Shown here: positions 1 to 64,000 of the stretch, in pieces
How the letters are laid out: each line of letters begins with the position of its first letter
How positions within the stretch are numbered: the stretch's first letter is position 1
Source: Nitrospiraceae bacterium
GTDB taxonomy: Bacteria; Nitrospirota; Nitrospiria; Nitrospirales; Nitrospiraceae
Assembly: GCA_050246315.1 (NCBI GenBank)
Contig: JBFWWG010000003.1
Coordinates: forward strand, 96,001-160,000
Direction of reading: 5' to 3'
Length of the DNA: 64,000 nt
Notes under the pieces: generated by a model
Database searches by the model: none
The model's input: the letters and a program-made list of their open reading frames with translations, nothing else
What the model was told of the DNA's origin: nothing
Translations under genes and position numbers: made by a program

Positions 1-191
1 AGCCGACGGAAGTAGAGGGGGTCCGGCATTGCCCGGAATGCCGGCGTGACGTGCATCTGGCCTTGACCGCGGACACCTTCCGACGGCACAGCGAAGAAGG
101 CCGCTGCATCGCCGTGCCGGTCTTACGGAATAATCCGGAGGACGATCCGAACGAGCCGGTCTATTGGGTCGGGGAGGTCGTCAACCCATAA
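1..191 (+). CDS. 3' end of a hypothetical Cys-motif protein (partial at window edge)
   Basis: Frame starting at base 3 is open to TAA at 189-191 and reads PTEVEGVRHCPECRRDVHLALT...EGRCIAV...VVNP*; CxxC motif. Confidence 0.6.
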   Translation, partial: PTEVEGVRHCPECRRDVHLALTADTFRRHSEEGRCIAVPVLRNNPEDDPNEPVYWVGEVVNP

Positions 192-274
192 AAATCCTCA
201 TGGATTCCCGCTCTAGCGAGTGTGAAGCCAAGGAGGGGAAACGAATGCCAACGCATTGGGAGTAGAGGGGCTAG

Positions 275-387
275 CCCACATTTTTCATGACGGTTCCCAC
301 TAAGACGCCAGGCGTCGGACCCGTTGCATGGAAAAGAGCAACGGGTCACACGGCGGTTGCAGGAGCAGCGCTCATGAATAATGTGGG
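275..387. mobile_element. MITE-like element
   Basis: Terminal inverted repeats cccacatttttcatga (275-290) / tcatgaataatgtggg (372-387), 15/16 match; internal perfect 10-bp stem gacccgttgc (318-327) / gcaacgggtc (338-347); no ORF. Confidence 0.65.
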
Positions 388-409
388 TGAAGCGTAGGGG
401 CCGATCCGG

Positions 410-673
410 CTAGCGGTAGACTTCTCGCCGATGCCCGATCTTGACGATTTCAACCACGTGAGCAGAATCATCAACGCCGTAGACAATGCGATAGTCTCCC
501 TGCCGGATGCGGTATCGCTTGGCTTCGCCTGAAAGCGTTTCACAGCCGGAGGGGTGTGGCTGCTGAGTCAACCCGCGGATGCGGTTGACCACTCGGCGAA
601 GGTCACCCACCGGAAGTTTCTTGAGCTCCTTTTCAGCCGAGCGTTTGATGACGAGACTATAGAAGTCCGTCAC
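410..673 (-). CDS. RelE/ParE family type II toxin
   Basis: YSLVIKRSAEKELKKL...YRIRQGDYRIVY...IGHRREVYR is typical of RelE; GTG start at 673 overlaps the antitoxin end. Confidence 0.9.
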   Translation of the reverse strand: MTDFYSLVIKRSAEKELKKLPVGDLRRVVNRIRGLTQQPHPSGCETLSGEAKRYRIRQGDYRIVYGVDDSAHVVEIVKIGHRREVYR

Positions 674-887
674 GCTTGAGATCCTCGAGCACTTTCTCGA
701 AAGGTCGCGACGGTTCTTTTGCTCGGCGATCAAAGGCCTCTAGATCGACCGCATCCTCGCGAAGAGATTCGAGCACTGCGGCATTCACCAGGTCCGAGAC
801 TGAGCGGTCGGTCGTGGCAGCCTTGATCTTGAGGGCACGATACACCTGAGGTTTTAAGTAGATGGTGGTACGGGTGTCGGATGGCAT
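657..887 (-). CDS. CopG/RHH-type antitoxin, partner of RelE
   Basis: RTTIYL...ALKIKAA...SVSDLVNAAV ribbon-helix-helix pattern; GGAGGAG RBS before ATG 887; overlaps the toxin gene. Confidence 0.85.
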   Translation of the reverse strand: MPSDTRTTIYLKPQVYRALKIKAATTDRSVSDLVNAAVLESLREDAVDLEAFDRRAKEPSRPFEKVLEDLKRDGLL

Positions 888-933
888 GCGGCTCCTCCCA
901 TGTGACCTTGTTGCATTATAGCAATGTAGCATC

Positions 934-1158
934 ATGACATCAAAGCGTCACACCAAGAGCGATAAGACAAAGGTATTCGGACCTGGCTATCGGGTCTATT
1001 TCGACAAGGATGGTGACAAGCTTGTCATTCTACAAGGTGGAAGCAGAAAGCAACCCCAGCAACAAGCGATCGAGGCGGCGCAAGAGCGATGGACTGACTA
1101 TTGGCGTCGCAAGGCTAGCCAACGGAGACAGATGGGAGGGAGGAGGCAATGGCACTGA
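934..1158 (+). pseudogene. N-terminally truncated HigB-like addiction-module killer protein
   Basis: Only the C-terminal part is recognisable (FGPGYRVYF..DGDKLVILQGG...QQQAIEAAQERWTDY); the usual N-terminal half is missing. Confidence 0.7.
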
Positions 1159-1472
1159 CACGCCAATTTAAGGAAACGGTGACGGCACGCGTGCAGCGCG
1201 ATGCTCGTTTCCGAGAGGCACTCTCTACCGAAGCCATCAATGCATATTTAGCCGGCGAGACCGCCGTCGGCAAGGCGATGCTCCGAGACCTCGTCAACGC
1301 AACTGTCGGCTTCGAGGAACTCGCGACCGCGATCAAGAAGCCGAGCAAGAGCCTCCACCGGATGTTGGCACCCCGCGGAAATCCAAGCACCGAAAATGTC
1401 TTCGGCATCATCCGTGCGCTCCAAAAGAAGGCTCACGTCAAGCTCCGCGTCACGGCAAAAGCAGACAGATGA
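1149..1472 (+). CDS. HTH addiction-module antidote (HigA-like)
   Basis: MALTRQFKETV..RD.RFREAL...LRDLVNATVGFEELA..KSLHRML..GNP pattern; GGAGG RBS; overlaps the toxin remnant. Confidence 0.85.
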   Translation: MALTRQFKETVTARVQRDARFREALSTEAINAYLAGETAVGKAMLRDLVNATVGFEELATAIKKPSKSLHRMLAPRGNPSTENVFGIIRALQKKAHVKLRVTAKADR

Positions 1473-1584
1473 GACGACCGGCACCAGCAATCCCTATTTC
1501 TCATGTCCCCTTACTCATGCCTCATTTCCCAACTTAACCCCTCGGCACTTAGTGCTCAGGCCTTCAGGATCACCCCAGAACTCT

Positions 1585-1624
1585 GCACCCAGCACCCAGC
1601 ACTTCCTGGCGTGCCCCCGGATGT
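1585..1624 (+). repeat. 40-bp direct repeat, copy 1
   Basis: gcacccagcacccagcacttcctggcgtgcccccggatgt; 38/40 identical to 2513-2552. Confidence 0.9.
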
Positions 1625-1764
1625 GATAACCATCGGCTATTGTGTGGCCGGGACCGTGAACCTGCTATCCCACCTGTCCCGGAACAGCGACAGGGGTGCT
1701 CTGCCGGCGGCTATCATGAAGTCAGCATGGCGGATACACAGCGCGGGGGAAGGATGCGGAAGGA

Positions 1765-2181
1765 TCAGGATAACACGGTTAGACCGAGAGAACGAAAATC
1801 TTCATCGAAGGAGAAGCAGGGTGAATGATCAAGCAGCGTCGTCACCACAACGAATGAGAGGGCATCACAGAAAGAAAGTTGATGATCGCGAGCATAGGCT
1901 CGAAAAATCTGTTCGGCTGCCTCGCGCACTTGATCTCCATAAGCAACAATATGAAGCCCTGGTTTCACATCGGTGAGAAAGGCAAGGGCAGTTTGGAAGT
2001 TGCGTCGGTAGCGGAGTAGCGTCACCGTTTCACTGATGATGTCCCAGGTCGTATAGAACGTCGTCCCGACAAGGGCCGACTCGGTGGCAAGGGTGCGCGC
2101 TCTTCTATGGTTGGCATCTTTCGGATCAAGGCAGGCGTAGAAGAATGATGTGTCGCAAAACACCAGCTTGGGCACCGGCAT
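1765..2181 (-). CDS. VapC/PIN-domain toxin
   Basis: FCDTSFFYA...ISETVTLL...LSFCDALSF...FSFDEDF carries the PIN acidic residues. Confidence 0.92.
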   Translation of the reverse strand: MPVPKLVFCDTSFFYACLDPKDANHRRARTLATESALVGTTFYTTWDIISETVTLLRYRRNFQTALAFLTDVKPGLHIVAYGDQVREAAEQIFRAYARDHQLSFCDALSFVVVTTLLDHSPCFSFDEDFRSLGLTVLS

Positions 2182-2447
2182 CAGCGGATCGCGCCACGGG
2201 GTCCATACAGATGGGTTTTCACATGGGAGGAGATCGGAGCCTTCCGACCCCGCGGCCTCGGCAGCTTCTTCATCAGACGAAGCAATCGTCGAGCGGCTGC
2301 CCCCGGTTCTGGCCCGGGTTGCACCGCGCGGAGTTCAGCGACGACTTCATTGTGAACCGTGATCTCAATCCTGGTAGTGGCATCGCGTCGAACCCGACGG
2401 ACTAGTGCGGGTAGCCGCTTACGCGCCTCGCTGATCGAGAGTTTCAT
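2181..2447 (-). CDS. Phd/YefM family antitoxin
   Basis: MKLSISEARKRLPALVRRV...IEITVHNEVVAEL; stop overlaps the VapC start. Confidence 0.88.
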   Translation of the reverse strand: MKLSISEARKRLPALVRRVRRDATTRIEITVHNEVVAELRAVQPGPEPGAAARRLLRLMKKLPRPRGRKAPISSHVKTHLYGPRGAIR

Positions 2448-2456
2448 GATAACCTC

Positions 2457-2485
2457 AATGTACAATCGTGTACATCGCTTGTCAA
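2457..2485 (-). promoter_or_regulatory. sigma70-like promoter with two TGTACA operator palindromes
   Basis: Minus strand TTGACA (2485-2480), 17 bp, TACATT (2462-2457); TGTACA at 2459-2464 and 2469-2474, the core hexamer of YefM-family operators. Confidence 0.7.
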
Positions 2486-2512
2486 TGAACCGGCTACATC
2501 CCCCATTCCTCA

Positions 2513-2552
2513 GCACCCAGCACTCAGCACTTCTTGGCGTGCCCCCGGATGT
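2513..2552 (+). repeat. 40-bp direct repeat, copy 2
   Basis: gcacccagcactcagcacttcttggcgtgcccccggatgt; matches 1585-1624. Confidence 0.9.
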
Positions 2553-2559
2553 CACAGCC

Positions 2560-2730
2560 GACTAGAACCTATCTCAAAATCGAAAAAGCTCACTTCTGAC
2601 GATAGTTGGTTGGGCAAATTAAGAGTTCTTAGGCTCGCTTTCACAGGAAAACATCAATTCGTTGATGACTCAGGAACCTTTTGGAATACGCATTCCCGCT
2701 CGACAAGCAATTTTGAGATAGGTTCTAGTC
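2560..2730. mobile_element. MITE / internally deleted IS
   Basis: Perfect 21-bp inverted repeat gactagaacctatctcaaaat (2560-2580) / attttgagataggttctagtc (2710-2730); AT-rich interior, no transposase. Confidence 0.85.
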
Positions 2731-2945
2731 TCCTGTGAAGCCATGATCTGGCTGGGCTGAAGACGGCACCATTCCCATGCCTTTTTCCCATTCGCCCAGT
2801 GCCGATCGGCGGCATGAGGAACCCGGCCATTCGTCCATCGGCGCATTCGTGATTTCCGAACCGAAAACAGGTATTATTCGGCGGGCGATTGCCCTTGGGA
2901 ACCTCACCCACCCAGGGATCCACGGGACGCTAATCGCGCAACGCT

Positions 2946-4316
2946 ATGCCCACACCTGAAGACAAGGCCCGCCATACAATCGATCGCATCCTTCATCAAG
3001 CCGGTTGGATTGTTCAGGACCACAGAAGCGCCCATCTTCACGCAGGCCGAGGTGTCGCACTCCGAAACGTTCCCCTCACCAGCGGGCACGGGTTCGCGGA
3101 CTACTTGCTCTATGTCGATGGCAAAGCCGCCGGGGTCATTGAGGCGAAGAAGGAAGGCGTCACGCTGACCGGTGTCGAAGTCCAGGCGGCAAAGTACAGC
3201 GAAGGATTGCCGTTCACCTTGCCGGCCTATACCCGGCCTCTTCCGTTTCTCTACCAAAGCACCGGGATTGAAACCCGGTTCACCAACGGACTTGATCCGG
3301 AACCCCGTAGCCGTCGGACCTTCGCCTTTCACAGACCGGAGACGCTAGCCGAATGGATCGATAAGGCAGGGATCCACTCACCTGGAGCAGCCCGCGAGCA
3401 TACGGCCGCGCTGAAGCGTGAGTCGTACCGCCGCCACTCCACCTTTCGCGGCCTGCTCAGACAATTACCGCCGCTCAAGACCGAAGGTCTCTGGCCCGCA
3501 CAGATCACCGCCATCCAGAACCTCGAAACATCACTTGCGCAGGACCGCCCGCGAGCGCTGATTCAAATGGCCACCGGCAGCGGCAAGACCTTCACCGCCA
3601 TCAATTTCATTTACCGCCTGATCAAGTTCGCCGGGGCCAAGCGCGTGCTGTTCCTCGTCGATCGCGGCAACCTGGGCGATCAGACGTTGAAGGAGTTTCA
3701 GCAGTACGTCTCGCCGTACAACAACTTCAAGTTCACCGAAGAGTTCATCGTCCAGCGGCTCACCAGCAATCAGCTCGACCGCACCGCGCGCGTCTGCATC
3801 GGGACGATCCAGCGCCTCTACTCCATGCTCAAAGGGCGCGAGTTAGCAGAAGAAGATGAAGAGGCTTCCGTGTCCGTTCTCGAACGCCTCTTCAAGAAGC
3901 CAGAACCCATTGACTATAATCCCGCCATTCCCATCGAAACCTTCGACGTCATCGTCACCGATGAATGCCACCGGTCCATCTACAACCTGTGGGCGCAGGT
4001 GTTGGAATACTTCGACGCCTCTCTCATCGGCCTCACCGCCACGCCCAACAAGCAGACTTTCGGGTTCTTCAATCAGAACCTCGTCATGGAATACAACCAC
4101 GAGGAGGCCGTAGCCGACGGTGTGAATGTCAATTACGGCGTGTACCGCATCCGCACCGCCATTACCCAGGCCGGCTCCAAGATCGAAGCCAACCTCACCC
4201 GTGCCGAATGTCTCCGGCAGGCGATTCTGAGTCAGGCTTTTACTGGGAAATTAGTTTGCGTAAATGCCAACAGGGACGGTCGGCAGAGTGCTGACATTAA
4301 GATGGCAAAAGCCTAG
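2946..4316 (+). pseudogene. hsdR: Truncated type I restriction subunit HsdR fused in frame to an HsdS C-terminal tail
   Basis: Nuclease motif ADYLL..IEAKK, Walker A MATGSGKT, DECHR and GLTATP present, second helicase domain absent; ends with NLTRAECLRQAILSQAFTGKLV, typical of the HsdS C-terminus. Confidence 0.85.
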
Positions 4317-4319
4317 AAT
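4291..4319 (+). promoter_or_regulatory. Putative sigma70 promoter for DUF5131-tcmP
   Basis: CTGACA (4291-4296), 17 bp, TAGAAT (4314-4319). Confidence 0.5.
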
Positions 4320-4346
4320 AGGCACACTCGGTCAAAAGGATGCTCT

Positions 4347-5135
4347 GTGAGCGAGAATTCAAAAATAGAATGGACTGATGCCACTTGGAACCCGGTTCGA
4401 GGGTGTTCCAAGGTGAGTCCGGGTTGCATGAATTGCTATGCGGAGACGTTCGCGGAGCGTTTTCGCGGTGTGCCCGGCCATCCCTTCGAACAGGGGTTTG
4501 ATCTGCGTCTGGTGCCGGACAAGCTTGCCGAACCCTTGCGTTGGCGAACCCCCAAAATGATCTTCGTCAATTCAATGAGCGATTTGTTCCACGAGCAGGT
4601 TCCCGATGAGTATATCGTCAACGTCGCCCGTGTCATGCGGTTGGCGAACTGGCATACGTATCAGGTCTTGACCAAGCGTTCGGAACGGATGAGAGACCTG
4701 CTCAATCGGAAGCTACAATTTGCCTCCATGCAGCCCAATATCTGGTGGGGGGTGAGCGTCGAAAATAGAAAACATGGCCTCCCGCGCATCGAACAGCTGC
4801 GCGAAGCTCCGGCGCACATCAGATTCTTGTCGATCGAGCCGCTACTTGAAAACCTAGGAACCTTCAGCCTCAAGGAGATTCGTTGGGTGATTGTTGGTGG
4901 AGAAAGTGGCCCTGGTGCGAGACCTATGGCCAAGGAGTGGGTGTTGTCCATCCGTGACTTATGCAGAAAAGCGCAGGTTCCGTTCTTTTTTAAACAATGG
5001 GGTGGTGTCCGGAAGAGTGAAACGGGCAGAACCCTCAATGGAAGAACCTACAACGAATTCCCTGCTCGAAGCACCAGCCCTGTTCCTTCCATCGAAAAGC
5101 TACTTAGTATTCGGGAAGAACTCGAACTCGCATAG
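4347..5135 (+). CDS. DUF5131 / phage Gp37-Gp68 family protein (three-Cys motif, radical-SAM-like)
   Basis: SKIEWTDATWNPVRGCSKVSPGCMNCYA, FVNSMSDLFH, LTKR, FLSIEPLL, WVIVGGESG, FFFKQWGG. Confidence 0.93.
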   Translation: MSENSKIEWTDATWNPVRGCSKVSPGCMNCYAETFAERFRGVPGHPFEQGFDLRLVPDKLAEPLRWRTPKMIFVNSMSDLFHEQVPDEYIVNVARVMRLANWHTYQVLTKRSERMRDLLNRKLQFASMQPNIWWGVSVENRKHGLPRIEQLREAPAHIRFLSIEPLLENLGTFSLKEIRWVIVGGESGPGARPMAKEWVLSIRDLCRKAQVPFFFKQWGGVRKSETGRTLNGRTYNEFPARSTSPVPSIEKLLSIREELELA

Positions 5136-5140
5136 CCTTC

Positions 5141-6217
5141 ATGTCGCCTGAGGACTTCCACGATAAGCCGTTCGATGAGGGTACGCTCACCAAGCTTCAG
5201 ATATTTGAACTTTACGCGCGAGAATGGTTGCCAGTGTTCTTGGCTCCTGAAAAGCCATGGCGCAATGCCATTCATGTATTCGACTTCTTCGCTGGCCCTG
5301 GAACAGATATCCAAAACATTCCCGGCAGTCCACTGAGATTGTTACGACAACTTCAGGAGTATCGGGGAGCCCAGGGGTGGGGGAAAGTCCGCATTCATGT
5401 CCACTTCTATGACGAGGATTCGGGTAAGATTGCCCAGCTTAAACAAAACATTGCTAGTCACGGGCTCCAGCTCCCTAACGTAACTTTCGACATCCAGCCA
5501 TTGCGGTTCGATGATGCCTTTCGGGCTTCCGAATTGACACTGGCGGACTCACAGGCAGCCAAGCTTGTTTTCATCGATCAGACTGGTGTTACGCACGTCA
5601 CGCCCGAGGTGTTTCGCAAGCTGGTGAATGCGCCGACATGTGATTTTCTGTTCTTCCTCTCATCTTCGACACTCCACCGATTTCGTGATCATCCGACCAT
5701 CTGGCAGAAAATTAATCGGCCCGAAGACTACTACCACGTTCATCGTGCAGCTCTTGAGTACTACAGAGGGCTGCTTTCTCCTGGCCAAGAGTATTACCTT
5801 GCTCCGTTTTCAATAAAGAAAGGGGCAAACATTTATGGGCTCATCTTCGGCTCTGCCCACCCGCTTGGCATCGACAAGTTTCTTGAGGTGGTATGGCGTA
5901 AGGATGAATTCAGTGGGGAAGCCGACTTTCCCATCGATCGAGAGAATATTCGCCCCCACCAGCTACTGTTGCCAATGGCCGAGGTTCAGGCGAGCAAAAT
6001 CACGGCTTTCGAAAACGAGCTCGAAAAGCTGCTGAGGGGTGGATGTCTTTCAAGTGAAGTTGATGTTATGAGAGTTTGTTTCGAAAACGGGGTGAAACGG
6101 CAACATGCTAGACCAGTCCTTGCAAAGCTGAAAAAAGAAGGCGTCCTCGATGTAGAGTTCCAGGTTCCAGACGTGCAAAAGATTCGTTCTCCACGACCGA
6201 TTCGTATGAGGAAGTAG
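5141..6217 (+). CDS. tcmP: Three-Cys-motif partner protein (TcmP-like, SAM-binding fold)
   Basis: Directly after DUF5131; TLTKL.IF..Y...W, DFFAGPG, GSPL and VFIDQTG motifs; lower GC than core genes. Confidence 0.8.
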   Translation: MSPEDFHDKPFDEGTLTKLQIFELYAREWLPVFLAPEKPWRNAIHVFDFFAGPGTDIQNIPGSPLRLLRQLQEYRGAQGWGKVRIHVHFYDEDSGKIAQLKQNIASHGLQLPNVTFDIQPLRFDDAFRASELTLADSQAAKLVFIDQTGVTHVTPEVFRKLVNAPTCDFLFFLSSSTLHRFRDHPTIWQKINRPEDYYHVHRAALEYYRGLLSPGQEYYLAPFSIKKGANIYGLIFGSAHPLGIDKFLEVVWRKDEFSGEADFPIDRENIRPHQLLLPMAEVQASKITAFENELEKLLRGGCLSSEVDVMRVCFENGVKRQHARPVLAKLKKEGVLDVEFQVPDVQKIRSPRPIRMRK

Positions 6218-6221
6218 CGGA

Positions 6222-6308
6222 ATGTCTCCCACGTCCCAGATTGTCCAAAAACACTGGAACTCTGCTTGCCTCGTTTCTCTCGGCGCAGACAACTACTGCA
6301 ACGCCCTC
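6222..6308 (+). pseudogene. Degenerate 5' stub of hsdM (stub 1) with a 33-bp hairpin insertion
   Basis: MSPTSQIVQKHWN[ins]YCNAL versus hsdM MNSSAIVQKLWNYCNVL; 6240-6260 is 20/21 identical to 8121-8141 and 6294-6303 is identical to 8142-8151. Confidence 0.85.
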
Positions 6309-6312
6309 CTTA

Positions 6313-6372
6313 CTTGCCGTTCGTGAAGGGGACGATTGGCTTGTGATTACGGTGGTGACCCGTTACTATTGA
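6313..6372 (+). pseudogene. C-terminal remnant of a DUF4258-like toxin
   Basis: LAVREGDDWLVITVVTRYY* immediately upstream of a DUF2283 gene; no start codon. Confidence 0.6.
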
Positions 6373-6398
6373 ACCGTTCGCGCCGTTCAGGAGGCTGT

Positions 6399-6641
6399 AT
6401 GAAACTCACCTACGACCCCCGCTACAACATCGCGTATCTCCGTCTCCATGCCAAGACGGCGGAAGTGGAGACCATTCACGTGAGCGACGAGATTAACATT
6501 GATCTCGCGCCTGACGGCACGGTGTATGGGATCGAACTGCTCAATGCCAACGTGCAACTGGCTCGGGAAGACGCGGGAGAGCTCGTGCTTCAGAACGAGG
6601 CGACCGGCGAACGGACTGCGGTCAAGCTACCGATCGCCTGA
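6399..6641 (+). CDS. DUF2283 family protein (putative antitoxin)
   Basis: MKLTYDPRYNIAYLRL...INIDLAPDGTVYGIELLNA; AGGAGG RBS. Confidence 0.88.
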   Translation: MKLTYDPRYNIAYLRLHAKTAEVETIHVSDEINIDLAPDGTVYGIELLNANVQLAREDAGELVLQNEATGERTAVKLPIA

Positions 6642-6671
6642 GCAGCGTCATTCTTGCCGGAAGTTCGAGCC

Positions 6672-6881
6672 ATGAACGCTCAGATTCGGTTGTCAGATGT
6701 GGTGGCGCTGACCGAGGATATTCCTGATCGCGGTTTACTGTGTGGTCAAGTGGGGACCGTGGTGGAATCGCTCAGGCCTGGTGTCTTTGAAGTGGAGTTC
6801 GTGGACAACGAAGGCAGAACCTATGCCATGCTTCCGCTGAAATCCAGTCAACTGCTCGTGTTGCACTATCAGCCTGCGTGA
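6672..6881 (+). CDS. DUF4926 family protein
   Basis: DVVALTEDIP..GL..GQVGTVVE...FEVEFVDNEGRTYA. Confidence 0.88.
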   Translation: MNAQIRLSDVVALTEDIPDRGLLCGQVGTVVESLRPGVFEVEFVDNEGRTYAMLPLKSSQLLVLHYQPA

Positions 6882-6957
6882 AGGCGTTGCTGCTTCTGTA
6901 TCTCTAGCTGCCCTGATTTTCACGCTCCACGATGTCTCGTTCCCGAGCTGTGATAAC

Positions 6958-7147
6958 ACGAGCCCTTCCGCCATCGTTCAAACACTCTGGAACTACCGCA
7001 ACGTCTTCCGCGACGATGGAATGAGCTATGGCGACTATCATTCGACGCGCTCAGGGCAGGCCCTTCGACGGGTTCGGCAGGCTCACGCCGGCTTGGCTCA
7101 GGACAGGCGTCGAGCAGTTGACGTATCTGCTGTTCCTCAAGGTGGCC
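6958..7147 (+). pseudogene. Degenerate 5' stub of hsdM (stub 2) interrupted by a 70-bp REP-like insertion
   Basis: (ACG)SPSAIVQTLWNYRNVFRDDGMSYGDY[7038-7107]VEQLTYLLFLKVA; 7108-7146 is 37/39 identical to hsdM 8186-8224. Confidence 0.92.
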
Positions 7148-7178
7148 ATGAGCGTGATTCAATGGTTGAGCTGGTCTC

Positions 7179-7526
7179 ATGAAATTGCCCCATGCTGATC
7201 GCCTAGAGATTCCCAAGGCCAAGGTGGTCCAGTATCTCCTCTCTTCGACTCATCGAGCAGGCAGGGGAAAGGCGGGGTTCTTTTCTGCGTGCGGTTTTCA
7301 GGTGTCCAAATGGGATGTGTTGGCACAGGCGCTTCGGCAACACGCAAGGGACAACGTTGTGAGCTTTACTGAAGACATACCGTTTGGCCTCCGCTATGTG
7401 ATCGAAGGACCGCTTGTCGCGCCGAATGGCCGGCAATTGCAAGTTCGGACGGTCCGGTTTATAGATGAGGGTGGTCAGGTACCACGATTTGTGACCGCCT
7501 ATCCCCTCAAACGGAGGATGCCATGA
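7179..7526 (+). CDS. DUF6883-like protein (putative toxin/nuclease)
   Basis: MKLP.A...I...KV..YLL...H..G.GKA.FF...GF...L...L...GPL.APNGR....RFVTAYP. Confidence 0.78.
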   Translation: MKLPHADRLEIPKAKVVQYLLSSTHRAGRGKAGFFSACGFQVSKWDVLAQALRQHARDNVVSFTEDIPFGLRYVIEGPLVAPNGRQLQVRTVRFIDEGGQVPRFVTAYPLKRRMP

Positions 7527-7759
7527 TTCAGGAGTTAGAAGACGTGATTTTGGAGTGTGACCTTCCCAAGCACGACCTGAGGCGTGGCGATATCGGTACC
7601 GTCGTGCTCATTCATCGGGGCGGTGAAGGCTACGAGGTTGAATTTACGACGTTGAATGGCGAGACCGTGGCGGTCGTGACGCTCTTGGCCGCTCAGGTTC
7701 GTCCGGCTCATCAACGTGAAATTGCCCATGCGCGCGAACTGGCCGGGTCCGCATCGTAA
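7523..7759 (+). CDS. DUF4926 family protein (putative antitoxin/immunity)
   Basis: MIQELEDVIL..DLP...L..GDIGTVV.....YEVEF....GETVAVVTL; ATGA overlap with the upstream gene. Confidence 0.88.
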   Translation: MIQELEDVILECDLPKHDLRRGDIGTVVLIHRGGEGYEVEFTTLNGETVAVVTLLAAQVRPAHQREIAHARELAGSAS

Positions 7760-7800
7760 CAGCGCACCCCTTGAACGCTCCTCGTATGAGGAGAAACCAT

Positions 7801-8013
7801 ATGGCCGAAAAAGTGAAAGTCTGGTTCGATCCGGAAGCGGACTATCTCGAAGTGCAGTTCCGTGAGGCGCCTGGCTTCATGCGGGCGACGGCGCACGACG
7901 CGCTCATGGAGCGGGTCGACGAGCAGGGGCATGTGCTGGGCTTCAGCGTCCTTGGCGTGAGCCGTTTCAAAAAGGATCCTCCTCTGGAAGCTGAACTGAT
8001 GACCGGCTTTTAA
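7801..8013 (+). CDS. DUF2283 family protein
   Basis: VKVWFDPEADYLEVQF...MERVDEQGHVLGFSVLGVS; GAGGAG RBS. Confidence 0.82.
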   Translation: MAEKVKVWFDPEADYLEVQFREAPGFMRATAHDALMERVDEQGHVLGFSVLGVSRFKKDPPLEAELMTGF

Positions 8014-8105
8014 GGCGGGGCAGACGAATCTGACCTGTCCGTGAAACTTCCGACTTCATCCCCGCCCTGGCCTGACGACGCTGTTTCAGCGTTATCCGAT
8101 TTCGG

Positions 8106-9599
8106 ATGAACTCCTCCGCCATTGTCCAAAAACTCTGGAACTACTGCAACGTCCTGCGTGACGACGGGATGAGCTACGGCGACTACGTCGAACAGTTGAC
8201 GTATCTGCTGTTCCTCAAGATGGCGGACGAGAGGACGAAGCCGCCCTACAACCAACCGAGCCCGATCCCCGACAAGTACAGTTGGCAGAGCTTGCTCAAG
8301 AAAGACGGCGACGAACTCTTTGACCACTATCGCCACAGTCTGGAAAAGCTCGGCAACGAGAAGGGTTTGCTCGGCCTGATCTTCAACAAGTCGCAAAATA
8401 AGTTCCAAGATCCCGCCAAACTGCGCCGGCTCATAGTGGACTTAATCGACAGGGAAGACTGGTCGGCGATGAGCGCCGACGTGAAGGGCGATGCGTACGA
8501 AGGCCTGCTCCAAAAGAACGCCGAGGACGTGAAGGGTGGGGCCGGCCAATACTTCACGCCGCGTCCGCTCATTGCCGCAATGGTGGACTGTGTGGCTCCA
8601 AAACCGGGCGAGACGATCTGTGATCCGGCCTGTGGGACCGGCGGCTTCTTGCTGGCCGCGCACGATTATGTGGTGAAGCACAATCCGAATCTGACCAAGC
8701 TTCAGAAGAAGAAGCTGAAGGAAGAAACGCTCAAAGGCTACGAGTTGGTCCAGAGTGTCGTCCGTCTCTGCGCCATGAATCTGCTCTTGCATGGGATTGG
8801 CTCGCAGGAGGACGAGCCTATTGAGGCAGCGGATTCACTCGCCTCCGATCCCGGCGAACGGTTCAACCTCGTACTGACCAATCCACCGTTCGGCAAGAAG
8901 AGCAGCTACACGGTCGTCGGGCAGGAAGGCGAAGTCTCGAAGGAGCGGGAGACCTACGAGCGCGACGACTTTTGGGCGACCACTTCCAATAAACAACTGA
9001 ATTTCGTCCAGCATGTGAAGACCATCCTTGCAGTCAATGGCCGCGCGGCGGTCGTTGTGCCGGACAACGTGCTCTTTGAAGGTGGGGCAGGCGAGACGGT
9101 GCGGCGCAAGTTGCTGCATGATTGCGACGCACACACGTTGCTGCGTCTCCCAACCGGGCTTTTTTACGCCCAAGGCGTCAAGGCGAACGTGCTCTTCTTC
9201 GACAAGAAACCGGCGAGCGAAACACCCTGGACCAAGAACCTCTGGATCTACGATCTTCGCACCAACCAACACTTCACACTCAAGACCAACCCGCTCAAGC
9301 GAGAAGATTTGGACGAGTTTGTGAAATGCTACAACCCGGCGAATCGACACGAACGAAAAGCCACCTGGTCAGAAAAGAAGTCAGACGGCCGCTGGCGCGC
9401 TTACGCCTACGACGAGCTGATCGCCCGCGATAAAGCCAGCCTCGACATCTTTTGGCTCAAAGACGAATCCCTCGAAGCCTCCGACAACCTCCCAGATCCC
9501 GACGTGATCGCCCAGGAGATCGTGGACGATCTGGAGTCAGCCTTGGACCAGTTCAGGCTGATAACCAATGATCTTGGCACAGAACCGCACAGTTCATAG
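8106..9599 (+). CDS. hsdM: Type I restriction-modification N6-adenine methyltransferase subunit
   Basis: GQYFTPR, DPACGTGGFL, NPPF, VVPDNVLF; full length, 497 aa. Confidence 0.95.
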   Translation: MNSSAIVQKLWNYCNVLRDDGMSYGDYVEQLTYLLFLKMADERTKPPYNQPSPIPDKYSWQSLLKKDGDELFDHYRHSLEKLGNEKGLLGLIFNKSQNKFQDPAKLRRLIVDLIDREDWSAMSADVKGDAYEGLLQKNAEDVKGGAGQYFTPRPLIAAMVDCVAPKPGETICDPACGTGGFLLAAHDYVVKHNPNLTKLQKKKLKEETLKGYELVQSVVRLCAMNLLLHGIGSQEDEPIEAADSLASDPGERFNLVLTNPPFGKKSSYTVVGQEGEVSKERETYERDDFWATTSNKQLNFVQHVKTILAVNGRAAVVVPDNVLFEGGAGETVRRKLLHDCDAHTLLRLPTGLFYAQGVKANVLFFDKKPASETPWTKNLWIYDLRTNQHFTLKTNPLKREDLDEFVKCYNPANRHERKATWSEKKSDGRWRAYAYDELIARDKASLDIFWLKDESLEASDNLPDPDVIAQEIVDDLESALDQFRLITNDLGTEPHSS

Positions 9600-9790
9600 G
9601 GAACCCGGAAGCGGTACCGGAACGCTTTGCATACCGTAGAAAAGGTACCGGGAGTCTTTGTCATCACACAGGGCCTGCAAGCGAACAGTGCAAACCTCGT
9701 CCGCCTTCGGAGCCTGTGGATCCGACGCCCGTGATCCTGGCAGTGACCGGTCCTCACTGCAATTGCTTGTAGATCCGAAAATCGTTTCTC

Positions 9791-9997
9791 TTAGGCCTCC
9801 ACCGTAACCGTCTTGATCGCGGCTTTGATCTTCGACACCACCTCCGGCGGAGGGGCGGACATCTTGTGCGCCACCTTGGCATGGTCGCCCGTCAACCGCA
9901 TCACCTCATCTTCCGTCTCAGCCCGCACCATGAACGCACACCCTCCATTGGGGTCTACATCGAGACAACCAAGTTGTTTGTAGGTTTTCTTGGCCAT
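9791..9997 (-). CDS. DUF1059 small metal-binding protein
   Basis: C.D.....C.F.VRAETEDEVM....HAK..H; AGGAGG RBS. Confidence 0.82.
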   Translation of the reverse strand: MAKKTYKQLGCLDVDPNGGCAFMVRAETEDEVMRLTGDHAKVAHKMSAPPPEVVSKIKAAIKTVTVEA

Positions 9998-10039
9998 GAC
10001 GACCTCCTGTCGGTAAAAGGTGGGGACACCGGAATTGCT

Positions 10040-10177
10040 CTAGCAGACTGCGGAAAACCCTCCGTTCATCCTTCGAGGACCTCAGGACGAACGGAGCGGT
10101 GATTGAATAGACTGGTGTTTTCCGATCGTGCTGAGCCTGTCGCAGCACACAAATCGAGTTGTTCCGTCGCCTGCCAG
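10040..10177. repeat. MITE/REP-like intergenic element
   Basis: Imperfect TIR ctagcagactgcggaaaa / ttgttccgtcgcctgccag; internal hairpin ctccgttcatcct...aggacgaacggag plus a gtgctgagcctgtcg unit. Confidence 0.7.
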
Positions 10178-10464
10178 ACTCGGATTCGATCTGGTTGATG
10201 AGGACCGGTCGCGCACGATCCGAAAGATGCTAGACCGTCCGTGTGGAGCAGTCAAGACTACGTAGCCTGATTGTCAGGTCCAAGTCGCAATGTCCGGTTC
10301 AATGTTCCGGCTGCCGCTGGCTGTGGTCCTCGTTCCGACGTCCATCGCTGACGCCATGGATGTTCCGCCGCTAGCGTGATTTGGCGCCGTGATCGCCGGC
10401 CGGAGCCTCTGCCGCGTAGGCGGGCTGCGCCGCCGCAGGATACTTGGATGACTTCTGTCCGAAC

Positions 10465-10902
10465 TCAGTCGCTTGTTCGAAGGGGAGGGGAATCGTGAAG
10501 GGAGGCAGTTGAAATGGGACTCGCGTTCGTTCGATCCTTCGCCCGGCCGGTCGCCGCATCGACCTTTCGTCCGATCCCATATGCCGTCATGGCCCAGCAG
10601 CCGGCTACGAAGATGACGTGGAACAGAACATCGCTCCAAGGTCCGAGGAGATAGCCTTCGTCCGCACCCTGGGTGTATCCAAGGAGAAGGGTCAAAACGC
10701 CCACCGTCAGCCAACGAGTTCCGGCGAGTGTGGCCGCCCGATCGAGCTTGTCACGGTCCTCCGGACTCACTTCCGAATCAGGAGACGGCCGGGCGTTGAG
10801 CCACTTCCAATCGATAGGCGCCCGCTTTCGCCGGTGCAGAAACGCCAGCCCCCCAACGGATACGAGAGTTCCCAGCAGGATCAGATCAAAGGTGCTGAGC
10901 AC
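10465..10902 (-). CDS. Hypothetical membrane protein
   Basis: Three hydrophobic segments; GAGGAG upstream of the GTG start. Confidence 0.6.
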   Translation of the reverse strand: MLSTFDLILLGTLVSVGGLAFLHRRKRAPIDWKWLNARPSPDSEVSPEDRDKLDRAATLAGTRWLTVGVLTLLLGYTQGADEGYLLGPWSDVLFHVIFVAGCWAMTAYGIGRKVDAATGRAKDRTNASPISTASLHDSPPLRTSD

Positions 10903-11239
10903 AAGACGCTCCTCACAGGAGATCGGCCACCAGACGAATCCGACTCAGAACTGAGGAATCAGAAACTGAGGAATCGAACGGCGGGAATGGACGGCAGGCG
11001 TGACAACATGAGACTCACGATACCCTGACCATCGGCCTCGCTTGGACCGACGCACGGTACAACAAACGGCACGTCTGAAACAAGCGGTCCGGCTGATCCA
11101 ATAGGGTCCGGGGCACCGCCGACCCCGTCCACCGTCGGCCGGCTTGACGTTCGACCACATTGCGCGTAGCGTAGGGACGGCTGTCGGTCGGTTGACCCAT
11201 CCTTTTTCCCTGGCTTCTTGGATGAAAGGGGGTACGACG

Positions 11240-11476
11240 ATGCTGCCCTCCCACCTCTCCATCATTGAATCGCTCCACGGCGAAACGCGGCAAACCTTCT
11301 ACGATCAACACACGTCGCTCGCCCACGTGATGCACGCGGGCTTGCTCCTGCTTCCTCTCGCCGGGCTGTTGCTCAGGGGCACGGTCGGCGCGGTCTTGGG
11401 CTTGACGCTGTTCATTCTGTGTTATTACCTCCTGCCCTTCGTGTGGTTCGCGACGCACGACAGTCGCCGCCACTGA
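11240..11476 (+). CDS. Small hypothetical membrane protein
   Basis: AAGGGGG RBS; two hydrophobic helices. Confidence 0.6.
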   Translation: MLPSHLSIIESLHGETRQTFYDQHTSLAHVMHAGLLLLPLAGLLLRGTVGAVLGLTLFILCYYLLPFVWFATHDSRRH

Positions 11477-11643
11477 ACGTGCGGACTGCATGGAAAAGGG
11501 ACACGGCCACTTCGAACTCGTCACGTTGGCTGATTGAGGGAAGAAGGCTGTTGCGGCTATCGGTGTGGGGACGACTCCTGCGTGGCGAGTGAATCGATGC
11601 GCTGGAGCGGGTCTTGTTCTTTTTCTACGAGGTCCGTGGCTAT

Positions 11644-12621
11644 CTAGGAAACGGCATCGCGGTGTGGCGGCAGAATCTGATCTATCGCGTCCCATTGCGC
11701 CTTCAGCACAGCCTGGGCCTCGGGAAGGGTGGTCGGTTTGAACCCTACCGATTCACCGGGCAGCAGTTGTCCTGCAAGGTGCAGATCCGCCGAGATCACA
11801 ACCGCAACGATCGGATAGCCGCCGGTCGTCGGACAATCGGCCATCAGGAGAATCGGCTGTCCATCCGGAGGGACTTGGAGCGCTCCCACCGCGGTTCCGT
11901 CGGAGATGCGTGCCTCCGTTCGCGTCCGCGCGAGCTTGGGCCCTTCCAAACGGTATCCCATGCGATTCGATTGACTGGAGAGCCGGTAGGCTGTGGCGCT
12001 GAGCGCCTCGAACGCCTGCGGGACATCGAACGAAGCGTGCGGCCCGGGCAGTATCCTGAGCGTTACTCTGCTTGAGTAACATGAACGCAACTCCCGTGAC
12101 AGCGTCTGTCCGATCGCCGCTTGCTGGTGAAATCCTGGGGTTCCGCCTATGAGACTGTCGCCCGCGGCCAATGTCCGGCCTTTCATTCCGCCAGTACCGC
12201 TGGAGACATGGGTGGACCGGCTCCCCAGCACGACCGGAACATCGATTCCGCCGGCGATCGCGAGGTAGCAGCGAGCGCCGGAGCGCCGGCTTCCGAACAT
12301 GAGCCTGCTCCCGGCCTTCACCGGCACGCTGGTCCAAAGCGGCAACGGGTCGCCATCGATCACGGGGCTGAGATCGGCGCCGGTGACCGCCACCACCGCT
12401 GCCCGTTCGAAGAACAGTTCCGGCCCTTTGAGCGTGATTTCCAGCGCCGCCTCGTGATCGCGATTCCCGACGAGCCGGTTCGCGATGACATGGGATCGAC
12501 GATCCATCGGACCGCCGACCGGCATGCCGTATTGTCGATACCCATGCCGGCCGCCATCTTGAACCGTCGTCAACCATCCAGGCTTGACCACCGTGATCCG
12601 GGCCGGCTCCCCCGCCATCAT
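11644..12621 (-). CDS. pxpC: 5-oxoprolinase subunit C
   Basis: TTVQDGGR.G, SNRMGYRL, LMADCPTTGGYP. Confidence 0.92.
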   Translation of the reverse strand: MMAGEPARITVVKPGWLTTVQDGGRHGYRQYGMPVGGPMDRRSHVIANRLVGNRDHEAALEITLKGPELFFERAAVVAVTGADLSPVIDGDPLPLWTSVPVKAGSRLMFGSRRSGARCYLAIAGGIDVPVVLGSRSTHVSSGTGGMKGRTLAAGDSLIGGTPGFHQQAAIGQTLSRELRSCYSSRVTLRILPGPHASFDVPQAFEALSATAYRLSSQSNRMGYRLEGPKLARTRTEARISDGTAVGALQVPPDGQPILLMADCPTTGGYPIVAVVISADLHLAGQLLPGESVGFKPTTLPEAQAVLKAQWDAIDQILPPHRDAVS

Positions 12622-13382
12622 CTCGCTCGCACCGCCGCAACCAGAATCCTTGCCGCTTCAAGCTCCTGCCGGATCATTTGCGCGAACGCGACGGCCTTCG
12701 GCGTATCGCTGTGCAGACACAGACTGTCGGCTTGTAGCGCCACTGTCGCTCCATCGATGGCGGTCACGGAACCTTTCAACAATTGATGGAGTTGCCGTCG
12801 CACGGCTTCTTCGGTCTCCAACACGGCCCCGTTTTCCGAGCGCGGGACCAAACTGCCGTCGGCGCGATAGGCGCGATCGACAAAGGCCTCGTTGACGACG
12901 GCCAGGCCCGCGGCCCGCGCCGCCTTAACCAGTTCCGATCCGGCCAGGGCGTAGAGCAGCAACCTGTGATCGACGGCTTGCACCGCTCGGACCACGGCAA
13001 GGGCGATTTCCGAAGCCCTGGCGGCTCGGTTATACAGCGCGCCGTGCGGTTTGACATGGGTGAAGGTCAGACCGTCACGATCGAGTACCTCGGCGAGAGT
13101 ATCGAGCTGTCGGACCACCAAGCGTTCGATTTCATCTGGGACCATGATCCGTTCGACTCGCCCGAACTGGTCCGGGTCCGGCAATCCCGGATGCGCACCG
13201 ATCGCAATGCCATGCTGAGCCGCGAGCTGGGCGGTGTGTCGCATGAGGGCCGGTGTGCCCGCATGGCCTCCGCAGGCGATGTTCACCGATGTGATGAGCG
13301 GGATGAGGGCCGCATCGATGGCTCGCCCCTCGGCGGTCTCCCGCTCCCCCATGTCGCTGTTCAGATCAATGCGCGTGATCAT
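12618..13382 (-). CDS. pxpA: 5-oxoprolinase subunit A (LamB/YcsF)
   Basis: IDLNSDMGE, NIACGGHAG, HVKPHGALYN, CLHSDTP. Confidence 0.93.
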   Translation of the reverse strand: MITRIDLNSDMGERETAEGRAIDAALIPLITSVNIACGGHAGTPALMRHTAQLAAQHGIAIGAHPGLPDPDQFGRVERIMVPDEIERLVVRQLDTLAEVLDRDGLTFTHVKPHGALYNRAARASEIALAVVRAVQAVDHRLLLYALAGSELVKAARAAGLAVVNEAFVDRAYRADGSLVPRSENGAVLETEEAVRRQLHQLLKGSVTAIDGATVALQADSLCLHSDTPKAVAFAQMIRQELEAARILVAAVRAR

Positions 13383-14127
13383 TCTGTTCACGACGGAGGC
13401 GATCGAACTCCTCCCGCCCGATCGGCTCGAACCGCACGAGGTCGCCTGGGCCCAACAGAAACGGGTTGGCATCGGCCGGACGATAGAGCGTGCAGGGCGT
13501 GCAGCCGATCAGTCGCCATCCGCCCGGCGTCGCGGCCGGATAGATGCCGGTTTGGTTGCCGGCAATTCCGACGGAGCCGGACGGGACCAGCGCGCGTGGT
13601 GTGGCGAGGCGAGGCATCGCTAACGAATTCGGCACAATTCCGAGATAAGGAAAGCCGGGGATGAAGCCCAGCATGTAGACGCGGTATTCGACGGAAGCGT
13701 GGAGACGAATCGCGTCGGCTACGGAGAGTTTGGCAAAAGTCGCCAGCTCCTCCAAGTCGGGTCCCCACTCGCCACCGTAGAGCACCGGAATCCTGTGTCT
13801 TGTGCCGGAAGCGGCACGACTGCTTGGGACCATGCGAGAGAGCTGGAGCAACCGATCGGACAACGTGGTCACATCCAGACAGCGTGGATCGACATGGATC
13901 GTGACGGAACGGTAGGTGGGGACAATGTCTCGGACTGCGGGCCAACCCTGTTTGCGCACGAGGTCGGCGAAGGCGAGCACTTGTTCGTTCACGGCCGGAT
14001 CGATCTTGTTGCCGAACTCGACCGTGAGGGCCGCATCGCCGAGCGGAAGGAGTCGGATGAGGGAGGTGGCCGCTTTTTCGCTGTCGTCTGCTCGATGCGA
14101 ATCGGCTTGTCGATCGGACCTCGGCAT
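13366..14127 (-). CDS. pxpB: 5-oxoprolinase subunit B (KipI-like)
   Basis: LGD.AL.VEFG, VYMLGF.PGFPYL, GIYP..TPGGW.LIG. Confidence 0.92.
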   Translation of the reverse strand: MPRSDRQADSHRADDSEKAATSLIRLLPLGDAALTVEFGNKIDPAVNEQVLAFADLVRKQGWPAVRDIVPTYRSVTIHVDPRCLDVTTLSDRLLQLSRMVPSSRAASGTRHRIPVLYGGEWGPDLEELATFAKLSVADAIRLHASVEYRVYMLGFIPGFPYLGIVPNSLAMPRLATPRALVPSGSVGIAGNQTGIYPAATPGGWRLIGCTPCTLYRPADANPFLLGPGDLVRFEPIGREEFDRLRREQNDHAH

Positions 14128-14302
14128 GCGCTCTCAGAAGCCGGATGGGTTCGGATACCCTACTTGGTTTAGGGCCTGTCGTAAAGCAGGCGATCGATCG
14201 CCTCTTGACTCCTTGACACCCTTTTGAAGACAGCCTAGCCTTTGGCCCCAAGTGGCAATGAATCGGTTGAGTGAACGCGTATCAACCGTGGAAAGGACGA
14301 GG

Positions 14303-15034
14303 ATGCGAGTGATTGCGCTTTTGATCGTGTTTCTGACCATACCCATCACGGCGTGGGGTGACGATACCACAAAGCCGGAGCTGCCCACATTGACGGTGGC
14401 GGCCACCGGCACTGTGACCGTCGCTCCGGACACGGCCTTTGTCACGCTGGGAATGGAGACAGCCGGCAAATCGCTGGCGGAGACCCAGAATCAGAATTCT
14501 GCCGTCATGCAGAAGGTGCTGGAACGGTTGCGCGGCTTGAGGATCGACAAGGAGCGCATCCAGACCTCGTCGTTCACGGTCTCGCCCCACTATAAGCCGC
14601 CCTCCAAACGGCCTTCTGATGCGCCGCCGGTCTTGCCGGAGATCATTGGGTACACGGTCAGCAATACCCTCACGGTGGAGGTTCGTGATCTGGACAAGGT
14701 GGCCTCGGTGATCGAGGAGGCTTTGTCGGCCGGCGCCAACCATTTTCATGGACTACATTGGGGATTGCGGGACGAGCAACCGGCGCGACTGCAGGCCCTC
14801 AAACTCGCCGCGACCAAGGCGCGGGAAAAGGCGGCGACTTTGAGCGAGGCGCTCAACGTCAGGCTCGCACGGTTGATGAATGCGGCCGAAGGCGGCCATG
14901 TCGTCCGTCCGGCGCCCCATATGACCCGTGCGACCATGGCGATGGAAGCAGCAGGAGGCGACGTGCCCATCGCGTCAGGTGAAATCAAGGTCGAAGCCAC
15001 CGTGACCCTGGTCTATGAGATCGCGCCCAACTGA
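14303..15034 (+). CDS. SIMPL/DUF541 periplasmic protein
   Basis: Signal peptide; TV.A.G.V.VAPD.A, GY.VSN.L.V, ARE.A..L, GEI.V.A.V...Y. Confidence 0.88.
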   Translation: MRVIALLIVFLTIPITAWGDDTTKPELPTLTVAATGTVTVAPDTAFVTLGMETAGKSLAETQNQNSAVMQKVLERLRGLRIDKERIQTSSFTVSPHYKPPSKRPSDAPPVLPEIIGYTVSNTLTVEVRDLDKVASVIEEALSAGANHFHGLHWGLRDEQPARLQALKLAATKAREKAATLSEALNVRLARLMNAAEGGHVVRPAPHMTRATMAMEAAGGDVPIASGEIKVEATVTLVYEIAPN

Positions 15035-15046
15035 CGCGGCTCCTCA

Positions 15047-15269
15047 CAGGGTGCTGAAAAAGTCCGCCGGCGGCGTTGGGGCACCCATTGCCGTTCTTTC
15101 CTGGTGCAATGCGTCTCACGCGAAGAGGTTCATCTTGAAGGAGTTTCTCCAGCGGCGTCAATACCGGATGGGCTTCGCCCGATGAGCCCCTGGTTCACAC
15201 AAGTGCGGTATGTACGATTCGCCTCTTCGCTCGCTGCGGCCTTGCTGGACGGTCGTTTTGAGCATTCTG
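15047..15269. repeat. MITE-like intergenic repeat (CAGGATGCTGAAA family)
   Basis: Ends cagggtgctgaaaaagtccgcc / ggacggtcgttttgagcattctg; shares modules with the copies at 30733, 41787 and 56080. Confidence 0.8.
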
Positions 15270-15346
15270 GCCCGTTCTTCTTTACCGTCTGGGGCCTCAA
15301 TGCCGGTGCCGGCTATCAGGATCGCGAGCAGTTTGTTCGCGGTCGG

Positions 15347-15916
15347 CTAGATCGGTGCATTGCCCGGCTTCCATTTGATGCTGCAGCCGATGCTGGGTTG
15401 CTGGCTGGCCTCGACGGGTCGGCCCGCGAGCACCGAACCGATTGCCGCGCGCAGATCACGGCCGGTGACGGGCTTGTTGTTGCCAGGCCGGCTGTCGTCA
15501 AGCTGTCCTCGGTAGACCAACCGCCGCTGCCCATCAAAGAGGTAAAAGTCCGGTGTGCAGGCGGCCCTGTAGGCCTTGGCGACCTCCTGACTCTCGTCGA
15601 AACATAACGGAAACCGCCAAGCGAGGCGTTCCGCCAATTCCTTAAGCTGAGCCGGCGCGTCGTCGGGATAGGCCGCGGGATCGTTGCTGCTGATGCCGAC
15701 CATGCCCAGGCCGGTCTCCGCATAGTCCCGTCCAAGCCTGCCGAGTTCCTCCTGAACATGCTGCACGTAGGGGCAATGCCGGCAGAGGAACATCACCAAC
15801 AACGCCTCTTTTTTGCCGAACGAGTCGAGCGAATACGTTCGACCGCTCACGACATCCCGCAATGCGAACGGGGGAGCGATGGTTCCGAGGGGGAGCATCA
15901 CCGACGCGACTGCCAT
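15347..15916 (-). CDS. Thioredoxin family protein (AhpC/TSA-like)
   Basis: VMFLCRHCPYV, AACTPDF, YRGQLDD, SIGCSIKW. Confidence 0.9.
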   Translation of the reverse strand: MAVASVMLPLGTIAPPFALRDVVSGRTYSLDSFGKKEALLVMFLCRHCPYVQHVQEELGRLGRDYAETGLGMVGISSNDPAAYPDDAPAQLKELAERLAWRFPLCFDESQEVAKAYRAACTPDFYLFDGQRRLVYRGQLDDSRPGNNKPVTGRDLRAAIGSVLAGRPVEASQQPSIGCSIKWKPGNAPI

Positions 15917-16209
15917 AGACACCTCTTCCGGTTTGACTACCTATATCCGTGATGAATGATCGTCCGACTCTAGCAGCGGGCTTCGGTACGACTCAAGCCC
16001 CGACCCTTTTGACCATTTTGTGCGGAACCGGTACAATGCCCTCGATTCCTCATTATTCCTAGCCCTGTCCTAATCCATGCCGCACCGCGGGAGTCGCTCT
16101 GATTAGGGAACAAGCCCCTGCCATCGGCCGCGAAGCGTATGGCTTCGACGGTCAGACGGTCCCGGTCTCGCGGAAGGTCTGGCATGTCAACCCGACTGCA
16201 AACCCATTC

Positions 16210-16851
16210 ATGAATCGCCAACAGGCGGGCTTTCACTTGACGATCCTGATCCTGCTCGGCGGGATCTTCTTTCTTGATATGCGGATGGGCCTGGGGTTTA
16301 CGCCTTGGCTCCTCTATATGATTCCTATCGGGGTCACCTATTGGACGGCCTACTTGTATGCCCCGTTGGTCGTGGCTGGCCTGTCCACCCTGTTGGTCCT
16401 GCTCGGCTACATCCTGTCCCCTCCGTTGTCGTCCGAGTCCGTCGCTCTGACGAATCGGATGTTCGGCACGATCACGTTCTGGGCAATGAGCCTCCTCATC
16501 GTCGCTTACAAGGTCCTGGCCGCGCGCCTGTCCTCGCTCACCGACCGATTAGCCATTGAACTCAAGGAGCGGACGGAGGATCTGGGCCGGGTTGTGCGCG
16601 CCTTCAAGGCCGAGCAGCAGCATCAAGATCAGCCGGAAGGGGGCCGGCCGACAGTCGGCGACGAATTCAAGCGCGAGGTCACTCAGGTGTTGGCGGCCGA
16701 GAGCCGGCGTCTCCAGGAGAAGGTCGAAGATCTCCAGCAGGGTGAGCCGCCCGTAGAAAACGGAGAAGAGAGCCTCGAAAGAACCCGCAGCGAATTGGAA
16801 CGGCTCGGCAAGCAGTTGGAGCAGTTGCAGCGCGATTTATTGCGCCCATGA
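16210..16851 (+). CDS. Hypothetical membrane protein with C-terminal coiled coil
   Basis: About four N-terminal TM segments and a Glu/Leu-rich heptad tail. Confidence 0.75.
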   Translation: MNRQQAGFHLTILILLGGIFFLDMRMGLGFTPWLLYMIPIGVTYWTAYLYAPLVVAGLSTLLVLLGYILSPPLSSESVALTNRMFGTITFWAMSLLIVAYKVLAARLSSLTDRLAIELKERTEDLGRVVRAFKAEQQHQDQPEGGRPTVGDEFKREVTQVLAAESRRLQEKVEDLQQGEPPVENGEESLERTRSELERLGKQLEQLQRDLLRP

Positions 16852-16935
16852 GCGTGGTTGCTCACTCGAAGCGATCGGCGCCGGCACTGCCTCAGCGTGA
16901 TCTCCGACCTCTGGATAAGCCATCCTTCCGGTGTT

Positions 16936-16965
16936 TTGACCCGATAAAAAACCACGTGCTATAGT
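16936..16965 (+). promoter_or_regulatory. sigma70-like promoter of the proA-like gene
   Basis: TTGACC, 18 bp, TATAGT with an extended TG. Confidence 0.6.
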
Positions 16966-17053
16966 CCGGCCGATTCATGACTCTGGCTGGTGATTCAGCC
17001 TTCGGTCCAATCATCCACACGATCCGACAGCTCGACAGCAGAGGTCACGACCC

Positions 17054-18421
17054 ATGGTTGAAGTACCCGTCAAGATGTATCTCTCCAGCCTCCTCAAGAA
17101 AGCGCGTGAATCCGTCACGCCCATGGCTCTGCTCTCGGGACCGGTGAAGGAGGCCACCCTTCGGACTGTGGCCGGACTGATCGCCGAACGAACCGAAGAC
17201 CTCTTGGCCGCCAACCAGGCAGATGTCCTGGCTGTCGGCAAGAGCCTCGAAGGCGAGAAGGATAAGGACCGGGTCAAGGCGGCGGTGAATCGCGTCAGGC
17301 TAACGGAGGATGACCTGAAGCTGATGGCCGACCGGATGCAGCGGGTGGCGGACCTCGACGATCCGGTGGGTCAGGTGCTCGAACAGGCGGAGCGGCCAAA
17401 CGGCATGCAGGTCCGGCGGGTCCGAGTTCCCATCGGGATGCTCGGGATCATCTCGGAGTTGAACCCCAATACCACCATGGAGATCCTGGCGCTCTGCTTC
17501 AAGGCCGGCAACGTGTCGGTGTTTCGCGGCGCGCCCGAATGGGCCGCCACCCACAAGGCGTTGGCGGCCCTGTTGCGGGAAGCAGGGGAGGAGCACCGGA
17601 TTCCGGCGGCGGCCCTCACCCTGATCGATCGACCCGAAAAGGACGTGGCACTGGAACTGATGCGCGCCACCCGGCAACAGATCGATGCGCTGATCGTGCG
17701 CGGGGGAGCGGGGCTCCGTAAGGCCGTGGCCGAGACGTCCCGACTCCCGATTCTCTGCCATGACGGGGCGGTCAATCATCTGTACATCGACGGCGATGTG
17801 GACATTCCAATGGCGCAGAACCTCATCGTCAACGCGAAGGCCCAGCAGCCTTCGGAGCCCAGTTCCGTCGATACGGTCCTGGTCCAGCAAAACATCGCGC
17901 GTCAGTTCCTCCCGGCTCTGATCCGTCGGCTGTTGGATGAATTCCACGTGGACGTCCTCGGCTGTCCCAAGACGGTCGCCATGATCGGGGCTCAACAACT
18001 GCCGCAATACCGGAACCTGGTCCCTGCTGCGGAGGAGGATTGGGGTAGGCAATTTGTTTCGCCGACCCTCGCGGTCAGGATGGTGAAGGATCTGGACGAG
18101 GCCCTGGCACATATTGCGCAGTACGGGACCGGCCATACCGTTGCGATCGCGACGCGCGACTATGCCCATGCCATGCGGTTCATCCGCGAGGTGGACGCGG
18201 CAGCGGTACTGGTCAACGCCTCGTCGCGGTTGCACAGCGGCGAAGAGTTCGGATTGGGCGGCGATGTCGGGCTCAGCTCGTCACGGTTGCATGCCAGGGG
18301 CCCCATCGGTCTTGAGGGTTTGACCACTCTCAAATACGTCGTGCTCGGCAGCGGCCAGTTACGCCATCCGCATCCGGTCCCGACGGCCTACGAAGATGCG
18401 ATCATGTTGAAGCGGTTTTGA
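17054..18421 (+). CDS. Gamma-glutamyl phosphate reductase (ProA)-like protein with degenerate active site
   Basis: L.DPVG....RPNG....RVP.G, LHARGPIGLEGLTT.KY; the CNAxET segment is replaced by PSSVDT. Confidence 0.85.
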   Translation: MVEVPVKMYLSSLLKKARESVTPMALLSGPVKEATLRTVAGLIAERTEDLLAANQADVLAVGKSLEGEKDKDRVKAAVNRVRLTEDDLKLMADRMQRVADLDDPVGQVLEQAERPNGMQVRRVRVPIGMLGIISELNPNTTMEILALCFKAGNVSVFRGAPEWAATHKALAALLREAGEEHRIPAAALTLIDRPEKDVALELMRATRQQIDALIVRGGAGLRKAVAETSRLPILCHDGAVNHLYIDGDVDIPMAQNLIVNAKAQQPSEPSSVDTVLVQQNIARQFLPALIRRLLDEFHVDVLGCPKTVAMIGAQQLPQYRNLVPAAEEDWGRQFVSPTLAVRMVKDLDEALAHIAQYGTGHTVAIATRDYAHAMRFIREVDAAAVLVNASSRLHSGEEFGLGGDVGLSSSRLHARGPIGLEGLTTLKYVVLGSGQLRHPHPVPTAYEDAIMLKRF

Positions 18422-18534
18422 TTTCGTTTCCGTGCGGTGTGAGACGAAAGATCGGCCCGCCCATGCAGATCTTGAGCTCTCACATCCGACAGTTAACGAG
18501 TGGCGTGTCCGATTTCACACTTGACGAATGACGA

Positions 18535-20061
18535 TTGACGATTCATGCCACCGTGACCGGCAAAGAGCTGCAGGAAGTCATTGCGGACCATCTGTTCTGG
18601 TGGGACCTCCGTCCGTTCGTATCCGACCGCGACTATGAACGCTGGCAGCGTGAACGTCTCCAACCCGCGGATCTGCATCAACTGAACCTGCTCGCCGAAA
18701 TCCGCCACCGGAATCCCTGCAAGGCGGAGCCGGACCTGGCCTTCTATGAGTTTGCGGCGCAGCCCCGCATCTACCCAGTCCTCTATAGTCAGCGCTTCGA
18801 CTATTATCTGACCGTCGGCGCCGCCATGTTGCCGTATTTCGAACGGTCGCGGCACGTGTTGGACTTCGGCTGCGGTCTGGGCATCCTGACGACGCTCTAC
18901 GCCAGGCGGCATCCTTCGGTGCTGTTCGTTGGATTGGACCGATCGCCCGGTTCCATTGCCGTGGCCCGCGAACGAACCGCCGCCCTGGGCCTGAAAAACC
19001 TGACGTTCCGCTTACTCGACCCGGACCGAGAGCCGCCCACCGGCTTGTACGACACGATCGTGTCCAGCCACTCGCTGTTTCAGTCTGAACAGGACCCAGG
19101 CCTGCCAAGCCGGTCGTGGGATACATTCGCACGGAAGGTTGACCCGACGATGCAACAGGCGTTCGAAACCAGAACCGGGTTGGGTCCCCGGTTGAACTGG
19201 CTTGCCTCCATCCTGGATCAGTCTGGCCGGTTGTTGCTGTTTGAAAAGGCCCGCCACCTTGGCCGGCGTATCGTCTTGCAACGCGCCCTGGCCGCCCGCG
19301 GATTCGCCTTGGAGCAACCGCCGCTCCCGCTCCAATACCTATCGGTCGAAGAACCGACAGAAGATGGACCGCTGTTTGTCTTGAGTCGGCATGCCGATGA
19401 TGCGACGTGCCACCCCTGGGACGAAGAACCCGAGCGAACCGACGGCGATCATCAGTTCATCTGCCGGAGCGCGGCAGCCGAATCCGTCTGGTCGCGCCTT
19501 CCTCATCGTCGCGCCACACGAACCCGCTCGTTCAATCTGCCCGGAATGTCGTCCGGCCTTCTCGAATGGGGGCGATCCGACCTGCTTCGCTACCTTTACT
19601 TCACCCGTGCGAGCGGCACCAGCGGGCTATGGGTGGGCTTGCCGGGACCGGACGACGATCTGCACGGCTCCTTACTTTACACCCTGACTTCGGCCGACTC
19701 GATCACGCCCGACCACCTGGAACGGCTTGAAGCATCCTTGGCCAGTCGCGGATTGGAGGATGACCCCGCCCTGGTGCCCCTCTACGAGAACCACACGGCC
19801 GCCGCCCAGTTGCTGTGGAACGAACTGGCTGAAAAGCTCCGGATCAAGGAGTATGATTCGCCGCTCCCGGACGGACGCCATCTCCACATCGAGCTGGGAC
19901 GGAGCGGGGCTCTGTCATATCTATACTGCGCCAATACATTCGACCAGCGGCAGCTCGTTCTGGTGGAATCCGATCGGCAGGCTCTTCTAGAGCAGTATTT
20001 CGAGGAACTTATCTCGAGACCGGCCCCGCCGGCTCCTGCTTCAGGCAAGCCTATCCGGTGA
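18535..20061 (+). CDS. Class I SAM-dependent methyltransferase with long C-terminal extension
   Basis: VLDFGCGLG...VGLDRS motifs I/II; start codon uncertain (TTG). Confidence 0.8.
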   Translation: MTIHATVTGKELQEVIADHLFWWDLRPFVSDRDYERWQRERLQPADLHQLNLLAEIRHRNPCKAEPDLAFYEFAAQPRIYPVLYSQRFDYYLTVGAAMLPYFERSRHVLDFGCGLGILTTLYARRHPSVLFVGLDRSPGSIAVARERTAALGLKNLTFRLLDPDREPPTGLYDTIVSSHSLFQSEQDPGLPSRSWDTFARKVDPTMQQAFETRTGLGPRLNWLASILDQSGRLLLFEKARHLGRRIVLQRALAARGFALEQPPLPLQYLSVEEPTEDGPLFVLSRHADDATCHPWDEEPERTDGDHQFICRSAAAESVWSRLPHRRATRTRSFNLPGMSSGLLEWGRSDLLRYLYFTRASGTSGLWVGLPGPDDDLHGSLLYTLTSADSITPDHLERLEASLASRGLEDDPALVPLYENHTAAAQLLWNELAEKLRIKEYDSPLPDGRHLHIELGRSGALSYLYCANTFDQRQLVLVESDRQALLEQYFEELISRPAPPAPASGKPIR

Positions 20062-20127
20062 TCTCGGTCGCTCGACCCGACTCTTCGACGGAAACCCCTT
20101 CACATGGATCGCCCCGAAGTTCCGGCC

Positions 20128-20157
20128 TTGACCCCTGAAAACACGCCAGCTTACAAT
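20128..20157 (+). promoter_or_regulatory. sigma70-like promoter for the radical SAM pair
   Basis: TTGACC, 18 bp, TACAAT. Confidence 0.55.
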
Positions 20158-20227
20158 GCGACAGACCTCATGATCTTATCCTTCATTTTGGATACGCCTG
20201 CCGCCGCCGCAAGGCAGGGGGCATGAT

Positions 20228-22129
20228 ATGCGTGTTGAGTATTCCAAGGGCGATCGTGCCTCCAAGGAGCTGATCCAGCTCCATCGCCGGACCTCCTTCC
20301 AGGCCACCGGTCGGAAGATGAAGGTCATGTTGATCTTCCCTCCCGACTGGTTTCCCTCCGAACCGTACCTGAGCCTTCCCTCCCTCACCTCCGTCCTCCG
20401 CCAAGCCGGCCACACCGTCGTCCAAAAAGACGTCAACCTCGAGATGTGGGACTGGTATTTCAGCGAAAGCTTTCTGAAGAAGGTCCTCCGCCGGGTGCCC
20501 CAACAGTTGGACCGGTTTCGCAAGCTCTCCAGAAAACGCGAGTTGGCCGAGTGGGAGATGGATGTCCAGGTGGCGCTGTGTGATGTGACTCGGCAGCGGA
20601 TCGACGAGCTGATCAAGAAGGCCGAGCAGGCCAAGCGCATCGTGAGAGAGGAAGATAACTTCTACGATATCGATAAGTTGGAATGGGCCATTCAAGTTTT
20701 CCGTGAAGTCACGCAGGTCATCTCGCTGGTCTATTCGCCGGCCCGAATTTGCATGCCGCCGATGGAGACGGATCTCTCCTACAAGCCCTATGTCTCGACC
20801 GAAATCATGGACGCGGTGGAGGACGAACAGGTCAACATCTACCGCGACGTGTTCGAGCACCTGGTCAAGCCGGCAATCGAGGAGCATCGGCCGGACGTGG
20901 TCGGTATCTCCATCGTGCTCCAGCAGCAAATCTTCTCCTCGATGACCTTCTGCGCCTTGATCAAGAAACAGTTCCCTCAGATTCATGTGACGATCGGCGG
21001 CAACACGGTCACGCGCCTCCGGGACGTGCTGCCCGAGTCGCCGCTGTTTCAATATTTCGACAGCGTGGTGGTGTATGAAGGGGAGACGGCGTTCGTACAA
21101 CTGGTCGAAGCGGTGGGTGCCAAGAGAGATCTTTCCGACGTCCCCAATACCATCTACAAGGACGACCAGGGTGTGCATGTCTCGACCACCAGCTATGCCG
21201 AAGACATGGCCGCGCTGCCGCCTCCCGATTTCGACGGGTTGCCGCTAGAGACATATTTCACGCCGACCAAGATATTGCCGTACCTCGCGACGCGCGGCTG
21301 TTACTGGGGCCGCTGTGAGTTCTGCGACCACGGCGAAGGGTACACGGCCGGCTACCGGTCGAAGAAAATCCAGGACGTGCTGGCGGACATCCAGCACCTC
21401 AAAGACAAATACGGCGCCCGACATTTCCACTTTACCGACGAATCCTATCCGCCGGCCCTTTTCCGCAAGCTCGCGCGCGGTCTCATCGAGAACAAGATGG
21501 ACATCTTCTGGACGACCCATATGCGGTTCGAGAAGAGTCTCTTGGAGGAGGGCGTCTGGGAAGACGCGAAGAACTCCGGCTGCCGCTATCTCCACTTCGG
21601 GTACGAGTCGGGCAACGAGCGGGTGCTCAAGCTGATGGACAAGGCCACGACGACGGAAGTGATGGCCAGGCATCTCAAATACACGGCGGAGGCGGGCATC
21701 TGGAACCACTGTATGGGTTTCTTCGGCTTTCCGGGAGAAACGAGAGAGGAAGCCTGGCAGTCAGTGCAGTTCCTGGAGCAGAACAAGGACCATGTCCATT
21801 CGCTGGGCTTCGGCACGTTCGATCTCGGCCGGCACAACCCCGTGGCCAAGCATCCGGGACGATGGGGGGTGACGCCCTATAGGAATCCGGATTGGGATCT
21901 GGCGCTCGACTATTACTTCACCGTGAAGGAAGGGTTGAGCATCGAAGAGGCGGAACGGGTGTTCCAGGAATTCGAACGAAATCATTACGCAGGATGGGAC
22001 CTGCGCCTCTATGTCCGGGAGTATATTTTCCTTTATATTTGCCGGTTCGGGCTGAAGAAGTTGCCGCATCTGCAATACCAGGCGGCGAAGACTCTGGGCC
22101 ATACGCCGACGCTGGCGGGGAAGATGTGA
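20228..22129 (+). CDS. B12-binding radical SAM enzyme (paralog 1)
   Basis: N-terminal cobalamin-binding domain (PDVVGIS, IGGN, YEGE) and RGCYWGRCEFC (CxxxCxxC). Confidence 0.92.
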   Translation: MRVEYSKGDRASKELIQLHRRTSFQATGRKMKVMLIFPPDWFPSEPYLSLPSLTSVLRQAGHTVVQKDVNLEMWDWYFSESFLKKVLRRVPQQLDRFRKLSRKRELAEWEMDVQVALCDVTRQRIDELIKKAEQAKRIVREEDNFYDIDKLEWAIQVFREVTQVISLVYSPARICMPPMETDLSYKPYVSTEIMDAVEDEQVNIYRDVFEHLVKPAIEEHRPDVVGISIVLQQQIFSSMTFCALIKKQFPQIHVTIGGNTVTRLRDVLPESPLFQYFDSVVVYEGETAFVQLVEAVGAKRDLSDVPNTIYKDDQGVHVSTTSYAEDMAALPPPDFDGLPLETYFTPTKILPYLATRGCYWGRCEFCDHGEGYTAGYRSKKIQDVLADIQHLKDKYGARHFHFTDESYPPALFRKLARGLIENKMDIFWTTHMRFEKSLLEEGVWEDAKNSGCRYLHFGYESGNERVLKLMDKATTTEVMARHLKYTAEAGIWNHCMGFFGFPGETREEAWQSVQFLEQNKDHVHSLGFGTFDLGRHNPVAKHPGRWGVTPYRNPDWDLALDYYFTVKEGLSIEEAERVFQEFERNHYAGWDLRLYVREYIFLYICRFGLKKLPHLQYQAAKTLGHTPTLAGKM

Positions 22130-22201
22130 TCTCGCAACGCGCTGGGTATTGAGTTCAGGGATTGTTTCACGGGTGATGATTGACGTTGGACGGATGACGA
22201 G

Positions 22202-24163
22202 ATGAGCACAGGCGGCTTCATTCAAATCGACGGCCTCGCCCCATTGGCCAAGGAGGCACGGAAGCAGTCGAAGGTCATGCTGCTGTTTCCTCCCGAGTGG
22301 GTGCCGACCGCGCCCTACCTCGCGCTGCCAAGCCTGACCGCCGTGCTTCGACAAGCCGGCCACACCGTCGTCCAGCGGGACATCAATATCGAGATGTACG
22401 ATCACTTCTTTACGACCGAGTTCATGGTCTGGGTCAGAGCCCGACAGACCATGCAGTTCAAGGCTCTGCAGATGAAAGCGAAGCGGGGAGAACTGACGGA
22501 CCAGGAGGCCGGCCAGTTGTCCGTGCTGGAACAACTCATGGCGATCGACGTCTTCGATCTTGCGGCGCGCGCCGAGGAGGCGAAACACGTTGTCCGCAGC
22601 GAGCTCTTTTACGAGGCCGACGGGCTCGAACGGGCGCTCAACACGTTCCGCGAGGTGATGCAGTACATCTCCGCCGCCTATTTCCCCGCCTCGCTGGTGT
22701 TCTATCCAATGGAAAGCAATCTGGGCTACCGGCCGGGTGTCTCGAAAGAAGTCTTCGCGTGTTTGGACGACGAGCAGGTGAATGTCTACCGCGATATCTG
22801 TCATCAGCTCGTGCTGCCGTCGGTGAGCAAGGAGAAGCCGGACGTGGTCGGCGTGTCGATCGGGACGCAGATGCAATTGATCGCGGGACTGACGTTCTGC
22901 AAGATGATCAAGGAGACATTCCCGCACGTGCACGTGGTGGTCGGCGGCAACGTCATCACCAGGCTCCAGGAAGAGTTGCCGAGACATACGAGGCTGTTCA
23001 CGGACGTCTTTGATTCGGCCATTCTTTATGAAGGGGAACATGCCCTGCTTTGGCTCATCGAAGCGTTGAACGGCCAGCGTGACCTTGCGACGGTACCCAA
23101 TCTGATGTACCGGACCGTCGCGGGCATTCACCAGAATCGGGAGATCTACACCGAGAAGACGACGGCGTTGCCGATTCCGGACTTCGACGGCCTCCCGCTC
23201 GACCTCTATTTCGTACCGGAGCGGATCATTCCCTATCTCGCGACACGCGGCTGCTATTGGGGTCGCTGTACGTTCTGCGACCACGGCCAGGGCTATTTCG
23301 ATCAGTACCGAGGGATGACGGCTTCACTCGTCGTGGAGCAGGTGAAGGCCCTGCGCGACAAGTATCGGTGCCGACACTTCCTGTTCGCCGATGAGTCTTA
23401 TCCGCCCGCGTTGTTCAAGAAGGTATCGCAATTGCTCGTGGATCAGGATGTGGGAATCAGATGGACGACCTTGATCCGCTTTGAGGAGACGCTCCAGGAC
23501 CAGGCGATCTGGGACCTTGCCGCGAAGGCCGGATGCTGCACGCTCTATTACGGCATGGAGTCGGCGAATGAACGTGTTCTGAACCTCATGGACAAGCATG
23601 CCAAGAAGAGCGTCATCGAGAGGAATCTGCATCTGGCGGCGAAGGCGGGCATCTGGAACCATGTCATGGCCTTCTACGGCTTCCCCGGTGAGACGCGCGA
23701 AGAGGCGCTGGAGACCAGGCAGTTCGTGCTCGACAACCAGCCGGTGATCCATTCAGTCGAGCTGTTCTACTTTGTGGCCTACCGGCACACGGCGATGGTG
23801 CGCAACCCCGAGAAGTTCGGTATCACGATTCACAAGCAGGAGGAATACGACCTTCCGCTGGACTATTACTACACGCTGAACGAACCGGTGGGAATTTCGT
23901 GCCTCGATGCGATGCAGCTCTGCGAGGAATTCTATCGAAACGATTTCCAGCCCTGGGCCGTGCGCGTGAACGCGCGCGAGCATGTGTTCCTCTACATCTC
24001 CAAGTTCGGCACAAACAAGCTGCCGCAGATTTATGCGCAGCAGCAAACGGTGGGCTCATCCGATCGCGTGTCGGGATTGGTGACATGGCCGGTTTCGGTC
24101 GGTGAGAACGAGGAGGGAAAGGAAACGCTGAGCCGAGTAATGAGCCACGGCGCGGGAGAGTAA
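22202..24163 (+). CDS. B12-binding radical SAM enzyme (paralog 2)
   Basis: Same architecture, RGCYWGRCTFC; colinear with paralog 1. Confidence 0.92.
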   Translation: MSTGGFIQIDGLAPLAKEARKQSKVMLLFPPEWVPTAPYLALPSLTAVLRQAGHTVVQRDINIEMYDHFFTTEFMVWVRARQTMQFKALQMKAKRGELTDQEAGQLSVLEQLMAIDVFDLAARAEEAKHVVRSELFYEADGLERALNTFREVMQYISAAYFPASLVFYPMESNLGYRPGVSKEVFACLDDEQVNVYRDICHQLVLPSVSKEKPDVVGVSIGTQMQLIAGLTFCKMIKETFPHVHVVVGGNVITRLQEELPRHTRLFTDVFDSAILYEGEHALLWLIEALNGQRDLATVPNLMYRTVAGIHQNREIYTEKTTALPIPDFDGLPLDLYFVPERIIPYLATRGCYWGRCTFCDHGQGYFDQYRGMTASLVVEQVKALRDKYRCRHFLFADESYPPALFKKVSQLLVDQDVGIRWTTLIRFEETLQDQAIWDLAAKAGCCTLYYGMESANERVLNLMDKHAKKSVIERNLHLAAKAGIWNHVMAFYGFPGETREEALETRQFVLDNQPVIHSVELFYFVAYRHTAMVRNPEKFGITIHKQEEYDLPLDYYYTLNEPVGISCLDAMQLCEEFYRNDFQPWAVRVNAREHVFLYISKFGTNKLPQIYAQQQTVGSSDRVSGLVTWPVSVGENEEGKETLSRVMSHGAGE

Positions 24164-24178
24164 GCGGCGGCAGGTCCG

Positions 24179-24427
24179 TTACTGCGGATCGAATCGGCTT
24201 GATAAGAGCTGATAGGCCGCTTCAATCTGTTTGGTCATCGCCTCCGCCTGCTTGTACATCTGCATATACTTCCTTGGGCTGTTGGTGAGATTGGCGTAAC
24301 GCGCCGGATACCACATATGGAGTAGTTCCCGGCGTTTGTAGGTGAGCTGCTTGGCCGTCACCGGCGGCGCGAGCCCGAAAAGTTCGAGAGCCCGTGCGAG
24401 ATCATCGTCGGGATCACCGACCATCAT
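24179..24427 (-). CDS. Small J-domain-like protein lacking HPD
   Basis: ALELFGL...KRRELL..WYPARY...KQIEAAYQLL resembles a J domain. Confidence 0.65.
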   Translation of the reverse strand: MMVGDPDDDLARALELFGLAPPVTAKQLTYKRRELLHMWYPARYANLTNSPRKYMQMYKQAEAMTKQIEAAYQLLSSRFDPQ

Positions 24428-24478
24428 GAGTCAGTCTGTCAAAGGGATGTTCACCCTGTCAATCCGCTGAACTTTGCC

Positions 24479-25717
24479 ATGCCAACCGAACTGCCGATTC
24501 TGCAGGCCCCTCCCATCTTCAGGAACAAGGACTACCGCGAGGTCCTGATCCGGGAATTGGAGGGAGGAAAGATTCCCATCAGCCTCGGCAAGGCCTGTCC
24601 GGTCAAGTGCGAGTTCTGCTACGAGATCGACCACTCCTATCGCGAAACACTTGATCCGCCGAAGACGACGGACGCGGACTGGAAGTTCATCATCGATTAT
24701 CTCAACAAGCAGCCGACCGATCCGATGCAGTTTTGGTGTCTCGGCGGCAACGAATACATGGAATGGACCGATCTGTTTCTCCATCCCAAGGCGATGGAAT
24801 GGGTCGAGGACTTTCTCACCTCCACGGACAAGAATATCTCGTTCTTTACGGTGGGTTATGTGCAGGTACCGAAACTCCATCAGTTGGCGGCGCGGTATCC
24901 GGGACGGATCAACTTCGAGCTGTCGGTCATCACGTTGAGCGAGTATCGGCAACGCCTGATGCCCCACGCTCCTTCGATCAAGCATCTGATGAAGGTGCTG
25001 GACGGGCCCGCCGTCTCGTCGGCCAATTTCTACTCCTTTGATCACCGTACGATGTCCGAGGATGCCCGTCACATCTCGGCGGTGAATCGCTCTTGCGTGC
25101 TCTGGATGGGGTGCCTCACCCCCGTCAAGGGCGTCAAGCCGGACACCTGCACGCTCATGCGGCAGGGGCGGGACAGGCTGCCCGACGAGGCCCGACGCAT
25201 TTATGACATGGGCCTCCCGAATTCGACCACGATTCACACCGAGGCCTATATCACGGCGTTTCTCAACCGCCGACGCATCGTAAGCATGTTCGATGCTCTG
25301 GAACTGGAGAAGAAGGACACCGTCGTCGTCGCCAAGAGCGTGCATCGGATTCTCTCGATGTACCGCAAGAATCGCGCGCGTTTCCTCTTTGTGCCGAATG
25401 CCACCCTCGGAGGCGACTCCGACTGTACGGTGCTGCTGACCTTCGACGACATCGCCCGCCGAGTCACGACGGAAAAGGTGCTCCACATTCCGAAGTGCGT
25501 GATGCAATCCGGACGAGGCGACGACACGGATATCACCGGGGTGACGCTCGGACAATTCACGCAGAAAACCGGCGTGCGGGTGAAGGTCTTGCATAAGATC
25601 AACACCCAGTTCGCGAATCGGCTCCTCTTTCGGAACGGATTGCTCAAGACCTATGTGGAAGATTATCTGAACAATCCCATGACGCAACAATACGAGACTC
25701 TTCCGATTCCAGCCTGA
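24479..25717 (+). CDS. Radical SAM-like Fe-S protein of unknown function
   Basis: N-terminal CPVKCEFCY (CxxxCxxC); C-terminal GGDSDCTVLLTFDD. Confidence 0.8.
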   Translation: MPTELPILQAPPIFRNKDYREVLIRELEGGKIPISLGKACPVKCEFCYEIDHSYRETLDPPKTTDADWKFIIDYLNKQPTDPMQFWCLGGNEYMEWTDLFLHPKAMEWVEDFLTSTDKNISFFTVGYVQVPKLHQLAARYPGRINFELSVITLSEYRQRLMPHAPSIKHLMKVLDGPAVSSANFYSFDHRTMSEDARHISAVNRSCVLWMGCLTPVKGVKPDTCTLMRQGRDRLPDEARRIYDMGLPNSTTIHTEAYITAFLNRRRIVSMFDALELEKKDTVVVAKSVHRILSMYRKNRARFLFVPNATLGGDSDCTVLLTFDDIARRVTTEKVLHIPKCVMQSGRGDDTDITGVTLGQFTQKTGVRVKVLHKINTQFANRLLFRNGLLKTYVEDYLNNPMTQQYETLPIPA

Positions 25718-25741
25718 TCCGGCCGCGTTCGCCTTTCCGCG

Positions 25742-25770
25742 TTGACAAGACCGCGTCCGGAACCTACAGT
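25742..25770 (+). promoter_or_regulatory. sigma70-like promoter of the PhzF-like gene
   Basis: TTGACA, 17 bp, TACAGT. Confidence 0.6.
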
Positions 25771-25780
25771 ACAGACACGC

Positions 25781-26713
25781 ATGCCCGGCGAGCCAAGATC
25801 TCTCAAGTTCTATCAAGCCGACGTCTTTTCCGACCGTCCGTTCGGCGGCAATCCGGTAGCGGTCGTGCCCGATGCCGTCGGCCTGGATGATCGCGTCTTG
25901 CAGCGGATCGCACGCGAGATGAATCTGTCGGAGACCGTGTTTGTCTTTCCGCCCACCGATCCGGCGGCGGTCGCCAAACTGCGTATCTTCACGCCGACTC
26001 AGGAGATCCCCTTCGCCGGACATCCCGTCGTCGGGACCTTCCATATCCTGGCATTGCTCAAGCGGATTCCTCTGAAGGAACCCTGCACGCGCGTGTTGCA
26101 GGAATGTAATTTGGGTCTCTTTCAGGTCGAGATCTATTCCGCGGACGATGAGATTCTCCGCGTCATCATGTCACAACCGCAGCCTCAATTTTTGGGACGT
26201 GTCGAAGAGGTGCGGGATCAGTTCGAGATCGCGCAGGCCTTGGGCGTCGCCAAATCGGCGATCGCCGCAACCAAGTTTCCTATCGAGATCGTGTCCACCG
26301 GGCTGCCGACCCTGATCGTGCCGATGCGGACGCTCACGGCCGTCGATTCGATCACCCCTCATCCGCAGGCCATCGCGGAGTTGTGCGATCGGTTCGGCGC
26401 CAACGCCATGCTGGTCTTCACGACGGTGACGGTCGAGCCGCGTTCCACCGTGCACACACGCGTCTTTGCTCCGGCCATCGGCATCGTAGAGGATCCCGCC
26501 ACAGGGAGCGCCAGCGGAGCGCTCGGCGCCTACCTGGTTCAAAACGGGGTTGTGCAGGTCAATCCGACGACCGACATCATTGCGGAGCAGGGCTACGAAT
26601 TGGAGCGACCGTCGCGCATTCTGATCCGAGTGGAATCGGACGACGATATGATCAAGGACATCAAAGTCGGCGGAAGCGCCGTGATGGTCGTGGAAGGCAC
26701 GCTGAATTTCTAG
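25781..26713 (+). CDS. PhzF family isomerase/epimerase
   Basis: [38 protein letters not shown]. Confidence 0.93.
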
Positions 26714-26900
26714 CCCGTTTTTTTACGATGACTTCTACTGCCACCGCCGTGGACCCGTTGGCGCCCAAGAGCACCGGGTACCCCGGCTACGACAAGGTTG
26801 GTTGAGCCTGAAGAGCAGCCGAGACTCGAAATCGAGTCCGTTTAGCTGACATCCCAGGAACACAGACGGACGTATTTGCGTCACAAAGAAGGAGGAAGCA

Positions 26901-27302
26901 ATGTCCACAGTCGGTCAGCTCATGAATTCCAAACCAGTCGCCGTCGGGTCCTCTACGTCCGTGAAGGGTGCGGCGAAACGCATGAAGGACGATCACATCA
27001 GCTCGCTCTTGGTGAAAAAGGGCGGCAGGATCGTCGGCATTATCACCGACAGCGACATCGTGAGGCGCGGCATCGCCGGAACCAAGGATCTCAACAAGCT
27101 GACCGTCCAGGACATTATGACGGCACCGGTGGCAACGATTGAGACCGTCCGCACCGCTCAGGACGCGCACGACATGATGGGTGATCTCGGCGTGCGGCAT
27201 CTCGGCGTGACGCGTGGCGGCGACATCATCGGCATCATTTCGGTTAGGGATTTGCTGGTTTTTTATAGGCGCGTGTCGGAACCGAAGATCACCCAGGATT
27301 AG
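26901..27302 (+). CDS. CBS-pair domain protein
   Basis: VGIITDSDIV, RHLGV...GIISVRDL; GGAGG RBS. Confidence 0.9.
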   Translation: MSTVGQLMNSKPVAVGSSTSVKGAAKRMKDDHISSLLVKKGGRIVGIITDSDIVRRGIAGTKDLNKLTVQDIMTAPVATIETVRTAQDAHDMMGDLGVRHLGVTRGGDIIGIISVRDLLVFYRRVSEPKITQD

Positions 27303-27446
27303 CCAGGGCCGAAACACGTCAGATATCATACGTCAACCGTCAGTCGCGAGAAGCACGAGGCGTCCTACAAGGAAAAGGCGGGCCCAGTCTTCACGATTGA
27401 CGGGTGACGACGCGATCACCCAAGCGCGTGATCGCCGGCCAGAGAA

Positions 27447-27959
27447 TTACTTGGTCAGTTCGCGAATGAGGTGGCCGAGTTCGGGAAGGATGAGTTTCTC
27501 CATGGCCAGGCGCACGGCATTCTCTGAGCCCGGCGTCGAGAAGAGCACGCGCCCCTTCACGATGCCGGCGGTCGCCCGGCTGATGATGGCCGGTGAGCCG
27601 ATTTCCTGGTAGGTGAGAAACCGAAAGATTTCTCCAAAGCCGTCCAGCCGTTTCTCCAACATTCCGTCCACCGCTTCGAACGTGGAGTCCCGCCGAGCAA
27701 TGCCGGTCCCACCGTTGATCATGATGGCCTGCACCTGCTGATTCGCACAGGCCTCCTCGACCTTGGATCGAATCTGTGCCGGTTCATCCTTGATCAGATG
27801 ATAGGCCAGCACTTCGTGTCCCTGATCTTTGAGCAGACGCATGATCAGTTGGCCGCTGGTATCGGTCTCGGGCGTACGGCTGTCGCTGCACGTGACGACC
27901 ATGCAGCCGATGCGTGTCGGCGCATGCTGCTTGTGCTCGTGATGAGTCGGGATAGTCAT
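27447..27959 (-). CDS. moaB: Molybdenum cofactor biosynthesis protein MoaB/MogA
   Basis: VTCSDSR...DTSG, GGTG...RD.T.EA, PGS..AV.LA. Confidence 0.88.
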   Translation of the reverse strand: MTIPTHHEHKQHAPTRIGCMVVTCSDSRTPETDTSGQLIMRLLKDQGHEVLAYHLIKDEPAQIRSKVEEACANQQVQAIMINGGTGIARRDSTFEAVDGMLEKRLDGFGEIFRFLTYQEIGSPAIISRATAGIVKGRVLFSTPGSENAVRLAMEKLILPELGHLIRELTK

Positions 27960-28038
27960 CAGAAGAAAGGCCAGCCCGCCGGCCGGCTGATGGAGGACGG
28001 GGCGGGGTTGATTCAGATCAACCAGTCGCGTGCGTCGC

Positions 28039-28365
28039 CTAGCTCCACACCGAATCTGGCCGAAGTTTTTCTACCGGCTGACCCTTGACGATATGCTCAT
28101 CGAGAATGGTCGTCACGTCCGCCTCCGTCACCTTGGCATACCAGGTGCCAGTTGGGTAGACGACGACCGTCGGACCCTGTTCGCAGGGTCCGAGACATCC
28201 GGTTCCCGTCACCAACACCTCGCCTGGTTGAATGCCTCGTTGCATGAGCCCCATATTGAAGGCCATGAGCAATTGTTGTGATCCGGCCGAGCCACAGGAA
28301 GGCTTTGGATGCCCAGGCGGCCTGGTGTTGGCGCAGACGAGAATGTGATATCGAGGCTTCGGCAT
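28039..28365 (-). CDS. Thioredoxin-like [2Fe-2S] ferredoxin
   Basis: VC.N.R..GHP..SC, GCLGPC..GP.VVVYP...WY. Confidence 0.9.
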   Translation of the reverse strand: MPKPRYHILVCANTRPPGHPKPSCGSAGSQQLLMAFNMGLMQRGIQPGEVLVTGTGCLGPCEQGPTVVVYPTGTWYAKVTEADVTTILDEHIVKGQPVEKLRPDSVWS

Positions 28366-28427
28366 ATCTTATCCTTTCTCTGCGGGATGCTTGAAAATAT
28401 TCCGTTGGGCGGGCACCGGGTTAAGGA

Positions 28428-28871
28428 TTATCTGCGGTAGTAAGCCTTCCAGATGTCTTCGGTCTCCTCGCCCAATTTCCAATGTTTGATGCCCTTCATC
28501 ACCCAATCCAGATAGTGTTCTTTCGGCTTGAACTTGCCGATCGGAGGCGCCGAATGGGTGGTGACCAATTGCTTCTCCTCCTGCTCATCGATCACGGTGA
28601 CGGATAGATGCCGGTAGGCCCCCTCTGGCACATCCCCCTCAAACTGATCCATATTTTTTAAGTCTTCTTCCGTCATGTCCACGATCATGCCCCAGACCCG
28701 CTCACCCGGCGACGGCACGACGCTCGCCAAGCCACAGCGCCATTGGGAGGACCACCGACAAAATTGAATCGTATGGTCGGGGAGATAGGCCTTGCCGACC
28801 GGTTGGTATTCCGGAGCCCGGCGCTTCAGTTGCGATGGGTTGAGGTTGTCCGCATACACAAAGACTTTCAT
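28428..28871 (-). CDS. Gamma-glutamylcyclotransferase family protein
   Basis: FVYADNL, G.ASV.P..G..VWG, MD.FEG, P...YL. Confidence 0.8.
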   Translation of the reverse strand: MKVFVYADNLNPSQLKRRAPEYQPVGKAYLPDHTIQFCRWSSQWRCGLASVVPSPGERVWGMIVDMTEEDLKNMDQFEGDVPEGAYRHLSVTVIDEQEEKQLVTTHSAPPIGKFKPKEHYLDWVMKGIKHWKLGEETEDIWKAYYRR

Positions 28872-29115
28872 GACATCTTCATCCTCATGACCAGCCACCG
28901 CGCATATCTCGGCCGGCTGCTGTCACTCGAAACATGGGACTGCTGCCCTGGAGATAGGACACGGCGAACATGGAACGGCCCTTCAAAACCACAAGTTTGT
29001 AACACAGTCCCCTGTGAGATTGCCAGCGGGCCGCGCCCGCGGAATCCTTGCGGCATCCGCGGCTCGATTTGACTTGCGTCGCGACGATCCCTATTCTCCA
29101 CAGAAACCGATCTGT

Positions 29116-29670
29116 ATGACCACGCTGCGAACACGCATGGACAGTTCTGCCTCACCGAGCCAGCCGAGCACCTCGGGTCCATCATCCGGCGCATCGGCCG
29201 CTGCTCCGCACACACCATCGCCAGGACTCTCACGCAGTGCCCTGTGGCATGGGGTTGCGCTGGCGGTACTGCTGTTCGGCGGCGCAATTTACTGGTTTGT
29301 GAAACCACCCAACCTGAACCTGCTCGCCGATCCGACCTCCGCCGAGGCGTTGGCGTTGGTGCAGACCCACCGGGCGAAGCAGGCGCCGACCATCTTGCAG
29401 GGGGTCAACGAGCTCGCACGGCTGCGCGAGGAACGCGGTGTGAAAACCAGACTCGGCCGGTGGATGGTCGAGAGGGAAGGTGAGAATCTCTACATCGTCA
29501 AGGTGATGTTTCGGGAGCAGGGGAGCCGGAACTGGGTTGAACGGGAATATACCTGGCACGTGGATCTCAAGGGGAGGAAGGTCAACGCGCTGTCGATGCC
29601 GGCGATTGACCTGATGCCGGAGGAAGATTTGGCCCCGTTGAACCCGGCGATGCCGCTCCCGGTCAGATAG
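29116..29670 (+). CDS. Hypothetical membrane-anchored protein
   Basis: Ser/Pro-rich N-terminus and a single TM helix; start uncertain. Confidence 0.65.
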   Translation: MTTLRTRMDSSASPSQPSTSGPSSGASAAAPHTPSPGLSRSALWHGVALAVLLFGGAIYWFVKPPNLNLLADPTSAEALALVQTHRAKQAPTILQGVNELARLREERGVKTRLGRWMVEREGENLYIVKVMFREQGSRNWVEREYTWHVDLKGRKVNALSMPAIDLMPEEDLAPLNPAMPLPVR

Positions 29671-29723
29671 CCCACGGAACGAGGGTCCTGCCGTTTCATT
29701 GAGCAAGGACCGCACGGCAACGA

Positions 29724-30050
29724 CTACCCGGGGCGGTCGAGCGGAATCTCCACCATAATCAGACCGTTCTCCACCGTCACGTCAAAGCAGGCCACACGGA
29801 AATCCGGATTGTCCACACGCTGTCCGGTCTTCACGTTGAACCGCCATCCGTGCCACGGGCACACGACGCAATCCCCCTTCATCTCGCCCTCGCCCAGCGG
29901 TCCGCCTGCGTGAGGGCAGACGTCATCGGTGGCATAGATCCGCCCCTGCACATTGTAGAGCGCCACCCATCCGGATTCCGTCTCGACCGACCGGCAGGTT
30001 CCCGGAGGCAGTTCTTCCAGGCGAACAAGGGGGAAACGCTTAGCGTTCAT
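29724..30050 (-). CDS. Rieske [2Fe-2S] ferredoxin (NirD-like)
   Basis: CPHAGGPL.EG.....V.CPWHGW.F. Confidence 0.92.
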   Translation of the reverse strand: MNAKRFPLVRLEELPPGTCRSVETESGWVALYNVQGRIYATDDVCPHAGGPLGEGEMKGDCVVCPWHGWRFNVKTGQRVDNPDFRVACFDVTVENGLIMVEIPLDRPG

Positions 30051-30185
30051 CTGGTAATCGTCAAGATACGGTTACGGGGAAGGCGAGCGCGGCGGACGAC
30101 CAGCCCCTTGCTTGATTTCAGCCGGTGAGTATGGCATAGACCTGGATGCTATACTCTCACTTATGAGAGGGAAAAGGGACTCTGT

Positions 30186-30731
30186 ATGGAACTGACCCTG
30201 TTGCTCAACGCGACGTATGAACCGTTGCGAGTGGTGCATTGGCAGAAGGCGATTTCGCTCCTCTGGCAAGGGAAGGTCGAAGTGCTCGAGTTCTATGATC
30301 GGGACGTGCGCGGCGTCTCGATCACCTTCAAGTTGCCGGCGGTCATGCGGCTGCTCAAGCTGGTCAAGCTCAAGGACAGCCACCGCGCCGTCAAATTTTC
30401 GCGCATCAACATCTTCACCCGCGACGGTTACACCTGCCAGTACTGCAGCGTGAAATTTCGGACGGAGGAGTTGACCTTCGATCATGTCGTGCCCATCGCC
30501 AAAGGCGGCAAGAAGACCTGGGAAAACATCGTGACGGCCTGCTGGCGCTGCAACAACCGCAAGAGCGGCCGGACGCCCGAGGAAGCCGGCATGAAACTCG
30601 TCAAGAGACCCGTCAAGCCCCGGTGGAGCCCCGTGGTCACGATCACCATCGGGATCCGCAATGCACCGCAAAGCTGGCGCGATTACCTCTATTGGAATAT
30701 GGCGTTGGACGAGGACGCCGCCGACACCTAG
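30186..30731 (+). CDS. HNH endonuclease (McrA-like)
   Basis: LLLNATYEPL, RDGYTCQYC, TFDHVVP, WENIVTAC..CN. Confidence 0.92.
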   Translation: MELTLLLNATYEPLRVVHWQKAISLLWQGKVEVLEFYDRDVRGVSITFKLPAVMRLLKLVKLKDSHRAVKFSRINIFTRDGYTCQYCSVKFRTEELTFDHVVPIAKGGKKTWENIVTACWRCNNRKSGRTPEEAGMKLVKRPVKPRWSPVVTITIGIRNAPQSWRDYLYWNMALDEDAADT

Positions 30732-30732
30732 T

Positions 30733-30797
30733 CAGGATGTTGAAATAGTCCGCCAGCTTTGTTCTCACCTCGCTGGACGGACTTTTTGACCCTCCTG
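30733..30797. repeat. Short, internally deleted copy of the CAGGATG MITE family
   Basis: caggatgttgaaatagtccgccagc ... gctggacggactttttgaccctcctg. Confidence 0.75.
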
Positions 30798-30811
30798 TGG
30801 GCTTTCTTCTT

Positions 30812-31243
30812 TCAGCGTACATTGCTCAAGGTAATATCCACCTGGTCGCCGCCGACCATGGTCGGATTCTTTTCGAACTCACCTTCGATATCGCCCGGCT
30901 GAGCCGGTCCGGCTTGACCGTCACGGTCCAGCCGCGCCACCACATCGACCACGCCTCGCAGCTCGGTGCCCTGCATCATGACATCGGCATTTGTGACCTC
31001 GTAGGCCACCGGAAATTGAGGGTTGTCGAACCGCTTGGCCGCCAACGGACGCTTGGCCTGCGGCCTTCTCACGATCACAAACAAGACATCCGTCGCCTTC
31101 ACCTGACCGGCTAACTCGGGAAGGATCGTCACTCGGCCCGCAATGCGGCTCACGCCGGGCTTCTCGCACCCGTGCGCCAGACCGAAATATGCAGCGATTG
31201 CAGCCAGAGCGATGATGCCACCTGCCATCCCAAACGTGCCCAT
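30812..31243 (-). CDS. Exported protein resembling the CcmI/CycH C-terminal domain
   Basis: G.V.I.PEL...LFVI.R....PLAAKR...FP...MM....V.V.ARLD.DG; start uncertain. Confidence 0.7.
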   Translation of the reverse strand: MGTFGMAGGIIALAAIAAYFGLAHGCEKPGVSRIAGRVTILPELAGQVKATDVLFVIVRRPQAKRPLAAKRFDNPQFPVAYEVTNADVMMQGTELRGVVDVVARLDRDGQAGPAQPGDIEGEFEKNPTMVGGDQVDITLSNVR

Positions 31244-31447
31244 GGTATGCTTCGCCACAACTTCTCCTTGTCGCCAACCCGCATGTGGTTCCCTGCGACG
31301 CTTCCGGCGCACTTGTAAGAATGGATATTATAACGATCGGCCTCGCAAAAGGGGAGGTCTCTTTTGTGCGCTGCGAGTCCTGTTGTATGATACGCGACCG
31401 TCCGTCGTCGGAAGACTCGGAGACGGCAGCCAGAAGGGAGAAGACTT

Positions 31448-32092
31448 GTGAACCCAGGATTTCCACTATCACTCGACGTCAAGGGGTGGCCCTGTCTCGT
31501 TCTTGGAGGAGACGAGGAAGCCGCCGACAAGGCGATCCGGTTGCTGGAGGCCGGCGCCAAAGTCACCGTCATCAATCCCACGCTCAACGATACGCTCAAG
31601 AAACTTACAGCCAGCGCCAAGGTCATTCATCGTGGGCGGCTGTTCCGCGCCACGGACACGCCGGGCGTCGTTCTGATCCTCAATTGTCTCAGGGACAACC
31701 GCGAATTTTCGGAATCGCTGTTGGACCTGGCCCGCAAAGACAGATTTCAGGTCTGGTCCGTGGACCAGCCGGAACACTCTACGGTCATGATGCCGGCCGT
31801 CGTCAGTCGCGGACACTTGCGAATCGCGGTGAGCACGAGCGGGGCCGCTCCGGCGCTCGCGTCCAGGATTCGTCAAGATCTGGAAGCGATCTTCGGCTCG
31901 GAGGCGGCGGAATTTCTTTCATGGCTGGGTGAACTCCGCGACGAGACCAAGGCTGCGCAAGCCGACTACGCACAGCGCAAGGACACGCTTCGCCGCGCCG
32001 TCCAGGAGTTCAAGCTCACTGGCCAGGTACAGTACCCCTCCGCCTGGCTCCAACAGCGTACGGCCAAACCTGAAACCAATCCCTCAAAGTAG
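31448..32092 (+). CDS. Precorrin-2 dehydrogenase / sirohydrochlorin ferrochelatase (CysG-N/SirC-like)
   Basis: FP..L...G..CLV.GG, VDQP.....MPAV..RG.L.IAVSTSG.APALA. Confidence 0.88.
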   Translation: MNPGFPLSLDVKGWPCLVLGGDEEAADKAIRLLEAGAKVTVINPTLNDTLKKLTASAKVIHRGRLFRATDTPGVVLILNCLRDNREFSESLLDLARKDRFQVWSVDQPEHSTVMMPAVVSRGHLRIAVSTSGAAPALASRIRQDLEAIFGSEAAEFLSWLGELRDETKAAQADYAQRKDTLRRAVQEFKLTGQVQYPSAWLQQRTAKPETNPSK

Positions 32093-32103
32093 GAGACAGA
32101 CAT

Positions 32104-32415
32104 ATGGTGTTGCTCGAAGTCAGCATGTCGCCGTTGGGCAAAGGCGAAAGCGTGGGCAAGTACGTCGCCCGCTCGCTGGAGATCATCGACAAGAGCGGTG
32201 TGGATTACCGGCTAAACCCGATGGGCACGGTGCTGGAAGGGGAGTGGGACGAGGTGATGGCGGTCGTGGAACAATGTTACGAACGGATGCGTAAGGACTG
32301 CAACCGCATCTCCTGCTCCATCAAGATCGACTATCGCAAGGGAGCCAGAGGCAGGCTCAACAGCAAGGTGGCCAGCGTCCAGAAACGGCTCAAACGGACA
32401 CTCAAAACGTCATAG
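32104..32415 (+). CDS. MTH1187/YkoF thiamine-binding family protein
   Basis: S..PLG.GESV..YVA....I..SG..Y.L.PMGT.LEG. Confidence 0.9.
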   Translation: MVLLEVSMSPLGKGESVGKYVARSLEIIDKSGVDYRLNPMGTVLEGEWDEVMAVVEQCYERMRKDCNRISCSIKIDYRKGARGRLNSKVASVQKRLKRTLKTS

Positions 32416-32440
32416 CAACCGCCGACAGGGCCCGGTGTCG

Positions 32441-32926
32441 TTACCAGCGACGGTCCCAGTTGCGGTAGCGGGGCCCGAAGTACGGAGGTCTCCAGAGATA
32501 CGGTCGATAGAACGAGGAGGGACCGTACAGCCAGGGACGGCCGATGTAGAGACCGAATCCGATCGGCGGGATGACGGAGGCAGAGCCGTAGTAGGTAGAA
32601 CCGAACGGAGCGTAGCCATAGGCACCCGGCACAACGACCGGCGGCCGATGGTCCAACGACCGTTGGAGATCCGCTGTGGCTTCGGCTTGGCGATCAACCT
32701 GGTCCGCTAGCCGGCCTAGGGCACCGCGCTGGTCCCGTAACTGCCCTTCAAGCTCGGCTATCTTATCCCGCTGGACCTCGATATAGGCCCGAAGGCAGCG
32801 CGTTTGAGCCGCTCCCTCATAGCCGGTGCATTCCCACGGGATCGAGCCGTCGCCCGCATCGGCTGGAAGCGTGCTGAACACCAGCCATCCGACAATCGCA
32901 CCGATGATTCTCCATTGAATGAGCAT
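32441..32926 (-). CDS. Hypothetical exported protein
   Basis: Signal peptide, Cys pair, coiled coil, Pro/Tyr/Gly-rich tail. Confidence 0.65.
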   Translation of the reverse strand: MLIQWRIIGAIVGWLVFSTLPADAGDGSIPWECTGYEGAAQTRCLRAYIEVQRDKIAELEGQLRDQRGALGRLADQVDRQAEATADLQRSLDHRPPVVVPGAYGYAPFGSTYYGSASVIPPIGFGLYIGRPWLYGPSSFYRPYLWRPPYFGPRYRNWDRRW

Positions 32927-33136
32927 GCCTGCCTACCGATCTCTGACTCCAAAGAAAGTCACATCGTGCACCTCATGGCGTGTCTGATGTCGTGCCATCG
33001 TCCTGGATCCTCCCTATTCCACTTTTACGCTATCACATGAGGAGCACCCTTTTCAGGCTTGAGCCACAGAAGTCCCCGTCGAGTGTGGGGGAGCTGGGCG
33101 GACCGGGCCGCCCAGCTCCCATCTGGTTGAATCGAC

Positions 33137-33814
33137 TTACTGCTTGACGATGTCCAGCAGTTCGACCTCAAAAACCAATGTGGCACCAGGCTTGATGTCC
33201 GGCGGCGCTCCACGATCGCCATAGGCGAGGTTCGAGGGACAGACCAATCGGCTCTTTCCGCCGACCTTGATGTGCTGCAATCCTTCGGTCCAACACTTGA
33301 TGACGTTGCTGAGCGGGAAGGTCGCCGGTTCCTTTCGTTGCACCGAACTGTCGAACACCGTCCCGTCGATCAGGGTTCCATGATAATGCACTTTGACGGT
33401 GTCGGTGGCCTGAGGCGTGGCGCCTTTCCCCGGCGTAATGGCTTTGACGATGGCGCCCGATTCTGTTTTGGTCGCACCCGGTTCAGCCGCCGCCTTGGCC
33501 AGATACGCCGCACCCGTCTTCTTCTCGGCCTCGGCAAGCACCGAAGCCCGGGCCGTTTGCAGTTGTTTGACCTTTGGCCCGAACGCCTGAAAGTCCACCT
33601 TGGCGGGCTTTTTGAGCACACCGTCGGTGATGCCGCTCTTGACGAACTCGAGTTCGGCCTCGCTGAGCGCAAAGGTCCCGAGCGATTGGCTGATCGCCAG
33701 ACCCAGGGCATAGAGTGTTTTTTGATCGTCGGTCGTCGGGTCGGCGGCAGCCGCAACGCCGCCGGTGAGTCCAAGACCGATGACCGCCGACATGATCAGA
33801 ACGGAGCATCGCAT
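33137..33814 (-). CDS. FKBP-type peptidyl-prolyl isomerase (FkpA/Mip-like)
   Basis: VHYHGTLIDGTVFDSS, WTEGLQ, LAYG, TLVFEVELL; signal peptide. Confidence 0.93.
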   Translation of the reverse strand: MRCSVLIMSAVIGLGLTGGVAAAADPTTDDQKTLYALGLAISQSLGTFALSEAELEFVKSGITDGVLKKPAKVDFQAFGPKVKQLQTARASVLAEAEKKTGAAYLAKAAAEPGATKTESGAIVKAITPGKGATPQATDTVKVHYHGTLIDGTVFDSSVQRKEPATFPLSNVIKCWTEGLQHIKVGGKSRLVCPSNLAYGDRGAPPDIKPGATLVFEVELLDIVKQ

Positions 33815-34085
33815 GAGTGATCCTTTCTTGTAAGTGACGTAGGATGGGGGAAGCGCCCGGGTCGTAGACCCAGGGACATGGAACAGTCGCGTTACACCTT
33901 ACCATAGCGACAGGACTGCGTCCCAGCCATTATGCGATCACGATCGGTGGCTGACAGGAAGCGAGTCGGCCTTCTGGAACGACATAATTCCGTCAACAAC
34001 CCGATGATCAGAGAAACGAGCGAGCCTCACCGACAGTCTCTCTGGGGCCGAGATTTCGGGAGCAGGTCCGCCGGGGATCGTCGTA

Positions 34086-34937
34086 TCACGGAACTTCGAA
34101 AGTCAGAACCATCCCTCTCGAAGCGTGAGACCGGTGTGTGTTCGGATTGGGGAAGAGGGAGATCAGCGAATACCGTCCAAAGGGAAGTCCGGCGGTAAAC
34201 ACCCCTTCTCCGCCGAGCTCCAGCCCGCTCATTCCGCCCGCCAACTGCCACGGCCAAAGAGGGAAGGGAAGAAGTCGGCATCGGCGCTGCCGCCACACGA
34301 TCATCGGGTACGTCGGGATTCAGCCTGACTAAAACAGACCCGATGCACTTGGGTGCCCTGATTTTTGACGTAAAAGGTGTGCAGGCTCAACTTGATCGGC
34401 TCAATCACCGCGACCTCATAGTCCAGGAGTGAGAGGTGGTTGTTCGCCGCAATCGAGCGTGTCCGGCCTTCCCGCTCGATCACTGTGAGAGCCTTGTGCA
34501 TACCGAGCACGACATGAGCCCGTATGGTCCATGCTGGGAATGGTGCCGAGCAGGACGTACGCGCCTGCCTCCAAATAGACCGTCGCCTCGGCACACCCTC
34601 TCGGGCCGATGCCGTTGGGCCCACCCATGTGCCTCGCCCAGTGCGGCAGACATCCTCTCTCGGCTTGCCACGCCGCGACGAGGTGATCCACGTTCATCTC
34701 GTCGGTCAATTTGACAAGCTAGATGTGATGCGGTTGCTGTCCGTCATTCAACAGGCGGACAACCGTCTGTCCCGCCGGCAACTGCTCCGGCCCGTCGAAT
34801 ACGTAGTCCGACGCATGGAACGTCGCGACAGTCGTGGTTCCTGTGATGGGAGGAATGAGGAGGTCGGAGGCACAGCCTGCCACCAGGATAGAAAGAGAGA
34901 GGACGAGGGGAAGAAAGCCGTGACCAGCTCTCGCCAT
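34086..34937 (-). pseudogene. Disrupted two-domain cupredoxin-like lipoprotein
   Basis: Lipobox VAGC; DYVFDGPEQLPAG..N.G..PHHI*LVKL with an in-frame TAG at 34719-34721; the rest is split over other frames (HVVLGMHKALTV..., GRYSLISLFPNP..H..RGMV..F.V). Confidence 0.75.
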
Positions 34938-35191
34938 AACGACAACCGCTGACCTGGTGGCTCGCCAGATGGTTCTCCCCTTGACTGGAGAACTCTTTCT
35001 GGTGAAGGAACGTGAGCCTCCTTATACGCCCGTTAGAACAATATTGGCCATAGCGAGGTGCCGGACAGGAGCCACGGCCGACCAACTCATTGGTAGGAGC
35101 CAGCGCTTGTTAGGGAATGGCTGAATCGTGTGAGCCCGTGGGTTCCCCAAGTTCAGAATGGTTTTTCAACTACCTGCTGGAAACGCAGGCG

Positions 35192-36355
35192 TTACTCAAC
35201 ATACGAGCGACGTACCCGCGCACCAATCCCACAGAGCACTTCGTAGGGGATCGTCCCTTGCCCTTGCGCCAGATCCAAGGCAGTGATCCGTTCGGCCCCC
35301 TCTGCACCGATCACTACCACATCTGTGCCGACCTGGGCTTCCGGGATTTCTGTGATATCCACCATGGTCATATCCATGCAGATTCGACCGACCACCGGCG
35401 CTCGCTTCCCCGCAAGGAGCACCGTTCCTTTGTTCGAGAGCATCCGATTGTACCCGTCGGCGTAGCCGAGTGGGAGGACGGCGATCCGAGTTTGACGCGA
35501 AGCCCGAAACGTGCGATTGTAGCTGACGGATTCACCTGACCGCAGGCTCCGAACCTGGACAACCTGCGTGAGAAGCGATAACACCGGCCGCAACGCGACC
35601 TCCACCTCCTGCCCCACGGAATAATGATACCCATAGAGGCCGATCCCGGGCCGGACCGCATCCAGGTGGGAGGCAGGAAAGCGAAGGATGCCGGCGGTGT
35701 TGGCCACATGCGCCAGCGCCACATTCACGCCGGCGCGCCGGATTTGTTCCAGGAGGCCGGTGAACTGCGCAAGCTGGCCTTGTGTGTAGGATCGATCCTC
35801 ACTGTCTGCATCGGCGAAGTGGCTCATCACCCCGTCTAATCGCAGAGGCCCCTTGAAGGCGGGAGATTGCAGGAGATCCAGCAGGCGATCCCGTCCCACC
35901 CCCAGCCGCCCCATCCCGGTGTCCACCTCGACGTGGACCGGGTAGGGGACTGCCTCATCCCGAAGCCGCATCACAAGGTCGCGAGCAAACTCCTCGCTGT
36001 AAATAACCGGGGTCAGCCGATGCGACACCAGGTCGTGAATTTCTCCCTGTACGAGCGGTCCCATCAGGATGATACCGACATCGATCCTCGCCTCTCTGAG
36101 TTGGATGCCTTCCGCGAGAGTCGCCACGCCCAATAGCGTGACACCAGCTTGTACGAGGGCTCGCGAGACGGCCACCGCGCCATGTCCATAGGCATTGGCT
36201 TTGACAATGCCGATCACCCGGCAAGATGGAGCTAACCGGCTGCGAAGACACCGGAGATTGTGGGTCAAGACCCCGAGATCAATAACGCATCGAGTTGGAG
36301 AGGCAGGATGAGTGGGCAGCACGCGACTGATATAGGAGGAGGCAGAGGTGGTCAA
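35192..36355 (-). CDS. alr: Alanine racemase
   Basis: VKANAYGHG, DTGMGRLG, GRICMD, GTIPYE. Confidence 0.96.
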   Translation of the reverse strand: MTTSASSYISRVLPTHPASPTRCVIDLGVLTHNLRCLRSRLAPSCRVIGIVKANAYGHGAVAVSRALVQAGVTLLGVATLAEGIQLREARIDVGIILMGPLVQGEIHDLVSHRLTPVIYSEEFARDLVMRLRDEAVPYPVHVEVDTGMGRLGVGRDRLLDLLQSPAFKGPLRLDGVMSHFADADSEDRSYTQGQLAQFTGLLEQIRRAGVNVALAHVANTAGILRFPASHLDAVRPGIGLYGYHYSVGQEVEVALRPVLSLLTQVVQVRSLRSGESVSYNRTFRASRQTRIAVLPLGYADGYNRMLSNKGTVLLAGKRAPVVGRICMDMTMVDITEIPEAQVGTDVVVIGAEGAERITALDLAQGQGTIPYEVLCGIGARVRRSYVE

Positions 36356-36909
36356 ACTTCGAGAATTTCCTCCTCTTTCTTCTTTAACACATGATCGACC
36401 TTTTCGATATATTGGTCAGTTAGTTTCTGAATTTCGGCCTCGGAGCGGCGCAGATCGTCCTCGCTCATCTTGCCGTCCTTCTGGAGCTTTTTCAGCTCTT
36501 CGTTGGCCTCGCGTCGGACGGTCCTGATGTGTACCTTGGTGTCCTCGCCGTGCTTCTTACAGATCTTGATCAGTTCCCTCCGCCGCTCTTCAGTCAACGG
36601 CGGAAGCGGCACCCGGATCACCTTACCGTCGTTCGACGGCGTCACGCCCAGGTTTGAGGCGGCCAACGCCTTCTCAATTTCTTTGATCAGCTTCACATCC
36701 CACGGCTGGATCGTGATCAAGCGCGGCTCCGGCGTCGACAAGGTGCCGACCTGTTTCAACGGGGTCACGGTGCCGTAATAATCCACCTTGACGTTGTCGA
36801 GCAGTGCGATGGAAGCCCGCCCCGTGCGCATGGTACTCAATTCCCGCTTCAGATGTTCGAGGGTGCGTTCCATCCCCTCCGTCGTCTTTTGATGAACCAG
36901 ATGTGCCAT
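36352..36909 (-). CDS. frr: Ribosome recycling factor
   Basis: RTGRAS, PPLTEERR. Confidence 0.97.
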   Translation of the reverse strand: MAHLVHQKTTEGMERTLEHLKRELSTMRTGRASIALLDNVKVDYYGTVTPLKQVGTLSTPEPRLITIQPWDVKLIKEIEKALAASNLGVTPSNDGKVIRVPLPPLTEERRRELIKICKKHGEDTKVHIRTVRREANEELKKLQKDGKMSEDDLRRSEAEIQKLTDQYIEKVDHVLKKKEEEILEV

Positions 36910-36946
36910 GGCCGTTGTCCTACGCCCCGATCATAAGATTCGACCG

Positions 36947-37668
36947 CTATTGCGGTCCCGCCGTCACTAACGTGCCTACGACCTCTCCCTGCATGATCCG
37001 CTTGAGATTGCCCCGCTGTTTGAGGTTGAACACGATCAGCGGCAGGTTGTTGTCCATGCACAGCGTGACAGCCGTGGAATCCATCACCTTCAAGTTTTGA
37101 TTGATGAGCGACAAAAACGGCAACCGGTCGAACCGCTTGGCCGTTGGGTTCGTCACCGGATCGGCCTCGTACACGCCGTCCACTTTTGTGCCCTTCATGA
37201 TAACATCGGCGCCAATCTCCATGGCCCGAAGGGCCGCCGCCGTATCGGTCGAAAAATACGGGTTTCCGGTGCCGCCCGCGAAGATCACCACCCGCTTCTT
37301 CTCCAGGTGCCGAATCGCCCGCCTGCGAATGTAGCCCTCGGCCAACTGCCGCATCTCGATGGCCGACTGCACACGAGTCATCACTCCGCGGCGCTCAAGG
37401 CTGTTCTGCAAGGCCAGGGCGTTCAGGACAGTCGCGAGCATCCCCATGTAATCGGCGGAGGCGCGTTCCATGCCCTTGGCGCTGGCGGCAATCCCCCTGA
37501 AAATATTGCCTCCGCCGATGACCAGTGCAATCTCCACATCCATCGCGACGACATCCGCAATCTCTCCCCCAAGGCCGTCCAACACGGAGGGTTGGATTCC
37601 GTACCCTTGGTCTCCTGCCAGCATCTCGCCGCTGACTTTCAGAAGAATGCGCCGGTACTTCGCCGTCG

Positions 37669-37672
<4 letters not shown>
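36947..37672 (-). CDS. pyrH: UMP kinase
   Basis: [23 protein letters not shown]. Confidence 0.97.
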
Positions 37673-38265
<593 letters not shown>

Positions 38266-38332
38266 GGAATCGTCATCCTCGCAGAATCAAAAATGTGAAT
38301 GGTGTTCGGACTCCGGTCAACCGCGCCGATCG

Positions 38333-39115
38333 TTACCGGGCGGCCAAACCGACCACATCGAGCGGAGCCGGCCCGCGCTTTTCCGCGCCCGCTACCAGCG
38401 CGGGAGTTTCCGCTTCCTCGCGTTGTGTGCGGAGGTGAGCGCCTTCGAGACAGGCATCCGCCATGTGGGTCGTAATCAACTTGATGGAACGGATGGCGTC
38501 GTCGTTGCCCGGAATCGGATAGGTGATGAGGTCCGGCTCGCAATTGGTATCGACGATCGCCACAATTGGGATCCCCAACCGGCTCGCCTCCAGCACGGCG
38601 ATGCGCTCGACCCGCGTGTCGAGCACGAACACGCACCCCGGCAGCGACCGCATATTCTTGATGCCGCTGAGATACTTCTCAAGCTTGACGCGATCCTTTT
38701 CCATCTGATTGAGTTCTTTCTTCGTAAGGCCTTGGCGCACCCCACCGTCCGCCAGCGTCGCTTCCATCTTCTTCAGCTTCTCGATGCTTCGTCGAATGGT
38801 TTGGAAGTTGGTGAGCATGCCGCCCAGCCAACGCTGGTTGACGAAAAACATGTTAGCCCGCTTGGCTTCCTCTTCCAGCACGTCGGCCGCCTGCCGTTTG
38901 GTCCCGATGAACAGGACGGAGTCCCCGTTGGCCACCGTATCGCGGATGAAGGCATAGGCCTGTTCCAGCCGTTCCAAGGATTGCTGCAAGTCGATGATGT
39001 AGATCCCGTTGCGCTCGCCAAAGATGAACCGCTTCATCTTCGGATTCCACCGGTTGGTCTGGTGTCCGAAATGCACACCGGCTTCCAGTAGATCCTTCAA
39101 TGTGACTTCTCCCAT
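38333..39115 (-). CDS. rpsB: 30S ribosomal protein S2
   Basis: [27 protein letters not shown]. Confidence 0.97.
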
Positions 39116-39124
39116 ACCCTCACC

Positions 39125-39215
39125 TCCTTCCCCGCCTGCGGAACACCGATCTGGCCGACCGGCGAGGGATCCACGATCCCTTGCTCCCAAGCGAGCGGCG
39201 TGTCAGACGCCGATT
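39125..39215 (-). promoter_or_regulatory. Putative rpsB (S2) leader RNA
   Basis: Structured 5' UTR containing GACAC...GGUGU, motif type known from S2 autoregulatory leaders. Confidence 0.45.
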
Positions 39216-39353
39216 TCAATTTAATTGTGGATGCGACAGGCCTATTCCCCTCGCATCATCTCGATTTCCCGTCACAATTTGTCAGAACGCGAGAGCCTAG
39301 CATGGCGGCTCTGCCTTTTCAAGCCGATGGCGCAACGGATCGGCGCACGTCAC

Positions 39354-40559
39354 TTAGGATCGGTAACTGGCATTGATCCGAACATACTCATAGGACAAGT
39401 CGGTGGTCCACATCCGGCTCGATCCAGTCCCCAGTCCGACATCGACTTCGATGCGAATTTCCTTCCGCCGGAAGACCTTGGCCACTCGCCGCTCGGCTGC
39501 GTGACCGAGCCCCTTCCCGTGACGGCAAATCGGCACGCCGCTGAAGGAGAGGCTGATCCGTTCCGGCTTGAGCAGGGGGCCGGCCCGGCCGATGGCCGCC
39601 ATCACCCGTCCCCAGTTGGCATCCTCGCCAAACAGGGCGGTCTTGACCAGACAGGAGGTGGCGATGGTCTGAGCAATCCTGCGCGCATCAGGTCCATGTT
39701 TCGCCCCCGTGACCACGATTTCGACGAACTTCGTCAATCCTTCACCGTCCCGACAGACCTGGAGCGCGAGGTTCTCGCAGGCGGCTCGCAATAGGCCCTC
39801 GAAGGCCCTGAACGCCGGGGAGCCTGCTCGAATAGTTCGATTCCCTGCCATTCCGTTCGCCAGACACAACACGGTGTCGTTGGTGCTGGTATCGCCGTCC
39901 ACTGAGATGCAATTAAACGACTCATCCACGGCCCGCCTCAGGGCTCGCTGCAGGGCCGGCTGGACGATGGCCGCATCGGTCGAAAAGTACGCCAGCATCG
40001 TGGCCATATTTGGGTGAATCATGCCGGACCCCTTGGCCATTCCACCAATCGTGATCACGGCCCCTCCGATCCTTTGCCTGAACGCCACCTCCTTCATGCG
40101 GGTATCTGTTGTCATGATGGCTTTGGCTGCCTCCGCTCCGCCGCGGCGACGCAACCGCGTGACTAGGCGGGGAAACCCGGCGCGGATCCGCTCGATCGGC
40201 AGTGGTGCACCGATGACGCCGGTCGATCCAATGAAGATGTGGTGCGGAGGGATGTCGAACTGGTCCGCTGCCAGACGGACCATCTCTCGCGCTGCGCGCA
40301 TCCCTTGAGCACCGGTGCAGACGTTCGCACATCCGCTGTTGACGAGCAGAGCCCGGCCGATCTTGCCGGCCAAATGCGCCCGATCGACCGTCACCGGTGC
40401 GGCCACCACCTGATTGGTCGTAAACACTCCGGCGATGGGGCCGGATCGTTCAGACAGCACCAGCGCGAGGTCCAAATGCGGCGACTTCTTGATGCCGCAA
40501 TGAATGCCGGCGGCAACCCAGCCGACCGGCGCGGTGATTCCCCCACGACTCAGCTTCAT
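39354..40559 (-). CDS. argJ: Bifunctional ornithine acetyltransferase
   Basis: KGSGMIHPNMATML, DGDTSTNDT, YVRINASYRS. Confidence 0.96.
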   Translation of the reverse strand: MKLSRGGITAPVGWVAAGIHCGIKKSPHLDLALVLSERSGPIAGVFTTNQVVAAPVTVDRAHLAGKIGRALLVNSGCANVCTGAQGMRAAREMVRLAADQFDIPPHHIFIGSTGVIGAPLPIERIRAGFPRLVTRLRRRGGAEAAKAIMTTDTRMKEVAFRQRIGGAVITIGGMAKGSGMIHPNMATMLAYFSTDAAIVQPALQRALRRAVDESFNCISVDGDTSTNDTVLCLANGMAGNRTIRAGSPAFRAFEGLLRAACENLALQVCRDGEGLTKFVEIVVTGAKHGPDARRIAQTIATSCLVKTALFGEDANWGRVMAAIGRAGPLLKPERISLSFSGVPICRHGKGLGHAAERRVAKVFRRKEIRIEVDVGLGTGSSRMWTTDLSYEYVRINASYRS

Positions 40560-40613
40560 GGTGGTCCCTTGTGTGAAGATGAATGAACGGGGAGACAGAA
40601 CTGGAAAAACCCG

Positions 40614-41693
40614 TCACGGAAACAGGCCGGCGGACAAGAGTCCCGTCTCTTCGGGATACCCCAGCATGACGTTCAGCGCCTGGATCGCTTGGCCTGCAGC
40701 TCCCTTCACCAGATTGTCCAGCGCGGCGACCGTCACGACCGACCCGGTCCGGCGGTCGAGATGTACGGAAAGGTCGCAGAAGTTGGAGCCGCGGACATGC
40801 CGCGGATTGGCCGCCTTCTCCCCCTCTTGAAGCCGTACGAATCGCTCGCCCTTATAGAAGGCTGTATACAACTCCCTAAGTGTCGCCTGATCGATGTCGC
40901 GGGTGAGTCGTGCGTAACCCGTGCTGAGGATACCTCGATTCATCGGGACCAGATGAGGCGTAAAGGTCACGACGACCGGTTCGAATGAGACGGCTCCACG
41001 CTTGGCCAGCAACCCCAGTTCCTGTTCGATCTCTGGAATATGCCGGTGTTGGCCGATCTTGTAGGGCTCGAGCGATTCATGCGCCTCAGGGAAATGATAG
41101 GGCAGAGCCGGGCTCCGGCCGGCTCCGGATATCCCGGATTTTGCGTCGATGACGATGGATCGGAGATCGATCAACCCTTCCGCCACCAGCGGCGCGAATT
41201 GGAGAATGCAGGCCGTCGGATAGCAACCAGGTGACGCCACCAAGGCGGTGTGTTGAATCGCGGTCCGATGCAGTTCCGGCAAGCCGTAGACCGCCTGACG
41301 GAGCAAATCGGGATAGGGGTGCGCCGCTTGATACCAAACCGGATAACTCGCCGCCTCCTTCAGTCTGTAATCGGCGCTGAGGTCCACCACCCGTTTGCCG
41401 GCCTTGAGGCAGGTGGCCACGGCATCAAAGGATTTGGTGTGGGGGAGCGCCAGAAACATCACGTCGGCTCGATCGGGCAATGCCTCGGGGGCGAGCGCTT
41501 CAAAGGTCAGATCCACGATCCCGGTCAGGTGAGGGAAGACCGCTGACGCGCGCGAACCGGCCGATTTCTCGGAGGTTGCCACGGTCAGGTGAAGATACGG
41601 GTGCGCAGTGATCAGCCGCAGGAGTTCACCCCCCGCATAGCCGCTGGCTCCAGCCACTGCGACACGAATCTTCTGCGTCGTCGCTGAGGACAT
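40614..41693 (-). CDS. argC: N-acetyl-gamma-glutamyl-phosphate reductase
   Basis: GASGYAG, PGCYPT, DNLVKGAAGQA. Confidence 0.96.
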   Translation of the reverse strand: MSSATTQKIRVAVAGASGYAGGELLRLITAHPYLHLTVATSEKSAGSRASAVFPHLTGIVDLTFEALAPEALPDRADVMFLALPHTKSFDAVATCLKAGKRVVDLSADYRLKEAASYPVWYQAAHPYPDLLRQAVYGLPELHRTAIQHTALVASPGCYPTACILQFAPLVAEGLIDLRSIVIDAKSGISGAGRSPALPYHFPEAHESLEPYKIGQHRHIPEIEQELGLLAKRGAVSFEPVVVTFTPHLVPMNRGILSTGYARLTRDIDQATLRELYTAFYKGERFVRLQEGEKAANPRHVRGSNFCDLSVHLDRRTGSVVTVAALDNLVKGAAGQAIQALNVMLGYPEETGLLSAGLFP

Positions 41694-41726
41694 GCGCATC
41701 TCTCCCGGCGTCTCGGTCGCCGCACA

Positions 41727-41760
41727 CAAAAAAGGGAAGGCCGCTGGACCTTCCCCTTTC
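41727..41760 (-). terminator. Rho-independent terminator downstream of rplM-rpsI
   Basis: aaagggaagg / ccttcccttt stem followed by a T-run on the minus strand. Confidence 0.7.
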
Positions 41761-41786
41761 GTCACCGAATTTGGTTTGGTCCTTAG

Positions 41787-41948
41787 CAGGATGTTGAAAC
41801 AGTCCGCCAGAGTTGTTCTCGCATCACTCGGAGGCTCAACGTACCGAAAAGAGCAGGCGTCGTCTCCTCGCTCCCTGCGGCCGCGGAAAGGCGCGTCTCG
41901 ACGTGGCAGGGTTGGGCGGGTGAGATGAGAGCCTTCATGAACATCCTG
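41787..41948. repeat. CAGGATG-family MITE-like repeat
   Basis: caggatgttgaaacagtccgccag ... tgaacatcctg; shares an internal module with the 56080 copy (inverted). Confidence 0.8.
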
Positions 41949-41990
41949 GGGACCTTTCTGCTCCTACCTGTGACCTCTTGTAACAGGCCC

Positions 41991-42383
41991 TTAGCGCTTG
42001 GAGTACTGGAAGCGACGCCGCGCGCCCTTTTGTCCGTATTTCTTTCGTTCCTTGACGCGGGAATCCCTCGTGAGAAACCCTTCCTTCTTGACCGGCTCCC
42101 TGAGCCCGGTGTTCAAGGTCACAAGCGCCTTGGCAATGCCGTGTCGCAACGCTCCCGCCTGCCCGGCATGCCCGCCCCCCGCCACCGTGGCGCGGACCGA
42201 AAACTTACCGGCCGTGTTACTGACGACAAATGGCAACTGCACCAGGTTCCGGAGTATCTCGCGACCGAAGTACTGCTCAAGCGAGCGATTGTTGACGACG
42301 ATCTCGCCATTGCCGGGGGTGAGCCAGACCCGCGCGACGGCGGTTTTTCGTTTGCCAGTGGCGTATTGAACTGCGGCAGCCAT
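41991..42383 (-). CDS. rpsI: 30S ribosomal protein S9
   Basis: [28 protein letters not shown]. Confidence 0.98.
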
Positions 42384-42427
42384 TCGGATTCGTCCTCCTT
42401 GCGAGTAGGGGTGTATTCCGCGGTCGG

Positions 42428-42856
42428 TTAGAGCGACAACGGCTGAGGTTGTTGTGCCTGGTGCGGATGGGCCGCACCGACATAGACCCTGAGTTTTTTC
42501 GCCAGCTTTTTGCCCAGCGGCGTCTTCGGCAGCATGCCTTCGATCGCGGTGCGCAATAATCTGGTCGGATCCTTGGCGAACACCTGTTCGGCCGTCGCCG
42601 ATTTCAATCCGCCTGGGTATCCTGTGTGATAGGCATAGACCTTGGTCCGCATCTTGTCGCCGGTCAACTTGACTTTCTCGGCGTTGATCACGACCACATG
42701 ATCGCCCATGTCCACGTTCGGGGTGAACGTCGCCCGGTGCTTACCCCTGAGATGGGAGGCGACGCGGGCCGCGAGCCGTCCCAACGTCTTGCCCTCCGCG
42801 TCTACGAGGTGCCAGGTTTCCTGAATTTCCGTCGGCTTTGCCAAATACGTTCGCAT
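42428..42856 (-). CDS. rplM: 50S ribosomal protein L13
   Basis: [27 protein letters not shown]. Confidence 0.98.
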
Positions 42857-42933
42857 TGTCGGTCTTCTCCGGTTTCCTGTTTCTAAGCTCGCATCGATAT
42901 GCTGATACGCTCGTGAGGCACGAAGCAGTCCGG

Positions 42934-43434
42934 TCAGGCCTCGGCCGGATCCACCTTTTTCGACTGGAGCTTCTCCAGCCACACGTCGGCGTTCCCACCA
43001 CCCCGACGGCTCAGAACGTCCTGGGTGACATAAATGGGACATTTGACCCGTAAGGCCAAGGCAATCGCGTCGCTCGGACGGGCATCCAACGTTCGTGTCA
43101 CTCCCTTGGAGATCAGATAGAGCGTGGCGTAGTAGGTCGTGTTTTTCACATCAGTGATAGCCACCCGCTGCACCTGAATATTGAGATGATCGGCCAAACT
43201 CTTGATCAGATCATGCGTCATGGGGCGGGGAGTGACGATCGTTTCCTGCGCCAACCGGATGGCGTTGCCTTCCGCCAATCCGACCCACAACGGCAACACT
43301 TCGCCGCCCTGATCATCCCGAAGGATCACGATCTGCGTGTCGGTGTTCTCATCGCGCACGACCCCGTGCACCCTGAGTTCCACCCACTCACCCGCGTCTT
43401 GGCTCGAAGTTGACATGCTTAACTCGATGGTCAC
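42934..43434 (-). CDS. Bifunctional nuclease (DUF151) family protein, paralog 2
   Basis: LPLWVG..E..AI, PRPMTHDL, DARPSDAIALALR. Confidence 0.9.
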   Translation of the reverse strand: MTIELSMSTSSQDAGEWVELRVHGVVRDENTDTQIVILRDDQGGEVLPLWVGLAEGNAIRLAQETIVTPRPMTHDLIKSLADHLNIQVQRVAITDVKNTTYYATLYLISKGVTRTLDARPSDAIALALRVKCPIYVTQDVLSRRGGGNADVWLEKLQSKKVDPAEA

Positions 43435-43886
43435 GAATCCAATTTACCGAAGTCCTCGGGCTTGAGATTCTCCAGCCACTGTTCGAGGTCTTCGGACGTT
43501 TGTTTTTTCATCACCGTCTCGTTCGCGAACACCGGTGCGTCGGAGCGTAACGCGATGGCGATCGCATCGCTTGGACGCGAGTCGATGGAAAACTCAGAAT
43601 CCTGATAGAGGAGGTGGATCTTGGCATAGTAGGTATTCTCGGACAGATCCGTGATGACCACGCTGATGACCTTCGCATCGAACAGGTCCATGAACGATTT
43701 GAGGAGATCATGGGTCATCGGACGGGGAGCGACGATATTTTCCAATGCGAAACTGATGGCGCTTGCCTCGGCCTTCCCGACCCAGATCGGGAGCACGTCC
43801 CCATGCTCTTCGCCGCGCAGAATGATGATATAGGCGTTGTTGTAGGGGTCGAACATCAACCCCCGGACCTTCATCTGTGTGATCAT
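43431..43886 (-). CDS. Bifunctional nuclease (DUF151) family protein, paralog 1
   Basis: LPIWVG..EA.AI, PRPMTHDL, DSRPSDAIAIALR. Confidence 0.92.
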   Translation of the reverse strand: MITQMKVRGLMFDPYNNAYIIILRGEEHGDVLPIWVGKAEASAISFALENIVAPRPMTHDLLKSFMDLFDAKVISVVITDLSENTYYAKIHLLYQDSEFSIDSRPSDAIAIALRSDAPVFANETVMKKQTSEDLEQWLENLKPEDFGKLDS

Positions 43887-44217
43887 GTTGACACCTGCCG
43901 ATCGTCGGAACGAACCGCGAAGGGGCAGAACGCAGAACGATATCAAACGGTTGGCATTTCTGTCAATCAACCGCTGCGAGTGACGGCTTTCAAGGCAGGA
44001 TCGGTCCGCTGCCAACAACGACTTTCACGGGAAATCCCACACCGCGAGAAGCTAGATCCAGAAATTACACGAGATCGCACGCGCACCGTGATGACTCCTG
44101 CTGGATCGTACGCGCGTCACCGATTATGGCGTTTTATGGCGTTCACCACCGATGTGAGGAATCTGGAAGGGAAATCAGGTCCCTAACAATGAATAGGACC
44201 AAGAGCGTGGCCGGCCC

Positions 44218-44499
44218 TCACGACCCTGCGGGACGGTAGTTCTCGGCGAGTTTGGCCGTATCGGTGCTTTCTCCGAGTTTGAGAAACGCCTTCATATGCT
44301 TTTTCAGCAGATCGCGCCCGCTCTCGTCGCCGAGATTGATGTGGTATTCATTAATCACCATCACCCGCATCCCTTCCCATTTCTTCCAACAGGCGAGACA
44401 GACCTTCGCTTTGACTTCAGCCTCCAACCGTCCGAGAAAGATGGGGTCGGTGATTGAGTCACCGGCTTGCCCACAGCATTGACACTGCACCTGCGTCAT
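44218..44499 (-). CDS. Fe(II)-trafficking YggX-like protein
   Basis: V.C......P..G.L...V...VC..CW..W......INEY..NL......L...MK.FL. Confidence 0.78.
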   Translation of the reverse strand: MTQVQCQCCGQAGDSITDPIFLGRLEAEVKAKVCLACWKKWEGMRVMVINEYHINLGDESGRDLLKKHMKAFLKLGESTDTAKLAENYRPAGS

Positions 44500-44666
44500 A
44501 GTTTCCTCCGCATCAGGCCGACTGCTCCGTGGCGTTGACCTGCAATCCTGACATACTAGCATCGTTCAGATTGCAAAGTGAAGAGTGCCCGGGTTGACGC
44601 TCCGGGTCCATCGTGCTAGTAAGAACGCCTTCGCCTCGACCCGCTTCTCCGACCGCATGCAGGTTA

Positions 44667-44753
44667 GCCCGGATGGCGGAACTGGCAGACGCGCCGGACT
44701 CAAAATCCGGTTCTCGCAAGAGAGTGGGAGTTCGACCCTCCCTCCGGGCACCA
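44667..44753 (+). tRNA. tRNA-Leu(CAA)
   Basis: GCCCGGA/TCCGGGC acceptor stem, anticodon arm ccgga-ctCAAaa-tccgg, long variable arm, GTTCGA loop, encoded CCA. Confidence 0.97.
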
Positions 44754-44885
44754 ACTCACAGGTTATTCCGCGGTAAATTCGCAGTTGCCAGGCATGAACA
44801 CTCCCGGTCATCACCCTTTGCCTGAACCCCAGGCTTCGGACCATTGGACCCGGCGGACCTTGGGCCGGTGGGTCTGAATTCCCCC

Positions 44886-44914
44886 TTGACATGATGAGCC
44901 TCCTAGCCTATAGT
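44886..44914 (+). promoter_or_regulatory. Near-consensus sigma70 promoter
   Basis: TTGACA, 17 bp, TATAGT. Confidence 0.7.
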
Positions 44915-45027
44915 TCCGCCACATTCAAGGGTTGTACGCAATCGACTTCGATGTTTCTTTTCGGCACTTGTCGTTCATCTCAACTTCATCATCTTCACTC
45001 ACCTTCTAACTTACAAGGAGGCAGCAC

Positions 45028-45798
45028 ATGCGTAACGTGGTTGCACTAGGAGCGGCGGTTCTGCTCGTCGGCTCCTTCAGCGTTGCAAACGCCCAGGAGC
45101 GACTCCCTCAGGTCTCCACGGGACTCGGCGTGGGGAGCGGCGTCGGCGACGTTTCGGGGTCGGCGAACCGTGTCAACTCGTTTGATCGAAGCGCATTCTT
45201 GGACAGGCTGTCACAAGCCGAGACTGTTTTCGGTCGTGTGCTGGCCATCGATATTCCGGCTCGCAAGATGCACCTTGAAACGGGCGGTAGCTCCCACGAT
45301 GAGGGGCGAGCGGGAACAGGAGCCATGAGCTCACTGACCGTCTATTTCGATGACAAGACGAACGTGGACCAGATGAAAACCATAAACGCCGGCGATGACG
45401 TCGCGGTCCAAGTATTCGAGGAAACCACCCCAACTCATCCATTCGGAACAGGAAAGAAGCTAGTGCGTGACGTCACAGTGCTCCGCGGCAATGAGAAGCT
45501 TGCCGGGTTCGGCGGTCTCGGCCAGCGGCCCAACCCGACCACGGAGCGAGGCATCGTCACCAGCAGCGGCGGAGTTACCGGTGGTGCGGTCGGCGCCGTT
45601 CTTCCGGGCGAGGTCAAAGAGGGAGTTGTGACGACATCCGTCGGTGAGTTCACCGGCGCCGCTCCCTGCTGGAACTGCGAACCGCAGCCGGGGTGGGGAT
45701 ACAATACTGTTGCTCCGGAGACCAAGATTCAAAACAAGTCCGACTATGGCACGGACAACGCCAAACCGAACCTCATGAAAGGGTACTCCGGCAAGTAA
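45028..45798 (+). CDS. Exported protein of unknown function, Gly-rich with a C-terminal CxxC
   Basis: AAGGAGG RBS, signal peptide ending ANA-Q, PCWNCEP motif, own promoter and terminator. Confidence 0.85.
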   Translation: MRNVVALGAAVLLVGSFSVANAQERLPQVSTGLGVGSGVGDVSGSANRVNSFDRSAFLDRLSQAETVFGRVLAIDIPARKMHLETGGSSHDEGRAGTGAMSSLTVYFDDKTNVDQMKTINAGDDVAVQVFEETTPTHPFGTGKKLVRDVTVLRGNEKLAGFGGLGQRPNPTTERGIVTSSGGVTGGAVGAVLPGEVKEGVVTTSVGEFTGAAPCWNCEPQPGWGYNTVAPETKIQNKSDYGTDNAKPNLMKGYSGK

Positions 45799-45827
45799 GT
45801 CCGTTTCCCAGACCGACCAGGTCGAGG

Positions 45828-45864
45828 AAGGGCAGCCTCTGCGAGAGGCTGCCCTTTTTGTTTT
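45828..45864 (+). terminator. Rho-independent terminator
   Basis: aagggcagcctct / agaggctgccctt stem followed by a T-tract. Confidence 0.85.
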
Positions 45865-45961
45865 CCTACCCAGGAACCTGGCACAATAAGAATCGCGCAA
45901 CGACCCAGCGAGCTCTGGCGTTACAAGGTTGCCACCATTCTCGTGAAGAGGGACTTGGAAG

Positions 45962-46231
45962 ATGATATCGAACCGTATTCAACAACCCATTGCCGTCGAT
46001 AGCGAGATCGACCTACGCGGCGTCATCTGCCCCTATAATTTTGTGAAGACGAAGTTGAAACTTGAAACAATGGATCCCGGACAGATACTCAGCGTGCTGC
46101 TTGACGACGGGGACCCCATTAAGAATGTGCCGCAGAGCGTCCGAAACGAAGGGCATGTCGTGCTGGTTGAGGAACCGTTCGGTCCATCCTTCCGCCTCAT
46201 CATCCGGCGGCGCGACGGTTCGGCTGAATAA
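45962..46231 (+). CDS. TusA/SirA-like sulfur carrier
   Basis: IDLRG..CPYNFVKTKL.LE.M..G..L.V.LD. Confidence 0.88.
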   Translation: MISNRIQQPIAVDSEIDLRGVICPYNFVKTKLKLETMDPGQILSVLLDDGDPIKNVPQSVRNEGHVVLVEEPFGPSFRLIIRRRDGSAE

Positions 46232-46250
46232 CCCTTCGCTCCCGCTTGTC

Positions 46251-47066
46251 TCACGGCCGCTTTCGGGCCTTCGGAGTTCTGGCACGCGCCCGCCGCATCA
46301 TACCGGCGAAAATCACGGTGATCAGTGCAGCAGGCATTGCACCTGCCGCGGCTCCGAGAAACCGTCTGGTTGTCGTGATGAGAATTTCTTCGGCCGCCGT
46401 CGTCAGATTTCGAAGGATGATCATCCGCCGGTTTCCCTCCCAGCCATGGACTTCCTGCGCGAGACGAGGCAGGTCTTGAGGGGCAAGCAACACCACTTGC
46501 GTGTCAGCCAGTGCACGGGCTTGCCTGAAGAGCTTCCGGCGCACCGCCCGCGACGACGGAAGCCGCCCCATGAACAATACCCGCTCACCTTCGCAGCCCG
46601 CCACAGAGAGCGCTGCGGTCAGGATCGACGGACCGGGAACGGCCACGACCGGGATACGTGCCCTGTGCGCGGCTCGGACCACATAGGCACCGGGATCGAA
46701 GACGGCCGGTGTACCGGCATCCGTGACCAGGGCCACGTCCAGCCCCTGTGCGAGCTGCTGCAGGAGCACGGCCGTTTTCTCCCTACAGTTGCCGGCGAAA
46801 TACGTTGTTATCGGGACGGTAATGCGATAGCGAGCAAGGAGCCGCCGCGTGGCCTGAGGGTCTTCCGAGGCAATAAGTCCGACTCCCCGTAAGATCCGTC
46901 GCGCCCGGATGGTGAGATCACCGAGATGTCCAATCGGCACCGCGACCACAAAGAGCCGGCCAGCTCCGACCGGCATCGTGCCGATCGGCTTGATCCGTCC
47001 ACCGCGCACGGGCGGCATTTCCGAGTGGCTTTCCCCCCTGATGGCGATGACCTTCGGCACTTTCAT
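46251..47066 (-). CDS. RsmI-like tetrapyrrole-methylase-fold methyltransferase (divergent)
   Basis: PIG.L.D.T.RA...L, ED, DAGTP...DPG, PGPS; start uncertain. Confidence 0.75.
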   Translation of the reverse strand: MKVPKVIAIRGESHSEMPPVRGGRIKPIGTMPVGAGRLFVVAVPIGHLGDLTIRARRILRGVGLIASEDPQATRRLLARYRITVPITTYFAGNCREKTAVLLQQLAQGLDVALVTDAGTPAVFDPGAYVVRAAHRARIPVVAVPGPSILTAALSVAGCEGERVLFMGRLPSSRAVRRKLFRQARALADTQVVLLAPQDLPRLAQEVHGWEGNRRMIILRNLTTAAEEILITTTRRFLGAAAGAMPAALITVIFAGMMRRARARTPKARKRP

Positions 47067-47153
47067 TTCTTGACTGCTCTTTTCGCAGGTCAGTATAATT
47101 TTCGGATTCTCTCACATCCGTAATTTCTTTCGCAAAGTCGAGGAGATAGGTTG

Positions 47154-47957
47154 ATGCCGGTCTCGTTTGTGATGGCCACCATTTTGTTGTATTTGGCCGG
47201 AACCGTCTGCTTCCTCGTGTACCTCCTACGTCGCTCCGAGGCGCTCTCAATGGTTTCCCTGTGGCTCACGGCTGCAGGATTCGTCACCCACAGTATCGCC
47301 CTGCTCCTCAGAATATGGAGCGGGGCCGGAGCGCCTTTGGCCAGTTTTCAGGAAGCCCTATCGTTCTTCTCTTGGATGTTGGTGTTGGTTTTTTTGGCCG
47401 TAGAGTTCCGCCACCGCATTCACGTATTGGGCTCGTTCATCGTCCCCTTGGCGCTGGTGTCACTTGTTTCCGCCACCGCCTTGCCAGACCGGGTCCCCAC
47501 GATCGGCTCGTCGCTTCGGACGGTCTGGCTTCATGTGACGCTCAGCATGTTGGGCACCGTGGGCTTTGCCGTCGCGTTCGTGGCCGGCTTGATGTATGTC
47601 ATTCAGGACGGGCTGCTCAAGTCCAAGCGGTTCAATGTCCTGTACAGCAAACTGCCGCCGCTGGATTTCCTCGATAATCTCAATCAACGGTCGATCATCC
47701 TGGGATTTCCGTTGCTCACCCTGGGCATCATCACCGGGGCGATTTCAGGCGAGTTCTCGAAGGGCTCCTATCTGAACTGGAATCCGGAGCAAGTCTGGGC
47801 CCTCGTGACCTGGATGTTCTATCTTGTCGTCCTGCTCGGCCGTTTGACGGTGGGATGGCGGGCCAAGCGCGCCGCGTACCTGACGATTATCGGATTCGCC
47901 GGTGTGGTGCTGACACTGATTGGCGTGGTGCTCAAGAACTACGGGACCTATTCCTGA
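47154..47957 (+). CDS. ccsA: Cytochrome c assembly protein CcsA/HemX-like
   Basis: Multiple TM helices, WLHV, LP.L..LD, GFPLLTLG..TG, W.W..Y; precedes hemA. Confidence 0.85.
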   Translation: MPVSFVMATILLYLAGTVCFLVYLLRRSEALSMVSLWLTAAGFVTHSIALLLRIWSGAGAPLASFQEALSFFSWMLVLVFLAVEFRHRIHVLGSFIVPLALVSLVSATALPDRVPTIGSSLRTVWLHVTLSMLGTVGFAVAFVAGLMYVIQDGLLKSKRFNVLYSKLPPLDFLDNLNQRSIILGFPLLTLGIITGAISGEFSKGSYLNWNPEQVWALVTWMFYLVVLLGRLTVGWRAKRAAYLTIIGFAGVVLTLIGVVLKNYGTYS

Positions 47958-47958
47958 T

Positions 47959-49365
47959 ATGCACATCATCACGGTCGGTCTCAGCCATAAAACCGCCCCC
48001 GTCGAGATCCGCGAGCGGCTCGCCGTCCCGGAAAGTCGTCTGGGCGAAGCCCTGACCCGGCTCTGCTCGTACCCCGGCATTAAAGAAGGACTGCTGCTGT
48101 CCACATGTAACCGAGTCGAAGTGTACGCGGTCGTCGAAGCGGTGGATGCCGGCTATCACCGCGTGCAAGAGTTTCTGGCCGACACGCATCTCTCGCTCTC
48201 CTCCGAAGACCTGACCCCGCATCTCTATTCGCATACGGGCGCTCGGGCGATCGCCCACCTGTTCCGGGTTGCGTCGAGCCTCGACTCGATGATCGTTGGA
48301 GAGTCTCAGATCCTCGGGCAGATCAAGGATGCCTATGACGCGGCCTTGACTCATAAAGCCACCGGCGTCGTCTTGAACAAGGTGGTCAAGAAGGCCATTT
48401 CCGTCGCCAAGCGGGTCCGCACCGAGACCAAGATCGCCGAAACGGCTGTCTCGATCAGTTACGCCGCCGTCGAACTGGCAAGGAAGATCTTCTCGGACCT
48501 CAGTCAACACACGGTCCTGCTCGTGGGAGCTGGTGAGATGGCCAAACTGGCTGCCAAGCATTTCGTGGCCCAGGGCATGCGGCACATCCGCGTCACCACG
48601 CGCAATCCGGTCAACGCTATCGAATTGGCCAAGCGATTCAATGGGGTTCCCGTGCCGTTCGAGGATTTCCCGACCGAAATGATCGCGTCGGACATTTTGC
48701 TCTGCTCGACCGGCGCCTCTCACTACCTGATCACGCCCGAGCAGGTGCAGCATGCCGTTCGGCAACGGATGAACCGCCCGATTTTCCTGATCGACATTTC
48801 CGTACCCCGCAATATCGATCCGGCAGTTCGACACATCGACAACGCGTTTCTCTTTGACATCGACGATCTGAAAATGCGCGTCGAACAGAATCGGGAAGAG
48901 CGACTTCGCGAGGCGGAGAAAGCCGAGTCGATGGTGGCCGAAGAAGTCGGCGTACTGCAGCAATGGATGAAATCGCTGGAGGTCACCCCGACGATCGTGG
49001 CGCTGCGCAGCAAGGCCGATGCAGTCAAGAGGGCCGAGATGGAACGTCTGCAAGCCCGCTTGACCCGGCTGTCTCCGCAAGATCAGGAAATGGTGGAGTC
49101 CCTCGCCTCCGCCATCGTCAACAAGCTCCTGCACGGTACGATGGTCACCTTGAAAGCAGAGGCGGATTCCTCCTCGGGCGCCCTGTTTGTTGAGGCGGCG
49201 CGAAGATTTTTCAGCCTCGAAGAGGCGGCCGGATCAGTCCGGGCCTCGGCTCGGAACAACCGTCCGGAGGCGATTTCCGGTCAGGCGGAAGGTGACGCCG
49301 CTGGCCGAGGCGACAACGACCGTGTCCGCGCCGACGAGCCGGTGCGTGTACGGCAACCATCATGA
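47959..49365 (+). CDS. hemA: Glutamyl-tRNA reductase
   Basis: GLSHKTAPVEIRE, LSTCNRVE, GESQILGQ, DISVPRNID. Confidence 0.97.
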   Translation: MHIITVGLSHKTAPVEIRERLAVPESRLGEALTRLCSYPGIKEGLLLSTCNRVEVYAVVEAVDAGYHRVQEFLADTHLSLSSEDLTPHLYSHTGARAIAHLFRVASSLDSMIVGESQILGQIKDAYDAALTHKATGVVLNKVVKKAISVAKRVRTETKIAETAVSISYAAVELARKIFSDLSQHTVLLVGAGEMAKLAAKHFVAQGMRHIRVTTRNPVNAIELAKRFNGVPVPFEDFPTEMIASDILLCSTGASHYLITPEQVQHAVRQRMNRPIFLIDISVPRNIDPAVRHIDNAFLFDIDDLKMRVEQNREERLREAEKAESMVAEEVGVLQQWMKSLEVTPTIVALRSKADAVKRAEMERLQARLTRLSPQDQEMVESLASAIVNKLLHGTMVTLKAEADSSSGALFVEAARRFFSLEEAAGSVRASARNNRPEAISGQAEGDAAGRGDNDRVRADEPVRVRQPS

Positions 49366-49616
49366 CGCTCCCATTGCGAAGTGTGCGGGCCGGCTCGGAC
49401 GGATGACCATGCCTCTCCGGCTTTACCCTTTATCTTCCACATCCGGTCGTGTAGACCGACGCGGTCGGCTGTCATCGTGACGCTCGATCTTCGGTCCTCA
49501 CACTCTGCTGAATACGAACGCCCAATGAGGCAGGAACTCCGCCAGATGCCGGACCGATGTGCCCGACTCGCCTTCCACCAGCCGGTCGGATGCGCTGGCG
49601 GAAAGAGGAGAACGGA

Positions 49617-50558
49617 ATGAGTCAGCAGCCCCGGCGGCCGCTGGTGCTCGGCACGCGGGCCAGCAAACTCGCCCTACAACAAAGTCGTTGGGTGGCGGAA
49701 CAGATGATGCGCCTGAACCCGGGCTTGCATGTGGAGCTGAAGGAAATTCGCACCTCCGGCGACAAGATCCTCGACGTGCCGCTGGCCAAGATCGGCGGCA
49801 AGGGTCTGTTTGTCAAGGAAATCGAGGATGCACTGCTCACGCGAGAGATTGACCTGGCCGTCCACAGCATGAAGGACGTGCCCACGCATTTACCCGACGG
49901 ACTCGATATCGTCTGCGTCCCGCAACGCGAAGATCCACGCGACGCCCTGGTCGCTCGTGACGTCAAGCGGCTTGAGGATCTGTCCCGTGGGGCCAAGCTC
50001 GGAACGAGCAGCCTGAGACGGCAGGCGCAATTGCTTCACCGCCGACCGGACCTCGTCATCGAGATGTTGCGGGGCAATCTCGACACCCGCCTTCGCAAGC
50101 TCCGCGACGGCCTCTATGACGGGATTGTCCTCGCCGCGGCGGGGCTCAAGCGACTGGGTTGGCAAGACCACGTCACGCAGTATCTCCCGATCGAGGTCAG
50201 CCTTCCGGCCATCGGCCAAGGAGCCTTGGGTATTGAGGCGAGGAAGGACGATGCGTGGGTTGCCTCGGTTTTGGAAGGGCTGGAAGATTCCACCGCACGG
50301 GCGGCCGTGACCGCCGAACGGGCCCTGCTTCATCGTCTGGAAGGAGGGTGCCAGGTTCCCATCGCCGCCCATGCATCGATCCAGGGAGACCGGCTCCAGC
50401 TTATGGCTCTGGTCGGTCGGGTCGATGGTTCACTGTTGGTCCAAGATCAATCCGAAGGTCCACCGTCTTCTGCGTCCAGGATCGGAACCGATCTCGCCGA
50501 ACGCCTGTTGCGTCATGGCGCACGAGAGATTCTGGATGAAATCTATGGAAGAACCTGA
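49617..50558 (+). CDS. hemC: Hydroxymethylbilane synthase
   Basis: GGKGLFVKE, VHSMKD, GTSSLRR, LEGGCQVP. Confidence 0.97.
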   Translation: MSQQPRRPLVLGTRASKLALQQSRWVAEQMMRLNPGLHVELKEIRTSGDKILDVPLAKIGGKGLFVKEIEDALLTREIDLAVHSMKDVPTHLPDGLDIVCVPQREDPRDALVARDVKRLEDLSRGAKLGTSSLRRQAQLLHRRPDLVIEMLRGNLDTRLRKLRDGLYDGIVLAAAGLKRLGWQDHVTQYLPIEVSLPAIGQGALGIEARKDDAWVASVLEGLEDSTARAAVTAERALLHRLEGGCQVPIAAHASIQGDRLQLMALVGRVDGSLLVQDQSEGPPSSASRIGTDLAERLLRHGAREILDEIYGRT

Positions 50559-50563
50559 GGGGT

Positions 50564-52117
50564 ATGAGTACAAACCTTGGAAAAATCTATCTGGTCGGCG
50601 CAGGTCCCGGAGATCCCGGTCTCCTGACCCTGAAGGGGAAATGTTGCCTTGAACAAGCGGACGCGGTGTTCTACGACTACTTGGCCAATCCTTCCTTGCT
50701 CGACTACGTGCGACCGGACTCCGAGCGAATCTATGTCGGCCGCCGAGGGCGCGGAACCTATCTGGATCAACAAGAAATCAATCGGCAGATCATCGCCAAG
50801 GCAGGGGAAGGAAAGATTGTCGTACGTCTAAAGGGCGGTGATCCCTTTGTATTCGGCCGTGGCGGCGAAGAGGCGGAGGCCGTGGCGGCGGCCGGTTTGT
50901 CGTTCGAAATCGTCCCAGGCGTCAGCTCCGCCACCGCAGTCCCGGCCTACGCCGGCATTCCCGTCACCCATCGGACGCTGGCCTCGACCGTCGCCTTCGT
51001 CACCGGCCATGAGGACCCGCGCAAGGAAGCGGAACTATTGGAATGGTCCAAGCTCGCCACCGCAGAGGGAACCCTGGTCTTCTTGATGGGCATGAAGAAC
51101 CTGCCGCGGATCGTTGATCGATTGGTCAAGGAAGGCCGCTCACCCGAAACCCCCGTCGCCCTGATTCAATGGGGTTCCTGGCCCAAACAACGGACCGTGA
51201 CCGGAACCCTCCAGGACATTGTCGAAAAGAGCCAGGCTGCCGGGCTTGAACCCCCAACGACAGTCGTCATTGGCAAGGTCGTCGGCCTGCGCGACCACCT
51301 GAATTGGTTCGAACGGCAGCCCCTGTTCGGCAAACGTATTCTCGTCACCCGGGCCAAGGAACAGGCCGGAGAATTTTCCCGCTTGATCGCCGCTCAGGGA
51401 GGGGAGCCCGTGGAATGTCCGACGATCGAGATCGTCCCTCCTCAAACCTGGGAAGCGCTCGACCGGGCGATCACCCACCTCGCGTCCGTGGATTGGCTGG
51501 TCTTCACCAGCATGAATGGGATTGCACCTTTCATGAATCGGTTGTACAACCACGGGCGGGATGTCCGGGCTCTGGCGTCCGTGAAGATCTGCTGCATCGG
51601 CCCCCGTACCGCCCAGGAGCTGACGCAATATGGTCTGAGAGCAGACCTTGTCCCGGACGAGTATCAAGCCGAAGGCGTCATCGAGTCGTTTCGTCGGATC
51701 GGCGCCGCCGGAAGGCGAATTCTGATCCCCCGGGCCGAGGTAGCGCGCGAAGTGCTTCCCGCCGACCTGACGGCCATGGGGGCGACGGTCACGGTGGTGT
51801 CGGTGTACCGGACGGTGAAGCCTGAAGAGGCCACAGCACGGTTGGTGCAGCGGTTGACCGACAAGGCAATCGATATGCTGACCTTTACCAGCTCGTCCAC
51901 CGTGCGCAATTTTGCGAGCTTCTTCGAGTCGCCGGGAGCGCTGGCTCGACTCACTCAGGGTATCCCGATTGCCTGCATCGGTCCGATCACGGCGGAAACG
52001 GCCCGGGAGCTGGGCTTAACGGTGACGATTCAGGCCAGGGAAAACACGATTTCGGCGCTGGCCGAGGCCATCGTGGAATACTATGGTCGCGCTTCGCCAG
52101 ATAGGCAAAAGGGGTGA
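50564..52117 (+). CDS. cobA: Fused uroporphyrinogen-III C-methyltransferase / synthase (CobA-HemD)
   Basis: GAGPGDPGLLT, LKGGDPFVFGRGGEE, then a HemD domain with FTSSSTV and IGPITA. Confidence 0.95.
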   Translation: MSTNLGKIYLVGAGPGDPGLLTLKGKCCLEQADAVFYDYLANPSLLDYVRPDSERIYVGRRGRGTYLDQQEINRQIIAKAGEGKIVVRLKGGDPFVFGRGGEEAEAVAAAGLSFEIVPGVSSATAVPAYAGIPVTHRTLASTVAFVTGHEDPRKEAELLEWSKLATAEGTLVFLMGMKNLPRIVDRLVKEGRSPETPVALIQWGSWPKQRTVTGTLQDIVEKSQAAGLEPPTTVVIGKVVGLRDHLNWFERQPLFGKRILVTRAKEQAGEFSRLIAAQGGEPVECPTIEIVPPQTWEALDRAITHLASVDWLVFTSMNGIAPFMNRLYNHGRDVRALASVKICCIGPRTAQELTQYGLRADLVPDEYQAEGVIESFRRIGAAGRRILIPRAEVAREVLPADLTAMGATVTVVSVYRTVKPEEATARLVQRLTDKAIDMLTFTSSSTVRNFASFFESPGALARLTQGIPIACIGPITAETARELGLTVTIQARENTISALAEAIVEYYGRASPDRQKG

Positions 52118-52171
52118 AGCGGCGGCGGTTGACATGAACAGATTTCCTAACAGACCAAGGAGGGGGACAGT

Positions 52172-52573
52172 ATGGTTCCAGTGAAGTCGTTTATGATTCC
52201 TAGCGAGAAGTTTGCGACCGTCGGGCGCGACACGGATGTTAAGACGGCGGCCGTGATGATGCGCGACCGCAACATCGGCAGCCTCATGGTCACCAGAGGC
52301 GGCGATTCCAAAGATGTCATCGGTATCGTGACCGACACCGACATGGTGCGCCGCGTCCTGGCAACTGCCGCCGATACTGCCAAGACGACTGTAGAGATGA
52401 TTATGTCGGCTCCGATCTTGATGATCGACGAGAACAAGACGCTCTTAGATGCGAATGACATGATGGCCCAGTCCCACCTCCGTCATTTGGGCGTCTCCAG
52501 AGGGGGAAAGCTGATCGGCCTGATCTCGGTCAGGGATCTTGTGGTGTTTCTCACCAATTTACCGAGGAAATAG
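52172..52573 (+). CDS. CBS-pair domain protein
   Basis: IGIVTDTDMV, RHLGV..GG..IGLISVRDL; paralog of 26901. Confidence 0.9.
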   Translation: MVPVKSFMIPSEKFATVGRDTDVKTAAVMMRDRNIGSLMVTRGGDSKDVIGIVTDTDMVRRVLATAADTAKTTVEMIMSAPILMIDENKTLLDANDMMAQSHLRHLGVSRGGKLIGLISVRDLVVFLTNLPRK

Positions 52574-52578
52574 TCCCG

Positions 52579-53556
52579 ATGCCATTTCCTTCCGAACGCC
52601 TCCGCCGCCTCAGGCTGACCGAGTCGATCAGGCGGATGGTGAGGGAAACCAGCCTGAACCCGAGCGATCTGGTCTACCCGCTGTTCGTCCGCAGCGGGCA
52701 GGGCAGAAAGGAGCCCATCGGCTCGATGCCGGGCCAGTATCGCTGGTCGATCGACCTCCTGATCAAGGAGGCGGCGGAAGCCATGCAACTGGGCATCCCC
52801 GCCGTCATTGTATTCGGGATCCCCGACAGCAAAGACGAGCGCGGGACGTCCGCGTTGGACCCCAATGGGATCGTCCCGCAGGCGGTCCGGGCCTTAAAGG
52901 ATCAAGTGCCAGGGCTGCTGGTGATCACCGACGTCTGCATTGACGAATACACCTCTCACGGACATTGTGGAATCGTCCGCGAGGGGAACATTCTCAACGA
53001 CGAGACGCTTGATTGCCTGCGGTCCATGGCCCTAGCCCATGCCCAGGCCGGGGCGGATATGGTGGCCCCCTCCGACATGATGGACGGGCGTATCGGGGCC
53101 ATCCGTCAGGCGCTGGATCGAGCTGGGCATGAAAATCTGCCGATCATGGCCTATTCGGCCAAATATGCCTCCTGCCTCTACGCTCCGTTCCGGGAGGCGG
53201 CGGACTCCAGTCCTTCGTTCGGCGACCGCCAGTCCTATCAAATGGACCCGGCGAATCGCCGGGAAGCCATGCGGGAGCTCCAATTGGATGTGACGGAAGG
53301 GGCGGATATTCTCATGGTCAAGCCGGCCCTCCCGTATTTGGATATCATTGCCGCTGCCCGTGCAGCCCACCCCCATCCGATCGCGGCCTATCAGGTCAGC
53401 GGCGAGTACAGTATGATCAAGGCCGCCGCCCAGGCGGGATGGCTGGACGAGGCACGGACGATGATGGAATCGTTGGTCAGTATCAAACGAGCGGGAGCCG
53501 ACCTCATCCTGACCTATTTTGCGAAGGATGCCGCACGTCGTTTGCTCGCCGGATGA
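52579..53556 (+). CDS. hemB: Porphobilinogen synthase
   Basis: DVC..EYT.HGHCG, APSDMMDG, MVKPA, YQVSGEY. Confidence 0.97.
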   Translation: MPFPSERLRRLRLTESIRRMVRETSLNPSDLVYPLFVRSGQGRKEPIGSMPGQYRWSIDLLIKEAAEAMQLGIPAVIVFGIPDSKDERGTSALDPNGIVPQAVRALKDQVPGLLVITDVCIDEYTSHGHCGIVREGNILNDETLDCLRSMALAHAQAGADMVAPSDMMDGRIGAIRQALDRAGHENLPIMAYSAKYASCLYAPFREAADSSPSFGDRQSYQMDPANRREAMRELQLDVTEGADILMVKPALPYLDIIAAARAAHPHPIAAYQVSGEYSMIKAAAQAGWLDEARTMMESLVSIKRAGADLILTYFAKDAARRLLAG

Positions 53557-53558
53557 CC

Positions 53559-54524
53559 ATGCGCGTCATCCGAGACCTCGCGGGATATCAGCCGTCGCCC
53601 TATCCGGTCGCTACGATCGGCAACTTCGATGGGCAACACCGAGGACACCAGGCCCTGCTGTGCACTGTGGTCGAGCGGGCCCGGGCAGCCGGCGGTCAAG
53701 CCGTGGTCATCACCTTTGACCCTCATCCGGTTCGCATCCTGGCCCCTGACGGCCCCTTAAAATTCTTGACCTCTCCGGAGGAGAAATTATCGGCCTTCGT
53801 CTCAACCGGGATCGACGAGGTCATTTTTTTGGAATTCTCACCGGCTCTGGCTGAGCTGACGCCGGAAGCCTTTGTTCGGAACATCCTGGTCGACAGACTT
53901 TCTCTGCGGGAACTGTTCGTCGGGGAGCATTTCGCGTTCGGCAAGGGGCGGGCCGGCACGATTGTCGACCTTCAACGGCTCGGCGAGCAGTACGGATTTT
54001 CCGTCCATCCCATGAAACCAGTGCTCCGTGAAGGGGGCATCATCAGTTCCACCAAAGTACGCTCGGCAATCCTCGCGGGACAGATGGAACTGGCCACGGA
54101 GTACCTTGGCCGCCTCTATGCGCTGGAGGGCCTGGTCATCCGAGGAGACCAACGAGGCCGAACTCTCGGTTGGCCGACCGCCAACCTGGCCCTGCCACCC
54201 GACCGTGTGGTTCCCCCGGACGGGGTGTACGGGGCGTTGACGGTTCATGGAAGTCGAGTCTTCGACTCGGTCGCCTACATCGGGACGAGACCGACGTTCG
54301 AAACGCAGGGCAAGAGGATCTTGGAAGTCTACTTGCTCAACGAGCAGCGGACATTGTACGGTGAGCGCATTACGGTCCAATTCGTTTCCCATCTCCGTGG
54401 GGATATGTCGTTTCCGAATCCGGACGAACTCTCCCGGCAGATCCAGTTCGATGTCCAGCAGGCCGAGGCTTGTCTGCGAGCGGTGCGGCCAGAACTCCGA
54501 ACGAGGGCGGGGAAACCGGCATGA
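53559..54524 (+). CDS. ribF: Riboflavin kinase / FAD synthetase
   Basis: IGNFDG.H.GHQ, ISST..R, G.PTAN, G.RPTF. Confidence 0.95.
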   Translation: MRVIRDLAGYQPSPYPVATIGNFDGQHRGHQALLCTVVERARAAGGQAVVITFDPHPVRILAPDGPLKFLTSPEEKLSAFVSTGIDEVIFLEFSPALAELTPEAFVRNILVDRLSLRELFVGEHFAFGKGRAGTIVDLQRLGEQYGFSVHPMKPVLREGGIISSTKVRSAILAGQMELATEYLGRLYALEGLVIRGDQRGRTLGWPTANLALPPDRVVPPDGVYGALTVHGSRVFDSVAYIGTRPTFETQGKRILEVYLLNEQRTLYGERITVQFVSHLRGDMSFPNPDELSRQIQFDVQQAEACLRAVRPELRTRAGKPA

Positions 54525-56014
54525 GCCCATCCATCTGTGCGACTCACAGGTCGCCCTTCGTTCGCCACGCGGTCCAAACGATTCGTGCCCGTCGCCTGCT
54601 TGATCCCGGCATGTCGGTGCTGGTCGCATTATCCGGCGGACCTGACTCGGTGGCCTTGATGGCCTGCCTCCATCATCTGGCCCCGAAGTGGCATCTACGA
54701 CTGACGGCGGTGCATTGCAATTACGGGCTCCGCAGCCACGAATCCGACGAGGACGAAGCGTTCGTGACCGCCTTCTGTCAGCGCCGAAACATTCCTTTGT
54801 TGGTCGAACAGCTCCGGCTCGCGCGGCAGGCTCCCAGAGGGTGCCGCTCGGTGCAGGAAGAAGCCCGCGAGTTGCGTTATCGACTCCTCAACGAATTGGC
54901 ACTGCGTCATGGCTGTGATCGGATCGCGCTCGGCCACACGGCTGATGATCAAGCCGAAACCGTCCTCCTGTGGATGCTGCGAGGCGCCGGAACGACCGGG
55001 CTCGGCGGGATGCGGCACGATCGCCCGGGCTCGCATGCCCATTTCATCCGTCCGCTGCTGGACTGTTCACGAGAGGCCGTGCTCAGGTATCTCAAATCGG
55101 AAGGGCTGGCGTACCGAGAGGATTCCAGCAATCAATCAAGAGCCTACCGGCGCAATCGCATCAGGCACGATGTCCTACCCCTCTTGAAGGAATTCAACCC
55201 AGCCATTGTTCCTACGCTTTGCCGGCAGGCCGATCTGTTGGCTGAAGACGAGAAGGTGCTGCAAGGGGAGAGCGATCGCTCTCTCGCGCGCCTGTTGATC
55301 AAACAGGAACCGGATGCCCTCGCCGTCCAACGCGACGGCCTGCTCGCCTTGCCGACAAGTATCCAGCGTCGAATCGTTCGACAGATTTTGCGAACGCTTC
55401 ATGTCGCAGGCAAAGCACCTTCGCTGCGACGAGTCTCCGTACTATTGAACGAGATCGAACGGGCCAGGAACGGCGCCTCATTTCGAATCGGGGGGTGCAG
55501 GGCCACGAGGCAGGGTGATGTCGTGTGCTTCAAATCGGCACCGCTTCGCGAGAATCCTCGTCCACCCCGAGCGAGAATCAATCCACAGGAAGCAAGGCAG
55601 GGAATCACGTTGCCCCTGACCGTTCCCTCGACAGTCGTCTGGCCGCCGACGGGGCAACGGATCACCCTGCGATGGGAACCCTGGCAGCAGGGACTAGAAG
55701 CTTCGATCGGGAAGGGGCGATCTCTTTCCATGGCCTTCGACGCCAGCCGTGTCTCTCCGACCCTCTCCCTTCGTTCCTGGCAACCCGGAGACCGCTTCTG
55801 TCCGGCCGGCATGGGTGGTCGTCAAAAGAAACTTCAGGACCTCTTCACCGACTTGAAGATTCCGCGCGCGGATCGCGACCGATTGCCCGTTCTTGTCTCC
55901 CCGGAGGGGATCCTTTGGGTCGTCGGTTGCCGGGCAGACCACCGGTTTGCGCCCAGCGTCACTACGAAGCAGGTGTTCATGGTCGAAGTCGAACCCAGCA
56001 TCACAGCCCGTTGA
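54521..56014 (+). CDS. tilS: tRNA(Ile)-lysidine synthetase
   Basis: SGGPDS, GHTADDQAET, RPLL, D.SN....RN.IRH. Confidence 0.95.
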   Translation: MSPSICATHRSPFVRHAVQTIRARRLLDPGMSVLVALSGGPDSVALMACLHHLAPKWHLRLTAVHCNYGLRSHESDEDEAFVTAFCQRRNIPLLVEQLRLARQAPRGCRSVQEEARELRYRLLNELALRHGCDRIALGHTADDQAETVLLWMLRGAGTTGLGGMRHDRPGSHAHFIRPLLDCSREAVLRYLKSEGLAYREDSSNQSRAYRRNRIRHDVLPLLKEFNPAIVPTLCRQADLLAEDEKVLQGESDRSLARLLIKQEPDALAVQRDGLLALPTSIQRRIVRQILRTLHVAGKAPSLRRVSVLLNEIERARNGASFRIGGCRATRQGDVVCFKSAPLRENPRPPRARINPQEARQGITLPLTVPSTVVWPPTGQRITLRWEPWQQGLEASIGKGRSLSMAFDASRVSPTLSLRSWQPGDRFCPAGMGGRQKKLQDLFTDLKIPRADRDRLPVLVSPEGILWVVGCRADHRFAPSVTTKQVFMVEVEPSITAR

Positions 56015-56079
56015 GCAGACGGCTCGGCGTCCTAAAAATACCAGGCTGTTGAAGTCATGAAGACGAGACCAGAGCCATT

Positions 56080-56332
56080 GCAGAATGCTCAAACGGGCGC
56101 CATCTCGCCCGCCAAATCCCGGCGCGCCGAGACGCGCCTTTCCGCGGGCGCGCCTGTGTCGGTACGGAGGCGAAGGGGTACATCCTCCACATCCTGTGGA
56201 CCGTTCGCCGTTTGAGATGGTTCTTGACGGACGGAGAACCTTCTTTGGAGTTGCGCCTCTTCGCATGGCACCCATTGCAAGGTGAGCGAGGGGTGCCCCG
56301 AAACAATTGGTGAAACTCACTCAGCATTCTGC
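56080..56332. repeat. CAGGATG/CAGAATG-family MITE-like repeat
   Basis: TIR gcagaatgctca / tcagcattctgc (11/12); contains an inverted copy of the 41881-41927 module. Confidence 0.8.
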
Positions 56333-56344
56333 CAGGGAGGGGAA

Positions 56345-56893
56345 ATGGAGCGGATGTTCGGGCGACCTGTGGTCACGCAGGAGCAAATGCGGGCCAGGAT
56401 CAAGGAGCTTGGCAAGCAAATATCGGAGGACTATGTGGGCAAGGACCTTGTCTTGGTCGGAGTCCTCAAGGGAGCCTATGCCTTCTATGCCGATTTGGCT
56501 CGGGCGATCAGGCTGCCGATGCGGGTCGATTTCATCGTGGTCCGCAGTTACGGCGCCAGGTCGAAAACCACCGGTAAGGTCAAGCTGGTATCCGACCTGA
56601 CGGATGAGATCAAAGACCGAGACGTGTTGTTGGTGGAGGATATTGTGGATTCGGGCCTGACGGCCTCGTATCTCCTCAGGACATTGTCCAAACGCGAGCC
56701 TCGTTCACTCCGCATCTGTACCTTGCTCAGCAAACCGGATCGCCGTCGAGTGCATCCGCCCGTCGATTACATCGGATTCAACATTCCGAACCAGTATGTG
56801 GTGGGGTACGGTCTCGACTACCAGCAGAAATACCGAAATCTTCCTTACTTGGTCGCGCTTGATCAGGTGGCGGAACTCGATCAGGAGTTATGA
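56345..56893 (+). CDS. hpt: Hypoxanthine phosphoribosyltransferase
   Basis: GVLKG, LLVEDIVDSGLT, VGYGLDY...YRNLP. Confidence 0.96.
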   Translation: MERMFGRPVVTQEQMRARIKELGKQISEDYVGKDLVLVGVLKGAYAFYADLARAIRLPMRVDFIVVRSYGARSKTTGKVKLVSDLTDEIKDRDVLLVEDIVDSGLTASYLLRTLSKREPRSLRICTLLSKPDRRRVHPPVDYIGFNIPNQYVVGYGLDYQQKYRNLPYLVALDQVAELDQEL

Positions 56894-56988
56894 GGACGGT
56901 TGTCAGCCTCGGCTACTCTATGTTAGCATTTCGCAGCGATAGCTCCGCGCTCGTCGCAGACTCGTATCGTGGTGTGAGGAGGGATTGA

Positions 56989-58800
56989 ATGAATTCACGT
57001 GTGAAGAACGTGCTGTTTTGGGTCGTGGTGGCGCTCTTCATGATTCTCTTATTCAACCTCTTCAGCGTTCCGACGCACGCCCCCGAAGAAGAGGTGATTT
57101 TCAGCGACTTTATGACTCAGTTGGAGAAGGGGGAGGTGACCAAGGTCACCATTAAAGGCAGCCATATCAGTGCGATTCTCAAGGACGGCTCCCGGATCAA
57201 GACCTACACGGCCGACTATCCCGAGTTCGTGAAGATCCTGCGCGAGCGCAACGTTCAAATCGAAGCCAAACCCCCGGAGGACAGCCCTTGGTACATTACG
57301 TTCCTCGTGACTTGGGGACCGTTTATTCTTTTCCTGGGACTCTGGTTCTTCCTGATGCGGCAGATGCAAATTGGGGGAAACAAAGCCCTGTCCTTTGGCA
57401 AGAGCCGAGCGCGGATGTTGACGGAAGAGAGGAAAAAGGTCACCTTTTCCGACGTGGCCGGTATCGATGAGGCTAAAGAAGAGGTCGTCGAGATCATCGA
57501 ATTCCTGAAGGATCCTCGCAAATTCCAAAAACTCGGCGGCCGCATCCCCAAAGGGGTGTTGATCGTCGGCCCGCCTGGAACGGGCAAAACCCTGCTTGCC
57601 AAGGCAATTGCGGGGGAAGCCGGCGTTCCATTTTTCAGTATCAGCGGATCGGATTTTGTTGAGATGTTTGTCGGGGTGGGCGCCTCGCGGGTCCGTGACC
57701 TCTTCGAGCAGGGAAAGAAACACGCGCCCTGTATCATCTTCATCGATGAAATCGACGCCGTGGGCCGTCTGCGAGGAGCCGGACTCGGAGGCGGACATGA
57801 CGAGCGCGAGCAGACCTTGAATCAGTTGCTGGTTGAGATGGACGGATTCGACACGACCGAAGGCGTGATCCTGATTGCAGCGACCAATCGACCGGACGTC
57901 CTGGACCCGGCGCTGTTGCGTCCCGGACGGTTCGATCGCCAGATCGTGGTCAATCGGCCGGATCTGCGCGGCCGCTCCGAGATACTCAAGGTGCACACAA
58001 AGAAGGTGCCGCTGGCCGGCGATGTCGAGCTTGAAAAGATCGCCAGGGGAACGCCTGGATTTTCCGGAGCCGATTTGGAAAACCTCATCAACGAGGCTGC
58101 GCTGTGGGCCGCTCGACAAAACAAGAAAGAAGTGGAGTATGCCGACTTCGAAATGGCCAAAGACAAGGTGCTCATGGGGGCCGAGCGCAAGAGCATGATC
58201 CTGAGCGACGAGGAAAAGCGCATCACGGCCTACCATGAAGCCGGTCATGCGCTCATGGCGAAATTGCTGCCAGGGACCGATCCGGTCCATAAAGTAACCA
58301 TCATCCCGAGAGGTCGCGCGTTGGGTGTGACGATGCAGCTACCCACGGACGACCGGCACAACTATTCCAAGGATTTTCTGTACAACACATTGGCGATTCT
58401 CCTCGGCGGGCGTGTCGCCGAGGAATTGGTTCTCAAACACATTACGACCGGAGCGGGCAACGACTTGGAGCGGGCGACCGACCTAGCCAGAAAGATGGTC
58501 TGCGAATGGGGCATGAGTGAGAAGCTCGGCCCGCTGACGTTCGGCAAGAAGGACGAGGAGATCTTCCTGGGTCGTGAAATCGCCACGCGCCGAGACTTCA
58601 GCGAGCAAGTGGCGATTGAGATCGACCATGAGATCAGCCGTCTCGTCACGGAAAATTACGAGCGCGCCAAGCGCATGTTGACCGACCACATGAGTTCCCT
58701 TAAAGCCGTCGCCGAAGCGCTGCTGGAGAAGGAAGTCCTGGAAGGGACCGAGATCGACGACATCATTCAATCTTCCTCGCCGCAGCCAATTCCGGCCTAA
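56989..58800 (+). CDS. ftsH: ATP-dependent zinc metalloprotease FtsH
   Basis: Two TM helices, GPPGTGKT, second region of homology, HEAGH. Confidence 0.98.
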
Positions 58801-58901
58801 TCGAGTCACCCGGGGAGGGGGGTGAATCGCCCCATCCTCGGGTGACCGTGTGATCGCATATCCCGCTTCTTCATCGCTCAACCAACCCGGTCACAGCCTT
58901 C

Positions 58902-59774
58902 ATGATGTTCCGGGCCCGCCCGCCAACCTATCGACTCCGTGCCGGAGAGTTCCTGATCACGCTCGACCGACCTGTACTGGTAGGGATTCTCAATGTCACT
59001 CCCGATTCGTTCTCCGATGGCGGGCGATTTCACTCGAACGACGAGGCCGCCGACCACGCCTTGCGGATGGTCGAAGCCGGGGCCGCCATGCTCGATATCG
59101 GAGCCGAATCGTCGCGTCCCGGAGCCGTCCCCGTCACCGAGGAAGAGGAAACCGAACGGCTCCTGCCGGTGCTGGAAAAGATCGTCCGCCATTGCCGGGT
59201 ACCGATCTCGGTCGATACCACCAAAGCCGACGTCGCCCGACGGGCGATCGAAGCTGGAGCCAGTCTCATCAACGACATCAGCGCCCTGCGATTCGATCCC
59301 GCGATGGGGGAGTTGGCCGCCAAGACGGGCGTCGGCCTGATCTTGATGCACATGCCGGGAACCCCGCAAACCATGCAGCAGCAGGCTGCCTATGTGGATG
59401 TCGTCAGCGAAGTGGCGACCTACCTGACCGAACGCAGAGCGGCGGCCGAAGCGATCGGCGTTAAGTCCGAGCAAATCGTGCTTGACCCAGGTTTCGGTTT
59501 TGGTAAGCTGGTGCCACACAATCTAGCTCTGCTCGACCGATTGCCCGAACTCTGCGATCTGGGGCGCCCACTACTGGTGGGACTCTCGCGAAAGTCGTTC
59601 ATCGGGCAGGTGACGGGCCGACCGGTAACAGACCGGGAATTCGGCACGGCCGCGGCCGTCGCACTGGCGGTCGAGCGAGGGGCCAACCTGCTTCGGGTTC
59701 ACGACGTTGCGCACATGGCCGACGCCGTGAAGATCGCGGAGGCGCTGATGCGTCAGCGTGTTCACACAGGATAG
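58902..59774 (+). CDS. folP: Dihydropteroate synthase
   Basis: [32 protein letters not shown]. Confidence 0.96.
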
Positions 59775-59781
59775 GGACGAG

Positions 59782-61137
59782 ATGTCTATGCGGAAACTCT
59801 TCGGCACGGACGGGGTGCGGGGCGTCGCCAACCTTGAGCCCATGACCAGCGAGATCGCCATGCAACTCGGACGGGCGGCGGCCCATATTTTCCAACGGCG
59901 GGCGGGCCGACACCAAATCGTGATCGGCAAGGACACACGCTTGTCCGGTTACATGCTGGAATCCGCACTGACGTCCGGGATCTGCTCCATGGGCGTCGAC
60001 GTCCTCCTTGTGGGACCGCTCCCGACTCCCGCCATCGCCTTTCTGACTCGCAGCCTTCGCGCGGATGCCGGTGTCGTTATTTCTGCCTCGCATAATCCGT
60101 ATCAGGACAACGGTATCAAGTTCTTTTCGAGCAACGGCCTCAAACTACCCGACGAGTTGGAAGCTCGCATCGAATCGTTGATTGTTTCGGACGAAATCAA
60201 ACACCTACGACCCACGGCCGACGCCATCGGCAAGGCCTTTCGGATCGACGATGCCGAGGGACGCTATATCGAATTCGTGAAACGGAGTCTGCCCAAGGAC
60301 CTGGACTTCCAGGGACTCCGCGTCGTCGTGGACTGCGCACACGGGGCCGCCTACAAGGTGGCGCCGACCATCTTGCGCGAGTTGGGCGCCTCGGTGGAGG
60401 CGGTCGGAGTCAAGCCGGACGGCATGAACATCAACGCCGCGTGCGGGGCCGTCCACCCCGAGCAGTTGCAGGAGACCGTCCGTCGACACCAGGCTCACAT
60501 CGGAGTCGCACTCGACGGAGACGCCGATCGTGTGATTTTCGTCTCCGAACAGGGGACCGTGGTGGACGGCGACCACATCATGGCTGCCCTAGCGTTCGAC
60601 TTGCGCGAGCGGAATCAACTGGCGCAACACACCGTCGTGGGAACAGTCATGAGCAATTTCGGCCTCGAAGCGGCGCTCGGCAAGGCCGGGGTGAAACTGG
60701 TCCGCACGCCGGTGGGTGACCGCTACATTCTCGAACGGATGATCGCAGACGGCTACAATTTCGGCGGTGAGCAGTCGGGGCATATGATTTTCCTGGATCA
60801 CAACACGACGGGCGACGGTTTGATTGCCGGCCTTCAGGTCCTGTCTCTGATGAAACGGACGGGAAAGCCGCTTTCCGAATTGGCCGATGCGATGACCCGG
60901 ATTCCTCAGGTGCTGATCGGCGTCAAGGTCAGCAGCAAGCCGGATCTGTCGTCCATTCCCGCCATCCACGAAGCGATTCGGAACTCGGAGATCAGGCTCA
61001 ACAGCACCGGGCGCGTATTGGTCCGCTATTCCGGCACGGAGCCGCTGTTGCGCATCATGGTGGAGGGATCGGATGACGCCTTGATTCGAACCCTCGCCGA
61101 GGATCTGGCCGGCGTGGTTCGCCGTCACCTCTCATAG
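59782..61137 (+). CDS. glmM: Phosphoglucosamine mutase
   Basis: [32 protein letters not shown]. Confidence 0.97.
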
Positions 61138-61162
61138 CCCTCGCACCAGGACCTTCCGTCCC

Positions 61163-63790
61163 ATGCTTCACCGCCTGACGGCCTGTCTCCTCACCGGGCT
61201 GCTCCTGGGCTCCTACCTGCCGTTCTTTCCGCTCACGGTGGCGTGTCTCCTGTTCACGATCAGTTTGGCCGTCACCTGGCTCGAATGGAAAGAGCGGGTC
61301 ACGGTTCGCGAAGGGGTTCTCTACTTCGCGGTCATCCTGGCTGGCACCTGCTACTGGATGGCCCACGAACATCTCTTGGGCGTCCGGACTGCATTGCCTC
61401 TGTCCGCGGAGGCACCCACTCGCATCGTCGGCCGTATCGTCGAGCCCGTCCTCCGGATCACAGGCCAGCAAATTCTGGTCGTCGAGATCACAGAGTCAGA
61501 GACACCTCCCATTGCGACGCCGATCTCCGGTCGTGTCCGACTGACGTGGCGTCAACCGGATGTCCCGGTGCTGCAAGGCGATCTCATCGAATATCGCGGT
61601 CGCCTTCATCCCCCGCATGGCCTGAACAATCCCGGCGGATTCGACCTCGAAACCCATCTCGCCGGGCAGGGAATCGTTGCCGTTTCGTCCATCACCGGTT
61701 CCGGCCGTGTATCCAAGCTGGAATCGGGCTTGGATGCGTGGCAATGGGCCCCCTGGGCGATGATCGATTCATGGCGGCTGCAGGTTCAACAGGCGGCGGG
61801 AACATCGCTGGATCAGCCGCTGCGAGGCCTATTCTTGGGCCTCATTCTCGGCGAGCAGCACGAATTGCCTGTGCGAATCCGCGAGGCGTTCATGACAACG
61901 GGAACGGTCCACATCCTGTCGATCTCCGGCTCCCACCTCGGCTTGATCGCCTTCCTGACCTTTGCGATCGTCCGCTTGCTTTGCCGAATGATGCCCAACC
62001 GAGGAATATTATGGCTCAACCGATGGCGACTGACCGGAACCCGTCTGGCAATCCTGACAACCGTTCCCGTCGTGTCGGTCTATGCGTTGCTGGCCGGCGC
62101 AGAGATCGCGACCAGACGCGCATTGGTCATGGTGTTGGCCTTCTTATTCGCCGCCTGGTCGGGTCGTGACAAACCGCTCCTTCCGATCCTTTCCATGACC
62201 GCACTGTTGATGCTACTGGTCAACCCGCATGTCCTGTTTGACGTGTCGTTCCAATTGTCCTTCCTATCCGTATTGGCCATCGCGCTCTGCCTTTCGCTTC
62301 TGACCGAACGCACCGCTCCGGAAGCCTATTCGCCGGACGGTACGAGTACCGAGGAAATTACGGTGCCGACCGTTCAACTCCCTTGGATCAAGGCGGGACG
62401 CTGGTTGCTGCACTCCTTACTATTGTCATTGGCCATTACGCTGGTCACCCTGCCGCTGGTCGCCCGGTATTTCCATCAATTCGCTTGGATCAGCCCCTTC
62501 GCCAACCTGGTGATCGTCCCCTTGGCCGGATTCTTAGTCGTCCCGGTCGGCCTCGGTTCAGCCCTCTGGTTGCTGGCATCCGGAGGCGACGGTTTGCCGC
62601 TGGCGCAATTGAACGAGGCCGTCCTCCGTCTCTTGACGGAGATGACGACGCTCTGGGCGAACATTCCGTATGTGGACCGACATATCGCCGCACCCTCGTT
62701 GCTGACGCTCGGCACATACTACGTACTCCTGGCACTCGCCATCCTTCCGAACGTTCGACGGCAGACCCGTGCCGCCGCGATCGCTTCCCTCGCCGCCGTG
62801 CTCCTCTGGTGGACCATCCCACCTTCCACAACTCTGCTCCCAAACCAGGTGCGGGTCACCTTCCTGGATGTCGGGCAGGGAGATGCCGCCGTTATTCACC
62901 TGGCCGGAGATCAGGACACACAGCGGGATCAGACCATCGTGATCGACGGAGGCGGCCGGTACGGGCCGTTCGATCTCGGCGCCGCGGTGGTCGGACCATA
63001 TCTCTGGAACCAAGGTATCCGGCGGATTGATCACCTGATTGGGACCCACCCCCAACTCGATCATATCGGCGGCCTCCCCTGGCTGATCCGTCACTTCGAG
63101 GTCGGCCGATACTGGGGGAACGGCGTTTCTCGCAGCGAGGCCTTCTATCAGGAGCTCCGCCAGGCCCTGTCCGAGCGGGGGTTAAAGGAGTATGTTCCGA
63201 ACGATGGCGATACCGTGGCAGCCGAGGTCGGTTGTGCGTTGAGGATCCTGAGTCCCGGGCAACCGGAGTCCCCACTGGCCCACTTGGAGTGGTCCACCCG
63301 GTCAGGTTCCACGTTGAACAATCTTTCCGTCGTCGCACGGCTTGAATGCGGGGCGACATCCTACCTCTTTGCGGGGGACCTTGAGCGGCAGGGTCTGGCT
63401 CGACTGCTTCACCAAACGCTCGCACCGCACGCGCACGTCGTGAAGGTTCCACATCATGGGGCAGCCAGCTCGCTCGATCTCACCTGGGTCCAGGCGACCT
63501 CCCCGCAGATCGCGGTCCTGTCCGTGGGCCGCTCCAATCCTTATCATCATCCCCATCCACAGGTTCTCGCCTCCTATCGGGCAGTCGGCTCCCGCCTGTT
63601 CCGCACCGATCAGGATGGCGCGATCACCATCACCGGCTCGACCCGTTCGCCGCACCTCCTGATCACTTCGGCATCCCAGTTGAAGTTCGAACGGGTCGCA
63701 CTTGCCGGTCCGATATGGGAACAGGAGCGACGAAACTATCGTCGAATCTGTCTCCGGCAATTCGGCCCGGATTGCTGGCGATCGGGGTAA
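61163..63790 (+). CDS. comEC: Competence protein ComEC/Rec2
   Basis: NPGGFD, G..H.L.ISG.H, SFQLSF, MBL domain DVGQGD, THP..DH.GG, HHG. Confidence 0.94.
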   Translation: MLHRLTACLLTGLLLGSYLPFFPLTVACLLFTISLAVTWLEWKERVTVREGVLYFAVILAGTCYWMAHEHLLGVRTALPLSAEAPTRIVGRIVEPVLRITGQQILVVEITESETPPIATPISGRVRLTWRQPDVPVLQGDLIEYRGRLHPPHGLNNPGGFDLETHLAGQGIVAVSSITGSGRVSKLESGLDAWQWAPWAMIDSWRLQVQQAAGTSLDQPLRGLFLGLILGEQHELPVRIREAFMTTGTVHILSISGSHLGLIAFLTFAIVRLLCRMMPNRGILWLNRWRLTGTRLAILTTVPVVSVYALLAGAEIATRRALVMVLAFLFAAWSGRDKPLLPILSMTALLMLLVNPHVLFDVSFQLSFLSVLAIALCLSLLTERTAPEAYSPDGTSTEEITVPTVQLPWIKAGRWLLHSLLLSLAITLVTLPLVARYFHQFAWISPFANLVIVPLAGFLVVPVGLGSALWLLASGGDGLPLAQLNEAVLRLLTEMTTLWANIPYVDRHIAAPSLLTLGTYYVLLALAILPNVRRQTRAAAIASLAAVLLWWTIPPSTTLLPNQVRVTFLDVGQGDAAVIHLAGDQDTQRDQTIVIDGGGRYGPFDLGAAVVGPYLWNQGIRRIDHLIGTHPQLDHIGGLPWLIRHFEVGRYWGNGVSRSEAFYQELRQALSERGLKEYVPNDGDTVAAEVGCALRILSPGQPESPLAHLEWSTRSGSTLNNLSVVARLECGATSYLFAGDLERQGLARLLHQTLAPHAHVVKVPHHGAASSLDLTWVQATSPQIAVLSVGRSNPYHHPHPQVLASYRAVGSRLFRTDQDGAITITGSTRSPHLLITSASQLKFERVALAGPIWEQERRNYRRICLRQFGPDCWRSG

Positions 63791-64000
63791 CGGAAGGGCG
63801 GACGACCCTGTCCGTCAACCGGTACTTCTTCGTATCCATCGAACCCTTCCTTTCCCCCTCCGCAGCCGATGCCTTTGGCGGTGTCTTGGCATGACTCCAA
63901 AATTGTACGCAGAGTGGCAATGATTGGCACCGCTAGGTCCATTTGTCACGGATCGAGTCGGCAAGTTGTTGAAAGACATCACCAATCATCAATGCTGACA

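Follow-up and report, generated by a model that had tools for sequence, protein, structure and literature searches.

Repeated hsdM 5' stubs as probable recombination scars in the cargo region of a type I restriction operon from a Nitrospiraceae bacterium

In a stretch of 64,000 nt from a Nitrospiraceae bacterium (the window), the start of the methylase gene hsdM occurs three times, twice as a stub followed by small genes and once in the intact gene. Our reading, to which we give a probability of roughly 0.75, is that this array consists of passive scars of recombination in that part of a type I restriction operon where the cargo varies, with hsdM as homologous anchor and an illegitimate left joint, and that no dedicated system is involved. 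Where a preliminary description of the window had suspected an undescribed system, we see scars left by recombination of a general kind. Observed directly were the stubs with their polarity and recurrence, the former neighbours that they retain, the absence of an integrase and a related genome (G061) in which the window's hsdM start is itself displaced. The molecular steps are inferred, whether one-sided homology plus an illegitimate joint or break repair or a template switch to the same effect.

Results

The locus contains the following features:

2946-4316, + strand: hsdR/hsdS remnant, N-terminal ~415 aa of hsdR in an in-frame fusion to the last ~40 aa of hsdS
4347-6217, + strand: cargo read as the oldest, DUF5131 gene (4347-5135, Pfam E 7e-100) and 358-aa partner gene (5141-6217)
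6222-6308, + strand: stub 1, hsdM codons 1 to ~17, broken by a decayed insert
~6311-6372, + strand: toxin tail, last ~20 codons of a gene cut at the joint with stub 1
6396-6881, + strand: cargo 1, DUF2283 (6396-6641) and DUF4926 (6672-6881) genes (Pfam), a 91% identical block in G061
6882-6957, + strand: spacer, formerly directly 5' of an intact hsdM start
6958-7154, + strand: stub 2, hsdM nt ~1-80, a 70-nt insert and hsdM nt 81 to ~127, start codon lost
7179-8013, + strand: cargo 2, DUF6883 (7179-7526) and DUF4926 (7523-7759) pair and a lone DUF2283 gene (7801-8013) (Pfam)
8106-9599, + strand: intact hsdM, 497 aa, Pfam HsdM_N and N6_Mtase (E 4e-69 and 3e-14)

A search of its own genome found the intact hsdM to be the sole copy of its family; a DUF1059 gene lies 3' of it on the opposite strand. 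When a 21-nt word from the hsdM 5' end was searched with at most 3 mismatches, the window gave three matches, all on the + strand, and 100 shuffles gave none, which confirms the three co-oriented starts of the preliminary description. Stub 1 has its ATG at 6222 and agrees with the intact gene in two pieces (21 of 22 nt at 6240-6261 and 16 of 17 nt at 6291-6307), which are separated by a decayed, palindrome-like insert of 30-33 nt (~6261-6293). Clearer orthologues of this stub are found directly 3' of the same upstream gene in locus L006, where it ends at ~nt 75 and has a 33-nt palindrome, and in genome G077, where it ends at ~nt 78 and has no insert. The first part of stub 2 (6967-7037) is identical to hsdM nt 10-80 at 61 of 71 positions and the second (7108-7146) to nt 81-119 at 37 of 39, the latter figure as in the preliminary description, and the homology probably extends to ~7154. 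Between them lie 70 nt (7038-7107) that are not hsdM and form about three GC-rich units of ~24 nt. Insert site and stub end are identical in L061, L010, G061 and G139, and L014 carries one in-frame unit of ~24 nt in its stub and also in its intact hsdM. Window positions 6882-7038 align with DNA lying 5' of, and entering, the intact hsdM of L021 (78.5%) and G049.

Pfam agrees with the small cargo genes listed earlier for each stub. For the 358-aa partner of the DUF5131 gene, putatively 'TcmP-like', Pfam gave a weak GMT-wHTH match and nothing more; the same gene pair followed by an hsdM stub is also present in L006 and G077. That the first cargo gene after stub 1 is cut mid-gene is borne out by G061, in which an intact version of 82 aa with a weak DUF4258 match (E 0.0012, 19.6 bits against a Pfam cut-off of 25) is located directly 3' of hsdS. 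An intact toxin gene, as in a DUF4258/DUF2283 pair, is missing 5' of DUF2283 in the window, where ~20 codons are left, and neither the DUF2283 nor the DUF4926 gene of cargo 1 has an intact partner toxin. In cargo 2 of G139, a further stub separates the DUF4926 gene from the DUF2283 gene. Window cargo also occurs directly 5' of hsdM, as the preliminary description had led one to expect, or directly 3' of hsdS in other genomes (L021, L025, G077, G061).

Operons of this hsdM family have the order hsdR-hsdS-cargo-hsdM. In the window the 3' half of hsdR and most of hsdS are deleted, leaving a fusion with Pfam ResIII/HSDR_N matches, in whose tail residues 1-29 match the hsdR of relatives and residues 13-51 match hsdS C-termini. 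Of HsdR the locus holds the N-terminal ResIII part alone, the EcoEI_R_C domain being absent genome-wide, and of HsdS nothing beyond ~40 C-terminal residues; the only Methylase_S matches in the genome are at two other loci on contig C1. Because hsdR is truncated and fused to the hsdS tail, the restriction system at this locus is, judged from its sequence, defunct, and the intact hsdM now stands there without an hsdS or hsdR partner.

The stubs are not unique to this assembly. Of 64 related loci with 1 kb or more of upstream sequence, 17 carry them, and extra N-terminal matches, upstream and on the same strand, were found in 12 of the 25 Nitrospiraceae genomes with an intact hsdM of the family; the complete one-contig genomes G077 and G139 are among those with hsdM stubs. 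A set of 74 non-redundant metagenome stretches yielded 26 stubs in 25 loci, along with 35 intact copies and 26 indeterminate cases. With HsdM residues 1-60 as query we obtained 30 extra matches, 28 upstream and 2 downstream, all on the strand of the gene; later 60-aa windows gave 6, 5, 1, 1, 1, 0 and 1, and six shuffled or reversed controls gave none. Nearly all stubs begin with codon 1 or close to it. Stub-cargo-stub arrays with variable cargo, the pattern proposed in the preliminary description, recur in related loci, genomes and metagenome stretches, and the repeated hsdM fragments, each with a displaced module, are ordered away from the intact gene. The cargo in relatives includes DarTG, Fic, AbiE, CBASS-like genes, SIR2-HerA, Hachiman-like genes, ApeA and MNT-HEPN, and of 69 Pfam-annotated cargo ORFs all but one share the strand of hsdM. 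Contrary to what had been suggested, stubs farther from the intact gene are not regularly more divergent (3 of 7 arrays).

In G061 homology to the window begins within the toxin gene at 6314, with 91% identity over 6314-6881. The same stub 2 follows. Next come cargo 2 and hsdM nt 1-79, which share 96% identity with window 7443-8184; this hsdM start is a displaced stub in G061. There the window array is extended by two more cassettes on the right, followed by a divergent intact hsdM. This comparison of sequences supports serial displacement. The leftmost stub is common to three genera and everything to the right of it differs. When the upstream flanks of 27 stubs were compared with those of intact hsdM genes from other genomes, 8 matched, and three of these matches are colinear up to the start codon (L008/L007 with DarG, L025/L006 and L005, L055/L060). 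The earlier idea of serial capture at hsdM is upheld in part, by recurrence, retained neighbours and the G061 extension, whereas the illegitimate joint, at which no clear microhomology is seen, is a matter of interpretation. As cargo 1, stub 2 and cargo 2 are also found as a block in G061, they probably arrived in the window genome en bloc, and the array order is therefore not the strict local record of acquisition for which it had been taken. Most likely, a G061-like block (cut toxin, DUF2283, DUF4926, stub 2, DUF6883-DUF4926, DUF2283, hsdM) landed at nt ~52 of the hsdM or hsdM stub after the DUF5131 pair, and the loss of the hsdR 3' half and hsdS most likely took place after this landing in the present genome.

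Stub ends are spread over hsdM nt 44-462 (codons 17-262 in the metagenome stubs). They are uneven, with clusters near codons 17-21, 26-35 and 43-54, some of which go back to shared descent of a joint (L020a/L156, L131/L137, window/G061/G139), and some site preference may exist. At the joint between stub 1 and the toxin tail, the only one for which both parental sequences are available, microhomology amounts to at most ~2 nt (5 nt in an alternative alignment). In L025 a, a candidate for the joint is an 8-nt GCGACGAC repeat. None of the cargo regions contained a second copy of the hsdS tail, consistent with an anchor that lies solely in the long, conserved hsdM.

Small GC-rich inserts near the ends of about ten stubs are not predicted by a simple scar model. 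One type (E1) is a palindrome of ~33 nt at hsdM nt 52/53 and 60/61, the other (E2) consists of 24-nt units at nt 80/81. One or other of them is separated from the stub end by 8-47 nt in window stubs 1 and 2, L006 A and B, L008 b, L010, L061, L025 a and G061 stubs 1 and 3, as well as in the metagenome stubs of L122, L152, L171, L142 and L165. Such inserts could set the breakpoint by inactivating hsdM, by blocking heteroduplex extension or by being cut as hairpins, upon which an incoming 5' end would rescue the gene and the stub would end just past the insert. This idea refines the origin from recombination scars and does not replace it. The position of the inserts and the genome-wide rarity of E1 (by its strict pattern 0 copies in the window genome and 4 in G002, 2 of them inside hsdM stubs) speak in its favour, but we consider it unlikely, as the stub after the DUF5131 pair has an insert in L006 and the window and none in G077, so that at least there the insert is later than the stub. 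Moreover, most stubs outside Nitrospirota have no such insert, and in-frame copies occur inside the apparently intact hsdM of L014, L008 and G061.

For four stubs (L014, L023, L055, L074) the closest of the sampled alleles is that of their own locus, at 92-97% identity, and the L014 stub also shares 91 nt of upstream flank. These four also fit local duplication or gene conversion and count against recombination scars as their origin. For the window, however, a local tandem duplication of the hsdM 5' region and upstream DNA with subsequent decay and unrelated insertions is disfavoured and very improbable: the cargo blocks between the hsdM copies are mutually unrelated, stub flanks match intact-gene flanks in other genomes, and 10 of 65 other alleles are closer to window stub 2a than its own gene is (85.9% identity). 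The stubs of L007, L061 and G061 are likewise nearer to other alleles, those of G061 showing 70-74% identity to their own hsdM versus 92-95% to others.

The clustering of stub ends at few positions and the ordered, co-oriented arrays resembling integron cassettes might also be explained by site-specific integration at an hsdM 5' attachment site, either integron-like or by tandem integrative elements, catalysed in trans. To this we give hardly any credence, as stub ends are spread over more than 400 nt, with no constant crossover core duplicated at every border, and cargo genes can be cut mid-gene. In agreement with the integrase-free array described earlier, integrase and resolvase domains are absent from all 143 cargo ORFs of 19 loci (one IS110 transposase was found) and no integrase domain was detected among the window ORFs scanned. 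The cargo sides of the joints share no motif as judged by eye, and the window has no attC-like inverted repeats, only chance-level inverted pairs of 14-16 nt that lie far apart.

The array region 5900-8500 is held by 20 runs from 7 studies, which may include the source sample, and independent contigs from 4 studies reproduce the array; run X13 has a copy-number variant of the stub 2 insert units. An assembly artefact from the conserved hsdM 5' repeat has a negligible probability: the short-read contigs of X7 and X13 do break at the repeated hsdM pieces, and only there, but single contigs span 5900-8500 in X2 and 5900-8153 in X11 with 0 differences and the complete genomes G077 and G139 carry such arrays.

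Discussion

If the array was formed as recombination scars, incoming DNA carrying cargo and an hsdM start from a related locus would pair with the resident, highly conserved hsdM as homologous anchor, and its non-homologous left end would be joined illegitimately within the first ~50-460 nt of the resident gene. The cell would still have a full-length hsdM, albeit one whose 5' end is new, and the old start would be left upstream as a stub along with older cargo. Repetition, en-bloc transfer of entire arrays, deletions and homologous exchange between the hsdM repeats could then produce stub-cargo-stub arrays whose oldest parts lie nearest to hsdS. A point against this origin is that classical homology-facilitated illegitimate recombination usually replaces recipient DNA and does not duplicate the anchor end. 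Further points against it are the uneven spread of stub ends and the near lack of microhomology where stub 1 meets the toxin tail. The comEC gene, from which natural transformation had been suggested, is indeed present (61163-63787) but says nothing on the entry route of the DNA, which we infer, as we do any selective value.

It could also be possible, although we regard this as rather speculative, that the extremely conserved first ~130 nt of the hsdM family serve as a docking arm of general use, independent of any recombinase. Cassettes of defence and toxin-antitoxin genes would then travel with the hsdM start between distantly related bacteria, dock through homology and displace the resident start and older cargo in the upstream direction, resulting in ordered, readable defence arrays, and the small palindromic or tandem inserts (nt 52, 60, 80) would help to set the breakpoint.

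These findings bear on how defence genes enter restriction operons and on how defence islands grow without mobile-element genes. Each stub is a datable footprint of a single acquisition event that gives the growth direction of the array, the previous neighbour of the gene and sometimes a donor-like arrangement in another genome. As stubs are both informative and frequent within this hsdM family, being present in about a quarter to half of the sampled loci, they can be mined at scale in order to reconstruct cassette traffic. For annotation, they account for short 'hsdM-like' ORFs and cut toxin genes in such islands.

Comparison with known systems

Integron arrays (IntI, attI, attC) share with the present array the ordered, co-oriented small cassettes and new entries beside a fixed point. 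Here, in contrast, integrase and attC-like sites are lacking, borders vary and cassettes can start mid-gene, and we found no evidence of excision or a common promoter as in integrons. In the type I loci of Campylobacter jejuni, 'rlo' genes are located between hsdR, hsdS and hsdM, so that R-S-M order and variable intervening genes are the same as in the hsdM family studied here. Homology-facilitated illegitimate recombination has reportedly been described in naturally transformable bacteria by de Vries/Meier and Wackernagel and by Prudhomme et al. in 2002. As in our proposal, one-sided homology lets foreign DNA be captured, but the products seen here duplicate the anchor end and show no clear microhomology at the joints. 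Our literature searches found no paper on hsdM 5' stub scars.

Defence genes embedded in type I restriction-modification operons have been described by Payne et al. (bioRxiv 10.1101/2024.01.29.577857), and there, as here, defence and toxin-antitoxin genes are co-oriented between hsd genes. Systems with pseudogenes were left out of that study, and a text search of the preprint gave none of the terms 'remnant', 'truncat' or 'homologous recombination'; the repeated hsdM 5' stubs and their bearing on cargo acquisition are, relative to that text, particular to the present work.

A further likeness is to the effector-immunity arrays of the V. cholerae T6SS, for which Kirchberger et al. 2017 (PMC5361080), in the sections we draw on, describe sequential displacement, together with the orphan modules of Rhs/CDI loci, and propose a homologous anchor with an illegitimate second joint for the T6SS arrays and Rhs loci. 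As far as those sections go, in both cases a conserved gene part acts as anchor, displaced modules pile up in order without an integrase, and protective genes outlast cut toxins, namely immunity genes in T6SS/Rhs arrays and antitoxin-like genes here. The polarity is mirrored, with 5' stubs upstream here and 3' orphans downstream there, and, unlike in the T6SS/Rhs arrays as presented in that part of the paper, the anchor here is a restriction methylase gene with cargo that is unrelated to the anchor's function.

Results and Discussion

Upstream of its intact hsdM the window carries two leftover starts of the same gene, stub 1 (6222-6308) and stub 2 (6958-7154), each followed by a block of small genes (cargo 1 and cargo 2). 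A 21-nt hsdM word, allowing up to three mismatches, is found at three places in the window, always on the + strand, and not once in 100 shuffles. The relevant features are:

2946-4316, +, ORF fusing the N-terminal part of hsdR in frame to the C-terminal ~40 residues of hsdS
6222, +, ATG of stub 1, directly 3' of the preceding gene's stop
6240-6261 and 6291-6307, +, pieces of stub 1, matching hsdM at 21/22 and 16/17 positions and separated by an insert of 30-33 nt
6967-7037, +, first piece of stub 2, matching hsdM nt 10-80 at 61/71 positions
7038-7107, +, foreign insert in stub 2, 70 nt
7108-7146, +, second piece of stub 2, matching hsdM nt 81-119 at 37/39 positions
8106-9599, +, intact hsdM, 497 aa with HsdM_N and N6_Mtase domains

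The genome contains one hsdM of this family, next to two other hsdM-like genes at 28–30% identity. Regarding the small genes, we found the same cargo as the preliminary description, including its toxin tail after stub 1, which is real since in another Nitrospiraceae genome (G061) an 82-aa gene stands intact at this place, the homology to the window beginning at 6314. This 82-aa gene is a weak match to DUF4258, and the identity of the tail came solely from a DNA search of the family genomes: BLASTP against the DUF4258 protein of the related locus L010 gave no alignment, and tblastn over 80 related loci and the own genome revealed no relatives. A search of 5800-10400 against Rfam (E up to 0.1) gave no match. 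Three putative antitoxin-like genes (DUF2283 twice, DUF4926 once; 6396-6881 and 7801-8013) stand without a partner toxin, and DUF6883-DUF4926 is the one complete pair in the array. Elsewhere in the window and unrelated to the array, two paralogous B12-binding radical SAM genes (633 and 653 aa) adjoin each other at 20228-24160.

Mis-assembly, raised as a possible explanation in the preliminary description, can be dismissed: the array stretch is present in 20 runs from seven studies, which may include the source sample, and in four runs from four studies that we compared one contig covers 5900-8500 and another 5900-8153, each with 0 differences, while the remaining contigs break solely at the repeated hsdM pieces.

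In order to see how often such stubs occur we searched the best 80 of 601 confirmed relatives of the locus by tblastn. HsdM residues 1-60 gave 30 extra matches in 19 loci (window counted), all on the strand of the gene and 28 of them upstream, and five shuffled queries and one reversed query gave no match. The later 60-residue windows of HsdM gave 6, 5, 1, 1, 1, 0 and 1 extra matches, some of which continue long stubs, are fragments of a single frameshifted gene or come from other methylases. Both downstream matches, the only such cases seen, belong to locus L067, where hsdM (10001-11353) lacks its first 42 codons and N-terminal fragments lie at 14248-14289 and 17784-17840. Of the 64 loci whose upstream sequence reaches 1 kb or more, 17 carry a stub. 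Among 150 Nitrospiraceae species representatives and the own genome, 25 carry an intact hsdM of this family, and in 12 of these, two complete one-contig genomes among them, further N-terminal matches lie shortly before the gene on its own strand. Scanning metagenome contigs for an exact pattern added 74 non-redundant stretches, in which 35 copies are intact, 26 run off the contig and 26 are stubs, the stubs falling in 25 loci. Stub-bearing loci come from Nitrospirota, several Pseudomonadota and Poribacteria, among others, and the recurrence expected in the preliminary description is thus borne out.

All related loci share the order hsdR, hsdS, variable cargo, hsdM. Judged from the hsdR-hsdS fusion, the absence of an EcoEI_R_C domain from the own genome and the presence of hsdS only at two other loci, the restriction system of the window is dead and hsdM its survivor. 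A deletion of roughly 3.5–4 kb behind the fusion killed the system and spared hsdM. The complete genome G024, from the genus of the window's organism, shares the downstream flank of the window and has lost the intact hsdM; its syntenic site (L094, 10663-12018) still holds a DUF4926-like gene and two stubs of hsdM.

The cargo between hsdS and hsdM was analyzed in 19 loci (143 ORFs, 69 with Pfam matches). It includes DarT paired with a DarG-like Macro-domain protein, Fic, AbiEi/AbiEii, patatin + SMODS, SIR2 + HerA, HamA + helicase, ApeA-HEPN, MNT/HepT, Zeta, RES, RhuM, PIN and HicB, as well as DUF6883-DUF4926, DUF4258 and DUF2283. As many as 68 of the 69 annotated ORFs lie on the hsdM strand. 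No integrase or resolvase was found among the 143 ORFs, in line with the integrase-free array proposed before, and the single transposase is an IS110.

Comparison between genomes shows that each stub retains the former upstream neighbour of its gene. For 8 of 27 stubs the upstream flank matches what flanks an intact hsdM in a different genome; in three cases the two are colinear up to the start codon, as for DarT-DarG-hsdM in L007 and DarT-DarG-stub in L008. The spacer before stub 2 of the window can be aligned to the sequence preceding the intact hsdM of L021 and G049. Furthermore, a stub following a DUF5131 pair is common to the window, L006 (genome G002) and G077, representing three genera, and everything to its right differs. 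The most informative relative is G061, with the following order:

1. hsdR, hsdS
2. intact toxin gene, DUF2283, DUF4926; 91% identity to window 6314-6881
3. two extra small ORFs
4. stub sharing insert and end with stub 2 of the window
5. DUF6883 (with a deletion), DUF4926, DUF2283 and hsdM nt 1-79, ending as a stub
6. MNT-HEPN pair
7. third stub
8. DUF6883-DUF4926 fusion
9. divergent intact hsdM

Block 5 shares 96% identity with window 7443-8184, yet it breaks off at hsdM nt 79, so that the present hsdM start of the window is a displaced stub in G061, and newer cassettes stand on the hsdM side of this displaced start. The stubs of G061 show 70–74% identity to its own gene and 92–95% to other alleles. 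As the two genomes share cargo 1, stub 2 and cargo 2, these probably entered the window locus together with hsdM as one block. Its left joint would lie at nt ~52 of hsdM, or of an hsdM stub, following the DUF5131 pair, and would have cut the donor toxin gene. In a further genome, G139, the DUF4926 and DUF2283 genes of cargo 2 are separated by an additional stub, and therefore stubs are also lost or gained within blocks.

The best-supported mechanism is a one-sided homologous recombination with the long conserved hsdM as anchor, an illegitimate joint within the first 44–462 nt of hsdM, and selection for a complete hsdM, at least as long as the restriction system was active; the old start would be stranded as a stub. 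No mirror-image hsdS 3' stubs were found in the cargo, which fits an anchor in hsdM only. No clear microhomology emerged at the joints, and the sequence data fit strand invasion with homology-facilitated illegitimate recombination, break repair by end joining and the Campbell-type entry, through a single crossover, of a circularised fragment equally. ComEC (61163-63787), previously taken to make natural transformation plausible, is no evidence on the route of DNA entry. The proposed rise of stub divergence with distance was not confirmed, as identity falls away from the intact gene in only three of seven arrays with at least two stubs; nor would a foreign origin of the newest 5' end predict such a gradient. 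In L014, L023, L055 and L074, where the nearest allele of the stubs is the own gene, part of the pattern may stem from local duplication or gene conversion.

Stub ends cluster near codons 17–21, 26–35 and 43–54, partly because joints have spread by shared descent (L020a/L156, L131/L137, L025a/L122, L006B-C/L152 and window/G061/G139) and partly because tblastn alignments stop at small GC-rich inserts of two types. E1 is a palindrome of ~33 nt (arms CTGCCTGC / GCAGGCAG) that occurs in both orientations and, in several stubs, sits at hsdM nt 52/53 or 60/61; its copies include:

window 6261-6293
L006 1978-2010 and 2995-3027
G061 (L093, reverse strand), stub 3
L008 about 11297-11328

E2 consists of one to three units of ~24 nt (CCTTCGAC...GCTCAGGACAGGC) at hsdM nt 80/81, with about three in the insert of stub 2. 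In about ten stubs E1 or E2 lies 8–47 nt short of the stub end, and such inserts may help to set break points. E1 is rare elsewhere, and its strict-pattern counts (own genome 0, G002 4, G061 1, G139 0, G077 0) rule out an abundant REP-like repeat in these five genomes; of the four G002 copies two belong to stubs, and an hsdM of another family contains a variant. E2-like units occur at six other places of the own genome (listed are C1:182.4 kb, C1:288.5 kb, C11:4 kb, C15:65 kb and C16:61 kb). The units of the stub 2 insert belong to a dispersed short repeat, and their number differs among genomes and inside one metagenome run. Apparently intact hsdM genes also carry in-frame copies, namely E1 behind 'PPY' in both G061 and L008 and, in L008, also close to the 3' end, and one E2 unit in L014. 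As the G077 orthologue of stub 1 has no insert, at least the insert of stub 1 is secondary. A separate tandem repeat (~17-nt unit, GGGAAAACAAAGGGGTC) follows the first stub of L008 at 7953-8000.

Conclusion

In summary, hsdM stub arrays are real, frequent and useful as a footprint of cargo acquisition, yet they are no dedicated system: the undescribed system suspected in the preliminary description is best read as a recurring scar of a known kind of process. Defence genes embedded in type I operons are already known (bioRxiv 10.1101/2024.01.29.577857); that study left out pseudogenes, and a search of its text finds neither 'remnant' nor 'truncat' nor 'homologous recombination'. In the literature searched we found no description of repeated hsdM 5' stubs. 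The same process has been put forward for effector-immunity arrays of T6SS and for orphan modules of Rhs loci (PMC5361080). T6SS arrays keep orphan immunity genes, which the lone putative antitoxin-like genes of the window resemble, and the hsdM arrays mirror the T6SS/Rhs pattern on the 5' side.
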